A stretch of 50,942 bases of DNA from Gemmatimonadota bacterium (GCA_035687725.1 DASRVB010000139.1:1-50942); one strand, 5' to 3'; shown: positions 1 to 50,942, numbered from the stretch's first letter. Notes: a model not told the origin generated them from the sequence alone. Program-made: numbers and translations.

Positions 1-367
1 CGACCAGGAGGTCCATCGACACGACGCCCACGCCAGCCACCCCCCTGGCCGGCCGGAAGCCGCTGTCGCCGCGCGGGAGGCCGCCTTGGGCGCCCAGCAT
101 GCGCGCCAGCGACGGCCCGTCGAGATCCGCGTCCAGGGCGCCGACCGCGCGGCCGCCCGCGGCCAAGGACGCGGCCACGTTCGCGCTGATCGCGCTCTTC
201 CCGACGCCCCCCTTGCCGCTCCCGATCGCGACCAACCGCCCGACTCCCGCGAGGCGCTCCCTGAGCCGCCGCCGCTGGTCGACCACCTGACCGACGACAG
301 ACTCGGCTCCGGGATCGGCGACCTCGTGGTACGTCCGTATCCGGCGCGGCACGGGATCCTCGCTCAC
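1..367 (-). CDS. Mrp/ApbC-family P-loop ATPase (Fe-S cluster carrier-like), 5' part only; the 3' end runs off the window
   Basis: My reverse-strand translation from the GTG at 365-367 reads VSEDPVPRR...LVAIGSGKGGVGKSAISANVAASLAAGGRAVGALDADLDGPSLARMLG...VVSMDLLV. This has the deviant Walker A GKGGVGKS and the DADxxGPS motif typical of Mrp/ApbC. Its GTGA overlaps the stop of the ferredoxin gene. It is absent from the ORF track because there is no stop inside the window. Confidence 0.8.
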   Translation of the reverse strand, partial: MSEDPVPRRIRTYHEVADPGAESVVGQVVDQRRRLRERLAGVGRLVAIGSGKGGVGKSAISANVAASLAAGGRAVGALDADLDGPSLARMLGAQGGLPRGDSGFRPARGVAGVGVVSMDLLV

Positions 368-615
368 GGCGCCAGCTGGCTCCCGTCCTCGTCGAGGACG
401 GTGAGGGCGTCCACCGGGCACGCCGCGCAGGCGCGCACGATCCGCTCCCGCTCGACGGCGTCCGCCTCCGAGCGGAAGACCACCACGCCCTCCTCGTCCA
501 GCTCGAAGGACTCGGGGGCCGCTTCGATGCAGTCCCCGAAGCCGACGCAGAGGAGCCGGTCGATCCGCACGGTGAGCCCCGCTATGCGGCGCTCGACGAC
601 GCCGGCGTCACTCAC
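364..615 (-). CDS. small single-cluster ferredoxin (83 aa)
   Basis: ORF translation contains CVGFGDCIEAAPESF ... ACAACPVDAL, a Cys pattern typical of small [3Fe-4S]/[4Fe-4S] ferredoxins. It overlaps the upstream gene by 8 nt and the downstream gene by 4 nt. Confidence 0.8.
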   Translation of the reverse strand: MSDAGVVERRIAGLTVRIDRLLCVGFGDCIEAAPESFELDEEGVVVFRSEADAVERERIVRACAACPVDALTVLDEDGSQLAP

Positions 616-1444
616 CGGAGGCGCCGGGGATGGAGAGGGGCTGAAGCGCGACGATCCGGAGCGGCCCGCCGGTGCCGCCCCCGATCTTCATCGGCAACGC
701 GACGACCGTGGCGCCCCGCAGAACGACGCGATCGAGGTTCGCCAAGTTCTCGAAGATGGGAATGTTCGCGGCGGCGAGGACCCGGTGCGCCCGAAACTCC
801 GTCGATTGACCCCGATCGATGGAGGCGGTGTCGATCCCGACCGCCCGCACCCCGCGTCCGACGAGCCACGCCGCGCCCTCCTCGGAGAGTCCGGGGAAGT
901 GGAGGTCGGCCACAGCCTGCTGGCCGCGCTCTGCGGTCCCCAGGTAGCGCTCCCGATCGGGCCAGCGCTCGCCCCACCCCGTTCGCAGGAGGACGATGGC
1001 ACGGGCGAGAATCGAGCCGTTGGCGGACTCCCACGCCTCGAACGCGTCGACTCCGATCTCGAGATCCCGATCCGCGGCCGCAGCCGCGGTTACGTCGACC
1101 ACGACCGCCTCTCCGATCAGGTCCTCGAGCGGGATCTCGGCCGAGGTGCGCCCGCTCTCGGCGAAGTGGATCGGCGCGTCGAGGTGGGTGCCTCCGTGCT
1201 CCGCCGCGCAGAAGGACTTGGCCGCGTACCAGCCCGCCTCCGTCTCGCCCTCGCTCACGACATTCAGCGCGAAGGCCTCCGCCGTAGGCCAGTAGATCGT
1301 CGAGTCGTCGAACGCATAGGAGAGATCGACGATCTCGGTGTCCGGGCCCGGAACGGGCACCTCCTGGGCGCGGGCCGCGAAGGCGCTTCCCAGAATTGCG
1401 CAGAGCGCTGCGCCTGACGCGGTTCTCGGGCACATCCTCGGCAT
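608..1444 (-). CDS. cyclase-family protein (kynurenine formamidase-like metal hydrolase) with a signal peptide
   Basis: Motif EHGGTHLDAPIHF matches the HxGTHxDxPxH signature of the putative-cyclase family. The N-terminus MPRMCPRTASGAALCAILGSAFAARAQE looks like a signal peptide. I chose the start at the internal Met (1444); the track ORF extends to 1501. Confidence 0.75.
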   Translation of the reverse strand: MPRMCPRTASGAALCAILGSAFAARAQEVPVPGPDTEIVDLSYAFDDSTIYWPTAEAFALNVVSEGETEAGWYAAKSFCAAEHGGTHLDAPIHFAESGRTSAEIPLEDLIGEAVVVDVTAAAAADRDLEIGVDAFEAWESANGSILARAIVLLRTGWGERWPDRERYLGTAERGQQAVADLHFPGLSEEGAAWLVGRGVRAVGIDTASIDRGQSTEFRAHRVLAAANIPIFENLANLDRVVLRGATVVALPMKIGGGTGGPLRIVALQPLSIPGASGE

Positions 1445-1552
1445 GGCACGGTGAGCATGGGAGCCTGCCGCTTTGCTAGTGTGGTGTCGCAGAAGTCTCA
1501 TGTAGCACCGCTAGGGTACCCCGGCCGAACCGCCGTTTCCAGCCCCCGGTGA

Positions 1553-2518
1553 TCAGATGGTCGGCGCCTGGACGGGTTCCAGCAGGCGGCTCATCTGCTC
1601 GATCACGCCGGGATCGATATGCAGATCCGCGGCGGCCATGTTGTCGTCGACGTGCCGCGTGGAAGTCGCCCCGGCGATGACGCTCGTCACCTCCGGACGC
1701 CTCAGGCACCATGCGAGCGCCAGCTGGGACATCGAGCATCCGGCCTCCGCCGCCAGCGGAGCCAGCCGAGCGACTGCGTCCAGCACCTCCGCGCGCCAGT
1801 AGCGGCGCATGAACCCGCTCTGCGGACCGGCTGCCCGGCTGCCTTGCGGGATGTTGGCGAGCGAACGGTACTTCCCGGTCAGGATCCCCTGGGCCAGGGG
1901 CGACCAGACGACGTTCCCCAGACCCAGCTCGTCGGTCGTCGGCAGCACCTCACGCTCGATCGACCGCTGGAGTGCATTGTATTCCGGCTGGTTGCTGGCA
2001 GGGGATCTCCAGTCTCTCGCCCGGCACAGCTCGACCGCCCCGCGGATCTGGGACGCCGACCACTCGGAGACTCCCCAGTACAGGATCTTCCCCTGGCGGG
2101 ACAGGTCGTCCATGATCCCGCAGGTTTCCTCCAGGGGCGTTTCCTCGTCCCAGCGGTGGCACTGGTAGAGGTCGATGTAGTCGACACCCAAGCGGCGCAG
2201 CGACTGGTGGCACTGCTCGAAGACGTGCTTTCTCGACAGTCCCCGGTCGTTGGGACCGTCTCCCATCGGGAAGTACACCTTCGTTGCGAGCACGAACGTT
2301 TCGCGGGGATACGCCGACAGGGCTCGCCCCACGACCTCTTCGGCCCTCCCGCGGTCGTACACGTTCGCGGTGTCGATGAGGTTCACGCCGAGCTCCAGCG
2401 CCCGCTCGATGCAGCGGCGTGCGGTGGTCTCGGCGACCGCGCCGCCGTAGGTGAGCCACGAGCCGAGACCCACCGCGCTCAGCCGGACTCCGGACCGTCC
2501 CAGCCTCCGGTACTGCAA
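1553..2518 (-). CDS. aldo/keto reductase (Kv-beta-like subfamily)
   Basis: LQYRRLGRSGVRLSAVGLGSWLTYGG...IDTANVYDRGRAEEVVG...LATKVYF is a typical AKR. I place the start at the TTG at 2516-2518, because AGGAGG sits 7 nt upstream on the minus strand (plus-strand cctcct at 2526-2531). The track ORF start at 2617 lacks such a site. Confidence 0.85.
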   Translation of the reverse strand: MQYRRLGRSGVRLSAVGLGSWLTYGGAVAETTARRCIERALELGVNLIDTANVYDRGRAEEVVGRALSAYPRETFVLATKVYFPMGDGPNDRGLSRKHVFEQCHQSLRRLGVDYIDLYQCHRWDEETPLEETCGIMDDLSRQGKILYWGVSEWSASQIRGAVELCRARDWRSPASNQPEYNALQRSIEREVLPTTDELGLGNVVWSPLAQGILTGKYRSLANIPQGSRAAGPQSGFMRRYWRAEVLDAVARLAPLAAEAGCSMSQLALAWCLRRPEVTSVIAGATSTRHVDDNMAAADLHIDPGVIEQMSRLLEPVQAPTI

Positions 2519-2615
2519 TCGAATTCCTCCTCTTCGAGTGGCCGAAGTGCACTCGCCCCAGAGTACTCGCTTTTGTATTCTCTCGTCTCCGTACGAATAC
2601 CTCCGCAGGGACGCC

Positions 2616-4010
2616 ATGGGAAGAAGAGCCCGATTGCCCCAGGTCGCGTGGGATGCCGTGCGCGCCCGTGCCGGCGGGACGGCGGCGATCGCCTCGCGCC
2701 GGGATCGGCGACTGGCCGAGATGCTCGCGCGCGCACGGCGGACCCCCTTCTATCGGCGCCACTGGTCCGGCCTCCCGGAGAGCGCTGGCCTCGCGGACCT
2801 CCCTCCAGTGAACAAGGCGGAGTGGGTGGAAGGGTTCGACGAGTCGGTCACCGACCCGGCGATTACGCGCGAGGCGGTCTGGGAATACATGCAGGACCGC
2901 GCGCGCGTGGGACACCCGTGGCAGGGTCGCTATTCCGTCTGCCGCTCTTCGGGGGTCGCCGGGAAGAAGTCTCTATTCGTGAACGACCAGTTCGCGATGG
3001 ACGTGTACTGGGCGCTCTGGCTCACGCGCGGATGGATGCCGTGGCTGGGCGCGCGTGGGGCGGCCCGGCTGGGCCGCCGGGGCGGTCGCGTCGCTGCCGT
3101 AATCGCGACGAACAGCCACTACGCCAGCGCGGCCATGGTGCGGCGGCCGAGCCCGCTCGGGGCCTTTGCCAATGCCCGCTCGACCACGCTCTCGATCCAG
3201 AAGCCCGTTACGCGCATCGCCCGCTCGCTGGACTACTGGAAGCCGGCCGCGCTCGTCGGCTACCCGACGGCCCTCGATTGCCTCGCGGTCGAGCAGCTCG
3301 CGGGACGACTCTCCCTCGACATCGTCCTCGCGGTCTCGGTGTCGGAATGGGTCGAGCCGACGGCTCGCGACCGCATCGAGGCGGCGTTCGGGTGTCCGCT
3401 GCGCGATTCCTACGCGGCTTCGGAGTTCCTGGCCCTCGGGTTCGAGTGTCCGGAGGGCTGGCTCCACGTCAACGCCGATTGGGTCGTCCTGGAGCCGGTG
3501 GACGAGGAACTCCGCCCGGTGCCCGCCGGCGAGACCAGCCACACCGCTCTCGTCACCAATCTCGCGAACCGCACCCAGCCGGTAATTCGCCACGATATCG
3601 GCGACCGGGTGACGGCGCGCCGGGACCCCTGCCCGTGCGGAAGCCCGCTACCGGCGGTACACGTCGAAGGGCGGCAGCACGACACGCTCTTCTTCCGGTC
3701 CGGGGACCGGGAGGTGGCGCTCCTCCCCATGGCCCTGATCGTCAGCTTCTTCGGTTCCGTTCCCGGGATCGGCCCGGGCACCCAGATCGTCAAGACGGCC
3801 GAAGACTTGCTGTCCTTGCGTGTGAACTTTTCCGAGGGAGCCGACCGCGACGCTGCGTGGGAGGAGATGGCACGCCGGGTACGATCCTACCTGCAGGCCC
3901 ACGGGCTGCCCCACGTTTCCGTCGAGCTGTCGCCCATCCCGCCGGGCAGGGATCCCAGAACCGGCAAGCTGAGCAGAACGTGGTCGGAAGTGCCGGCGTC
4001 CGTGCCCTGA
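2616..4010 (+). CDS. phenylacetate-CoA ligase-like / F390-synthetase-like adenylate-forming enzyme
   Basis: From the ATG at 2616: MGRRARL...FYRRHW...LPPVNKAEW...CRSSGVAGKKSLFV (degenerate SSGTTGKP AMP motif)...LVGYPTAL...RDSYAASE...NLANRTQPVIRHDIGD. This layout is typical of the PaaK/CapK family. The track ORF begins earlier (2451), inside the divergent intergenic region. Confidence 0.7.
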   Translation: MGRRARLPQVAWDAVRARAGGTAAIASRRDRRLAEMLARARRTPFYRRHWSGLPESAGLADLPPVNKAEWVEGFDESVTDPAITREAVWEYMQDRARVGHPWQGRYSVCRSSGVAGKKSLFVNDQFAMDVYWALWLTRGWMPWLGARGAARLGRRGGRVAAVIATNSHYASAAMVRRPSPLGAFANARSTTLSIQKPVTRIARSLDYWKPAALVGYPTALDCLAVEQLAGRLSLDIVLAVSVSEWVEPTARDRIEAAFGCPLRDSYAASEFLALGFECPEGWLHVNADWVVLEPVDEELRPVPAGETSHTALVTNLANRTQPVIRHDIGDRVTARRDPCPCGSPLPAVHVEGRQHDTLFFRSGDREVALLPMALIVSFFGSVPGIGPGTQIVKTAEDLLSLRVNFSEGADRDAAWEEMARRVRSYLQAHGLPHVSVELSPIPPGRDPRTGKLSRTWSEVPASVP

Positions 4011-4052
4011 GCTCCGGACGTTCCGGCAGCGCCGGGATGTGGGATGTCCGGA

Positions 4053-4532
4053 TCAGCCCTCCGGCGTCTCGCATCCCTCCCGACGGCGAGTATCCGCGAT
4101 GTGGAAGACCTTCCAGCCGTCCTCGCCCTTGAAGAGCTGGAACGCGTCGACCCCGCAGTGGCTGAACTCGTCGCCCGCGTAGAACGCGTACTTCATCCAG
4201 GCGGTCGCCAGGTTCCCGTCGACCCGCACTTCAGCGTCCCAGATCCGCTCGTCCCAGACCTCTTCGTGCGGGGTTCCGACCGCCTGCACGAAGTCGTCCA
4301 GCGACTCTTCGCGGGTCAGCGTGGGGACGCCCTCCCGAAGGGACACACTGGCTCCGGTCGCGGTCGGGTGCAGCAACGCCCGCATGGCGGCGCTGTCGCC
4401 GGCCCGCATAGCGTCGAACATCTCCTCGATTACTGCCATCACCGCGGCCTCTTCGCTCTCCTGGGCGGCCGCCGGCCCGGGCGCCGCCGCCATGGCCGCG
4501 ATCAGTGCGAATGCCATCGTCACACGAATCAT
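4053..4532 (-). CDS. secreted NTF2-fold (SnoaL/DUF4440-like) protein
   Basis: Signal peptide MIRVTMAFALIAAMAAAPGPAAAQ, then a roughly 130-aa domain (AAVMAVIEEMFDAMRAGDSAAMRALLHP...NLATAWMKYAFY...GVDAFQLFKGEDGWKVFHIADT) with the usual NTF2-like pattern. Confidence 0.6.
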   Translation of the reverse strand: MIRVTMAFALIAAMAAAPGPAAAQESEEAAVMAVIEEMFDAMRAGDSAAMRALLHPTATGASVSLREGVPTLTREESLDDFVQAVGTPHEEVWDERIWDAEVRVDGNLATAWMKYAFYAGDEFSHCGVDAFQLFKGEDGWKVFHIADTRRREGCETPEG

Positions 4533-4678
4533 CGATTCTCCTCGGTTGAATGGATCGGCGGTCGTCCTGACATCGGCCGCTCTCCCCTGACGGCTCGCGC
4601 ACGGCGGGGATTCAAAACCGACTATATTCCTGCGGATCGCCCCCGCAGCAAAATCACAGGTAACCCAGGAGAAAGCGC

Positions 4679-5131
4679 ATGCCGCGATTCGTCGTAATGG
4701 TACCGGTCCTCCTACTGCTCGCCTCGACGCCGGTGGCGTATTCCCAGAGCTCCTACCGCACGATCCTCGAAGCCCAGCTCGATGCCGTCCAGGACCGGAT
4801 GTCGACGGAAGGCTACCGGGCCGACACGAAGGCTGCCTTTACGGACATGATCGTCGGGGTCCTCGAAGCCGGCGCCGAAGTCGGTCTCGAGATCGAGCTG
4901 GTGTCGGGGGTCGAGTACATGATCATGGGCGTGTGCGACGCGGACTGCGACGATCTCGACCTGACGCTGACCGACCCGGACGGGAACGAGATCACTAGCG
5001 ACGCGCTGAACGACGCCTACCCGGTGCTCCTCTTCGCCGCTCCGTCCGGCGGCGCGCACATCCTCTGGGTCAACATGTACGACTGCTCGGTCTCGCCTTG
5101 CAGCTTCGGATACAAGGTGTTCCGCAAATGA
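4679..5131 (+). CDS. secreted 150-aa 4-Cys protein, paralog of 26956..27408 (PPC-like beta-sandwich suspected)
   Basis: AGGAGA lies 7 nt upstream of the ATG. Signal peptide MPRFVVMVPVLLLLASTPVAYSQ. Motifs GVCDADCDDLDL and CSVSPCSFGYKVF. The alignment to the 26956 ORF is gapless. Confidence 0.75.
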   Translation: MPRFVVMVPVLLLLASTPVAYSQSSYRTILEAQLDAVQDRMSTEGYRADTKAAFTDMIVGVLEAGAEVGLEIELVSGVEYMIMGVCDADCDDLDLTLTDPDGNEITSDALNDAYPVLLFAAPSGGAHILWVNMYDCSVSPCSFGYKVFRK

Positions 5132-5184
5132 GGCGGGCCCGGCGCTTGCTTCGTGTCTGATCCCATGGAGGACGGCTCGGTCCG

Positions 5185-6678
5185 GTGAGGGAAGACATCC
5201 AGGGCGTCCTGCGCGAGGTGTTCGGGTTCGACGCGTTCCTTCCCGGCCAGCGCGAGGTCATCGAGGCGGTGCTGGCCGGCAGGGACTGCATCGCGGTCAT
5301 GCCGACAGGGGGCGGCAAATCGCTGACGTTCCAGCTGCCGGCGCGGATCCTGCCCGGCACCGTCCTCGTCCTTTCCCCGCTGATCTCCCTCATGAAGGAC
5401 CAGGTCGACGCGCTGGCCGATCTCGGCTTTCGCGCCACACGGATCGACTCCACGCTCGAGAAGGACGAGCGCCGACGCCGGCTCGAGACCCTGCGAGCAG
5501 GTGGGTACGAGATCGTCTATCTGGCGCCCGAGGCGCTGGAAGGCCGCCTCAGGGAGCTCCTCGGCGAGTGCCCGCTGTCGCTCATGGTGGTCGACGAGGC
5601 GCATTGCATCAGCCAGTGGGGGCACGATTTCCGCCCGTCCTACCGGCGGCTCGCGGGGCTCCGCGAGAGCCTCGGCGACATCCCCGTGCTCGCGCTCACC
5701 GCGACCGCCACCCGCCGGGTCGCCAGCGACATCCTGCGCCAGCTCGGCATGCGGCGCCCCGCGGGCTTCAAGGGCTCGTTCTTCCGGCCGAACCTGTGGC
5801 TCGGGGCGCGGAAGAAGGGCGGCGGAGGCAACACCCGGCGCGAGATCCTCACGCTCGCCCGCCGCCACGCCGGCGAGAGCGGGATCGTCTACTGCATGTC
5901 GCGGCGCACGGTGGAGGGCATGGCCGAATGGCTCCGCCGGCAGGGCGTGTCCGCCGTTCCCTACCACGCCGGGCTGCCGGAGGCGGAGCGGCACGCCAAC
6001 CAGGAGGCGTTCGCGCGCGACCAGGTCGACGTGGTGGTCGCTACCATCGCCTTCGGCATGGGTATCGACAAGCCAGACGTGCGCTTCGTCATCCACCGCG
6101 ACATGCCGAAGGACGTCGAGTCGTGGGTCCAGGAGCTGGGCCGCGCGGGACGCGACGGACTGCCGAGCGAATGCTTCCTCTTCTACTCGTGGGCCGACGT
6201 CAGGCTCCACGAGCGGTTCCTCGACGCCATTCCCGACCCCGATCAGCGGGCCGCCAAGCGCAGGGCCACGGTCGAGCTGTTCGAGCTAGCCGACTCGCGC
6301 GCTTGCCGCCACCGCGCCATCGTGGGGCACTTCGACGAGGAGATCGCGCCCTGCGGAGTGTCGTGCGACGTCTGCACCGGCGTCGCGGTCGAGGATCTCG
6401 CGCGCGGGAGGACCGCGCCCGCCGGCACCGGAGCCCCAGTGGCGCCCGAGAACCCGGTCGTGTTCGAGCGCCTCCGCGCGCTGCGGCGCGAGCTGGCGGA
6501 TTCCCGCGGCGTGCCCGCGTACGTCGTGTTCCACGACTCGACCTTGCGCGAGATGGCCTCGCGGCGGCCGCGGAACCGCAGCCAGATGCTGAAGGTGACC
6601 GGTGTCGGCCCGGTCAAGTTCGAGCGATACGGCGACGCCTTCCTGGAAGCCCTGAACGACGCGGACGGTGAGGCGTAG
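5185..6678 (+). CDS. recQ: ATP-dependent DNA helicase RecQ (short form, 497 aa)
   Basis: FGFDAFLPGQREVIEAVLAGRDCIAVMPTGGGKSLTFQLPA (motif I), DEAHCISQWGHDFRPSY (DEAH box), a Zn-binding Cys cluster CRHRAIVGHFDEEIAPCGVSCDVC, and a C-terminal HRDC-like segment (FERLRALRRELADSRGVPAYVVFHDSTLREMA). GTG start. Confidence 0.9.
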   Translation: MREDIQGVLREVFGFDAFLPGQREVIEAVLAGRDCIAVMPTGGGKSLTFQLPARILPGTVLVLSPLISLMKDQVDALADLGFRATRIDSTLEKDERRRRLETLRAGGYEIVYLAPEALEGRLRELLGECPLSLMVVDEAHCISQWGHDFRPSYRRLAGLRESLGDIPVLALTATATRRVASDILRQLGMRRPAGFKGSFFRPNLWLGARKKGGGGNTRREILTLARRHAGESGIVYCMSRRTVEGMAEWLRRQGVSAVPYHAGLPEAERHANQEAFARDQVDVVVATIAFGMGIDKPDVRFVIHRDMPKDVESWVQELGRAGRDGLPSECFLFYSWADVRLHERFLDAIPDPDQRAAKRRATVELFELADSRACRHRAIVGHFDEEIAPCGVSCDVCTGVAVEDLARGRTAPAGTGAPVAPENPVVFERLRALRRELADSRGVPAYVVFHDSTLREMASRRPRNRSQMLKVTGVGPVKFERYGDAFLEALNDADGEA

Positions 6679-7851
6679 TTGCCGCGATTGTCCGACGTCG
6701 AGCTCCTCGAGCGCCTGGTCGCCTTCGACACCACGAGCTCGCGGAGCAATCTCCCGCTCATCGATTTCGTCTGCGAGTGTCTGGACCGGCGCGGCCTTCG
6801 GATCCACCGGATGCCGTCGGAGAACGGCGAGAAGGCCAATCTGGCCGTGGTAGCCGGTCCCGCGCGGGAAGACCGCGAGGGCCTGACGCTCTGCGGCCAT
6901 ACCGACATCGTGCCGGCGCTGGAACCCGGATGGGAGTCCGATCCCTTCGAGGCGACGCGGCGGGAAGACGCGATCGTCGGCCGAGGCACGGCGGACATGA
7001 AGGGATTCCTCGCACTGGCGATCCGTACCCTGCTCGAGACCGACGACGAGCGCCTCGATCGCCCGCTGGCGCTCCTCTTCACCTACGACGAGGAAGTCGG
7101 CACCCGCGGCGCCCGGAGGCTCTTCGAGTCCGGTGGTCCGCCCGAGCCGCTTCCCCGGCGCACGATCATCGGCGAGCCGACATCGCTCGTCCCCGCGCGG
7201 CTCCACAAGGGCCATCTGCGGGTCCGCATCGTCGTCGAGGGGAAGGCCGCCCACAGCGGGCTGCCCCACCTCGGCCGAAGCGCGATCGAGCCCGCCGCGC
7301 GGGTGGTCCTGGCCCTCGGCGAGCTGAGGCGCGCGCTCGAAGCCGAGCGCCCGGCGGGAGCAGATGCGTTCCCGCAGGTTCCCTTCGTGGCCCTGAACGT
7401 CGGCCGTATCGACGGCGGCGCGGCCGCGAACGTGATCCCCGACCGGTGCGCGATCGAGATCGGCGCGCGGCTCCTCCCAGGGATGGACTCCGGAGAGTTC
7501 GTCGCGCGTGTCCGCTCGGCGGTCGAGCGCGCGGCCGGCGACGCGACCTGGCGACTCGAGACGGCGGGCGAGAGCCCGCCGGCGAAGCTCGACGACGCAT
7601 CCGACCTGTGGGAGTGGCTGTGCGGCGAGGCGACCCTGCCGGCGCATCCGTCGTCAACCGCCGCGGAGAGCGTGTCCTTCGCCACCGACGCGGGCTGGCT
7701 CCAGCGCCTCGGGTTCGAGTGCGCGATCTGGGGCCCGGGGTCGATCGAGGTAGCCCATCGCGCGAACGAGTTCATCCCGCTGGCCGATCTGGCCGCGGGG
7801 CGCGCCACGCTCGCCCGCGCGGTGGATCGCTGGTGCGCGAGGGACGCCTGA
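6679..7851 (+). CDS. argE: acetylornithine deacetylase-like M20 metallopeptidase
   Basis: LLERLVAFDTTSSRSNLPLIDFV...ANLAVVAG...LTLCGHTDIVPA...GRGTADMKGFLA...LLFTYDEEVG matches the ArgE/DapE M20 signature. TTG start immediately after the recQ stop. Confidence 0.75.
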   Translation: MPRLSDVELLERLVAFDTTSSRSNLPLIDFVCECLDRRGLRIHRMPSENGEKANLAVVAGPAREDREGLTLCGHTDIVPALEPGWESDPFEATRREDAIVGRGTADMKGFLALAIRTLLETDDERLDRPLALLFTYDEEVGTRGARRLFESGGPPEPLPRRTIIGEPTSLVPARLHKGHLRVRIVVEGKAAHSGLPHLGRSAIEPAARVVLALGELRRALEAERPAGADAFPQVPFVALNVGRIDGGAAANVIPDRCAIEIGARLLPGMDSGEFVARVRSAVERAAGDATWRLETAGESPPAKLDDASDLWEWLCGEATLPAHPSSTAAESVSFATDAGWLQRLGFECAIWGPGSIEVAHRANEFIPLADLAAGRATLARAVDRWCARDA

Positions 7852-9158
7852 CGCCCGCGGCCGTCCTCGAGGCAGATGTCACGTGGACCGGATCGCGATT
7901 CGAGAGCGGGATCCGGATCGCCGTCGACGAGACCGGGCGCATCGAAGAGGTCGGGGCCCTCGACGCCACGCCCACCCAGCGGCTCCCCCGCCGCGCGCTC
8001 CTCCCGGGCCTCGTCGATGCCCACTCCCACGCCTTCCAGATAGGCCTCCGGGGGCGCACCGAACGATTCGCCTCCGGAACCGGCAGCTTCTGGACCTGGC
8101 GCGACGTCATGTACGAGCTCGTGGTAGCCCTCGACCGTGGCGAGTTCCGCGATCTTTGCCTGCGCGCCTTCGACGAGATGCGGGACGGGGGGATCACCAC
8201 GGTGGGTGAGTTCCACTATCTCCACCATGCCACCGAGGAGCGGGACGCCTCGTTCGACGCGATCGTTCTCGAGGCGGCGGCGGAGGTCGGTATCCGGCTC
8301 GTCCTCCTGCAGTCGTACTACGAGACGGGCGGGATCGGCCGGCCGCTCGGGTCCGCGCAACGCCGGTTCGCGGTGGGATCGGTCGCCGAGTACTGGGACC
8401 GTTTCGACCGCCTGGCCGAGCGCATCGACCCCGCGACCCAGTCGCTGGGCGTCGCGCCTCACTCGATCCGCGCGGCGAGTCTCGACGACCTGGCCGCCCT
8501 TCACGCGGAGGCTCGCCGGCGCGCGCTGCCTTTCCACATGCACGTCGAGGAGCAGCGCGGCGAGATCGAGGAGTGCGTGGCCGCGTACGGCGAGCCGCCG
8601 ATGGCGCTGCTGTCGCGGTCTCTTGCCTCGCTCGAAGGCGTCACGGCGGTCCACTGCACGCACACGTCTCCCGAGCATCTCGCGGCCTTCGTCGAGGCGG
8701 GCGGGTCGGTCTGCGTCTGCCCGCTCACCGAGGCGAATCTCGGGGACGGCATCCCGGATCTCGCCGGCGCGGGGGGCTTCCCGGATCGCCTCTGTCTCGG
8801 GACCGACTCCAACCTGCGGATCGCCATGAACGAGGAGATGCGCTGGCTCGAATACGGCCAACGACTACGGCGGGAGGAACGCGGTGTCCTGGTCGACGCC
8901 GACGGTCTCGTGGGTCGCTCGCTCCTGAATGCAGCCACGCGGGGAGGCGCCGCCGCGCTCGGGGTTCCGGCCGGAGTGATCGCGCCGGGGTGCTGGGCCG
9001 ATCTCACAGCGCTTGACCTCGACGCGCCGGAGCTCCGGGGCTGCGACGAAGGCGAGCTGCTCGACGCCTGGGTGTTCGGAGCGGGCCGCGCGATCGCGGC
9101 GACCTGCGTGGGCGGCCGGTGGCGGGAAACCGGCGGGAACGCCATCGCCGGCAGATGA
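7833..9158 (+). CDS. hutF: formimidoylglutamate deiminase-like amidohydrolase (HutF family)
   Basis: LPGLVDAHSHAFQIGLRGRTE...GEFHYLHH...APHSIRA...FHMHVEEQ...AVHCTH...GTDSN carries the amidohydrolase metal ligands in HutF-like order. The start is set at GTG 7833, a 19-nt overlap with argE. The track ORF (6777) is the same frame running through argE. Confidence 0.7.
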   Translation: MREGRLTPAAVLEADVTWTGSRFESGIRIAVDETGRIEEVGALDATPTQRLPRRALLPGLVDAHSHAFQIGLRGRTERFASGTGSFWTWRDVMYELVVALDRGEFRDLCLRAFDEMRDGGITTVGEFHYLHHATEERDASFDAIVLEAAAEVGIRLVLLQSYYETGGIGRPLGSAQRRFAVGSVAEYWDRFDRLAERIDPATQSLGVAPHSIRAASLDDLAALHAEARRRALPFHMHVEEQRGEIEECVAAYGEPPMALLSRSLASLEGVTAVHCTHTSPEHLAAFVEAGGSVCVCPLTEANLGDGIPDLAGAGGFPDRLCLGTDSNLRIAMNEEMRWLEYGQRLRREERGVLVDADGLVGRSLLNAATRGGAAALGVPAGVIAPGCWADLTALDLDAPELRGCDEGELLDAWVFGAGRAIAATCVGGRWRETGGNAIAGR

Positions 9159-9462
9159 GCATCGCCAGTCAGACGATCACGGATCTGCCCGTCGACGTGC
9201 ACTGGCCTGGCTAGGACCCCGACGGCCAAGAACGGTCGAGCGAGCGTTCCCGCTACCTGATCCGCCTCGACGACAGCGGACGACCTCGCATCCGCTTCGC
9301 TCTCGCGCTGGCGAGTTCCACCTCTCGCTCGATTAGCGGAGGATGATCAAAACGGTCCGGATGCAAGGCGGGCGACGAGGCTCTTCCGAGGCGTGGTAAT
9401 TCCCACGCCGCAGGAAGAACGAGGAGCCCAACGCCGCAGACGGGCCGTTTTCATCATCCGAC

Positions 9463-12400
9463 CTACGGCAAGGCGTAGCGCTGGCGCACCCATTCGTGAA
9501 CGTCGGCCAGCTCGGCATCATCCAGGGCACGTTCGTAGACGATGACCTCGGCGACCCAGCCATCGAGGATCGTCCCGTACGACCCCTCGCGCGCGAGCTT
9601 GAGCGGCGCGGGATTCGCGGTCCGCGTCGTCGAGGTCAGGAAGGCCCCGTCGATGAAGAGCTCTGCCAGCGCTGAGGACTGGCGCATCGTCTGCGCCAGC
9701 CATCTTCCCGCCGTCACGCTCGGGCCCGTGGCGTACTGGCCCGTGTAATTCCGGTAGCGCCCCACGTACGGCCCCATGAAGAAGCTGAACCCGCCGTTCA
9801 GCGCATGGCCCGAGGCCGCGGCGCGCGACGCGTAGACGACCACGATCGTCAGTGGCGCCCCCGGGTCGGCGGCGGTCGCCATCCCGTCGTCGGCGGCGTC
9901 GAACTGCACCGCCGGCAGGCCGTTGACGACTCCGGCGCGGTACACGGGTCGCTTGGAGGCCACGGTCTGCGATGCATGGTTGCCGGCGCCCGAGCGGTCC
10001 GGCCACGTGACCACAGGCGCCCCTTCGGCGAGACCTGTCAGGGCATCCGATTGCAGCCACAGCACCAGTCCCGGCAAGGACGCCGGATCTTCGAACGGTC
10101 CCGGATCGGGAGGCGCTTCCACCGAGACCGACTTGGTCACCGAGTCGCTCTCTCCGTCGTCGTCGGTCACGGTGAGAGTCACTTCGTACGTCGCGGCGGC
10201 GGCGAAGTCGTGCGCGGGATCTTCCTCCGTCGACGTCGCTCCGTCTCCGAACGTCCAGCTCCGTGCCGTCACGGTTCCGTCGGGATCCACGCTCGCATCT
10301 TCGAACGCGCACGAGAGGTGGGTGCACGTCCATGTGAAGCCGGCGACGGGCGGTTCGTTCGGCGCGGGCGGCGGGACGTAGCGATCGTGGAGCCATGCGT
10401 GGACGGCGGCCAGCTCGGTGCTCGAGAGCGCGCGGTCGTAGACCAGGAGCTCGGCCAGCGCGCCGTCGAGGACCTGGCTGTACGTGCCCTGGCGGCCGAG
10501 CATCAATGTCCCCGGGTTCACCGTCCGGTTCGTGCTCGTGACCATGCTGCCGTCGATCCACAGCTCGGCGTTCGAGCCCGTCTGCCGGAAGCCCTGCACG
10601 ACCCAGCGGCCCGGCGTCACCGCAGGCCCGTTCAGGAACTTGCCGGTGTACGCCCGGTACCGGCCGACGTAGGGGCCCTCGAAGAAGCTGAAGCCGCCGT
10701 TCAGCACGTGACCGGTCGCGCCCGCGCGCGATGCGTAGACGGCCAGGATGGTGGTCGTCTGCGGCGGATCGACGGGCGTCTCCATCCCGTCGTCCGCGGC
10801 GTCGAACGACACCGCCGGCAACCCGGCCACCTGTGCGGCGCGAAACGTCGGCCGCTTCGACGCCGAGGCCTGAGTGGCGTGGTTGCACGAACCCGAGGCG
10901 TCGGGCCAAGTCGCGACCGGATCGCCGTCGGCGTGACCGGTCAGCCCGTCGGCGCGGAGCCACAGGGTCAGTCCGGGGATCGCGCCCGGCTCGCCGGGGC
11001 CTCCTCCCGGGGTCGGCACGCTGGCCGACACGCTGCGTGTCGCCGTCCCGATCGCGCCGCCGTCATCGGTCACCCGCAGCGTGACGGCGTACGTGCCGCT
11101 GCACATGTACGCATGCGTGGGGTTCTGCGCGCTGGACGTGCCCCCGTCGCCGAAGGTCCAGCTCCAGGCGACCACGATCCCGTCGCTGTCCGAGCTGAGA
11201 TCGGTGAACGCGCACTGCCCGCCCGTGCAGGAATGCGAGAAGTCGGCCGTGGGAGGCGGATTCGGGGGCGGCGCGGGCAGGTCGTTGACCGCGCGCCACA
11301 CGTTGATCCGTCCATGGCCGAACCGGTCGTCGACGCCCGGATCGCCGAGGTCGTCGGCGGTTGACTCCATCCGCTCCAGCACCTCGGCGCCGGAGAGGCC
11401 CATCGCGTAGAGGAGCGCGCCCAGGCCCGCGGCCTGTGGCGTCGCCATGGAGGTTCCGGCCTTCAGGCAGTAGTCGACGTCGCTCGAGAAGCAGGTCGAA
11501 GCGATCTGGCTGTACCCGCTCGCGTTCTCGGAGTCTCCGCCTGGTGCGGCCAGCCGCACCTCGGGCCCCCAGTTCGAGTAGCTGGCGAGCTCGTCGCTCC
11601 AGTCCGTGGCGCTGACCGCCACGCACTCCGGAAAGGCCGCAGGCCAGAGCACGCCCTGCTGTCCGCTGTTCCCCGCCGCGCAGAACGGCAGCGCGCCGTG
11701 GTCGCGGGCGTACTGGAGCGCGAGCTGCTCGGTCTGCGAGGGGTCGGTGCCGCCCAGGCTGATGTTGAGGACGTTGGCTCCCTGGTCCACCGCCCACGTG
11801 ATCCCGGCCGCCAGCGCGGAGCTGGGGCACTCGGCGTTGAGCCCGAAGAAGGTGGGCGTGCATACCTTGGCCACTACGAGCCCGATGTTGGGTCCCCACG
11901 CCACTCCCGAGAGCCCCGTGGCGTCGCCCCCCCGCGCACCGGAGATCCCTGCCACGTGCGTGCCGTGCCCCTGATCGTCCGACGCGTCGGGGTCGTTGTT
12001 GTAGAAGTCATGCTGCGCTACGACGCGGCCGCTGAGGTCCGCGTGCGTCGCACGGACGCCGGTGTCGAGGATCGCGATGCGGGCGGAGCCGGAGAACCCG
12101 GCGCCCAGCTGGTTAAACGCCTCCAGCCAATCCATGTCCGCGTCCGCCGCGCCGGTCGTCGCCAGCACGTCCCCGGCGCCGGAGCGGATCGCGCCGTCGT
12201 TGTGGAGGTCCCACTTGTATCCGAACAGAGGATCGCCCGGCAGGACGCAGCCCGGGCACGTCGGGTCGTCGAGCGTCCGCAGCCAGTCGGGCTCGGCGAA
12301 CTCCACGTCGGGGCGCCGATCCATGGCCCGCGCCACAGCCATCTCGCGGCCGGGCTTCACCCGGAGCAGCCGGATGCGCTGGGCGACCGTGCCCTCCAGT

Positions 12401-12648
12401 GAGGCTCCCTGCGCGCGAGCGAGGGCGGCCTCATCGGCGCCGGCACGGAAGCGGACGAGAACGCGGCCCGGCACGTAGCGACCCGCGCCGCCGGCGGCTT
12501 GCGTCAGCTCGCCCGACGGCGAAGGCTCGGGCTCGGTGGGCGTCTCCGAGCAGGACACGATCCCGAAAGCGACGACCGAGAACGCCATCAGGCGCAGCGG
12601 CGCAGGACGAAACCGGGAATTGCGAGATGGAACGTTGCGGGTGGGCAT
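9463..12648 (-). CDS. secreted subtilisin-family (S8) serine protease with an I9-like propeptide and two tandem PKD + LamG-like modules
   Basis: Catalytic triad contexts AILDTGV (Asp), HGTHVAGI (His) and GTSMATPQAAG (Ser). N-terminal signal/TM segment. Two WTFGDG PKD domains, each followed by a roughly 200-aa domain ending LDG.LAE..VY.RAL...EL (Laminin_G_3-like). AGGAGG-type SD just upstream of the ATG. Confidence 0.9.
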   Translation of the reverse strand: MPTRNVPSRNSRFRPAPLRLMAFSVVAFGIVSCSETPTEPEPSPSGELTQAAGGAGRYVPGRVLVRFRAGADEAALARAQGASLEGTVAQRIRLLRVKPGREMAVARAMDRRPDVEFAEPDWLRTLDDPTCPGCVLPGDPLFGYKWDLHNDGAIRSGAGDVLATTGAADADMDWLEAFNQLGAGFSGSARIAILDTGVRATHADLSGRVVAQHDFYNNDPDASDDQGHGTHVAGISGARGGDATGLSGVAWGPNIGLVVAKVCTPTFFGLNAECPSSALAAGITWAVDQGANVLNISLGGTDPSQTEQLALQYARDHGALPFCAAGNSGQQGVLWPAAFPECVAVSATDWSDELASYSNWGPEVRLAAPGGDSENASGYSQIASTCFSSDVDYCLKAGTSMATPQAAGLGALLYAMGLSGAEVLERMESTADDLGDPGVDDRFGHGRINVWRAVNDLPAPPPNPPPTADFSHSCTGGQCAFTDLSSDSDGIVVAWSWTFGDGGTSSAQNPTHAYMCSGTYAVTLRVTDDGGAIGTATRSVSASVPTPGGGPGEPGAIPGLTLWLRADGLTGHADGDPVATWPDASGSCNHATQASASKRPTFRAAQVAGLPAVSFDAADDGMETPVDPPQTTTILAVYASRAGATGHVLNGGFSFFEGPYVGRYRAYTGKFLNGPAVTPGRWVVQGFRQTGSNAELWIDGSMVTSTNRTVNPGTLMLGRQGTYSQVLDGALAELLVYDRALSSTELAAVHAWLHDRYVPPPAPNEPPVAGFTWTCTHLSCAFEDASVDPDGTVTARSWTFGDGATSTEEDPAHDFAAAATYEVTLTVTDDDGESDSVTKSVSVEAPPDPGPFEDPASLPGLVLWLQSDALTGLAEGAPVVTWPDRSGAGNHASQTVASKRPVYRAGVVNGLPAVQFDAADDGMATAADPGAPLTIVVVYASRAAASGHALNGGFSFFMGPYVGRYRNYTGQYATGPSVTAGRWLAQTMRQSSALAELFIDGAFLTSTTRTANPAPLKLAREGSYGTILDGWVAEVIVYERALDDAELADVHEWVRQRYALP

Positions 12649-12821
12649 CTCCCCTCCTGAATCGATCCTAGGGGGAGAACAGCCCCCATTATGGCAGAAT
12701 CCGGCCGAACTGTAAAGGGGGTATCGGTAAGCGCGCTGACAAACCTTGGAGTCGCGGAGGGGTACAATGCTTCGAGGCGACCACAGAGGTCGTCACGGGC
12801 CCAAGCGAAGGAGGTCGTACG

Positions 12822-13094
12822 ATGGCGCAGGTGAACTACAATCAACCCGCGGAGCCCCGGGGCGGCGGGGATGGGCATGGGGGCATCTACGCGATACTGG
12901 TCATCATTGCGATCCTCATCGTGGGGGCCGTGCTGTACTTCTCGGGGGTCCTCGGCGAGCGCACGGCGGAGGAAGACATCGACGCCGACATCGACATCGA
13001 GGCGCCGGAAGTTCCGGACGTGGACGTTCCCAGCGACGTGGAGATCGAAGCGCCGGAAATCGACGTGCCCGACACCGTCACGATCGTTGACTGA
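12822..13094 (+). CDS. small single-pass membrane protein with a repetitive acidic tail (90 aa)
   Basis: Strong SD AAGGAGG at 12808-12814, 7 nt before the ATG. TM helix IYAILVIIAILIVGAVLYF. The tail EEDIDADIDIEAPEVPDVDVPSDVEIEAPEIDVPD contains the IEAPE repeat. Confidence 0.7.
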   Translation: MAQVNYNQPAEPRGGGDGHGGIYAILVIIAILIVGAVLYFSGVLGERTAEEDIDADIDIEAPEVPDVDVPSDVEIEAPEIDVPDTVTIVD

Positions 13095-13121
13095 GGCTGC
13101 GGACGGAAACCGGGTCGCAGG

Positions 13122-13574
13122 TCAGCGAGCTCGGGCGGGCTCCATGCGCCCGACCCCGCGGCGCGTGAGGTAGACGCGCTCGACGTTCCCCGCGCGACTC
13201 GAGCTCGCGAACGGAAAGAACCAGAACCACGGACGACGGGGGTCGTGATCGGGGATTACGCCCTCCATCGTCTCGCCCCATCTGAGGGTCACCCGCACCG
13301 CCTCCCCGGATTCCACAGCCGGGATCTCCTCATGAGGCGGCACGTCTTCCTCGCTCAGCGGCTGCGACCGCCACACTGCCAGATCGCGCACGAGGAAGGC
13401 CACGAGGACTTCCTTCATGTCGACGTCGTGACGCTGCACCTGATGGCCTGTCAGATCGACTTCCCGAAGATCGATGCGCGCCCGATTGGGATCGAACCGA
13501 TCGACAACTCCCTTAAGGCGCGTATCGTCATCGAGGACGAGGACGACCTTGTCTTCCCTGGGTTCTTCCTTCAT
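13122..13574 (-). CDS. hypothetical protein with two similar roughly 60-aa halves (150 aa)
   Basis: I start it at the internal Met (MKEEPREDKVVLVLDDD...), just downstream of the tandem hairpins. High GC3. The track ORF (to 13979) would run through the hairpin repeat and into the upstream gene. Confidence 0.6.
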   Translation of the reverse strand: MKEEPREDKVVLVLDDDTRLKGVVDRFDPNRARIDLREVDLTGHQVQRHDVDMKEVLVAFLVRDLAVWRSQPLSEEDVPPHEEIPAVESGEAVRVTLRWGETMEGVIPDHDPRRPWFWFFPFASSSRAGNVERVYLTRRGVGRMEPARAR

Positions 13575-13631
13575 GTCGCCTGTTCCGCGGGAGTTTGGGG
13601 TTTCCCCCAATATGACCCTGTCCGCCCGCGA

Positions 13632-13699
13632 ATCAACCGGATGCGGGGGTCCAGAGGACCCCGCCATCAACCGGATGCGGGGGTCCGAAGGACCCCGCC
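13632..13699 (-). terminator. two tandem copies of a 34-nt unit, each with a GC-rich hairpin (candidate tandem terminators)
   Basis: Copy 1 (13632-13665) is atcaaccggatgcgggggtccagaggaccccgcc. Copy 2 (13666-13699) is atcaaccggatgcgggggtccgaaggaccccgcc. Stem GGGGTCC/GGACCCC; the only differences are in the loop. It starts 7 nt downstream of the stop of the 13706..14485 gene. Confidence 0.55.
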
Positions 13700-13705
13700 G
13701 TGGAG

Positions 13706-14485
13706 CTATTGGAGCTCCGCCGAGTAGGCGACCGCCGGGAACGCGAGGCCATCGTTGCGACAGACCACGGTCGGGCGATTCCCCTTCCCCCTGGCCGGGA
13801 CACACCCATCCGGGTCCGAGGAGCTGTCGCAGAGGGTGCGGGTAACCCGCACGATGCCGCGGCTGAACCGGAACGTCCGACCGTCCCATGAGGCCACCGG
13901 CTGCACGACCGAGAGATTGCGCTCGCCGCCCGCCTCGAATTCCCACATGTAGTTGTCGGATCCCGACGTCGAGAACCACCGCAGCAGGCTCTGGTGGTTC
14001 CAGGACGCGGCACCATTGGCCCTCAAGTCGACGAGCGCGAAGTACAGCCGTGGCCGAGAGGAGGCATGGTCTTCGAAGAACTCGTCCCAGAGATCCTTCG
14101 CGACCTGAGGCACGTTGCTCGGATCATAGGGAGACGCGACGTCGGCGTTCCAGATGCAGTGCGCCCAGTTCACCTGCCCGCTGAGCGGGAGCCGATTGGT
14201 GCCGATAGCGCCGCCGTCGGTGTCGACCCTGATCGCGCTCGGGAACGGGGCCAGGAACGGGGTGTCGAACGACGCCGAGCTCCCCTTGGTTTTGGCTCCT
14301 CCCGACCCTACCGCCGATGTATATCCACCCGACAGGACGATGCCCCGCTGACCGCCACCCCCACCACCGGCTCCCACCTTCCTTCCGGAGGGTTCGAGGT
14401 CGCGGAGGGGGGAAATCGGATCCGCGCCCTGGCAAGCGGCCAGGATCCCGAGTGCGATACCGCAGAGGGCGACAAGCTGTCTCAT
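13706..14485 (-). CDS. lipoprotein, unknown function (259 aa)
   Basis: Lipobox MRQLVALCGIALGILAAC, a Gly-rich linker, then a globular domain. GGAG lies 8 nt upstream of the ATG. No family recognised. Confidence 0.7.
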   Translation of the reverse strand: MRQLVALCGIALGILAACQGADPISPLRDLEPSGRKVGAGGGGGGQRGIVLSGGYTSAVGSGGAKTKGSSASFDTPFLAPFPSAIRVDTDGGAIGTNRLPLSGQVNWAHCIWNADVASPYDPSNVPQVAKDLWDEFFEDHASSRPRLYFALVDLRANGAASWNHQSLLRWFSTSGSDNYMWEFEAGGERNLSVVQPVASWDGRTFRFSRGIVRVTRTLCDSSSDPDGCVPARGKGNRPTVVCRNDGLAFPAVAYSAELQ

Positions 14486-14531
14486 GACATACTCCGGATG
14501 GGGGGAAAGTCCCTGAACAGGGGAACCGTCT

Positions 14532-14561
14532 CTTGTACCACGGAGCCGCGGCTTCGGTCAA
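14532..14561 (-). promoter_or_regulatory. candidate sigma-70-like promoter for the 14485 lipoprotein gene
   Basis: The minus strand reads TTGACC (14561-14556), an 18-nt spacer, then TACAAG (14537-14532). The -10 lacks the conserved final T. Confidence 0.25.
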
Positions 14562-14598
14562 GCGAATCGTGGTGGGGAAAAGGTACGAGATCATCGTG

Positions 14599-14811
14599 TC
14601 ATCGAGTGGAGCCGTCGCCAGCCGTGGAGCGCCAGCCAGTGGACCCCGCCGAGGAGAAGCGCTCCGGCGAGAACTCCGGCTGCGACGGCGTCGCCCTGGA
14701 TCTCCGCGCGTACCAGCCCGCGCCATCCCACGCCAGGCCCGCGATCGCCACCAGCACGACGGTTCCCATAAGGAGCAGGCTCGCCGTCAGATGGGTCGGC
14801 CGAGGCGGCAT
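14599..14811 (-). CDS. possible small membrane protein (70 aa as read; see the frame-switch finding)
   Basis: GC3 is about 90% in this frame. It has the TM-like segment LLLMGTVVLVAIAGLAW. No homolog recognised and no clear SD. Confidence 0.35.
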   Translation of the reverse strand: MPPRPTHLTASLLLMGTVVLVAIAGLAWDGAGWYARRSRATPSQPEFSPERFSSAGSTGWRSTAGDGSTR

Positions 14812-15002
14812 TGGAGCCTATGTGAGCACGTTTCTTGCAGAGTGGGACGCCGAGGTTGACCGATGAGAGTACGGACGGAGATCAGCCCCGTGGATGTGCA
14901 GGCGGGGAGCGTTGAACTATCCCCCCTGTCCGTCGCGAATGGCGTCACTCGCCGTGCGCCGGCGCGCGCTCCCCGGGGGCCAGGGGAGCCCGATTTCGGG
15001 AG

Positions 15003-15446
15003 GTGGCGGTGATCGGCACCATTCTGCTCGTGGAAGACTCCGAAGACGACGTGGAGCTCACTCGTCGCGCGCTCAAGAAGAACAATCTCACGAACCCGCT
15101 AGTCGTCGCCCGGGACGGCCAGGAGGTCCTGGACTATCTGCTGGGCGGCGACGACGACCGGGGCGCCGCGCAGGATCTTCCCGCCATCGTCCTCCTCGAC
15201 CTCCAGCTTCCCAAGGTCAGCGGACTCGAGGTTCTACGGAAGCTGCGGGCGGCCAAGCGGACGAGCCTTCTGCCGATCGTCATCCTCACCTCCTCGAAGG
15301 AGGAGCGCGACCTGGTGGACGGATATGCGAGCGGGGCCAACAGCTACATTCGCAAACCCGTGGATTTCGATCAATTCATCGAGGCCGTCCGACAGCTCGG
15401 GCTGTACTGGCTGGTCCTCAACGAGCCGCCTCCGCATGTCGAGTGA
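15003..15446 (+). CDS. single-domain CheY-like response regulator (Rcp1-like)
   Basis: ILLVEDSEDDVELTRRALKK...VLLDLQLPKVSGLEVLRKLR...VILTSS...YIRKP...LGLYWLVLNEPP. GGGAGG lies upstream; GTG at 15003 or 15009. Confidence 0.9.
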   Translation: MAVIGTILLVEDSEDDVELTRRALKKNNLTNPLVVARDGQEVLDYLLGGDDDRGAAQDLPAIVLLDLQLPKVSGLEVLRKLRAAKRTSLLPIVILTSSKEERDLVDGYASGANSYIRKPVDFDQFIEAVRQLGLYWLVLNEPPPHVE

Positions 15447-17502
15447 TCGATCCCCGCTCCGGGCGCTGCTCGTCGAGGACAATCCCGACGACGCCGCGAT
15501 CATCCTGCGAGCCCTGAGTCGGGGCGGGTTCGACGTCGAGCACGAGCGAGTCGAGACGGCGGCGGGTCTCCGCGCAGCGATCAGCCGGCGAGACTGGGAC
15601 GTGGTGATCGCGGACTACACCCTGCCCGCGTTCACCGGACCGGAGGCGTTCGTCCTCGCCCGGCGACAGGGGTCTCATCTGCCCTTCATCCTGGTCTCGG
15701 GAGCGGTGGGCGAAGAAACGGTCGCAAACGCCATGAGGCAGGGCATCGACGACTACCTCATGAAGGACAACCTCACGCGCTTGCCGAGCGCCGTGGATCG
15801 CGCCATTCAGTCATGCGAGGAACGCAAGCTCAGGCAGGAAGCGGAGCGCTCGCTGCGTCACCGCGATGCGATCCTCCTCGCGGTGGGGGTGGCCGCGAAT
15901 CGACTCCTCGCGGCGGACGACTGGCGCATGGAGATCGAGGAAGTCGTCGCGCAGCTCGGGAAGGCGGCCGAAGTCAGCCGCGCGTATCTCTATTCCTTCC
16001 GATCGAACGACCACACGCTGGCCACCCAGGAGGTGGAATGGGCCTCGGAGGGGATTACTGCTCGAGCCGGCAATCCCGAATTCAAGGACTTCGACCTGGA
16101 GAACCAGGGCTTCGATTCCTGGGCCCGGGAACTCCACGAAGGCAGACACGTACACGGCCACCGCGAGGATTTCCCGGCTCCCATCCAGGAGCAGCTCGAG
16201 CGGTGGGACGTGGCCTCCCTGGCGATCATTCCGATCATGGTGGAAGAGAGACTCTGGGGCACGATCGGCTTCGACGTATGTCATGCCCCGCGGGACTGGT
16301 CGGCGGTGGAGATCGAAGCTCTCAAGATCGCCGCCGACACGGTGGGCGCGGCGATCAAGCGAATCGAGGCGCGTGCGCACCTCCAGCGGCGCATGGAGCA
16401 CCTGAACGCCCTGCGCACGATCGACCGGGCGATCGCAGGCAGCCTGGACATCAAGCTCACCCTCGACGTCGTCCTGGATCAGGTGACCGGTCAGCTCGGC
16501 GTCGACGCCGCCCGCATCCTGCTGTGGAATCCGATGACGCAGCAGCTCGAGCACAGCGCCGGTCGCGGAATCCCGGATTCCGCCTCCCGGTCGGTCGCCC
16601 TGCGAATGGGCGAAGGCCATGCTGGCCGGGCGGCGCTCGAGCGTAGACCCGTCCATGTGCCCGACCTCCGCAGCTTCCCTTCTCCGGACTCGTCGGCGGA
16701 GCATTCCATTCCCCGGGGATTCATTTCCTACTATGCCCTTCCTCTGATCGCCAAGAACGACGTCAATGGCGTGCTGGAGACCTTCTGCCGGACGGCGCCC
16801 GAGGCGGACGACGAGTGGCGCGAGTTCGCCGGGACGCTCGCCGGTCAGGCGGCGATCGCGATCGACAACGCGCGCATGCTCACCGAGCTCACGCGCTCCA
16901 ACACTGAGCTGCGCCTGGCTTACGAGACGACCCTCGAAGGGTGGTCACGGGCCCTCGACCTCAGAGACAACGACACGCAAGGTCATACGGCGCGGGTCGC
17001 GGGCCTCACGGTGCTCCTCGGCCAGGCGCTGGGCATGGACGCCGAGGAGATCCTCCACCTGCGGCGCGGTGCACTGCTCCACGACATCGGCAAGATGGGG
17101 ATTCCCGATTCGATCCTGTTGAAGCCCGCTCCCCTGACCGACGAGGAGTGGGAGGTGATGCGGAGGCACCCGGTTTACGCCTACGAGCTCCTGTCTCCGA
17201 TTGCATATCTGCGTCCGGCGCTCGACATACCGCACCTGCATCACGAGCACTGGGACGGCACAGGCTATCCGCTGGGTCTCAAGGGCGAGGAGATCCCGCT
17301 GGCCGCGCGCGTGTTCGCGGTCGTCGACGTGTGGGACGCGTGGACCTCCCACCGCCCGTACCGGGACCGCGTGAGCGACGAACAGGCACGCGAGATCATT
17401 CGCGAGGCCGCGGGAACCCACTTCGATCCGCGGATCGTCAAGGCGTTCCTCGAGCTGGACCTCTCGGGCGCCGAGCCGGCTCGCGCCAGGTCCATGCGCT
17501 AG
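15436..17502 (+). CDS. response regulator REC - GAF - GAF - HD-GYP (c-di-GMP phosphodiesterase-type output)
   Basis: From the ATG at 15436: LRALLVEDNPDDAAIILRAL...VVIADYTLPAFTG (REC), two GAF-like regions, then LLHDIGKMGIP...HHEHWDGTGYPLGLKGEEIP (HD and GYP motifs). It overlaps the upstream response regulator gene by 11 nt. Confidence 0.9.
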   Translation: MSSDRSPLRALLVEDNPDDAAIILRALSRGGFDVEHERVETAAGLRAAISRRDWDVVIADYTLPAFTGPEAFVLARRQGSHLPFILVSGAVGEETVANAMRQGIDDYLMKDNLTRLPSAVDRAIQSCEERKLRQEAERSLRHRDAILLAVGVAANRLLAADDWRMEIEEVVAQLGKAAEVSRAYLYSFRSNDHTLATQEVEWASEGITARAGNPEFKDFDLENQGFDSWARELHEGRHVHGHREDFPAPIQEQLERWDVASLAIIPIMVEERLWGTIGFDVCHAPRDWSAVEIEALKIAADTVGAAIKRIEARAHLQRRMEHLNALRTIDRAIAGSLDIKLTLDVVLDQVTGQLGVDAARILLWNPMTQQLEHSAGRGIPDSASRSVALRMGEGHAGRAALERRPVHVPDLRSFPSPDSSAEHSIPRGFISYYALPLIAKNDVNGVLETFCRTAPEADDEWREFAGTLAGQAAIAIDNARMLTELTRSNTELRLAYETTLEGWSRALDLRDNDTQGHTARVAGLTVLLGQALGMDAEEILHLRRGALLHDIGKMGIPDSILLKPAPLTDEEWEVMRRHPVYAYELLSPIAYLRPALDIPHLHHEHWDGTGYPLGLKGEEIPLAARVFAVVDVWDAWTSHRPYRDRVSDEQAREIIREAAGTHFDPRIVKAFLELDLSGAEPARARSMR

Positions 17503-17508
17503 CGGGGC

Positions 17509-20500
17509 CTACCCCGGAGCGGGACCCGGGATCGAAACCGGCTGCCGACCGATTTCCGCTCGCAGCGCGGCTTCCGCAGTACGATAGGCCTCTTCGATTT
17601 CCGACAGGGACGCGGTGGCATCCGGCACCACGCCCGCCCGGGCATGCTCCTCGAGCCGCCCGCACGTTTCTGCCAGCGCGCGGGCGCCCAGGGTCGCGCT
17701 CGTTCCTTTGATCGTGTGCGCGCTCCGTCGGACCGCTTCGAGGTCGCCTCGAGTCACAGCGTCGCGAAGCTCCGCCAGGATCCCGGGCGTCTTCTCGAGG
17801 AAGACGGCGACGATCTGATCTACGGGCGCGGTTCCCCCCAAGTCCTCCCGAAGCTGAGCCAGGACCGCGTCGTCCAACGCTCCACGATCGACTGGCCTGC
17901 TCTCCTCGATTCCGCGGTCCACCGGGTGGCTCTTCCCCAGCGCGCCGCGGAGTGCGTCGAGCGTGACGGGTTTCACCAGGTAGTCCTCCATTCCCGCCGC
18001 GAGACATTTCTGGCGATCGCCCTCCATCGCTTCCGCCGTCATGGCGATGATGCGAGGGCGGTGGTTCACGGGCCACCGCGCGCATATCTCGCGGCTCGCC
18101 TCGAGGCCATCCATTCGCGGCATCTGGACGTCCATGAGAACCACGTCATAGGGTTGCTTCTCGAGCCGCGTCAGCGCTTCCTGTCCGTTCGCGGCGATGT
18201 CCGCGGAGTGGCCGAGCTTCTCGAGGAGACGGACGGCGACGTTCTGATTGATAGGATTGTCTTCGGCGATCAGGATCCGGAGCGGCGTCCAATCCGCCGC
18301 TTCCTCGGGACCAGGTGCGGCATCGGCTGCCCGGGCGCCGAGCGCCTCCAGCAGCCGCTCGCGGAGTTGCGCCAGCTTGAGCGGCTTCCAGAGGACCGCG
18401 GAAAATGCCGCCTGCTCCTCCGCCGACAGTGGCTGCCCGACCGAGGACAGGAGCAGCATGACCGGCGCCCTCGCGCCCCGGGTCTCGCGGATCCTCCTTG
18501 CGAGCTCGGCGCCGTTCATCCCGGGCATCTGGTAGTCCACCAGGACCACGTCGAACGGATCCCCGCGCTCGATCCACCGCAGGGCCTCGCCCGGAGAAGG
18601 CGTCTCCCGAGCCAGCATGCCCCACCTCTGCATCTGGAGCTTCAGCACCAGCCGGTTGTTGCGGTTGTCGTCCACGATGAGCACGCGCCGGTGCCTCAGC
18701 CAGGGCAGCTCGTCGGCCTGCGCGGCATCGACCGGCGCCTGCACCTCTTCGGCCACGATCGTGAAATGGAACGTCGAACCCTTCCCCGGCTCGCTGTCCG
18801 CCCAGATCCGTCCGCCCATGAGCTCCGCGAGGCGCTTGCATATCGCCAGGCCCAGCCCCGTGCCTCCGTATCGGCGCGTGGTCGATGCATCGACCTGGCT
18901 GAACATCTGGAACAGCCGATCGAAGCGCTCCTGCGGGATGCCGATGCCGGTATCGCGGATGGAAAACTGGATCTCCCTGCGCGTGCCCTCCAGCCGCCGG
19001 GTCGAGACCGTCACACCGACCTCGCCCTCGGGCGTGAACTTGATGGCGTTCGCAAGCAGGTTCATGAGGATCTGGCGCAGCCGCGCGGCGTCGCCGACGA
19101 TCATGCGCGGCGTGGCCTCGTCCATGAAATAGGTGAGCTCGAGGTTCGCGCCTGTGACCTTGGGCGCGACCAGCTGCAGCGACTCCTCGACGCACTCGGC
19201 GAGATCGAACGGCGCTTGCTCGAGCTCCAGGCGCCCGGATTCGATCTTCGAGAAATCGAGGATGTCGTTGATGATCGTCAGCAGGTGCTGCCCGCTCATG
19301 CGTACCGTCTCGGCCATCTCGCGCTGCTGGGGATCGAGCTCGGTGGTCGTCAGGAGATCGGCCATCCCGATGATCGCGTTCATCGGCGTTCGGATCTCGT
19401 GGCTCATGTTGGCGAGGAAGTCCGACTTGGCCTGCGTTGCGGCCTCGGCCACGATCTTGGCTCGGGCGAGCTCGGCCTCCGCCCGCTTGCGCTCCATGAA
19501 CTGCCCGACCTGTCCGCCGACACCCTCGAAGAGCCTCAGCACGGCGTCTTCGGGAGCGCGCCTTTCCGGGCTGAAGAACTCCATCACTCCGAGGAAACCC
19601 GACGGGCCGATGATTGGAAAGCCGAAGGCGCCATGCAGGTCGGCTGCTTGTGCGGCGGGTGCGCGCGGGAAGTTCGAATCGTCGACGACGTCGACGATCC
19701 AGGCCGCCCGCTCCGAGCTCCACACGCGGCCGGGAAGTCCGATGCCGCGCTTGAACCGGAACTCCCGGCTCACTTCCGCCAGCTGATGCGATCTCAGCCC
19801 GGGCGCTTCCCAGATCTCCTCGCTTCGCAGCACATCCTCGTCGGGATCCACACGCCAGCGGATTCCGAGAACCCACCCCAGGCTGAGGCAGACCGCCTCC
19901 AGCACCCGCGGCATCGCCTCCGCCAATGTCTCCGACTCGACGAGGACGCGCGTCGTCAGGTGCTGCGCCGCCGAGTGGCGCTCGCTGATTCTGCGGACGC
20001 CGTCCGCGAGAGCGAGCGATCGGGCGGTGAACCCGACCATCGTCACGAACGCGAAGACCGCTACCACGACGGCGATGGCCGTGCCGTACTGCCCGCTGAA
20101 CAGGTCCGCGCGCTGGCCACCGATCAGGAGCCAGCCGAGGAGGACCGGCAGGAAGATGGCGACCGGCAGGATGCGGCGTGCGAGGATCCCGCCCGGATCG
20201 TCTCCGATGACCACCGCCACGAGGCCGCGGTCCGCCCTGGCGCAGGCCAGGCCGATCCCGAGCGCCACCAGAGCGGCGGCGGTTCCCAGGGCCATCGGGA
20301 TCTCCTCGCCGAATCCGTACATCGAGTTCACCCCGTAGGCGTAGCCCAGGAGCGACACACAGGCGATCCCGAACGGAACGCTGGCGACCAGCTCCGCGTG
20401 GGTGTCACTCTCGGGCCGGACGAGGAGGAGCAGGGCCACGCCGTAGAGGAAGAGGCAGAGAGCCGTGTTGGGCGCGATGCGATTGCCCGCGAGCCGATCC

Positions 20501-20799
20501 GCGAACAGGAGCTGATCGATGCCGGGGTTGTCCCCGGCCAGGTATCCCAACAGCGTGACCGCGCCCACCAGCGCCACCATGGCCGCCGCCACACGGCTCA
20601 TTTTCCACAGCGCGAACACGGCCAGGGTCAGGGCGATCGCGGTCACGGGGTTCATAGAGACCTGGCCCGGGAGGCCGCCCTTGAGCGGATCGATGTCGAG
20701 CGCCCAGCCGACGAAGACCAGCGCGACCAGCACCAGGATGAAGACGCACGCCGCCCGGCTCAGCGTCACGAGACGGCGCGCGCGATCGACCTCGTTCAT
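17509..20799 (-). CDS. hybrid sensor histidine kinase: multi-TM sensor - GAF - HisKA - HATPase - REC - REC - Hpt
   Basis: About 7 N-terminal hydrophobic helices. H-box [19 protein letters not shown]-boxes DTGIGIP and [11 protein letters not shown]. Receivers [13 protein letters not shown]... and [13 protein letters not shown]...[12 protein letters not shown]. Hpt motif [13 protein letters not shown]. Confidence 0.95.
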
Positions 20800-22121
20800 G
20801 GGAGCGAGGGAGCCTCGCCTCCGCGGCGCAGTAGCCAGGCCTGGACGCGCGAGCGCACGTGGGCCGGCCGGAAGGGCTTGGTCAGGTAGTCGGTCACCCC
20901 AGCGGCGAACCCCGCCGCCGTGTTCTCCTCTCCGGACTGGGACGTGATCAGGACGATCGGAACGTCGCGAAGAACGGGATCGTCATGATTCCTGAGGGTG
21001 CGAGTGACGTCGATGCCGTCGGCTCCCGGCATCTGCCAGTCGAGCAGGATCAGGGACGGGTGCTCGCTCGCCGCCAGGCGCAGCGCGCTCTGGCCGTCGC
21101 TGGCCGTGACGACCCGGAAGCCGTCCGGCTCGAGCGTAAGCGCCAGGAGATGGACGATCGTGGGGTCGTCATCGACGACGAGCACGGTCTGCGCCCCGGT
21201 GCTGCGGGCCGATGCCGGAGCGCTTTCCGCGCGCCGGATCGGGGCGGCGCCCTCCGCAAGGTGGATCGCCTGCCCTTCGGCCGCCGCGAACACCTCGATG
21301 TGGCTTCCCGCGGCACGGGCCCGCTCGCGGCAGGTTTCGACGAGTCGATCGAGCGCCTCGTCGTCGCGCAGAGGGTCATGATGAAAGAGCGCGAGCCGCC
21401 GGGCGTCGGCCGCGACCCCGTAGTCGGTGGCCCATTCCGCAGGCGTATGGCCCCATCCCGTCTTCTGGGCGTACTCGTCGATCGTGTATTGCGCGTCGTG
21501 GATCACCAGGTCCGCGTCGGTCAGCAGATCGACGTGGCGCCGGTCCTCGATGTGCGTCGGCGGTTCTCCGGGCCGGGCGACGGGGTTCGGCGCGTGAGGC
21601 TCGTGGTCGACCGAGTACACGAGTGTGGCGCCCCCCGACTCCAGCCTGTAGCCGAGCGCGAGCGCCGGGTGGTTCAGATACTGGGTTGTTACCTGGACCC
21701 CGTCGATCGCAAAGCGGCCCTCGCCGAGGTCGTGAAAGCGGATCACGGCGCCCATTTGCTCCAGCGTAACCGGGAAGTAGTTGTACTCCATCTGTCCGGC
21801 GAGCGTCTGCTCGAGCTTCTGTCCGAGCTTCCCGGGCGCGTAGATGTCCCAGCTGTTCCCCGGGACGAACAGCGGCGCGAAGAAGGGGAATCCCTGGATG
21901 TGATCCCAGTGCGTGTGGGTGATCAGGAGGTGGCCGTTCTGGGGCGGCGGAGCCGACAGTAGCGCTTGCCCGAGGCCATGCACTCCGGTTCCGCAGTCGA
22001 GGACGATCAGCGTCCCGTCGGCCGCCCGGACCTCGACGCAGGACGTATTGCCCCCGTAGCGCAGCGTGCTGGGGCCCGGCTTCGCCAGCGACCCCCGCGT
22101 ACCCCAGAACCGCACGTCCAT
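20796..22121 (-). CDS. MBL-fold metallo-hydrolase fused to a C-terminal receiver domain
   Basis: From the internal ATG at 22121: [11 protein letters not shown]...LVLDCGTG...[15 protein letters not shown] (HxHxDH). The C-terminus is [14 protein letters not shown]...[12 protein letters not shown]...VLITS...TDYLTKP. ATGA overlap with the kinase gene start. Confidence 0.85.
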
Positions 22122-22294
22122 CCCAGACCCTCGACAGAGCGACAGCGAGCGACGACCCCGTTTCATCCTAACGAGCGGCCGTTTCCGCGCAAGCGTGGAG
22201 GGCGACGCCGCTCCCAACGGGATCTGTCGGATACGGAGGCGATGCGGTAGCATTCGGCGCCTCGACGCGTGATCCGAACCCCGGAGCGAGCCCC

Positions 22295-22954
22295 ATGGAG
22301 ATCCCGATCGACCTGTTCCTGCACGTGGACAGGCATCTCGCCGAGCTCGTGGCCCGGCACGGTGCCTGGGTCTATGGCATTCTTTTCCTCGTCGTCTTCG
22401 CCGAGACGGGGCTCGTCGTCACGCCGATCCTGCCAGGGGATTCGCTGCTGTTCGCAGTGGGAGCGTTGGGCGCCCGGGACGCACTGGACGTGGTCGTGGC
22501 CTCCTCCCTGCTGGCGGCCGCCGCGATCCTCGGCGATACGGTGAACTACGCGGTAGGCCACTACCTCGGGCCGAGGGTCCTCGTAGCACGAGGACGCGAG
22601 GGCTTCTGGGACCGGGCGCTCAACCGCAAGCACCTCGATCGCACGCACGAGTTCTTCGAGCGGCACGGCGGCAAGGCCATCGTCCTCGGGCGCTTCGTGC
22701 CGATCGTGCGGACGTTCGTACCGTTCGTGGCAGGCGCGGGTTCGATGCGCTACTCCAGCTTCATCATCTACAATGTCCTCGGCGGCCTCGCGTGGGTCGC
22801 GATCTGCGTAGGCGCCGGCTACGCGTTCGGCAACGTGCCCGTCGTCAGGGACAACTTCTCGCTCGCCGTGATCGGGATCGTGGCGGTGTCGCTGTTGCCG
22901 ATGGTGGTCGAGTTCGTGAAGAGTCGGAGAGACCGCAGCGAGACCCATTCGTAA
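22295..22954 (+). CDS. DedA-family inner membrane protein
   Basis: YGILFLVVFAETGLVVTPILPGDSLLFAVGAL...HGGKAIVLGRFVPIVRTFVPFVAG is the DedA/SNARE-associated signature. Confidence 0.9.
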   Translation: MEIPIDLFLHVDRHLAELVARHGAWVYGILFLVVFAETGLVVTPILPGDSLLFAVGALGARDALDVVVASSLLAAAAILGDTVNYAVGHYLGPRVLVARGREGFWDRALNRKHLDRTHEFFERHGGKAIVLGRFVPIVRTFVPFVAGAGSMRYSSFIIYNVLGGLAWVAICVGAGYAFGNVPVVRDNFSLAVIGIVAVSLLPMVVEFVKSRRDRSETHS

Positions 22955-22976
22955 CCGTGGGCGGCAGCACAGCCTC

Positions 22977-23684
22977 GTGATCTCCGGTTCGCGCATCCTG
23001 TTCGCTGTTGCGGGGCTGACGGCTGGCGCCCCACCATTGCCCGCAGCCGCCCAGGCCGGAGAGTCGACGTGCGTCGTTCAGCGGATCACCGACGGCGATA
23101 CGATCCGCTGCGGCGACGAGCGCGTGCGTCTCCTCCTGATCGATGCCCCCGAGGAGAATCAGGGCCCCTTCGGGCGCGCCGCGCACGCCTTCCTCGAGGC
23201 GATCCTGCCGGCCGGATCCCATGCCAGGATCGTCACCGACGTGGAGGCACGCGACCAGTACGATCGCCTGCTCGCATACGTCTACCGGCCGGATGGCCGC
23301 ATGGTCAACCACATGATGATCCGGCAGGGATTCGCGGTCCCACTGGTCGTGCCGCCCAACGTTCTGCACGTGGACGAGATCCGGGCCGCCGCCGATTCCG
23401 CGCGCGCTGCGAAGCTGGGACTCTGGGCGATCGATGCCTTCGCGTGCTTGCCGGAGGACTTTCGAGACGGGGTCTGCGCCCCCACGGCAACGCCCGAGCA
23501 CATTCTTCCGCTGGCAGGAGGCTCTAGCGCGGGATGCGCTTCGTCCTACCCCGAAGTGTGCATCCCTCCCCCGCCTCCCGATCTGGACTGCGGCGACATA
23601 CGATTCCGGCGATTCCGTGTGACCGGCTCGGATCCTCACCGCATGGACGGCGACCATGACGGCATGGCCTGCGAAGGAAGCTAG
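22977..23684 (+). CDS. secreted thermonuclease (SNase-like) with a C-terminal Excalibur Ca-binding domain
   Basis: VQRITDGDTIRCGDERVRLLLIDAPE...DQYDRLLAYVY...NHMMIRQGFA...AKLGLW (SNase fold motifs). The C-terminus is CGDIRFRRFRV...DPHRMDGDHDGMACE (Excalibur DxDxDGxxCE). Signal peptide present; GTG start. Confidence 0.85.
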   Translation: MISGSRILFAVAGLTAGAPPLPAAAQAGESTCVVQRITDGDTIRCGDERVRLLLIDAPEENQGPFGRAAHAFLEAILPAGSHARIVTDVEARDQYDRLLAYVYRPDGRMVNHMMIRQGFAVPLVVPPNVLHVDEIRAAADSARAAKLGLWAIDAFACLPEDFRDGVCAPTATPEHILPLAGGSSAGCASSYPEVCIPPPPPDLDCGDIRFRRFRVTGSDPHRMDGDHDGMACEGS

Positions 23685-26002
23685 AGGAACCGCAACAGCC
23701 AGCCGGCCAGGAGATAGAGGCCAACGGCCAGGAGGAGCGCGCCGTCGAGGCCCACGGACAGGGCGATCAAGGGGGCTGCGGCGGCGCCGATCACGGACAG
23801 GAATCCGTTGACGCCCCAGCACCAGGGGATCCAGCGTGGCGCGCGGTCGGCCACGCGCTGAAACCCCAGGGGAAACGGCTGTCCCATGGCGAAGGCGAGC
23901 GGGGCGAGGAGCAGTACGGCCGCGACCATGCGGAGCGCGATCGGCGCGGCCGCCGCGTGATCCCAGAGCAGCTCCTCCAGGAAGCGGGTCACGAGTGCCA
24001 GGACCGCGATCGCGACGAATGGGGCCCGCCATCCGGTTCGCCCGGCTACCCGCGGTGCGAGCGCGCTTCCGAGCCCGGCGAAGACGAGAAACGAAGCCAG
24101 CACGGCGGTCATCGAGTACGTCGGCTCGGCCAGGAAGAGGACGAGTCGCTGAATGGCCGAGATCTCGAGCACCATGAAGGCCAATCCGAGGAGCGCGAAG
24201 TAGGCGAACAGCGCCGCGCGGCCGGGGCTCCGACCGGTGGCCGGCACCGCGACAGGGCGGCGCTCCTCCCGCCCGGCAGGGGCCGACCGCGAGAGCGCCA
24301 CGAGTGGCAGCAGAATCAGAACGGCCGCGATCGGAATCGCTTGCAGGAGCACCAGCCACTGAGCGATGATCCCCCACTCGAGATACGGAAGCGATAACCG
24401 CCCCTCGGAGCGCAGGAGTCGCACGAGGTGCCCGGCCCGCAGGAAATGATGAAAGAAGGGCGCGGAATCGGTGACGGGCTCGACGTCGAACACGTAGCTC
24501 CGGACGAATCGCTGGGGCTGAGGCCCGAGCAGCCCCTCCGCGCTCAGCCGGTACCAGTCCGGATCGAGCAGGTTGTACCGGTTGGCGAGTCCGGGCGGCG
24601 CGCCCGGGGCCCAGCTGAGATCGAACCAGCGCTCCTCGCACCACGATCGCAGCGCCGCGACATCGCCGGGTCCTAGCGGGCGACGGGAGACGACCAGGGT
24701 CGCCGTACTCCATCCTCGGATGAGGGCCACGTGCCGGCCGGCCTCGAACCCTTCGTCGTCGAGCACCCGTCGTGCCGTGGCGAGAAGGCGCGGTACGTCG
24801 CGCGGCGGATCGAGGACCCAGCGCGTGATCGTGAGAACGCCGTCGTCGTCGAGAGTATTCCACAGGTCCTCGAATCCCTCGACCGTGAACAGGTAGTCGG
24901 CGCCCGCGGCGGACATGCCGGCTGCGCTTCCTCCGAGCGAGCCCGGCTGTCCCACCACCACGCGGTCGAACCGCTCGCTGCTGGCGTGGAGCCAGCCCCG
25001 CGGGCTCTGCCGGAACCGGCGTACGCCCTCCAGCAGCGCGGGGTCGAGCAGCAAGTCCAGCCGCGCGTCCGGATCGACGACCGCGACGGACCGGGCCCCG
25101 GCTGCACGGGCCAGCCAGGCCAGGCCGCCGCCTCCCATTCCCACGAGCAGGACGTCGAATCCCGAGTCGGGAAGCGCGAACGCCACCGCCGTAGTCGTCA
25201 TGGACCAGAGGGCCGTGTCGCGGGCGGCGGCGCGCGGGCCGATCGTCTGTCCATCGAGGTAGAGGACAGGTCGCGGGGGCACGGCCTCGCGGAGGGCGAG
25301 GCTCGCGCCGGGCAACGAGCGAAGGACGGGGCTCTCGATCATCTCGAGGCGCCCGAGCGGCCCGTCGTCCCGCGCCAGCACGCGCGCCTGGGGGAGCCGC
25401 AGGGCGAGCGTCCCCTCCTTGTACTGGGACGCGGGGATCACGGGCGGCGGCAGGAACGCCGCTGCGACGATGCCGGCCCCAGCGGCCGCGACGCCCCATC
25501 GCGCGAGAGGGACGACCGCCAGCAGGCCCACCACGGCGATCGCGGCGGGCAGCCGCTCGGACGGTAGCGAGCTCAGGAGCGCGAGACCCAGGACAGCGCC
25601 TGCGCCCGAGCCCAGAAGGTTGGCCGCGTAGACCCGTCCGACCGACTCCCGCCCGATCAGAAAGGCCAATCCCACCGCGGCGCCGGCCAGGAAGAAGGGC
25701 ACCGCCAGGACCAGGTACGTGAGGGTCAGCAAAAGAAACTGCCGCGGCACCGCGATCAGCTCGAAGGCATCGAACGGGATGCGGGCCACCAGGCGATAGG
25801 CGAGCTCGTACGCGACCGCTGCGAGAAGCGCCACCAGACCGTACGCCCGCTGCTCGCGGCCTGCGATCCATCGGCGCCCCAGGGCCAGCGCCGAGCCGCT
25901 CGCGCCGAACCCCAGGAGCGCGAGCGAGATCACCATCGCGGCGAAGTGGGCCCAGTGGGTGATCGCGAGGAGCTGGACGAGCGCAACCTCGTAGGCGAGC
26001 AC
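23681..26002 (-). CDS. polytopic membrane protein with a central spermidine-synthase-like (class I MTase fold) domain
   Basis: Many TM helices on both sides of FDVLLVGMGGGGLAWLARAAGARSVAVVDPD. This architecture is typical of fused membrane spermidine/spermine synthase-like proteins. The start is uncertain: the first helix seems to continue upstream of GTG 26002 (see finding). Confidence 0.7.
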   Translation of the reverse strand: MLAYEVALVQLLAITHWAHFAAMVISLALLGFGASGSALALGRRWIAGREQRAYGLVALLAAVAYELAYRLVARIPFDAFELIAVPRQFLLLTLTYLVLAVPFFLAGAAVGLAFLIGRESVGRVYAANLLGSGAGAVLGLALLSSLPSERLPAAIAVVGLLAVVPLARWGVAAAGAGIVAAAFLPPPVIPASQYKEGTLALRLPQARVLARDDGPLGRLEMIESPVLRSLPGASLALREAVPPRPVLYLDGQTIGPRAAARDTALWSMTTTAVAFALPDSGFDVLLVGMGGGGLAWLARAAGARSVAVVDPDARLDLLLDPALLEGVRRFRQSPRGWLHASSERFDRVVVGQPGSLGGSAAGMSAAGADYLFTVEGFEDLWNTLDDDGVLTITRWVLDPPRDVPRLLATARRVLDDEGFEAGRHVALIRGWSTATLVVSRRPLGPGDVAALRSWCEERWFDLSWAPGAPPGLANRYNLLDPDWYRLSAEGLLGPQPQRFVRSYVFDVEPVTDSAPFFHHFLRAGHLVRLLRSEGRLSLPYLEWGIIAQWLVLLQAIPIAAVLILLPLVALSRSAPAGREERRPVAVPATGRSPGRAALFAYFALLGLAFMVLEISAIQRLVLFLAEPTYSMTAVLASFLVFAGLGSALAPRVAGRTGWRAPFVAIAVLALVTRFLEELLWDHAAAAPIALRMVAAVLLLAPLAFAMGQPFPLGFQRVADRAPRWIPWCWGVNGFLSVIGAAAAPLIALSVGLDGALLLAVGLYLLAGWLLRFL

Positions 26003-26040
26003 GGCCGCCGAGAGAAGCGCCAGGGAGAGGAGGAGCCGCG

Positions 26041-26760
26041 TCAGTGCCCCACGAGCGGAACGAAGCGCACGGGAAGGAGCGAGCGTGTCGTGACCGAACC
26101 GTCGGGGCGCTTCTCCACGAGGACCAGCTGCTGCACCTGGAACTGCCCCCCGACGGGGATCACCATCCGACCTCCGGGATCGAGCTGCTGGACCAGGGGC
26201 GGTGGGATGTGCCCCGCCGCCGCGGTGACGACGATCCCGTCGAAGGGCGCGTGCTCGGGCCAGCCCTCGTACCCATCGCCCTCCATCACGACAACATCGC
26301 TGTACCCCAGGTCGCGCAGGCGTTCCGTCGCCTGCCCGGCCAGGCCGGGGAGGATCTCGATCGTGAAGACGGAATCTGCGAGGTGGCTCGCGACCGCCGC
26401 CTGGTAGCCTGACCCCGTGCCGACCTCCAGCACCTTGTCGCCGGGCTCGAGCTCGAGAAGCTCGGTCATGAGCGCGACGATGTACGGCTGGCTGATCGTC
26501 TGTCCCTCGCCGATCGGCAGCGGACGATCGCTGTAGGCGAGGTCGCGCAGGTCGGATGGGACGAACTCGTGCCGCGGGACTGCCAGCATGGCGCCGATGA
26601 CGCCTTGGTCGGTCACGCCCCGGTCCTGGATCTGCTCGCGGACCATACGGACCCGCGCTTCGACATGCTCGGACCGGCCGGCCTCCTGGGCGTGGGTGCT
26701 CGCCGCTGTGGCGAGGGCGCCGGCGATCCCCAGCAAACCGGACAAGCGCGCCAGTGACAT
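26041..26760 (-). CDS. pcm: protein-L-isoaspartate O-methyltransferase with an N-terminal signal-like segment
   Basis: AMLAVPRHEFVP...AYSDRPLPIGEGQTISQPYIVALMTELLEL..GDKVLEVGTGSGYQAAV...HAPFDGIVVTAAA...QLDPGGRMVIPVG is the canonical PCMT motif set. Start at Met 26760, or at 26805. Confidence 0.9.
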   Translation of the reverse strand: MSLARLSGLLGIAGALATAASTHAQEAGRSEHVEARVRMVREQIQDRGVTDQGVIGAMLAVPRHEFVPSDLRDLAYSDRPLPIGEGQTISQPYIVALMTELLELEPGDKVLEVGTGSGYQAAVASHLADSVFTIEILPGLAGQATERLRDLGYSDVVVMEGDGYEGWPEHAPFDGIVVTAAAGHIPPPLVQQLDPGGRMVIPVGGQFQVQQLVLVEKRPDGSVTTRSLLPVRFVPLVGH

Positions 26761-26955
26761 GCCCGCAAGGTATACCGACCCATGGATCCTTGCCCTATCG
26801 TTCAAGGCCCGCAGGAGGGGGTGTGAGACACCGTCTCGTCGGGCCTGGAAGGGAGCCGTTGCGTTGGGAGAGGTCGGCCACGAATACTTGTGCCCGATGG
26901 CCGTCCGCGCGCCTGCGGGGACGGACGCTGACCACCCACGTGTGCGGAGGAAGAC

Positions 26956-27408
26956 GTGATACGGAATCGGTCGCGTTTGTGGAAGCCGGCGCTCATACTC
27001 GGGCTGTCGCTCGGCTTCTGGGTACCCTCCTCGACTGCCCAGTCAACGGACCAGATCTGGAGCCAGCTCAGCAGCCAGTCTACGCGGGCTTCGAACGAGG
27101 GCTTCGCGAGGTTCAACTACATCATCGGGTACCTGGACCACGACACCGAGCCCGTAGACAACTGGCCCGTGTACCTGTCTGCAGGGAGCTCGTATCGGAT
27201 CGTAGGCGTCTGCGACAACGACTGCACGGATGTCGACTTGTCGCTGGAGGATGCGAAACGAACCGTGCTGGTGAGCGACCTGCTCGAGGACGACATCCCG
27301 ATACTCAATTTCACCCCGAGTACGAGCGCCACCTATTGGATCCGACCCACGATGGTGGCCTGCAGCGTCAATCCTTGCGGCTACGGGATCGCGGTCTTCG
27401 TGCGGTAG
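26956..27408 (+). CDS. secreted 150-aa 4-Cys protein, paralog of 4679..5131
   Basis: Signal-like N-terminus. GVCDNDCTDVDL and CSVNPCGYGIAVF fall at the same residue numbers as in the 4679 ORF. Confidence 0.75.
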   Translation: MIRNRSRLWKPALILGLSLGFWVPSSTAQSTDQIWSQLSSQSTRASNEGFARFNYIIGYLDHDTEPVDNWPVYLSAGSSYRIVGVCDNDCTDVDLSLEDAKRTVLVSDLLEDDIPILNFTPSTSATYWIRPTMVACSVNPCGYGIAVFVR

Positions 27409-27462
27409 CGCGTCGCTTTCGTGCGGTAGCGCGTCCTTCCTGAGACCGTCACGTGGCCCTCG

Positions 27463-27539
27463 TGGTGGGCGCAGGAGGATTCGAACCTCCGACCCCCTGC
27501 TTGTAAGGCAGGTGCTCTGCACCGCTGAGCTATGCGCCC
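27463..27539 (-). tRNA. tRNA-Val (anticodon TAC), CCA encoded
   Basis: The reverse complement GGGCGCATAGCTCAGCGGTGCAGAGCACCTGCCTTACAAGCAGGGGGTCGGAGGTTCGAATCCTCCTGCGCCCACCA folds as a cloverleaf. Acceptor GGGCGCA/TGCGCCC, D stem GCTC/GAGC, anticodon stem CCTGC/GCAGG with loop CTTACAA, T stem GGAGG/CCTCC with loop TTCGAAT. Confidence 0.95.
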
Positions 27540-27556
27540 ACGAGTGGTAACTGAAA

Positions 27557-27562
27557 TTATAG
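27557..27562 (-). promoter_or_regulatory. perfect TATAAT -10 box upstream of tRNA-Val
   Basis: The minus strand reads ...ctgcTATAATttcagttaccactcgt|GGGCGC. The hexamer ends 17 nt before the mature tRNA 5' end. No good -35 box was seen. Confidence 0.45.
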
Positions 27563-27783
27563 CAGAGGCCTGAGGTGACGGGTACCGAAAGCGCTCTGGT
27601 CGGTGAGCGAGTTTGGTGTGCGGTTCTCAAGAGCGTCGACCGTTCCCATGAAGTGGCTGTTGAGGGCCGACGATAGGGCCAGCTTTCCGAGCGAGCCAAC
27701 TGCGCACGAGCTCGATGTGATGGTCTACCGAAGGGGTGCCGTCGAGGGCGGGGCCGTGCTGGATTCTCGGCCTCGGTGGCCGA

Positions 27784-28446
27784 TCAGGTTCTTTTCGAAA
27801 TCTTTTCCTCGAACAGCTTCCAGTAGATGCCCGCCAGTCCGCGGTGCTCGACGTCGAGCTTGCTCAGGATTTTGTGGACGTGCGTTTTGACAGTTCCGAT
27901 CGCGATCCCAAGCTCGGCCGCGATCTCGGAGTTGGTCCTGTGCTTTCCGAGCAGGGCGGCGACGTCGCGCTCACGGTCAGTGAGCGACTCGCAGCGGCTG
28001 ATGTCGACCTCCTGATCGACGCAGAGCTGTGACAGGTACTGCAGGCGACGCAAGGCAGCCGCTGTCTCTTCCGGATCGAGTACGACTCTGCCCTTGCTCG
28101 CTTCCTGGAGCCGGCGAGCAATGGCCTCAGGCGAATCGGTCGGTCGGATGACGATCGTCGCCCCCGCTTCCAGTAGGTCCAGGCGAAGAGCCGGCTCCGT
28201 CGTCAACCCCGCGATGACGGACGAGGGGTTCCTTCTCCGCACCCGTCGGATCGTGGAAATGCGATCCACCTGAAGATGGCCGTCTCCGACCACGAAAATC
28301 CGGTGCCGATCCACGTGAGACTCGAGAGCCTCCCGAGTGCGAACGGGGTGCAGCTCATGTCCCAGCAGTTCGGCCGCTTGTCGGAGAGGTGACTCCTCGT
28401 CAGGGGAGACAAGAGCGTGGATTGCAGGCTTAAGCGGGATCACCAA
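27784..28446 (-). CDS. NarL/FixJ-type regulator: divergent receiver-like domain + LuxR HTH
   Basis: C-terminal LTDRERDVAALLGKHRTNSEIAAELGIAIGTVKTHVHKILSKLDV is a LuxR-type HTH. The N-terminal roughly 120 aa has a receiver-like layout (FVVGDGHL, IAGLTT, IVIRP), but the usual K-P appears as R-P. The gene has visibly lower GC than its neighbours. Confidence 0.8.
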   Translation of the reverse strand: MVIPLKPAIHALVSPDEESPLRQAAELLGHELHPVRTREALESHVDRHRIFVVGDGHLQVDRISTIRRVRRRNPSSVIAGLTTEPALRLDLLEAGATIVIRPTDSPEAIARRLQEASKGRVVLDPEETAAALRRLQYLSQLCVDQEVDISRCESLTDRERDVAALLGKHRTNSEIAAELGIAIGTVKTHVHKILSKLDVEHRGLAGIYWKLFEEKISKRT

Positions 28447-28713
28447 CCAGTACGATAGTCATCCTGACAATTGAGTCAATCCTCGATAGAGTGCTCCGGG
28501 GCCACGCCCCATCTCCTGTCAGGTGACGCTCAGGTTGACCCTTCGCCGCCACGCCTCCTCTTTCCCATGGGGTTGCGACGATTCAGCTTCTTCCATGGGG
28601 TTCCCCGTATGATCCGCCTGATTTCCCCACGATGCCTACACTGCCCGCCCTGCCCACGTGGGACAATGTACACGGGAGGATCACCCGGCGCAGAGAGCGG
28701 CGGGGCACGCCGA

Positions 28714-29046
28714 CTACTTCTTTATGATTCCGATCGGCAGAAGCACGCAGTAGCCGAGGACGAGGAGGATCGGGGCGATCGTCTCGCTGCCGGTCGAGAG
28801 CAGGAAGTATCCGATCGCGATCGATACCGCCGCAGCTCCCAGCCAGATCGCGTTGGTGCGCGAGAACGACAGCGTGGGACGCGCGGGCGCGACTGCCCTG
28901 GTGGCCACCCCCGACTTCGTAGACGCGGCCGACCTGGTCGCGGCCTTCGCGCCGGTCGACGAAGAACCCTTGTCAGTCGCCGCGGTTTTCGGTGCCCTGG
29001 TCGCCATGGGGAGGCCGAATGTAGAGGCGCCCTGCGGTCGCGTCAA
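28714..29046 (-). CDS. small membrane protein (basic, Ala/Thr-rich N-terminus and two C-terminal TM helices)
   Basis: AIWLGAAAVSIAIGYFLLSTGSETIAPILLVLGYCVLLPIGII. The TTG at 29046 overlaps the purH stop (TTGA); an alternative ATG lies at 29007. The family is uncertain. Confidence 0.55.
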   Translation of the reverse strand: MTRPQGASTFGLPMATRAPKTAATDKGSSSTGAKAATRSAASTKSGVATRAVAPARPTLSFSRTNAIWLGAAAVSIAIGYFLLSTGSETIAPILLVLGYCVLLPIGIIKK

Positions 29047-30617
29047 TGGCGGAACTGGCGCATCCGCGTGAACACCATGGGGATACGGGCCCGCTCGGCG
29101 GCCGCCACCACCTCCTCGTCGCGCCGCGACCCGCCCGGCTGGATGATCGCGCCGATCCCCGCCCCCACCGCACGCTCCACCCCGTCCGGGAACGGGAAGA
29201 AGCCATCGGAGGCGAGCGCCGCCCCGGTCGTATAGTGCCCGAGCTCACGGGCGTATTTGACCGCCAGCTCGACCGCGCCCACACGGTTGGTCTGTCCCCC
29301 ACCCACCCCTATCGTCGATTCCCCCTTGGCCAGGACGATCGCGTTCGAGGCGACCTGACGGCAGACGGTCCACGCGAACAGCAGGTCGCGCCACTGCTCC
29401 TCGGTCGGCCTGATCGATGTCGCGACCTCCAGCGCCGTGCGTGCGTCGCCTTCGGGAAGCCACGCCAGATTCGGCCGTTGGACGAGGAGCCCTCCTCCCA
29501 CGCGGCGCACCTCGAGCGCATCCGGATCGGAGCCCGGGAACGGCCCCGCGAGTAGCCGCAGGTTCTTCTTCTTCGCGAGCGCCCGCCGCGCCGCAGAGTC
29601 GAAGTCCGGCGCGTAGACGACCTCGAGGAAGTGCTCGGCGAGGAGCTCTCCGAGCACCCCGTCCACCAGCTGGTCGAGCGCGACGATCCCGCCGAAGGCC
29701 GACACGGGATCGGCGGCCAGCGCGCGCCGATATGCGTCGAGCGCGCTCTTCGCGACTGCCGCCCCGCAGGGGATCGTGTGCTTGACGATCGCGCAGCAGG
29801 CGCGCGACGGATCGAGAGCATGGAGATCGCGCGCCACGCGGCGCGCGGCCTCAATGTCCAGGTAATTGTTGTACGAGAGCTCCTTGCCCTGCAGGATCTC
29901 GACACCGACGAGATCCTCGGACAGCGTCGAAGCCGCGCGATACACGGCGGCCGGCTGCTGCGGGTTCTCCCCGTAGCGTAGCTCACCGGCGAGCTCGCCG
30001 CCCCACGTCCAGCGCTCGGGCCATCCGGACTCGTCGCGCGACAACCACGCCGCGATCGCCGCGTCGTACCAGGCCGTCAGGCGAAACGCCTTCGCAGCCA
30101 GGCGCCTGCGCGTCTCGTCGGTCAACACTCCACCGCTCGTCCCGAGCTCCTCGATCAGCGCCACGTAATCCCCCGGCTCGCAGACGACGGCGACGTGGCG
30201 CCAGTTCTTGGCCGCGGCGCGCAGCAGTGCGACGCCCCCGATGTCGATCAGCTCCGTGCGCGCGGCTTCGTCCTCCGCACCCAGCTTCGCGGCGTCCTGG
30301 AAGGGATAGAGGTTGACGACGACGAGGTCGATGGGCGCGACGGACCGAGCAGCGAGGTCGGCGAGGTCCGCTTGGTGGTCGCGTCGCGCGAGAATCGCGC
30401 CGTGGATCGCGGGGTGGAGCGTCTTGACCCGCCCGCCGAGGATCTCGGCCGCTCCCGTCACCCCCTCGACGGTCTCGACCGCGAGCCCGGCTCCGGCCAG
30501 CTCCGACGCCGTGCCGCCGCTCGCCACCAGCGCGATGCCGTGCGCGTCGAGCGCCCGGCCCAGGTGGACCAGCCCCTCCTTGTCCCACACCGAAAGAAGC
30601 GCCTTCTCAGGCCTCAT
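29043..30617 (-). CDS. purH: bifunctional AICAR transformylase / IMP cyclohydrolase
   Basis: ALLSVWDKEGLVHLGRAL...ASGGTASEL...VEGVTGAAEILGGRVKTLHPAIHGAILARR, plus the C-terminal ...IIQPGGSRRDEEVVAAAERARIPMVFTRMRQFRH. Confidence 0.95.
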   Translation of the reverse strand: MRPEKALLSVWDKEGLVHLGRALDAHGIALVASGGTASELAGAGLAVETVEGVTGAAEILGGRVKTLHPAIHGAILARRDHQADLADLAARSVAPIDLVVVNLYPFQDAAKLGAEDEAARTELIDIGGVALLRAAAKNWRHVAVVCEPGDYVALIEELGTSGGVLTDETRRRLAAKAFRLTAWYDAAIAAWLSRDESGWPERWTWGGELAGELRYGENPQQPAAVYRAASTLSEDLVGVEILQGKELSYNNYLDIEAARRVARDLHALDPSRACCAIVKHTIPCGAAVAKSALDAYRRALAADPVSAFGGIVALDQLVDGVLGELLAEHFLEVVYAPDFDSAARRALAKKKNLRLLAGPFPGSDPDALEVRRVGGGLLVQRPNLAWLPEGDARTALEVATSIRPTEEQWRDLLFAWTVCRQVASNAIVLAKGESTIGVGGGQTNRVGAVELAVKYARELGHYTTGAALASDGFFPFPDGVERAVGAGIGAIIQPGGSRRDEEVVAAAERARIPMVFTRMRQFRH

Positions 30618-31215
30618 CGCTCTCCTCGATCCATGCGCGCTCTCCCTCCACGCGGAGCCGCCCCTCGGCGGCCGCGATCACGACGGCGGGCAAGAGCCGA
30701 TGCTCGACCTCGAGCACGCGCCTGGCCAGCGTGGCCGGAGTGTCCCCCGGCTCGACCGGCACCTCCTCGCGCGCGACCACAGGCCCCCTGTCGTACTCCT
30801 CGTCGACCAGATGCACGCTGGCCCCCGAGACCTTCTCCCCCGCTCTCAGCACGGCCGCGTGGACGCGGTCGCCGTACATCCCCTTCCCGCCGTGTGCGGG
30901 GAGCAGCGCCGGATGGATGTTGAGGATCCGGTTCCGATGGCGGCGCACGACCTCGTCCGGTACCCGCTTGAGGTATCCGGCCAGGACGATCCAGTCGACC
31001 CGAGCATGGGCCAGGATGTCGAGCATGCCTACGGCGTCGCCGTGACCCACGACCGCCGTTTCCACGCCGCGGCTGCGCGCCCGGTCGAGCGCGGGGGCGT
31101 CCGACCGATCGCTCACCACGAGCACCACCGCTGCGTCCCGCCGGCCTTCGAGCGCATCGAACAGGGCTTCGAGATTGGACCCCCGGCCGGAGGCGAAGAC
31201 CGCGACCCGGATCAT
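30607..31215 (-). CDS. purN: phosphoribosylglycinamide formyltransferase
   Basis: MIRVAVFASGRGSNLEALFDA...WIVLAGYLKRV...ILNIHPALLPAHGGKGMYG..VH. 11-nt overlap with purH. Confidence 0.95.
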   Translation of the reverse strand: MIRVAVFASGRGSNLEALFDALEGRRDAAVVLVVSDRSDAPALDRARSRGVETAVVGHGDAVGMLDILAHARVDWIVLAGYLKRVPDEVVRRHRNRILNIHPALLPAHGGKGMYGDRVHAAVLRAGEKVSGASVHLVDEEYDRGPVVAREEVPVEPGDTPATLARRVLEVEHRLLPAVVIAAAEGRLRVEGERAWIEESDEA

Positions 31216-31355
31216 CGGCGCTCCAAGCTAATCTCGCCGGCGACGCGCTGCCCTTGTCGGCGCCGAAGTCGCCTGTTATTCACCGTGTCGAGGCGGGCTC
31301 GCCGCTCACAAAGGGGCGCGTGGTGCCGCTTCCGGATTCATAAGGAGGTGGAAGC

Positions 31356-31802
31356 ATGTGGAAGGAGTTCAAGGAATTCGCGCTCAAGGGAAGCGTTCTG
31401 GACATGGCGATCGGCATCATCATCGGCGCTGCATTCGCCCCGATCGTGAAGTCGCTCGTGGACGACATCATCATGCCGCCCATCGGACTGCTTCTCGGCG
31501 GGGTCGATTTCACGAACCTGTTCGCGGTGCTCCGGGAGGGGACGCCGGGTAGCCCCTACTCCTCGCTCGAAGCGGCCAAGGCCGCCGGCGCTGTCACGGT
31601 CAACTACGGTTTGTTCGTGAACACGCTGATCACGTTCCTGATCATCTCGTTCGCGATATTCCTGATGGTCAAGGTGATCAACCGCTGGCGGGCGGGCGAG
31701 ACCGAAGAGCCGACGACCCGGGAGTGTCCGCAGTGCCTCACGACGATCCCGATCAAGGCGCGGCGCTGCTCGGCGTGCACGATGGAGGTCGTTCCGGCGT
31801 AG
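31356..31802 (+). CDS. mscL: large-conductance mechanosensitive channel MscL with an unusual C-terminal CxxC-x12-CxxC tail
   Basis: MWKEFKEFALKGSVLDMAIGIIIGAAFAPIVKSLVDDIIMPPIG...NYGLFVNTLITFLIISFAIFLMVK is canonical MscL. The tail is RECPQCLTTIPIKARRCSACTMEV. Strong SD AAGGAGG upstream. Confidence 0.9.
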   Translation: MWKEFKEFALKGSVLDMAIGIIIGAAFAPIVKSLVDDIIMPPIGLLLGGVDFTNLFAVLREGTPGSPYSSLEAAKAAGAVTVNYGLFVNTLITFLIISFAIFLMVKVINRWRAGETEEPTTRECPQCLTTIPIKARRCSACTMEVVPA

Positions 31803-31934
31803 CCGGCTGGCGACCTCGTCGATCTCCGCTTCCGTCATTCCATGGCTGCGGGCGGCCTTGTCAGCAACCCGCCTCCCGCGTCACCTTGACGCGATCCCGT
31901 CCGCTGTCCTGCGTCCCCGGAGCCGGAGGAACCG

Positions 31935-33482
31935 ATGCCCGAAGATCTGCCGACCGAGGTTGCCGACCCCCGTGCCGCTACCGTCGGTGGCCCGGCCGGG
32001 TTCTCGCCCATGGATCGGAGCTGGTTCGGTCATCCGCGCGGACTCGGGACCCTCTTCTTCACCGAGATGTGGGAGCGTTTCTCGTACTACGGAATGCGCG
32101 CGCTCCTCGTCCTCTTCATGGTGGACGCGACAACGGGCGAGAATCCCGGCCTCGGGTTCAGCGACTCGCAGGCCGGCGCGATGTATGGCCTCTACACCGC
32201 TATGGTGTACGTGCTCGCCCTTCCCGGCGGCTGGATCGCCGACAAGCTATGGGGTCAGCGCAAAGCGGTGTTCGTCGGCGGGTGCATCATCGCATCCGGC
32301 CATTTCAGCATGGCGATCCCCACTCTCGCGACCTTCTACCTGGGTCTCTGCCTGATCGTCATCGGCACCGGGCTACTCAAGCCCAACATCAGTGCGATGG
32401 TCGGGGACCTCTATCCCGAGGGCGGCGCGCGCCGCGACGCCGGGTTCTCGATCTACTACATGGGGATAAACCTGGGCGGGTTCCTGGGGCCGCTGCTCTG
32501 CGGGCTGTTCGGCGAGAGCTACAACTGGCATCTCGGATTCTCGCTGGCCGGGATCGGAATGGTCGCGGGACTCATCCAGTACCGCATGGGTGGGAAGTTC
32601 CTGGGCGATGCGGGAAGGCTTTCCATCGGCGACGACGCCGCCACCCTCGTGAGGCGCGCCGGCAACTTCTACAAGACACTCGCCATCGTGGGCATCGTCG
32701 TGATCGCCGTCGTCGCCCTCGCGGTGACGGGAGTGATCACCATGGCGCTCGAGACCGTGGCCCAGAGTCTCGGGGTCGTGATCGTCGCGACGGCTGTCCT
32801 CTACTTCGTGTTCCTGCTGGTGGCGGGCGGACACACCACCCAGGAGAAGAAGCGGCTTCTCGTCATCTTCTGGCTGTTCATCCTGGCGGCCATCTTCTGG
32901 TCGGGCTTCGAGCAGGCCGGCTCGTCGATGAACCTGTTCGCCGAGCGGATGACGAACCGGGTCATGATGGGGTGGGAGGCGCCGGCGAGCTGGCTCCAGT
33001 CCGTCAATTCCTTCTTCATCGTCCTCCTTGCCCCGGTCTTCGCGGCCGTCTGGACCTGGCTGGCGCGACGGAACGCCAACCCTTCGATCCCGCTCAAGTT
33101 CGCCCTCGGCCTGCTCGGACTCTCCGTCGGGTTCTTCGTTCTGGCCTGGGGAGCCGCCAACGCCACCGACGGGAACCTGGTTTCGCCGGCCTGGCTGGTG
33201 GTCACGTATTTCCTGCATACCTGCGGCGAGCTGGCCCTCTCGCCCGTCGGCCTTTCGTCTATGACCAAGCTGGCGCCGCAAGGGCGCGTGGGGCAGATGA
33301 TGGGCATCTGGTTCATCGCCTCGGCGCTCGGCAACCTGATCGCGGGCCTGGTCGCAGGGTCGCTCGAGACGCTGGCGCCGGCGGCCCTGTTCTCGAACGT
33401 GGCGATGATCGTCGGCGGCGCCGGCTTGGTCGCTGTCGTGGCGAGCCCGTTCGTCAAGCGCCTGACCGGCGGAGTGCAATAG
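31935..33482 (+). CDS. proton-dependent oligopeptide transporter (POT/PTR2 family, DtpT-like)
   Basis: FGHPRGLGTLFFTEMWERFSYYGMRALLVLFM and GGWIADKLWGQRKAV are POT signature motifs. About 14 TM segments. GGAGG lies 6 nt upstream of the ATG. Confidence 0.9.
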   Translation: MPEDLPTEVADPRAATVGGPAGFSPMDRSWFGHPRGLGTLFFTEMWERFSYYGMRALLVLFMVDATTGENPGLGFSDSQAGAMYGLYTAMVYVLALPGGWIADKLWGQRKAVFVGGCIIASGHFSMAIPTLATFYLGLCLIVIGTGLLKPNISAMVGDLYPEGGARRDAGFSIYYMGINLGGFLGPLLCGLFGESYNWHLGFSLAGIGMVAGLIQYRMGGKFLGDAGRLSIGDDAATLVRRAGNFYKTLAIVGIVVIAVVALAVTGVITMALETVAQSLGVVIVATAVLYFVFLLVAGGHTTQEKKRLLVIFWLFILAAIFWSGFEQAGSSMNLFAERMTNRVMMGWEAPASWLQSVNSFFIVLLAPVFAAVWTWLARRNANPSIPLKFALGLLGLSVGFFVLAWGAANATDGNLVSPAWLVVTYFLHTCGELALSPVGLSSMTKLAPQGRVGQMMGIWFIASALGNLIAGLVAGSLETLAPAALFSNVAMIVGGAGLVAVVASPFVKRLTGGVQ

Positions 33483-33574
33483 CGGCGCGGCTCCCCTCCG
33501 GAGCCTAGACTGTCACCGGTTTCACGCCGGCGTGCAACGCCCGCCGGCGATTCGTACCCGCAGAGGAGGACGGA

Positions 33575-34864
33575 GTGCCCGACAGCGTCACGATCATCGA
33601 CAATCGCACCGGTGAGCGATACGAGCTTCCAGTCATGTACGGAACGTATCCCACCTACGGCGCCGCGATCCCAGCCGCGACCCTGAGGACGATCAAGCAG
33701 TCCGAGGACGACTTCGGGCTCATGACGTACGACCCCGGATACACCAACACGGCTTCGTGTAAGAGCTCGATCACGTTCATCGACGGCGAGCGCGGAATTC
33801 TTCGCTATTGCGGGTACCCGATCGAACAACTCGCCGAGCGCCGGTCGTTTCTAGAGGTCGCGTATCTTCTGCTGGAGAGGGAGCTGCCGGACGGGGACCA
33901 GCTCAACGACTGGACGTGGCACGTCACGCACCACACGATCATTCACGAGAAGATCAAGCGCTTCATGGATGGCTTCCGCTACGACGCGCATCCCATGGGA
34001 ATGCTGGTCAGCACGGTGGCCGCGCTATCGACGTTCTATCCCGAGTCACGGCAGATCCAGGACCCCGACATCCGCCACAAGCAGATCGTGCGGCTGATCG
34101 CCAAGATGCCTACGATCGCCGCGTTCGCCTATCGCTACAGCGCGGGCATGCCGTACGCTTATCCCGACAACGACCTGAGCTACACCGGCAACTTCCTCAA
34201 CATGATGTATCGCTCCACGGAGACCCGATACAAGCCCGACCCCGTCCTCGAGCGGGCGCTGGACGTCCTGTTCGTCCTCCACGCCGACCACGAGCAGAAC
34301 TGCAGCACGAGCACGATGCGCGCCGTGGGGAGCTCCCACGCGGATCCCTACGTCGCGGTGGCGGCCGCCTGCGCCGCGCTGTACGGCCCGCTCCACGGCG
34401 GCGCCAACGAGCGCGTCCTGCGGATGCTCGAGGAGATCGGCAACGTCCGCGAGGTGCCGAAGTACGTCGAGCGCGTGAAGCAGGGCGAGTTCCGCCTGAT
34501 GGGCTTCGGACATCGCGTGTACAAGAACTACGACCCGCGCGCGAAGATCCTTCGCGAGCTCGCCGAGCAGGTCTTCGCCGTGACGGGCAAGAATCCGCTC
34601 ATCGACATCGCCGTCGAGCTGGAGAAGATTGCACTGGAAGACGACTACTTCGTCTCCCGGAAGCTCTATCCGAACGTCGACTTCTACTCGGGGATCATCT
34701 ATCAGGCGATGGGCTTCCCGACCGCGATGTTCCCGGTGCTGTTCGCCATCGCCCGCACGGCGGGCTGGCTCGCCCAGTGGCAGGAGATGTTGGTGGACGA
34801 GGACCAGCGGATCGCCCGCCCCCGGCAGGTCTACACTGGATCCGACGAGCGGGACGTAGACTGA
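33575..34864 (+). CDS. gltA: citrate synthase (type II)
   Basis: GILRYCGYPIEQL...HADHEQNCSTSTMR...LYGPLHGGANE...LMGFGHRVYKNYDPRAKIL. AGGAGG lies 5 nt upstream of the GTG start. Confidence 0.95.
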   Translation: MPDSVTIIDNRTGERYELPVMYGTYPTYGAAIPAATLRTIKQSEDDFGLMTYDPGYTNTASCKSSITFIDGERGILRYCGYPIEQLAERRSFLEVAYLLLERELPDGDQLNDWTWHVTHHTIIHEKIKRFMDGFRYDAHPMGMLVSTVAALSTFYPESRQIQDPDIRHKQIVRLIAKMPTIAAFAYRYSAGMPYAYPDNDLSYTGNFLNMMYRSTETRYKPDPVLERALDVLFVLHADHEQNCSTSTMRAVGSSHADPYVAVAAACAALYGPLHGGANERVLRMLEEIGNVREVPKYVERVKQGEFRLMGFGHRVYKNYDPRAKILRELAEQVFAVTGKNPLIDIAVELEKIALEDDYFVSRKLYPNVDFYSGIIYQAMGFPTAMFPVLFAIARTAGWLAQWQEMLVDEDQRIARPRQVYTGSDERDVD

Positions 34865-35685
34865 CGTTCGGCCCTTCTCCCCTCCAGCTTGACTCCGGAG
34901 ATCCAGATCGCTCCAGGCGCCAGAGCCAGATCTGGGATACCGAAGTCGAAACCTGGCTCAGCCAGATAGACGTTCAGCCCGGTTGGCAATGCGTAGACCT
35001 GGGATGCGGCGTCATGGGAATCCTGGAGCCGCTGAGCCGTCGAAGCATGCCTACCGGACGGGTCATCGCAGTCGAGCCGCGGCCCGCCCTGCTTCTCGCC
35101 GCGCGCGAGTTCGTCGCGCGGGCGGGCCTCGATAACGTGCGCTTGCTCGACACATCTCCCGATCGTACGACCCTGCCCGAAGCCTCCGTCCATCTGGTTC
35201 ATGAACGCTTTCTCCTATCCGGCGGCGCGAACGCGAGCGCGCTCCTCGGCGAGATGGAGCGCCTGGCGCGCCCCGGGGGGATCGTGGCCCTCGAGGAACC
35301 CGACTCCGCCGCCTGGCGCTGCTATCCCGACCACGAAGCATGGAGCAGACTGAGGGAGGCCCTCCGGGCCACGTACGCCGTGGGCGGAGGGGATCTCGAT
35401 GCGGGTTGCACGACGTTCATGTTGCTGAGAGATGCCGGATTCGAGGACGTCCGGATTCGCGCGGCAACGATCGCGCTCCAGGGGATTCACCCGGCCAAGC
35501 GTCTCCTCGTGGAGATGGCGGAAACGCATCGCGAGCGAATCCTCGAGGCCGGCTCGATGGAAGAGCAGGAGCTCGAGCAGGCACTGGCGGATTGTGACGG
35601 AATCGCCCGCGATCCATCGACCATCGTGATCAGCTTTCTCGTGACCCAGGCCTGGGGCCGGAAGACGGGACGTTTCCGCCTGTAA
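34861..35685 (+). CDS. class I SAM-dependent methyltransferase (start codon uncertain)
   Basis: VDLGCGVMGILEPL (motif I), VIAVEP, ARPGGIVALEEPD. There is no in-frame ATG/GTG/TTG between the gltA stop and motif I, so the 5' end given is the first in-frame codon (CTG) after the gltA stop overlap. Confidence 0.6.
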   Translation: MTFGPSPLQLDSGDPDRSRRQSQIWDTEVETWLSQIDVQPGWQCVDLGCGVMGILEPLSRRSMPTGRVIAVEPRPALLLAAREFVARAGLDNVRLLDTSPDRTTLPEASVHLVHERFLLSGGANASALLGEMERLARPGGIVALEEPDSAAWRCYPDHEAWSRLREALRATYAVGGGDLDAGCTTFMLLRDAGFEDVRIRAATIALQGIHPAKRLLVEMAETHRERILEAGSMEEQELEQALADCDGIARDPSTIVISFLVTQAWGRKTGRFRL

Positions 35686-35709
35686 CAACTCGCCGACGTG
35701 TCAAAAGAC

Positions 35710-35743
35710 GAAGCCCCGCCGCCGATCTCGGCGACGGGGCTTC
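35710..35743. terminator. bidirectional intrinsic terminator between convergent genes
   Basis: GAAGCCCCGCCGCCGA-tc-TCGGCGACGGGGCTTC forms a 16-bp stem with one mismatch. It is followed by TGTTTCG on the plus strand and preceded by CAAAAGAC, which is T-rich on the other strand. Confidence 0.7.
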
Positions 35744-35769
35744 TGTTTCGTCGGTTCAGGTGCGCGGCC

Positions 35770-37065
35770 TTAGGGCTGGCAGGGCCCGCCAGCGACGTTC
35801 GGAGGAACCAAACAGAAGAAGACATCGTTCGATCCGCCACGCGGCGGGGTGTCGGGGGCCAAGGTCACCGACGAGAACGCAGTGTAGCCGCCGCCCCCGC
35901 TCGTCTTGTAGGCCTTCACCGTGTAAACGACCGACGCGGGAACCTTGGGGTTCATCTGGCAACTCGAGGCCGAGGGATCCTCCTCGTCGGGTATGCTCCC
36001 GCAGCTGCAGGGCACGCCGTTCCCCTGGTCGTCGAAGGGTGCGCACTCGGCCCGGATCGTCGCCTCTTCGTCCTCGTAGAGCTCGCAGGTCGTGCCCTCG
36101 GAGGTGTTCTCGTATTGCGTAGTGAAGTTGCAGATCACCCCTCGCGCCCTTGGATCCATGTCGCCGACCACGACCGGGCTGAACGACGTGAACTTCGTCC
36201 CGAGTCCCGCGGCGTACGCCGGCGTGGCGCGAATCACCCACTGAACCGGCTTCGTGATGCCGTTGATGAATGCTCCCAGGCCCGTAGGTGCTATAGTGCA
36301 GCTGATCAGTCCCGGCGCCGGGGATTCCTCGCCGAATTCGCACTCTTCTCCCGGTGGGCAGTGCAAATGCCGGAGCCTTCCGGTCTCGAACGCTTCGCAA
36401 CTCTCCACCGTGATCGTAGTAAAGGTCCCGTCGGCGTCGACATCGAACACGTCCTTCTGACAGTCGTTATCCGAATTGCCCGGGCAGTCACCCAGGAAGC
36501 TGGTCGAGACCGGACGCGAGGAGACGAACACGAAGACGCCTTTCCCGCCGTCCACACGAAAACCGAACAGGTCGTTCGGCAACTCGCCCGTGCCACCGCC
36601 GGCGAGAGGCCCAGCCGCTACCCACGAGCCGTCCGTGAGGTCGGTGGGTGCATCCGGCACCAGGCACTCCGGCGGGCCAGGGACCAGGCCGGCGAGAGAG
36701 CACGCTATGGCCATGTACTCGATCACGGACTCTTCCAAAGAGGCATCGCCAGCAAACGTCTGCAAATCTTCACCCAGGTAGTCATTATAGATCGCGACGA
36801 TGATGGCATTGACGGTGGCCTCCGCCTGGGCGGTCTTGCCCCTGTCCAAAGCTGCGAGCGCCGTCTTGCATTGCTGCAGTCGGGTGCGCTCGATCGAGGA
36901 GCTCGTGTACATGCCCTCGGTGCGGCTCGTGAACTCCGGTGACTTACACGCTCCGGCCGTCAGCTCGACACCACGACCGGGCTCCGACGGGAGGTTCTGG
37001 TCCCCCTGACACGCGAGCAGGAGGCCACACACTACGAACGGTACCAGACTGCCGAGACGGGGCAC
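35770..37065 (-). CDS. Cys-rich lipoprotein, unknown function (431 aa)
   Basis: Lipobox MPRLGSLVPFVVCGLLLAC; about 20 Cys spread through the mature part. No family recognised. Confidence 0.7.
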   Translation of the reverse strand: MPRLGSLVPFVVCGLLLACQGDQNLPSEPGRGVELTAGACKSPEFTSRTEGMYTSSSIERTRLQQCKTALAALDRGKTAQAEATVNAIIVAIYNDYLGEDLQTFAGDASLEESVIEYMAIACSLAGLVPGPPECLVPDAPTDLTDGSWVAAGPLAGGGTGELPNDLFGFRVDGGKGVFVFVSSRPVSTSFLGDCPGNSDNDCQKDVFDVDADGTFTTITVESCEAFETGRLRHLHCPPGEECEFGEESPAPGLISCTIAPTGLGAFINGITKPVQWVIRATPAYAAGLGTKFTSFSPVVVGDMDPRARGVICNFTTQYENTSEGTTCELYEDEEATIRAECAPFDDQGNGVPCSCGSIPDEEDPSASSCQMNPKVPASVVYTVKAYKTSGGGGYTAFSSVTLAPDTPPRGGSNDVFFCLVPPNVAGGPCQP

Positions 37066-37093
37066 GGGGGAGCCTCCTGGATGATCGGAAAAG

Positions 37094-37123
37094 TTGCCTA
37101 CGAATGATCTTAAGGGCTAGAAT
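37094..37123 (+). promoter_or_regulatory. candidate sigma-70-like promoter of the cyclase-STAND gene
   Basis: TTGCCT (37094-37099), an 18-nt spacer, then TAGAAT (37118-37123), inside a short AT-rich patch in an otherwise GC-rich genome. Confidence 0.4.
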
Positions 37124-37141
37124 ATCAAGTATTTGGTAGAG

Positions 37142-40100
37142 ATGTCAACCTCCCGTCCCAGGTTCTGCACGGAGTGCGGTGCCGCGCTCCCCGAGGCTGC
37201 CAAATTCTGCCCCGAGTGTGGCACGAAAGCATTCCCGTCTGCAACTCCGCCGCAGTCGCCCGCCGAACCGGCCCAGCCCCTACTTCCCGAAATCCCGCCG
37301 GAACTCCGGTCGAAGTTCGAAGCCGCGCAGAAGGAGCTGCGGGGCGACCGCCGCGAAGTCGTGGTCCTGTTCGCGGATCTGAAGGGCTTCACGTCGATGT
37401 CCGAGCAGCTGGATCCCGAAGAGGTGAGCCTCATCATGCAGCGCCTGCTCGGCGAGCTCTCCGATGCGGTCCATCGCTATGAGGGCTACGTCGACAAGTA
37501 CATCGGCGACGCGATCATGGCGCTCTTCGGCGCGCCGCTGGCCCACGAGAACGACGCCGAGCGCGCCGTGCACGCGGCGCTCGACATGCTTCAGGTGGTC
37601 GCACGCCGGAACGAGGAGTCGGACCAGCCTCTCTCGCTCCGCGTGGGGCTCAATCTCGGCGACGTAGTGGCCGCGGACATGGGATCCGAGGGGCGCGTGC
37701 AGTACACCGTCATGGGCGACACGGTCAACGTCGCCTCCCGCCTCGAAGGCGCCGCCGATCCGGACTCGATCCTGATAAGCCACTCCGTCTACGAGAGAAT
37801 CGCGCACCGGTTCGACACCGAGGAAGTCCCCCCGGTAACCGTGAAGGGAAAGTCCGAGCCTCTCCGGGTATACCGCGTCTCCGGCTTGCGCGCCGCCGTC
37901 GACGATCGGGTCTCCAAACGGAGTCCCTTCGTCGGTCGTGACAAGGAGCTCGCTACCCTCGGCGTATTCCTGGATCGTATCGCCTCCGGCGAGGGCCAGG
38001 TGCTCATGATCGAGGCCGAGGCGGGGGCCGGAAAGAGCCGACTCATCGCCGAGGGAGTCGCGCGGTCGGAGGCGGAGGAGTCCGTATTCGAGATCGGCTT
38101 CAACCAGATCCAGATTCCCGGCCAGCTCTCCCCCGTCGCGGAGCTCTTCCGCCGTCTGCTCGCCCTGGGGCCGCAGGACTCGATCGGATCGGCGATCGAG
38201 CGGGCAATGAAGCTCCTGGAAGGGTATGCCGAGGAGCACAGGCATGGGATCTTCGGGCTGGCCCGACAGGCATTCCCTCTAGCTTTCGTCGACTCCGAGA
38301 CCGACGAGGCATCCGACCCGCGGGCGGCCCGCCAGAACCGCTGGATTGCCCTGGCCGCCCTGATCGCAGCCTGCGCAGCACGAAATCCGACCGTGATCGT
38401 CATCGAGGACGTGCACTGGGCCGACGAAGAGGGGCAGGAGTTCCTCGCATACCTCATCCCCGCCCTGGCGCGCAAGCCTGTCGGCTTCATCCTCACCGCC
38501 CGGATGGGTGGCCGACCCGACTGGCTGATGCCGGAGGCCACGACTCTGCGCCTGGAGGCGCTGGGCGAGGATGCCGCCCAGGCGATCCTCGGCGGATTGC
38601 TCGACACGATGCGGCCTTCCGTGCGCCGCGAGATCCTGCGGAGAAGCCAGGGCAATCCGCTCTACCTGGAGGAGCTGGCGCGCTCGCTGTCCGCGAGCGT
38701 CGAAGACACCGCGCAGTCCGTGCCGGGAACTGTCCAGGGCCTTCTGCAGTCCCGCATCGATCGGCTCGAGTCTCCGGTGCGACTTGCCATCCAGATGGCC
38801 TCGGTGCTGGGAACCCAGTTCCCCGTCGGGCTTCTTCATCGCATGTACGCCCTGGATCCTCAACCCGTTCCGTTCGACTCGGTCCTTTCCTGTCTCGAGG
38901 AGCAGTCATTCATCGAGGCGACGGATACGGAGGACGTTCGACGTTTTCGACATGCCCTGATGCAAGAGGTTGCCTACGGCGGAATTCTACAGAGACTGCG
39001 GAAGATCCTTCATGAATCCGCCGCGCAGCTGGGCGAAGAGCACTACGCCGATCGGGTGCAGTCCGAGGCCCCGTTCTTCGCACACCACTACTGGGAAGCC
39101 GATCTTCGCGAACGGGCGGCGCCGCACCTTTTCCGGGCTGCGATGAAAGCAGCGGGTCAATACGACCTCCCCGGCGCGGAACGATGGTTCGGGCAGCTCT
39201 CGACGGTCCTCGCAGACCACGCCGAGGTCCTTCCAGAGCTGTCCGATCGAGCTTCCGTGATGATCCAGTACGGGGCTGTATTGCTAGACCGTGGCCATTA
39301 TGATGCCGCTGATGCCCAGTTCGAGCGGCTGGAGGCACTGGGATCGGAACGGAAGCGCGACGAGTGGGTGGGGCAGGCATTGCGATTTCGTGGGCAGATC
39401 GCAGCCCTCCGCGGCCAGCTGGGCGACTCCCGCGTGTTGTTCGAGAGTGGTTTGGAACGCGTTCCTCGAACGGAAGAAAAGATCACGGCCGATCTCCATA
39501 CGGCCCTTGGCAGCGTTCTCTACTACAGCTCCGACGCAAGCGGAGCCCTGTCCGAGTTCGAGACAGCCCTCGGTCTCTACGAGCGCCTGGATGACCGCCT
39601 CGGCAAGGCGAAATGCTACATGAACATGGGCAATGTCCTGGATGATCTCAGAAATGATCGCACGGCAGCCGAGTCGTCGTATGAAAAGGCACTTGCGCTG
39701 ATCGAGGAAGTCGGGGACCGACGTTTGAAAACGGGGGTCTTGCTCAATCTCGGAACGCTGGCGCTAGGACGCGGGGACTATGACGACGCGCTCGCGCGCT
39801 TTCTCCACGTGGAAGCCGTGGCCGAGGAGATCGGATGGTCATATATGCGGTTCTTGAGCTTGCAGAATCAGGCCAGCTGCAGACTCTCGCTGGGCCAGAT
39901 AGGCAGGGCCATCAGCCTGCTGGAGACATGCATCCGCGAGGGAGAGACGATCCTGAGAGGCGACGACCGGATACGCGTGCGTGTGCTTTTGTTCGAAGCC
40001 TACCTGGCCGCTCTCGATGTCGACCAGGCCCGGGAGAGGCTGGCAGAAGCCCGGCGAGTGGCAGCCGAAATCGGGATGGAAGAGTTGGAAGATATCCTCC

Positions 40101-40612
40101 TGGTCTGCGATGGCCGGCTCCTGGTGGCGGGCAACCATTGGATCGAGGCGTCGCGGGCGTTTTCCAATGCGCTGGAGACTGCGACCCGACTGGGACACCC
40201 GGCGGTCCAGCCGGTAGTTCGTGCGCATCTCTTCAGGGCGAGATACAGGCTCGGGGAATACGCCGAGCCCCCCTCCTTGGAGGATGTGGATCAGAACCCG
40301 GATCGCGCGCTGATCGTGTACCTGACGGCGGAAGGAGACGCTGCCCGGAAATCCTCCAGGGAAGCGGCACAGAAGCTCGAGGAGGCCGGCCAACTGGCAG
40401 GCGACCTCGGGGTCGTGGCTCTGGAACGGGCCGCCTTCGAGCGTGCAGCAGAGGTCTGGGAAGCGTTGGGAGAGGAAGAAGCTCGAAGTGCGGCCTTGCG
40501 TCGGGCAGCGGTCGCCATGTCGTCTCTCGAGGCCAATCTGCCGAACGATCTGCGCGAAGCCTTCACCGCCCACCCGAAGAACGAAGCCCTGCGGACGCTG
40601 GTGCCCGCCTGA
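37142..40612 (+). CDS. zinc-ribbon / class III adenylate-guanylate cyclase / STAND (AAA_16-type) ATPase / TPR protein (paralog A)
   Basis: RFCTECGAALPEAAKFCPECG. Cyclase motifs VVVLFADLKGFT, YIGDAIMALFGAP and MGDTVNVASRLEG. Walker A EAEAGAGKSRL. A long helical-repeat C-terminal half. ATG at 37142 (alternative TTG at 37133). Confidence 0.9.
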   Translation: MSTSRPRFCTECGAALPEAAKFCPECGTKAFPSATPPQSPAEPAQPLLPEIPPELRSKFEAAQKELRGDRREVVVLFADLKGFTSMSEQLDPEEVSLIMQRLLGELSDAVHRYEGYVDKYIGDAIMALFGAPLAHENDAERAVHAALDMLQVVARRNEESDQPLSLRVGLNLGDVVAADMGSEGRVQYTVMGDTVNVASRLEGAADPDSILISHSVYERIAHRFDTEEVPPVTVKGKSEPLRVYRVSGLRAAVDDRVSKRSPFVGRDKELATLGVFLDRIASGEGQVLMIEAEAGAGKSRLIAEGVARSEAEESVFEIGFNQIQIPGQLSPVAELFRRLLALGPQDSIGSAIERAMKLLEGYAEEHRHGIFGLARQAFPLAFVDSETDEASDPRAARQNRWIALAALIAACAARNPTVIVIEDVHWADEEGQEFLAYLIPALARKPVGFILTARMGGRPDWLMPEATTLRLEALGEDAAQAILGGLLDTMRPSVRREILRRSQGNPLYLEELARSLSASVEDTAQSVPGTVQGLLQSRIDRLESPVRLAIQMASVLGTQFPVGLLHRMYALDPQPVPFDSVLSCLEEQSFIEATDTEDVRRFRHALMQEVAYGGILQRLRKILHESAAQLGEEHYADRVQSEAPFFAHHYWEADLRERAAPHLFRAAMKAAGQYDLPGAERWFGQLSTVLADHAEVLPELSDRASVMIQYGAVLLDRGHYDAADAQFERLEALGSERKRDEWVGQALRFRGQIAALRGQLGDSRVLFESGLERVPRTEEKITADLHTALGSVLYYSSDASGALSEFETALGLYERLDDRLGKAKCYMNMGNVLDDLRNDRTAAESSYEKALALIEEVGDRRLKTGVLLNLGTLALGRGDYDDALARFLHVEAVAEEIGWSYMRFLSLQNQASCRLSLGQIGRAISLLETCIREGETILRGDDRIRVRVLLFEAYLAALDVDQARERLAEARRVAAEIGMEELEDILLVCDGRLLVAGNHWIEASRAFSNALETATRLGHPAVQPVVRAHLFRARYRLGEYAEPPSLEDVDQNPDRALIVYLTAEGDAARKSSREAAQKLEEAGQLAGDLGVVALERAAFERAAEVWEALGEEEARSAALRRAAVAMSSLEANLPNDLREAFTAHPKNEALRTLVPA

Positions 40613-40615
40613 CGA

Positions 40616-41182
40616 TCAGTCGCCGGCGTCGACAGGACCGTCGAAGAGCTTGATCACCGGGATCACGATCCAGCGGCCCGACATCCCTGCCTCGCGCACG
40701 AAGCTCTCCCCCGCGTCGAAATCCAGGACCAGCAGCTCTTCCGGATCGACCAGGTCCAGCTCCCGGCCCTGAAGGACGACCTTGAAGCCCGACGTCGAGC
40801 AGCTCGGGCACATCAGCTCACCCGCGATCGGCCCCTCACCCGGCGGCTCGAACCCGTCGGTGGCGAAGATCTCCCCGCTCTCCAGCATGATCGCCGCCCC
40901 ATCGAGGACGACCCGCAACTGCCCGTAGCGCCCCGCTGGGACTACCACGTCACCGGCGATCTCCTGTGCGCTGTCGATCAGCTCGAGGAGGTCGATGGGA
41001 CCGGTCGGGCCGTTGAACAGGATCACCCGCCCGCCGGCACCATCCTCGTCGCCTTCTCCGCCCTGCAGGTAGATCTCCGCTATGTCGACCCAGGCATGCG
41101 CGATGTCGCCGGGAGCGTCCGTGAGAAGCACGGTGACGGACGTCGGATCCGGCACGCCACCCGGCCCTCCGCGTCGTCGCAT
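40616..41182 (-). CDS. DUF4382-domain protein (body only; the signal peptide seems to lie in another frame upstream)
   Basis: VTVLLTDAPGDIAHAWVDIAEIYLQ...IDLLEL...PAGRYGQLRVVL...CPSCSTSGFKVVL...LVLDFDAGESFV matches the DUF4382 pattern. Read from the ATG at 41182, the protein has no signal peptide. Confidence 0.75.
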   Translation of the reverse strand: MRRRGGPGGVPDPTSVTVLLTDAPGDIAHAWVDIAEIYLQGGEGDEDGAGGRVILFNGPTGPIDLLELIDSAQEIAGDVVVPAGRYGQLRVVLDGAAIMLESGEIFATDGFEPPGEGPIAGELMCPSCSTSGFKVVLQGRELDLVDPEELLVLDFDAGESFVREAGMSGRWIVIPVIKLFDGPVDAGD

Positions 41183-41271
41183 CCCACGAACGCGATCGCG
41201 GCAGTCGTCGCCCACACCGCGAGGCCTCGGAGCCGTCGTATCCGCTGCGACCCGAACTCCATCACCGCCCT

Positions 41272-43206
41272 CTACCGCCCGCGGACGATCCCCATCATCA
41301 CCGTTTCGTAGTGCATCCCCTTGATCGAAAGCTCGAACGCCTTCACGAGATATACACCGGGAAACCGGTGGGCGCGGCGCGCATAGCTGTAGAACTCGCG
41401 GTTGAGCACGTACAGCAGCTCGGCGTCCTCGCGCGCGACCCGGCGCGCCTCCAGTCCCTCGCGCATCCGCTCGACGATCCCCCCCACGTCGTCGAGCGAC
41501 CACTCCGGCCGCGCTCGAACGAGGGCGTCGCGCGCGCGCTCGATCATCGCCGCCAGCTCCCGCGCCCGATCCTCATTGAGGTGGAGGGTGCGCGCCTCGC
41601 CGGCCAAGGCCGCGAGCCTCCGCTTGAGATCCGCGGCCGCCCGTCCTGCGGCGCGATAGCGAGCCAGGTCGCTCCTCGCGGCCTTCCACAAGAGGCGCAG
41701 GTACTCGCGCCGCTCCCTCGATATCACTCCCTGCTTCCACAGCGACCGCAGCGCGGCCTTGACGTCGCTGCCCGAGACGTGCTGCCCGCGGAAGATGTGG
41801 GGGTTCAGTCGGTCGATGAGGTCGCTCGCCCGGTGGTAGATCTCCCCCGGGCCGAAGAGGCTCTCGAGGATGCGATGGTAGTTCGTCTTCATCGCTTCCG
41901 GAGTCATGTGCTTGGGAATCAGCTGCACGTCGTCGTCGGAGTTGTTTCCGGAGAACTCGCTCTCCAAGAGCCTCCCCTCCTCGCGCAGGCGCTCCGCCAG
42001 CGGGGTATGCGGAATGGGTGTCAGCATTCCGGTCATTGCGGTGGGGATCGCGACCTTCTTGGCGAAGTCGGCGATCGCGTCGGCCGTCGCGGGTGTATCC
42101 TCGTCACCGCCGAAGATGAACCCGGCCATGACTTCGATCCCCGCGTCCTGGATCAGCCCCACCGTATCGGCGATGTCGACCTTGAGGTTCTGCTTCTTGT
42201 TCATGTTCTTCAGCGCCGTCGGATCGGGGTTCTCGATCCCCAGGAACACCTCGTTGAAGCCGGCCTGCTTCATGAGCGGCAGCAGGTGTTGGAGCTTCGG
42301 GCTTCCGAGATCCAGGCTCGCCTGCGTGTAGAACGAGAACGGGTAGTCGTGCTCGCGCTGGAAGCGGATCATCTCTTCGAGGATTCCCTCGATGGCATCG
42401 GGGTTCCCGACGAAGTTGTCGTCCACCGTGAAGATCCCGCCGCGATGCCCGAGGTCGTAGATGATCCTGAGCTCGTCGCGGACGGACTGCAGGGTCTTGG
42501 GGCGCGTGAACCCGCCGTTGAACTGGATGATGTCGCAGAAGTCGCAGCGGAATCGGCAGCCGACCGTCGTCTGCCCCATCAGCGCGCGATAGTTGCCGAT
42601 GTCCACGAGGTCCCAGCGTGGTGGTGGAGTGTAATCCAGCTCGCGGAAGATCGAGCGATCGTTCAGGACCTTGCGCGACCCCGGTGGCTCGGCAGCGATC
42701 GCATCGGGGATCAGAAGCACCGGCCGGCCCGTGCGATGACGGCCGAGCTCCGGGTCGTCGAGGATCCGGCAGATGGCATCGACCCACTGCCCGCCTTCGC
42801 CCCACACCAGGACGTCCAGGCCCTCGTTCAGGACGGCGTCCGACGGGGTGTGAGGATCGAGCAGGTGATCGCGATAGGAAGATGGATAGGGCCCGCCAAG
42901 AACCCACGGCGTATCGAGACCCTTCGCGGGACCGCTCACGAGCTCGACGAGCGACGGCTTCTGGACCGACATGGCTCCTGTGAACACGGCGTCCGCGTCG
43001 GCGATCCGGTCCCTGAGCTCTTCGTCCGGGAGTCGTTCGACGTTGAGATCGATGAGCTCGAACTGCCAGTTGTCGGGCATGAAAGCGGCGAACGTGATCA
43101 GGCCGAGAGGCGGGAAGGCGGCCTTCCTGCCGATCATCGGCATGATGTAGCGATAGCTCCAGAACGAATTCGGCGGGAATTCGGGGGCGATCAGGAGCCC
43201 CTTCAT
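41272..43206 (-). CDS. B12-binding-domain radical SAM protein with a DUF4070-like C-terminal extension
   Basis: From the Met at 43206: MKGLLIAPEFPPNSFWS...PPLGLITFAAFMP (B12-binding-like N-domain), GCRFRCDFCD (CxxxCxxC), FLGIENPDPTALKNMNKKQN, and a long helical C-terminal region. Confidence 0.85.
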   Translation of the reverse strand: MKGLLIAPEFPPNSFWSYRYIMPMIGRKAAFPPLGLITFAAFMPDNWQFELIDLNVERLPDEELRDRIADADAVFTGAMSVQKPSLVELVSGPAKGLDTPWVLGGPYPSSYRDHLLDPHTPSDAVLNEGLDVLVWGEGGQWVDAICRILDDPELGRHRTGRPVLLIPDAIAAEPPGSRKVLNDRSIFRELDYTPPPRWDLVDIGNYRALMGQTTVGCRFRCDFCDIIQFNGGFTRPKTLQSVRDELRIIYDLGHRGGIFTVDDNFVGNPDAIEGILEEMIRFQREHDYPFSFYTQASLDLGSPKLQHLLPLMKQAGFNEVFLGIENPDPTALKNMNKKQNLKVDIADTVGLIQDAGIEVMAGFIFGGDEDTPATADAIADFAKKVAIPTAMTGMLTPIPHTPLAERLREEGRLLESEFSGNNSDDDVQLIPKHMTPEAMKTNYHRILESLFGPGEIYHRASDLIDRLNPHIFRGQHVSGSDVKAALRSLWKQGVISRERREYLRLLWKAARSDLARYRAAGRAAADLKRRLAALAGEARTLHLNEDRARELAAMIERARDALVRARPEWSLDDVGGIVERMREGLEARRVAREDAELLYVLNREFYSYARRAHRFPGVYLVKAFELSIKGMHYETVMMGIVRGR

Positions 43207-43313
43207 CGGTCGATCCGAAACAGGATTCGGTAACCGGCCTTGCGACGGAACCGGCTGTAAGCCCTCTATCTCGAGTAGCTGCATCCCGAGAACATCACCC
43301 GCCGTCGGTCCCG

Positions 43314-43361
43314 CCGCAAGGTACGACCCGTCATAGCGCTATGACACGACCTGTCTTGCGG
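43314..43361. promoter_or_regulatory. nested dyad element with a perfect 16-bp palindrome
   Basis: CCGCAAG-gt-ACGACC-c-GTCATAGCGCTATGAC-ACGACC-tgt-CTTGCGG. The outer 7-nt arms are 43314-43320 and 43355-43361; the inner palindrome is 43330-43345. It lies about 124 nt upstream of the radical SAM start. Confidence 0.4.
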
Positions 43362-43558
43362 TCGAGGAAATAGCCCGCGCCGAGGTACACGAACCTTCGC
43401 TCGGAGGCTTCCCTCCCGCGATCCTCTTCCTTTCGCGTATTCCTTCGCATTCGAGCCCACCTCCCTATCCGCAGCCCGCATACACTTCCTATCCTATCCG
43501 GCAAATCCCCTTCCTGCTGTTCGGGATCGAACGCGGTTCGATGCCTTACGACGGCGCC

Positions 43559-46500
43559 CTACAGATAGCCGGGTTCACGGGCCCGCGCAGCAGCCTCACG
43601 TACGCGTGCGTAAGCCAGGTCCCTGTCGCCTGCGTCGGCCGCCGCGACGGCTTCCCCCAGGGCCTCCCGCACGGGTTCGGTGGCGGGCTGGACCTCCGGT
43701 GCGAGCAGCGAGCGCGCGAGCCCGACAGCGCGCTCGAGATCCCCCTCCTCCAGGCTGACGGCGAGCAGGGGCCAGGTCACGATCCAGGCGAGGACGCGAT
43801 ACGCCCCGCCCATCTTCTCCCCTTCCTCGTGAGCCCGGCGGGCTCGATCGGCGGCCTCCGGGAGATTCCCCTCCCTGAGAGCCGCCCACGCCAGATGCGA
43901 CTCGGCCGCGGCTACGTACTCGGCCATGCCGCTCGCCGCCCCCGCTTCGAGTGTGCGATACGCCCAGCGCCGAGCTCCAGCGACATCCCCGCGCTTGCGA
44001 TGGATCAGCGCGATGTAGGCAATGCAACGGGACTGGAGCGTCGCGTATCCCACTCGCTCGGCCTCGGCCAGGAGCTCGCGCAGGTGGCGCTCCGACTCGT
44101 CCAGCCGATCCGCCCACAGGAGGCTGAAGGCGTAGACGAAGCGTACGTCCGCGACTTCGAGCCTCGGTTCGACGTCGAATGTCGCATCGAAGCCCGCGCG
44201 CGCGTGCTCGACGGTCTTCGCCGACGCCACGTACCGTTCGCGCCGCAGCCCGAGCAGCGCCATGGAATTGAACAGGAGCGCGCGTTGAAGCGCCGTGCCC
44301 CGCGCTTCCACGACCGGCGCCGAGCGCTCGATCTGCTCGGCCAGGACGTCCGCCGTCGACGTGAAGTACTGGAGCATGATCCTGCCGAGCTCGATCGCCG
44401 CGCGCTCCTCGTTCCACTCCGGCGAGGGATCTGCGGGCGGCTCACCCAGCTCCTCCACCGCGCGATCGAAGAACGCGAGGGCTTCTTCCCGGCGCCGCTG
44501 GATCTGTCGGCTGCTGCCGGCCTTTCGCATCAGGCGCCCGCGTGCGAGGCGCTCCTCCGGCGGCCGGTCCGCGAGCGCCCGCTCGAAGGATTCGACCGCC
44601 TCGTCGTGGCTCCCGCCGAGCTCGAGCACGTCACCGATCGATTCCCGGATCCGTGTCCGCAGATCACGCGCGCTGTCGTCGTCGGTCAGCGTAGCCAGCC
44701 GCTCGAGCGCGCGGCGAAACGCCTGCAGGGCTTCCTCGTTCAGGTGCGCGCGGCGCGATTTCTCGCCGGCCCGGAACAGGTACGTGGCCGCTCGAGCGGC
44801 GTCGTCCGTTCGGTCGTAGTGGTAGGCCAGACGCTCCACGTGCTCCTCCAGCCGGTCGGCGTACAGCTCCTCGATCGCCTGGGCGGCGGCGAGGTGTAGC
44901 GCGCCGCGACGCTTTTTGAGGAGGCTCTTGTAGACGGTGTCCCGCGTGAAGACGTGCTTGAAGGAGTACTCCTCCTCGGGAACCACGCGATCCAGAAACA
45001 CGAGATCGTGCTGCTCGAGCTGCCACAGGGCGCGGTCGAGATCCAGCTCGGCGCCGACCATCTCGTCCAGGAGATTCTTCGAGAACACTCTGCCGATCAC
45101 GGCCGCCGACTGGAGCGCGCGCCTCGGTTCGTCGTCGATCCTGTCTACGCGGGACTGGATGATGCTCTGGACGGTCGTGGGCACGTCGTCGACTCGCAGG
45201 CGATCGGCCACCGCGACCCCCCTCTCGCCGACCGCGATCTGTTCGGACGCCAGGAGCGATCGCAGGACTTCCTCGACGAACAGGGGATTCCCCTGAGCCT
45301 TCTCGAGGATGGCGCCGAGCGCCGATGAGGGAAACTCTTCGGTCCCGAGGAGCGCCAGCACGAGGCGCCGCGTCTCCGTCTCGTCCAGCGGTCGCAGGCG
45401 GAGCTCGGCATATCGACCCCGCGCGTGCCGCTCGATGAGCGGGACCAGGTGCCTGGAGGCATGTTCCTGAACGGGGCGCTGCACGCAGACGAGAACCGAG
45501 CGCGAGCCGGACAACCCCTCGACCAGCCGGGGCACGAGCTCGAGCGTCAGGCTGTCCGCCCAGTGGAGGTCGTCGAGCACGAGGACGATGGGATGCCTGT
45601 CGGCGAGAGCCCGCAGGTACTCGACGACGGCGAGGAAGGTCCGCGCCTTGACCTGCTGGGGCGGCAGGTCGCCGAAGTCGAGCGCGCGTGGATCGGGGAT
45701 CGAGAGGAGGTTGAGGATCGGCACCAGGACCTCGTCGATCCGCTCGGCGGCCAGTGCGTCGCCGGCCAGCCCCGAGATCTCCTCGGCCACCGGCTCGACC
45801 CTCGCGGCGACTCCGGCGCCCGGCGGGAACCGCTCCCTCAAGAGGTCCACGATCGGGGCATAGCTCGTCGAGGCGCTCGACTCCAGGCAGCGGCCCTCGA
45901 GCCACAGCCACCCGCCGTTGCCGTTCGGACCGAGCGCGAGCCTTCGGACCTCGGTCAGGAGTCTCGACTTTCCGACACCGGCCTCGCCGATCACCGTCAC
46001 CGCCTGCCCGGCGCCGGCGCGCGCTTTCCCGATGGCGTCGGAAAGCCTGCCGAGCTCCTCGTCGCGGCCGATCAGCGCCGCGCGCAGACCCTCCACGCCG
46101 CGTGCGACCTCCGGACGTGGCCGCTGCCGGAGCGCGGCCCACGCCGCGACGGGCTCGGCCAGCCCTTTGATGCGGGTCTCCCGCGGCTCGAAGTCGAATG
46201 CTCGCCGTGCGATCCGCCACGCGCTCTCCCCCACCAGCACCTCTCCGGGCTCGCACCGTCCCTGAAGCCTCGCCGCGAGGTTGACCGCCGGGCCCATCGC
46301 CGTGAGCTCGCGGTGGACGTCCGAGCCCACCCGGCCCACGTACGCGTCTCCGGTATTGATCCCGGCGGTGATCTCGAATCCCCGGGTGCGGGCTGCGTCC
46401 CGCATCTCGAGCGCCGCCCGGATCGCCCGGACGGGATCGTCCTCGTTCGCCCGCGGAACCCCGAAGAGCGCGAGGATCCCGTCGCCGAGATAGCGGTCGA

Positions 46501-46741
46501 TCCGCCCGCCCTGCCGAGCCACGGCGCTCGACATGACTTCCAGCGCCTCGCTCACCCGCTCGAGCGCCGCCTCGGGATCCAGATCGTGCGTGGTGGCGAC
46601 CGAACCGCTCATGTCGGCGAAAAGGACGGTAACGAGCCGCGTCTCGTCCTGGCGGGACGCCGCCACAGGCAGGGTGGCGCCGCATTCGGGACAGAACCGG
46701 GCACCGGGTGCGACCTCGGCCTGGCAGCCCGGGCAGATCAT
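43559..46741 (-). CDS. zinc-ribbon / class III cyclase / STAND ATPase / TPR protein (paralog B)
   Basis: From the Met at 46741: MICPGCQAEVAPGARFCPECG, VTVLFADMSGS, YLGDGILALFGVP, MGPAVNLAARLQG, Walker A GEAGVGKSRL, and a helical-repeat C-terminal half. The upstream extension in the track ORF is Arg/Ser-rich junk. Confidence 0.9.
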   Translation of the reverse strand: MICPGCQAEVAPGARFCPECGATLPVAASRQDETRLVTVLFADMSGSVATTHDLDPEAALERVSEALEVMSSAVARQGGRIDRYLGDGILALFGVPRANEDDPVRAIRAALEMRDAARTRGFEITAGINTGDAYVGRVGSDVHRELTAMGPAVNLAARLQGRCEPGEVLVGESAWRIARRAFDFEPRETRIKGLAEPVAAWAALRQRPRPEVARGVEGLRAALIGRDEELGRLSDAIGKARAGAGQAVTVIGEAGVGKSRLLTEVRRLALGPNGNGGWLWLEGRCLESSASTSYAPIVDLLRERFPPGAGVAARVEPVAEEISGLAGDALAAERIDEVLVPILNLLSIPDPRALDFGDLPPQQVKARTFLAVVEYLRALADRHPIVLVLDDLHWADSLTLELVPRLVEGLSGSRSVLVCVQRPVQEHASRHLVPLIERHARGRYAELRLRPLDETETRRLVLALLGTEEFPSSALGAILEKAQGNPLFVEEVLRSLLASEQIAVGERGVAVADRLRVDDVPTTVQSIIQSRVDRIDDEPRRALQSAAVIGRVFSKNLLDEMVGAELDLDRALWQLEQHDLVFLDRVVPEEEYSFKHVFTRDTVYKSLLKKRRGALHLAAAQAIEELYADRLEEHVERLAYHYDRTDDAARAATYLFRAGEKSRRAHLNEEALQAFRRALERLATLTDDDSARDLRTRIRESIGDVLELGGSHDEAVESFERALADRPPEERLARGRLMRKAGSSRQIQRRREEALAFFDRAVEELGEPPADPSPEWNEERAAIELGRIMLQYFTSTADVLAEQIERSAPVVEARGTALQRALLFNSMALLGLRRERYVASAKTVEHARAGFDATFDVEPRLEVADVRFVYAFSLLWADRLDESERHLRELLAEAERVGYATLQSRCIAYIALIHRKRGDVAGARRWAYRTLEAGAASGMAEYVAAAESHLAWAALREGNLPEAADRARRAHEEGEKMGGAYRVLAWIVTWPLLAVSLEEGDLERAVGLARSLLAPEVQPATEPVREALGEAVAAADAGDRDLAYARVREAAARAREPGYL

Positions 46742-46742
46742 C

Positions 46743-48806
46743 TCAACCCGAGATCGGCGGGACGAGTTCCTGAGACGCAGGCGAAGACGCGGCCGCGGGG
46801 AGCGTGAACCGGAAGACCGCTCCGCGTCCCGGCTCCGACTCGGCCCAGATCCGGCCGCCCTGCGCCTCCACGATCCGGCGGCAGATCGCCAGGCCGAGCC
46901 CGGTTCCGGGAGCGCCGTGGTCGACATTCAGGCGCTCGAAGATGACGAACACCTTCTCCGCGTCGGCCGGATCGAACCCGCGGCCGTTGTCGACCACGTC
47001 GAAGCGCCACATCGGACCCTCCCGACTGGCGGAGATCCGGATCTCTGGCACCCGACCGTCGTGCCGGTACTTGATGGAGTTCGAGAGGAGGTTCTGGAAC
47101 AGGCCGGTCAGGCGCGTCTGGCCGACCGCGACACGCGGCAGCGAACCGACTTCGATGCGCGCATCGGTCTCCCGGATCGCCGACTTGAGTCTCTCCACCG
47201 CGTCGGCCACCGCCTGGCTCGATTCGGCCTCTCCGGCGGAAGGCCGATCGGCGGTGGAGTACTCGAGCAGATCGTCGATCAGCTCGTTCATCCTGCGCAC
47301 CCCCGCGAACACGAAGCCGGCCGAGCGACGGATCTCGGGCTCATTGATCTCCCGCAGCCGGTTTTCGATCAGCTGGACGTTGCTGACGATCGTCCGCAGG
47401 GGCTCCTTGAGGTCGTGGGATGCCGCGTACGACAGCACGGATAGCTCCCGGTTCGACCGATGCAGCTCCTCCATCCGGCGCTCGAGCTCCATCTCGTCGC
47501 GCTTCCGGTCGGTGATGTCGTGGCAGGTCCCGATCATGCGTCGCGGGAGCCCCGATTCGTCGCGGATGACGTAACCCTTGCTCTGAAGCACGCGGACGTC
47601 GCCGTCGGGCCGAACGATGCGCTCCTCGAACTCGAACTCCTCCGTTCCCTCCAGCGCCGCCCGGATGGAGGAGGCGGCATGATCGCGATCGTTCGGGTGG
47701 ACGCGCTCTATGTACGACTCGTAGGTGATCTCCACGGATTCCGGCTCCAGTCCGTAGATCCTGTACAGCTCGTCCGACCAGGCGACCTTGTTCGCCAGAA
47801 TATCCCACTCCCAGCTGCCGATGTGCGCCACTTTCTGGGCGTCGTTGAGGACCGAGCGGCTCTTCTGGAGCTTCTCGACGGCGTCCGCCAGCGAAGCGGT
47901 CCGCTTCCTGACCTGCTCCTCGAGCTCGTCGCGGCTGCGCAGGAGATCGAGTTCCACCCGCTGGCGCTCGCGCGTACCCGCCGCAAGCACCAGGACGGTC
48001 AAAGTGATCACGGTAACGAAGAGCTGGAGCATCAGCAGCGACTCGTTGATGGAACCGTCCGCGAAGGGACCGCCTTCCTGGAGCGTCCCGAAGAGCGCGA
48101 TAAGGGAGGTAGCCACGGCGGCGCTGGCGGCGCCACGGCGTCCGAACCGCAGGGCTGCCCAGATCAGCGGAGGCAGGACGGCGAACGAGGCCGGCATGCT
48201 GCGATGGAACACGAACCAGGCGGTGACGCCGAGGATCGAGGCCAGCGCGACCGCCTCCAGGGGCTTGCCGGGAACGGGTCGACGTCCGGCCTTGCGCGAC
48301 CAGAGGACGATCAGTGGCGTGAAGATGAGCGCTCCGCCGAGGTCGCCGAGAAACCAGGTCAGCCAGACTTCGAGCATCTGGGACTGCTCGGCATAGCCCC
48401 CGGCCCACAGACTGAACAGACCGACAGTGGCGCTAAGCGCCGTCGCCGGCAGGACGAGGGCGGCGAAGCGGAGGACTCCCCGTGGCCGCTCGAACGATGC
48501 GCTGCCCGCCGCGAAGCGATTCACGAGCTCGGCCGCGACCACCGCCTCGAGCGTATTTCCGATCGCGATCCCGGCCGAGGTGGTGATAGAGCCGGTGGTG
48601 GTGACGTTGACGAGGAAGGCGGCGAGGGCGACGGCCGGCCAGATCCGAAGGCCGAAGAGGAGCGCGGCGGCGATGGCGATCCCGCTCGGGAGCCAGAACG
48701 GGCTCGCGCTCTCGTTCACCGAGGCCAGGGCCAGTCCGAGCTTCCCGGCCAGGAAATAGAGGAGCGATGCGGTGGCGAGATCGAGCAGGTATCGCCTGGC
48801 GCTCAC
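46743..48806 (-). CDS. sensor histidine kinase: MASE1 membrane domain - PAS - HisKA - HATPase
   Basis: LLYFLAGKLGLALASVNESASPFWLPSGIAIAAALLFG (MASE1-like), PAS (HIGSWEWD...VAWSDELYRIYG), H-box SHDLKEPLR, G-box [18 protein letters not shown]. Confidence 0.9.
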   Translation of the reverse strand: MSARRYLLDLATASLLYFLAGKLGLALASVNESASPFWLPSGIAIAAALLFGLRIWPAVALAAFLVNVTTTGSITTSAGIAIGNTLEAVVAAELVNRFAAGSASFERPRGVLRFAALVLPATALSATVGLFSLWAGGYAEQSQMLEVWLTWFLGDLGGALIFTPLIVLWSRKAGRRPVPGKPLEAVALASILGVTAWFVFHRSMPASFAVLPPLIWAALRFGRRGAASAAVATSLIALFGTLQEGGPFADGSINESLLMLQLFVTVITLTVLVLAAGTRERQRVELDLLRSRDELEEQVRKRTASLADAVEKLQKSRSVLNDAQKVAHIGSWEWDILANKVAWSDELYRIYGLEPESVEITYESYIERVHPNDRDHAASSIRAALEGTEEFEFEERIVRPDGDVRVLQSKGYVIRDESGLPRRMIGTCHDITDRKRDEMELERRMEELHRSNRELSVLSYAASHDLKEPLRTIVSNVQLIENRLREINEPEIRRSAGFVFAGVRRMNELIDDLLEYSTADRPSAGEAESSQAVADAVERLKSAIRETDARIEVGSLPRVAVGQTRLTGLFQNLLSNSIKYRHDGRVPEIRISASREGPMWRFDVVDNGRGFDPADAEKVFVIFERLNVDHGAPGTGLGLAICRRIVEAQGGRIWAESEPGRGAVFRFTLPAAASSPASQELVPPISG

Positions 48807-48915
48807 GACGCTGGGCAGACCAGGGGGCCCTCCCTCTCCTCGAGCATTCTCCGCTGACGCGACCGTGACTTTATTCTACGTTCGGCAGCCGCTGGAGGGG
48901 AGAGCGGGGAATGTC

Positions 48916-49635
48916 TCAGAGCCCCGGCCGCGCCAGATCGATCCGGTACTCTCCGGTTTCGGTACGTTGCGCCGCGGTTCGGAGTTCTTCTCCCGACCGG
49001 ACGAGAACGGCGGCATTTCCGACGCGAATGGTGATCGCGGGGCCGGCCAAGGGGAGCCGGATCGCATAGCTCGATCGCGCCCCATCATTCGCGATCGTCA
49101 CCCGGTCGGGTCCGGATTCCAGGTCGACGGGCTCTCCCACAACGCGGATCTCGACCTCGGGCGTATCGATCAGCTCGACCAGCACGACTCCCGACTCCTG
49201 GCCTCCGGCGAACACGATCTCGAAGGGCGCCGTCGGCTGGATCGAAAGCCCGGAAACGGATCCGGGGCCGACGGACTCTACCTGCGCTTCCGGAACCGGG
49301 GCCTCGCGCTCGAGCCGATCGATCCACTTCCGCAGAGGAGAATCGGGGAGCGCGTAGAGAATGCCCGCGCCGAGAACGCAGGCGATCGAAGCCGCAACCA
49401 GGAGCCGCGCGCCCCTTCGCGACCCGGGCGCCTCGAACGCCTGCCAATCGAAGGGCGGCGCCTCGTGATCCAACGCCTCCAGGAGGCCGAACACGCGGCG
49501 CTCCCGCAGCCGGGATTCCTCCAGCGCCGCATTGCACACGGGGCAGCTGGACAGGTGCTCCCGCGCGGCGAGGCCTCGTTCTGCGTCCAGCTCTCCGTGC
49601 AGAACGCGCTCGAGGGTTTCTGCGTCAAGGTGCAT
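48916..49635 (-). CDS. anti-sigma factor (zf-HC2 type, single-pass membrane)
   Basis: From the Met at 49635: MHLDAETLERVLHGELD...HLSSCPVCNAALEE (HxxxCxxC), TM LLVAASIACVLGAGILYAL, and a periplasmic C-terminal domain. It overlaps the sigma gene by 11 nt. Confidence 0.8.
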   Translation of the reverse strand: MHLDAETLERVLHGELDAERGLAAREHLSSCPVCNAALEESRLRERRVFGLLEALDHEAPPFDWQAFEAPGSRRGARLLVAASIACVLGAGILYALPDSPLRKWIDRLEREAPVPEAQVESVGPGSVSGLSIQPTAPFEIVFAGGQESGVVLVELIDTPEVEIRVVGEPVDLESGPDRVTIANDGARSSYAIRLPLAGPAITIRVGNAAVLVRSGEELRTAAQRTETGEYRIDLARPGL

Positions 49636-50185
49636 GCTCAGCCTCCTCGTAGGCATCCTCGAACGCCCGCTTGGCGCGCGCGAGGAGCGTGCCGACGCTC
49701 GTCTCGTTGAGCTCGAGCACCTTCGCGAGATCCCGATAGCTGTACCCTTCGGCTCGCAGGAGGAGCAGCTCCCGCTCCCGGGAAGGGAGCCGGTCGAGCG
49801 CGTCGCGGACCTTTGCCTGGAGCCGGAGGGCTTCGAAGCGCTCCGCCGGCGACGGACCGGAGGCCGGTCGCAGATCGCCGGCGTGTCGGGCGGTCAGTCG
49901 CGCCCGCCGGCGGGCCGTCGAGCGCTCGTTCCGGAACAGGTTCAGCGCGACGGTCACGAGCCAGCGATCCGGTTTCTCCGGCAGGAACCCTCTGCGGAAC
50001 AGGCGGACGAACGCCTCCTGCGCGATGTCCGCGGCGAGGTCCGGATCTCCCGACAGACGGTCGAGATACCGGAAGATGGAGGCGTAGTAGGCATCGTGTA
50101 CCTCGCGGACGAGCTCCGGGAAGGGCAGGGATCTCCGCTCCCCCGGGGATTCGATCACCGTCGCGGTCGAGCTTCCGAGCGACAT
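49625..50185 (-). CDS. ECF (sigma-70 family, group 4) RNA polymerase sigma factor
   Basis: From the Met at 50185: region 2 is DIAQEAFVRLFR...PDRWLVTVALNLFRNE. Region 4 is LPSRERELLLLRAEGYSYRDLAKVLELNETSVGTLLARAKRAF. Confidence 0.9.
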   Translation of the reverse strand: MSLGSSTATVIESPGERRSLPFPELVREVHDAYYASIFRYLDRLSGDPDLAADIAQEAFVRLFRRGFLPEKPDRWLVTVALNLFRNERSTARRRARLTARHAGDLRPASGPSPAERFEALRLQAKVRDALDRLPSRERELLLLRAEGYSYRDLAKVLELNETSVGTLLARAKRAFEDAYEEAEHAP

Positions 50186-50255
50186 TCGGTACAGGAGCCG
50201 ACGAGTGGGCGAGTCCGTGACATGGCGCAACGCAGGCGGGAGGTCGTCGCCGGGA

Positions 50256-50942
50256 TCAGAATCGCCAGCCCAGTCCGAGCGTGAGCGGAGCCCTCGGTCG
50301 CATCTCGATGGGAGCGCTCTCGCCGCTCGCGGGATCGACGAGGTAGGTGAGGACGTTCGCGCGGCCCAGCAGATTGCTGCCGGTCGCGAAGGCCTCGACA
50401 CTTCCCTCCCGCCGGCCCAGCACGAAGTGCCAGTGCTTCCGCAACGAGACATCCAATCTGTTGTAGGCCGGCAGCTTGCGAGCCCCCAGCTCGCCCAGTT
50501 CCTCAGGGGTGCCCGCGAACTCGCACCCCAGGTCGAGCAGGTTGCAGGCCTCCCACTCCAGGAGCCCGATGGCGTCGCTCCCCCGCCGGCCGAACTGCCC
50601 TATCCAGCCTACCCGGATCGAGAGCGTCGGGGTCGGAAACACGATCGCGCCGAGCCTCGCGCTTCGGCTGGCCGCGTAGCCGGGTGTCCAGCGCTCGCTT
50701 CCGGCGCGCAGCTCGACCCGCTCGACGCCGGCGGATCCGGTGACCGCGTAACGCGCAGATCCGATCGAGAGGCCGGCCGCGGCTCCCAGGACCGTGCCCG
50801 AGCCGCGCCGGACCGTTGCGCTCGCGAACGGCTGCCCATCTTCCGGGTCCAGCATGGCGAGGTCGTCGAGCGAGCGCGCGTACGCCTCGAGCTCGACTCG
50901 CGTGCCGGCTCTCGGAAGCGCCACCATCCCCACCGCTACGTA
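50256..50942 (-). CDS. TonB-dependent receptor-like outer-membrane beta-barrel, C-terminal fragment (5' end beyond the window)
   Basis: Alternating beta-strand pattern ending ...APLTLGLGWRF, with the terminal aromatic residue characteristic of OM barrels. It contains YNRLDVSLRK. Confidence 0.65.
   Translation of the reverse strand, partial: YVAVGMVALPRAGTRVELEAYARSLDDLAMLDPEDGQPFASATVRRGSGTVLGAAAGLSIGSARYAVTGSAGVERVELRAGSERWTPGYAASRSARLGAIVFPTPTLSIRVGWIGQFGRRGSDAIGLLEWEACNLLDLGCEFAGTPEELGELGARKLPAYNRLDVSLRKHWHFVLGRREGSVEAFATGSNLLGRANVLTYLVDPASGESAPIEMRPRAPLTLGLGWRF

Follow-up and report, generated by a model that had tools for sequence, protein, structure and literature searches.

The mycobacterial Mclx proteins (Rv0386, Rv1358 and Rv2488c), made up of a cyclase homology domain, an AAA/NB-ARC ATPase, (TPR) and a LuxR HTH, place a class III cyclase domain at the N-terminus, ahead of a MalT/LAL-type P-loop ATPase and helical repeats (PMC4452763; bioRxiv 10.1101/2024.03.06.583649). 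HpnP and several uncharacterised HpnP-like clades have been described (PMC10697835) as sharing a layout of B12-binding, radical SAM and DUF4070 domains. The window analysed here, a 50,942-nucleotide stretch of DNA from a Gemmatimonadota bacterium (DASRVB010000139.1), encodes two large cyclase-STAND proteins, designated cyc1 and cyc2, with a radical SAM gene (rSAM) and a DUF4382 gene situated between them. The features of the locus are as follows:

34876-35685, plus strand: UbiE-type methyltransferase gene, given as context only; start codon not fixed
35710-35743, minus strand: hairpin with a 15-bp stem and a T tract
35770-37065, minus strand: Cys-rich lipoprotein gene, lying outside the region described in the initial annotation
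37066-37141: divergent intergenic region of 76 bp between the lipoprotein gene and cyc1
37142-40612, plus strand: cyc1, ORF of 1156 aa, Zn-ribbon / class III cyclase / AAA_16 STAND NTPase / TPR
40616-41262, minus strand: DUF4382 lipoprotein gene (Pfam), frameshifted in this assembly
41272-43206, minus strand: rSAM, Radical_SAM and DUF4070 gene (Pfam)
43559-46741, minus strand: cyc2, ORF of 1060 aa, Zn-ribbon / class III cyclase / AAA_16 STAND NTPase / TPR
46743-48806, minus strand: MASE1-PAS-HisKA-HATPase sensor histidine kinase gene (Pfam)

The kinase, cyc2, rSAM and DUF4382 genes are all located on the minus strand, so that of the two giants previously described as convergent, only cyc1, on the plus strand, faces the remaining genes. 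The kinase TGA stop codon (46745-46743) lies 1 nt from the cyc2 ATG, the DUF4382 gene starts 7 nt past the rSAM stop codon and the stop codons of cyc1 and the DUF4382 gene are 3 nt apart, while a 352-bp gap separates the cyc2 stop codon from the rSAM start. The surroundings are housekeeping and syntenic, including genes for citrate synthase, PurH/PurN and RecA, and no mobile-element genes are found in this setting. The methyltransferase gene, which follows the citrate synthase gene and whose product shares 67% identity with the methyltransferase at locus L087 (tblastn), forms the left edge of a segment absent from close relatives, with synteny ending at ~35.55-35.75 kb (blastn). The hairpin is located 3′ of the lipoprotein gene, between it and the convergent methyltransferase gene. 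In agreement with the initial annotation, which noticed no cNMP-binding or CRP-type effector in the block, neither domain was detected among the ~35 window genes scanned.

Both giants show the four-part architecture attributed to them, with Pfam matches to Zn_Ribbon_1 (e-values: 6.5e-7 for cyc1 and 2.8e-6 for cyc2), Guanylate_cyc (1.3e-31 and 1.7e-11), AAA_16 (8e-20 and 6.2e-28) and TPR_12 (7.9e-16 and 8.2e-6). The class III cyclase domain (PF00211; 110 and 44.5 bits; cut-off: 21.9) and AAA_16 (72.4 and 98.8 bits; cut-off: 32.6) exceed the Pfam cut-offs in both proteins, while TPR_12 (cut-off: 30.1) does so in cyc1 (58.5 bits) but not in cyc2 (26.4 bits). The length of 1156 aa given previously for cyc1 is correct, but the 1061 aa given for cyc2 includes the stop codon. 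All of the motifs quoted earlier are present in both proteins, namely CxxC...CxxC, the metal-binding Asp contexts (LFADLKG and IGD in cyc1; LFADMSG and LGD in cyc2) and Walker A (EAGAGKSRL and EAGVGKSRL, respectively), and Walker B reads VIVIEDVHWAD in cyc1 and VLVLDDLHWAD in cyc2. The domains, together with the intact catalytic and Walker motifs, support the earlier interpretation of the giants as STAND-type sensors with a nucleotide cyclase output. The two proteins share 30% amino acid identity over 799 aa (e-value: 5e-72) and are old paralogues or family members rather than products of a recent duplication. The GC3 of cyc1 is 0.77, versus 0.86 in neighbouring genes. Both products are recorded identically in public collections, that of cyc2 as HET6361775.1 'AAA family ATPase' (exact match). 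Their architecture is not rare: it is among the commonest multidomain cyclase types, with 22,868 representative clusters (50% identity; e-value ≤ 1e-30) and >5,000 close matches for each giant in many phyla, with identical Zn-ribbon/cyclase/AAA_16/TPR domain lists. As such, cyc1 and cyc2 are ordinary members of a widespread kind and it is their adjacency that is lineage-specific.

The closest relative of known structure for both cyclase domains is Cya2 (PDB 2W01; e-values: 1.2e-32 for cyc1 and 1.5e-22 for cyc2). Alignment to this structure shows that the two metal Asp and the transition-state Asn and Arg residues are present in both proteins, and they are retained in 68-70/72 rows of the cyc1-group alignment and 41-43/44 rows of the cyc2-group alignment, the other rows being almost all gaps. 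Catalytic residues are hence intact on proper alignment, with hexads of D-K-D-T-N-R in cyc1 and D-R-D-T-N-R in cyc2. Adenylate specificity was assigned where a Lys four residues ahead of the second metal Asp is paired with Asp or Thr. The alignments thereby also supply the inspection of adenine versus guanine specificity residues that had been proposed. The pair is K/T in cyc1 (K in VDKYIGD, T in QYTVMG), where Lys occupies the adenine-specifying column in 67/72 rows of the group (gap in three), and R/T in cyc2 (IDRYLGD), whose group shows Arg in 37/44 rows and Ser in four. Because Arg replaces the adenine-specifying Lys, the cyc2 product is not assignable as cAMP.

The rSAM protein contains Radical_SAM (e-value: 5.2e-16; 59.7 bits) and DUF4070 (e-value: 1.9e-20; 73.8 bits) domains, and its CX3CX2C motif (GCRFRCDFC) occurs together with DUF4070, the combination by which class B (cobalamin-dependent) or HpnP-like radical SAM proteins were recognised. 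Its N-terminal region is BchE/HpnR-like, with the BchE and HpnR models aligning from residue 30-33. The earlier description as a B12-binding radical SAM enzyme is borne out for the radical SAM domain, but the B12-binding domain (PF02310) is not reported for the window protein at e-value ≤ 0.01 (Pfam), and a weak precomputed match exists in relatives. All NCBIfam matches to named families (HpnR, BchE, HpnJ, PhpK and others) fall far under their cut-offs. From Radical_SAM, DUF4070 and the cysteine motif, the product is predicted to be an HpnP-like three-domain protein. Relatives with 50-94% identity are found across Gemmatimonadota and Binatia. The adjacent gene encodes a clear DUF4382 domain (PF14321; e-value: 5.4e-20; 72.4 bits), as previously proposed, but the lipoprotein signal that had been ascribed to the same product (MEFGSQRIRRLRGLAVWATTAAIAFVGC, from the ATG at 41262) is out of frame with this domain in the present assembly. 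A 1-nt frame switch occurs between 41178 and 41150, past the lipobox Cys at 41181-41179, and the domain extends from ~41149. Intact, in-frame versions are present in L001, L012 and L087.

Gene order was compared across 80 rSAM genome loci (L numbers denote individual loci), with most comparison genomes being fragmented metagenome-assembled genomes (MAGs). A cyclase-STAND gene occurs within 10 kb of rSAM only where the rSAM protein is at least 84% identical to that of the window (L001, L003-5, L012, L017 and L046), and none is present in the ~35 loci where the 10-kb flanks are complete to the left and right of rSAM. In the Pfam census of neighbours (two genes per side), Guanylate_cyc was found in 5/102 and AAA_16 in 4/102 upstream neighbours, DUF4382 was found in 2/92 downstream neighbours, and the commonest family reached only 8/102. 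Among the closer relatives, 180-310 bp replace the 5.7 kb of the window that harbors the lipoprotein, cyc1 and DUF4382 genes in L003, L004 and L005, cyc1 is present and DUF4382 absent in L083, and other genes intervene between rSAM and cyc1 in L017. In three MAGs, the nearest cyc1 or cyc2 relatives (in L085, L088 and L090/L093) are located on contigs other than those carrying the rSAM loci (L009, L016 and L011). Further out in the family, cyc1 and cyc2 relatives are surrounded by unrelated genes and frequently sit on a different contig of the MAG. The co-occurrence proposed for the kinase, cyc2, rSAM, DUF4382 and cyc1 genes is thus not observed, with rSAM having no conserved partner in the 80 loci. 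Close relatives gain or lack cyc1, cyc2 and DUF4382 independently of one another, and neighbours vary freely, which is the outcome that the initial annotation named as refuting its block; a functional four-gene system is thus not supported. In the closest clade, cyc2 precedes rSAM in 7/8 readable loci, and for this reason a clade-specific functional link is possible on synteny alone.

We consider it likely, on these comparisons, that three units, each evolving independently, have come to lie side by side in this Gemmatimonadota lineage, and that the region is not one system. The MASE1-PAS histidine kinase and cyc2 would form one, probably co-transcribed, unit. The second would be a stand-alone radical SAM/DUF4070 gene, found phylum-wide and accompanied, in a small number of close relatives, by a DUF4382 lipoprotein gene as an accessory, and the third a two-gene module of the Cys-rich lipoprotein gene and the divergent cyc1. 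Each giant is envisaged as a one-component sensor in the cytoplasm, of the MalT/LAL STAND type. Binding of a ligand or partner protein to its C-terminal TPR array would be followed by nucleotide exchange and oligomerisation of the AAA_16 NTPase, and the class III cyclase domains at the N-termini would thereby meet as the head-to-tail dimers required for catalysis and produce a cyclic nucleotide, predicted to be cAMP for cyc1 from its K/T pair. That the five genes from the kinase to cyc1 instead form a single cNMP-signalling block, in which the two ligand-triggered cyclases act as switches upstream or downstream of rSAM and the DUF4382 lipoprotein, is very unlikely, and this proposal appears largely refuted already by the comparative data. 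The tight spacing (1, 7 and 3 nt) and the repetition of the arrangement in the near relatives L083 and L087 argue for it. So do the cNMP-related genes close to some other rSAM orthologues: L007 and L009-11 have a CHASE2 cyclase there, and in L002/L008 a peroxiredoxin/cNMP-binding fusion lies immediately downstream of rSAM. Counting the cyclase-STAND genes, three different kinds of such genes lie near orthologues of 73-94% identity and could hint at a loose association. However, beyond the closest clade no component co-occurs with rSAM, and within it each one is dispensable, orthologues of both giants occur elsewhere with unrelated neighbours, and the cyc2-rSAM gap and the DUF4382 frameshift also speak against one block. 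Repeat-sensor STAND proteins include defence proteins, and an anti-phage island whose STAND NTPases would detect infection and trigger Pycsar-like cyclase activity was likewise weighed. PADLOC PycC models match both cyclase domains (1.4e-34 and 1.7e-15), close relatives vary in whether they carry the genes, and the partner lipoprotein is fast-evolving. The PycC matches, however, reflect the shared class III fold only, as Pfam Guanylate_cyc scores equally well, and cNMP-activated effectors of the sort a Pycsar system comprises, whether TIR, transmembrane or other, are missing. The rSAM, DUF4382, lipoprotein and kinase products have no PADLOC matches, the setting is a housekeeping, syntenic one free of mobile-element genes, and cyc1 carries the canonical adenylate cyclase K/T pair, rendering a defence role very improbable.

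Compatible with the three-unit interpretation is a further reading, a real possibility that falls short of probable, in which cyc2 and the kinase form a sensory unit while cyc1 and the lipoprotein act together, for example with cAMP controlling lipoprotein expression or the TPR array sensing the lipoprotein precursor or envelope state. The kinase (MASE1: 7.1e-45; PAS_3: 2.9e-21; HATPase_c: 1.2e-25) also lies upstream of cyc2 in L001, L004, L017 and L083 and adjoins it in 5/5 clade members with upstream sequence, here with the 1-nt stop/start gap. But cyc2 lacks a receiver domain, the kinase persists in L006, where it is followed by rSAM and cyc2 is missing, and it is absent beside more distant cyc2 relatives. 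The lipoprotein (lipobox LLLAC; 20 Cys, ten of them invariant within the family) has no match in Pfam, NCBIfam, PADLOC or PDB. All of the cyc1-type genes examined (13/13) are paired with a lipoprotein gene transcribed away from them, in several chromosomal contexts. The lipoprotein/cyc1 region contains four promoter-like sites, consensus matches only, compared to 1.1 ± 1.1 after shuffling; three lie within 37094-37148, on both strands and running a few bases into cyc1. Against such a partnership, homology is not detectable among all of the paired lipoprotein families, and no mechanism joins an exported lipoprotein to a TPR protein in the cytoplasm. We offer only as a tentative, rather doubtful suggestion that Gemmatimonadota cyc1-types and their divergent, fast-evolving, disulfide-rich lipoproteins may form a conserved module linking envelope state to cAMP synthesis, and that the Arg-bearing cyc2 clade may make a non-cAMP cyclic nucleotide.

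With regard to known systems, the cyclase-AAA_16-TPR part of the TOMM kinase/cyclase fusion (TIGR03903; model ~277-937) aligns with the giants, which score 218.5 and 251 bits, far under the 705.75 cut-off. The match starts at model position 277-280, past the kinase portion, and the giants have no kinase domain, nor are there TOMM genes near them. With such scores and no N-terminal kinase, they were not counted as TOMM kinase/cyclase fusions. Domain order and size (~1,000-1,150 aa) are similar in Mclx, which, in contrast to the giants, has a C-terminal LuxR/GerE HTH and not an N-terminal Zn-ribbon; no GerE/LuxR match was found in cyc1 or cyc2 (Pfam; e-value ≤ 0.01). The specificity pair is Gln/Asn in the mycobacterial enzyme, as opposed to K/T in cyc1 and R/T in cyc2. 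The metal Asp residues and the Asn/Arg pair of Synechocystis Cya2 (PDB 2W01; Lys variant in the phytochrome fusion 6FHT) align with those of the giants, while its two specificity positions are Glu/Gly, compared to Lys/Thr in cyc1 and Arg/Thr in cyc2. The giants furthermore share with MalT/LAL STAND regulators the AAA_16 domain, a GxxGxGKS Walker A, an hhhhDDxHWAD Walker B and a subsequent TPR/MalT-like sensor arm, but where those regulators have a DNA-binding domain as output, the giants of this locus have a cyclase domain.

The window is a contig from the metagenome-assembled genome of a Gemmatimonadota bacterium, and its proteins are recorded as HET6361769-776. The gene order around the two giant cyclase proteins, cyc1 and cyc2, was built from the ORF list, translations and Pfam (basis of individual assignments in brackets):

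33575-34864, plus strand, citrate synthase (ORF list, Pfam)
about 34876-35685, plus strand, UbiE-type methyltransferase (tblastn)
35770-37065, minus strand, Cys-rich lipoprotein
37142-40612, plus strand, cyc1 (Pfam)
40616-41262, minus strand, DUF4382 protein (Pfam)
41272-43206, minus strand, radical SAM/DUF4070 protein, rSAM (Pfam)
43559-46741, minus strand, cyc2 (Pfam)
46743-48806, minus strand, MASE1-PAS histidine kinase (Pfam)

Two small minus-strand ORFs at 34.8-35.7 kb, proposed by a GC3-based gene call, were ruled out by tblastn, which identified the plus-strand methyltransferase. The convergent arrangement described in the initial annotation applies to cyc1 only, since the strands show that the kinase, cyc2, rSAM and DUF4382 genes are all co-directional and cyc1 alone converges on them. 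The kinase and cyc2 are separated by a stop/start gap of 1 nt, and a scan for intrinsic terminators returned none between cyc2 and rSAM.

The NCBI protein for cyc1 (HET6361772.1) comprises 1083 aa, a later start having been called, and is without the Zn-ribbon; ENA lists the 1156-aa form, which agrees with homologues that retain the ribbon. The GC3 of the cyc1 segment is 0.77, compared to 0.86 for its neighbours. Elsewhere in the window, a 773-aa polytopic membrane protein with no Pfam match is encoded at 23681-26002 (minus strand), in a region where the AT skew is an outlier (0.277 at 24-26 kb). An RR-GAF-HD-GYP protein is encoded at 15103-17502, followed at 17509-22253 by a protein combining a metallo-beta-lactamase fold with a receiver domain and by a hybrid histidine kinase that contains GAF and Hpt domains.

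Both cyc1 and cyc2 show Pfam matches to Zn_Ribbon_1, Guanylate_cyc, AAA_16 and TPR, and they share 30% identity across 799 residues (E 5e-72), which bears out the paired-giant architecture proposed initially; the lengths reported then are likewise correct, apart from a single residue in cyc2 (1060 aa). In each of them AAA_16 retains intact Walker A and Walker B motifs, and Pfam detects no LuxR HTH. The best solved relative of the two cyclase domains is Synechocystis Cya2 (2W01), together with its Lys variant in 6FHT, and the catalytic residues were read from an alignment of each protein with close homologues and Cya2. A D-K-D-T-N-R hexad is near-universal in the cyc1 group, where the specificity column contains Lys in 67 of 72 rows (three rows being gaps), and the cyc1 group carries the canonical adenylate-cyclase residue set with the Lys/Thr specificity pair. 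The hexad of the cyc2 group reads D-R-D-(T/S)-N-R, with Arg at the Lys position in 37/44 rows, down to about 39% identity. In cyc2 itself this Arg is residue 88 (IDRYLGD; window 46460-46480) and takes the place of the Lys that specifies adenine in class III cyclases; it is kept in relatives at about 39-41% identity that are source-labelled Dormibacteraeota and Thermoplasmatota. The metal-binding and transition-state residues are therefore complete in both proteins, and the concern that the domains might lack catalytic residues can be set aside. The A-versus-G comparison suggested at the outset is informative for cyc1, which is of the adenylate type (K/T), while the Arg of cyc2 allows no product prediction. 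The conserved Lys-to-Arg change in the cyc2 orthogroup would be easy to address by biochemical work on substrate specificity, albeit as a lead of modest value.

The initial annotation had further inferred that cyc1, rSAM, DUF4382 and cyc2, perhaps with the MASE1 kinase, could constitute a functional block. Homologues of rSAM number in the thousands and share 65-94% identity across the Gemmatimonadota. An alignment-based scan, with one genome per species and flanks of up to 10 kb, yielded 80 rSAM loci, from Gemmatimonadota (52-94% identity) and Binatia (50-54%). Cyclase-STAND genes occur near rSAM only where its identity is at least 84% (comparison loci L001, L003, L004, L005, L012, L017 and L046; tblastn), and tblastn with the window proteins detected none in approximately 35 rSAM loci flanked on either side by a full 10 kb of sequence. 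When all neighbouring ORFs were clustered, rSAM had no shared neighbour beyond groups of closely related genomes. Similarly, in a Pfam census of two genes on each side of rSAM in the non-Binatia loci, Guanylate_cyc was found in 5/102 and AAA_16 in 4/102 upstream genes and DUF4382 in 2/92 downstream genes, the most frequent family of all reaching only 8/102. Because no constant neighbour emerges from the locus scan, the ORF clustering or the Pfam census, rSAM is a stand-alone conserved gene without a fixed partner. Its product reaches no NCBIfam cut-off for a named family, but its layout resembles the three-domain one described for HpnP-like proteins (PMC10697835). A 16-bp perfect palindrome, GTCATAGCGCTATGAC (43330-43345), sits in the 352-bp gap upstream of rSAM; it was rejected as a conserved operator, being imperfect in three of the closest relatives and present in 0/78 other upstream regions.

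Near rSAM orthologues of 73-94% identity, cyclase-STAND genes are one of three kinds of cNMP-related gene. A CHASE2 cyclase is located 1-2.5 kb upstream of the rSAM orthologue in L007 and L009-11, and the gene 31 nt downstream of a 74%-identical rSAM in L002/L008 (12017-12973) encodes a peroxiredoxin (AhpC/Redoxin) joined to a cNMP-binding domain; such a fusion is unusual and may connect redox with cNMP. There may be a weak, clade-limited association of rSAM with cNMP-related genes among these comparison genomes, most of which are fragmented metagenome-assembled genomes.

Within the closest clade, the components of the block have been gained and lost independently of one another. In L006 (rSAM 86% identical) the kinase is followed directly by rSAM, without cyc2. 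In L003, L004 and L005 (92-94%) the flanking DNA on either side aligns with that of the window, with only 180-310 bp in place of the ~5.7 kb of the window that holds the lipoprotein, cyc1 and DUF4382 genes (35.55-41.28 kb). The near-identical relative L083 has cyc1 and the lipoprotein and lacks DUF4382; the arrangement of the window is repeated in L087, with an intact DUF4382. Two extra genes separate rSAM from cyc1 in L017 (9636-14287), homologues of the metallo-beta-lactamase/receiver and hybrid kinase genes of the window (17.5-22.3 kb), and the position of this pair, 20 kb away in the window, indicates local rearrangement. The kinase-cyc2 adjacency is kept in the five clade members with upstream sequence and not beyond the clade. 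The lipoprotein signal of the window DUF4382 gene (minus strand; ATG 41262, lipobox Cys 41181-41179) is out of frame with the DUF4382 domain through a 1-nt indel within GACGACGCGGAGGGCCGGGTGGCGTGCCG, between 41150 and 41178; the L001 and L012 orthologues are in frame, and the frameshift may denote a pseudogene or an assembly error.

The cyclase genes, when taken as anchors, give a similar picture. Relatives of cyc2 at 54%, 49% and 43% identity have unrelated neighbours (a PMT glycosyltransferase and MASE8 cyclase; WYL regulators and UvrD/PDDEXK helicase-nucleases; LysR and NosD), and cyc1 relatives at 44-52% identity occupy other contexts, e.g. GTP cyclohydrolase-RecA-NUDIX ... HhH-GPD. In three metagenome-assembled genomes the rSAM locus and the nearest cyclase relatives are on separate contigs (named in that order: DASZOP01, L009 and L085; CAMYLR01, L016 and L088; JBOHRQ01, L011 and L090/L093). 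L088 comprises two modules in tandem, while L090 and L093 (JBOHRQ010000002.1, 18-58 kb of a 100-kb contig) together hold three cyclase-AAA_16-TPR genes within about 40 kb, along with a MASE8 cyclase and a cyclase-TPR gene. Cyclase genes thus tend to cluster with one another in the Gemmatimonadota, so that a pair of copies only a few kilobases from each other is in itself unremarkable. With neighbours varying freely around rSAM, in the closest clade and around the cyc1 and cyc2 relatives, the four- or five-gene block amounts to a juxtaposition specific to one lineage; the two giant paralogues facing each other across rSAM are an accident of its gene order, not a new system.

The sole robust gene-neighbourhood signal lies just beyond the region delimited in the initial annotation, namely the pairing of cyc1 with the Cys-rich lipoprotein. 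A divergent lipoprotein gene is located 28-260 bp upstream of all thirteen cyc1-type genes with upstream sequence (window, L087, L083, L017, L091, L092, L012, both modules of L088, L089, L090, L093 and L094), and the pair is kept in several different chromosomal contexts. Nine of the lipoproteins form one family, with a lipobox L-x-[AGS]-C-Q-G-D and 10 invariant Cys, and share 27-46% identity with the window member in a seven-sequence alignment (22-44% by pairwise BLAST/tblastn), cyc1 being 50-88% identical; the other four (4/13) belong to a second lipoprotein family. A lipoprotein-anchored metagenome scan recovered two loci only, each adjoining cyc1. Hexamers resembling promoter elements occur on both strands at 37094-37148, overlapping the 76-bp lipoprotein/cyc1 intergenic region, and a strong hairpin lies 3′ of the lipoprotein gene. 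Nothing in Pfam, NCBIfam, PADLOC or PDB matches the window lipoprotein, the family profile gave nothing significant against PDB and Pfam, and the single-sequence AlphaFold2 model was unusable (mean pLDDT 36.9). Through its invariable pairing with one cyclase-STAND orthogroup, an exported Cys-rich lipoprotein provides a concrete, testable partner, of modest value, for an abundant, uncharacterised sensor class.

The reading with the best support is that each giant would act on its own as a cytoplasmic one-component sensor of the MalT/LAL STAND type. A ligand or partner protein would be sensed by the TPR arm, upon which the AAA_16 module would change its nucleotide state and oligomerise, pairing the class III cyclase domains as active dimers that would produce cAMP in the case of cyc1 and some cNMP in that of cyc2; these steps are extrapolated from what is established for STAND proteins and class III cyclases. 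As noted initially for the block, no cNMP receptor was found among the scanned window genes, and the targets would therefore lie elsewhere in the genome. An anti-phage defence role for the locus is unlikely, given its setting of housekeeping, syntenic genes, the lack of an adjacent effector, and the canonical adenylate-cyclase residues of cyc1. What remains is two modest leads, the conserved lipoprotein that accompanies cyc1-type sensors and the replacement of Lys by Arg in the cyc2 clade.

The architecture of cyc1 and cyc2 is of a well-populated, known kind. With cyc1 as the query, HMMER was run over all 1.84 billion representative proteins and matched 22,868 clusters at E ≤ 1e-30 (194,374 at E ≤ 1e-3), many of the matches spanning the Zn-ribbon to past residue 700, and word-indexed searches gave at least 5,170 matches for cyc2 (E ≤ 1e-30) and at least 5,613 for cyc1 (E ≤ 1e-60). 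Identical domain lists occur among the word-search matches from Gemmatimonadota, Longimicrobiaceae, Chloroflexota, Dormibacteraeota, Poribacteria, Saganbacteria, Gammaproteobacteria and one Thermoplasmatota archaeon, usually named 'class 3 adenylate cyclase/TPR repeat protein' or 'AAA family ATPase' at source. PADLOC returned generic PycC cyclase-domain matches only, and none for the neighbours of cyc1 and cyc2. Full-text searches for AAA_16 with Guanylate_cyc and for STAND-cyclases did not find this exact architecture described beyond work on the mycobacterial Mclx proteins. The NCBIfam TOMM kinase/cyclase model matches the window giants partially, far under its cut-off. The nearest characterised relatives are the Mclx proteins Rv0386, Rv1358 and Rv2488c, which combine cyclase, AAA/NB-ARC ATPase, TPR and LuxR domains (PMC4452763; bioRxiv 10.1101/2024.03.06.583649), and from which the window giants differ in having a Zn-ribbon and no HTH.
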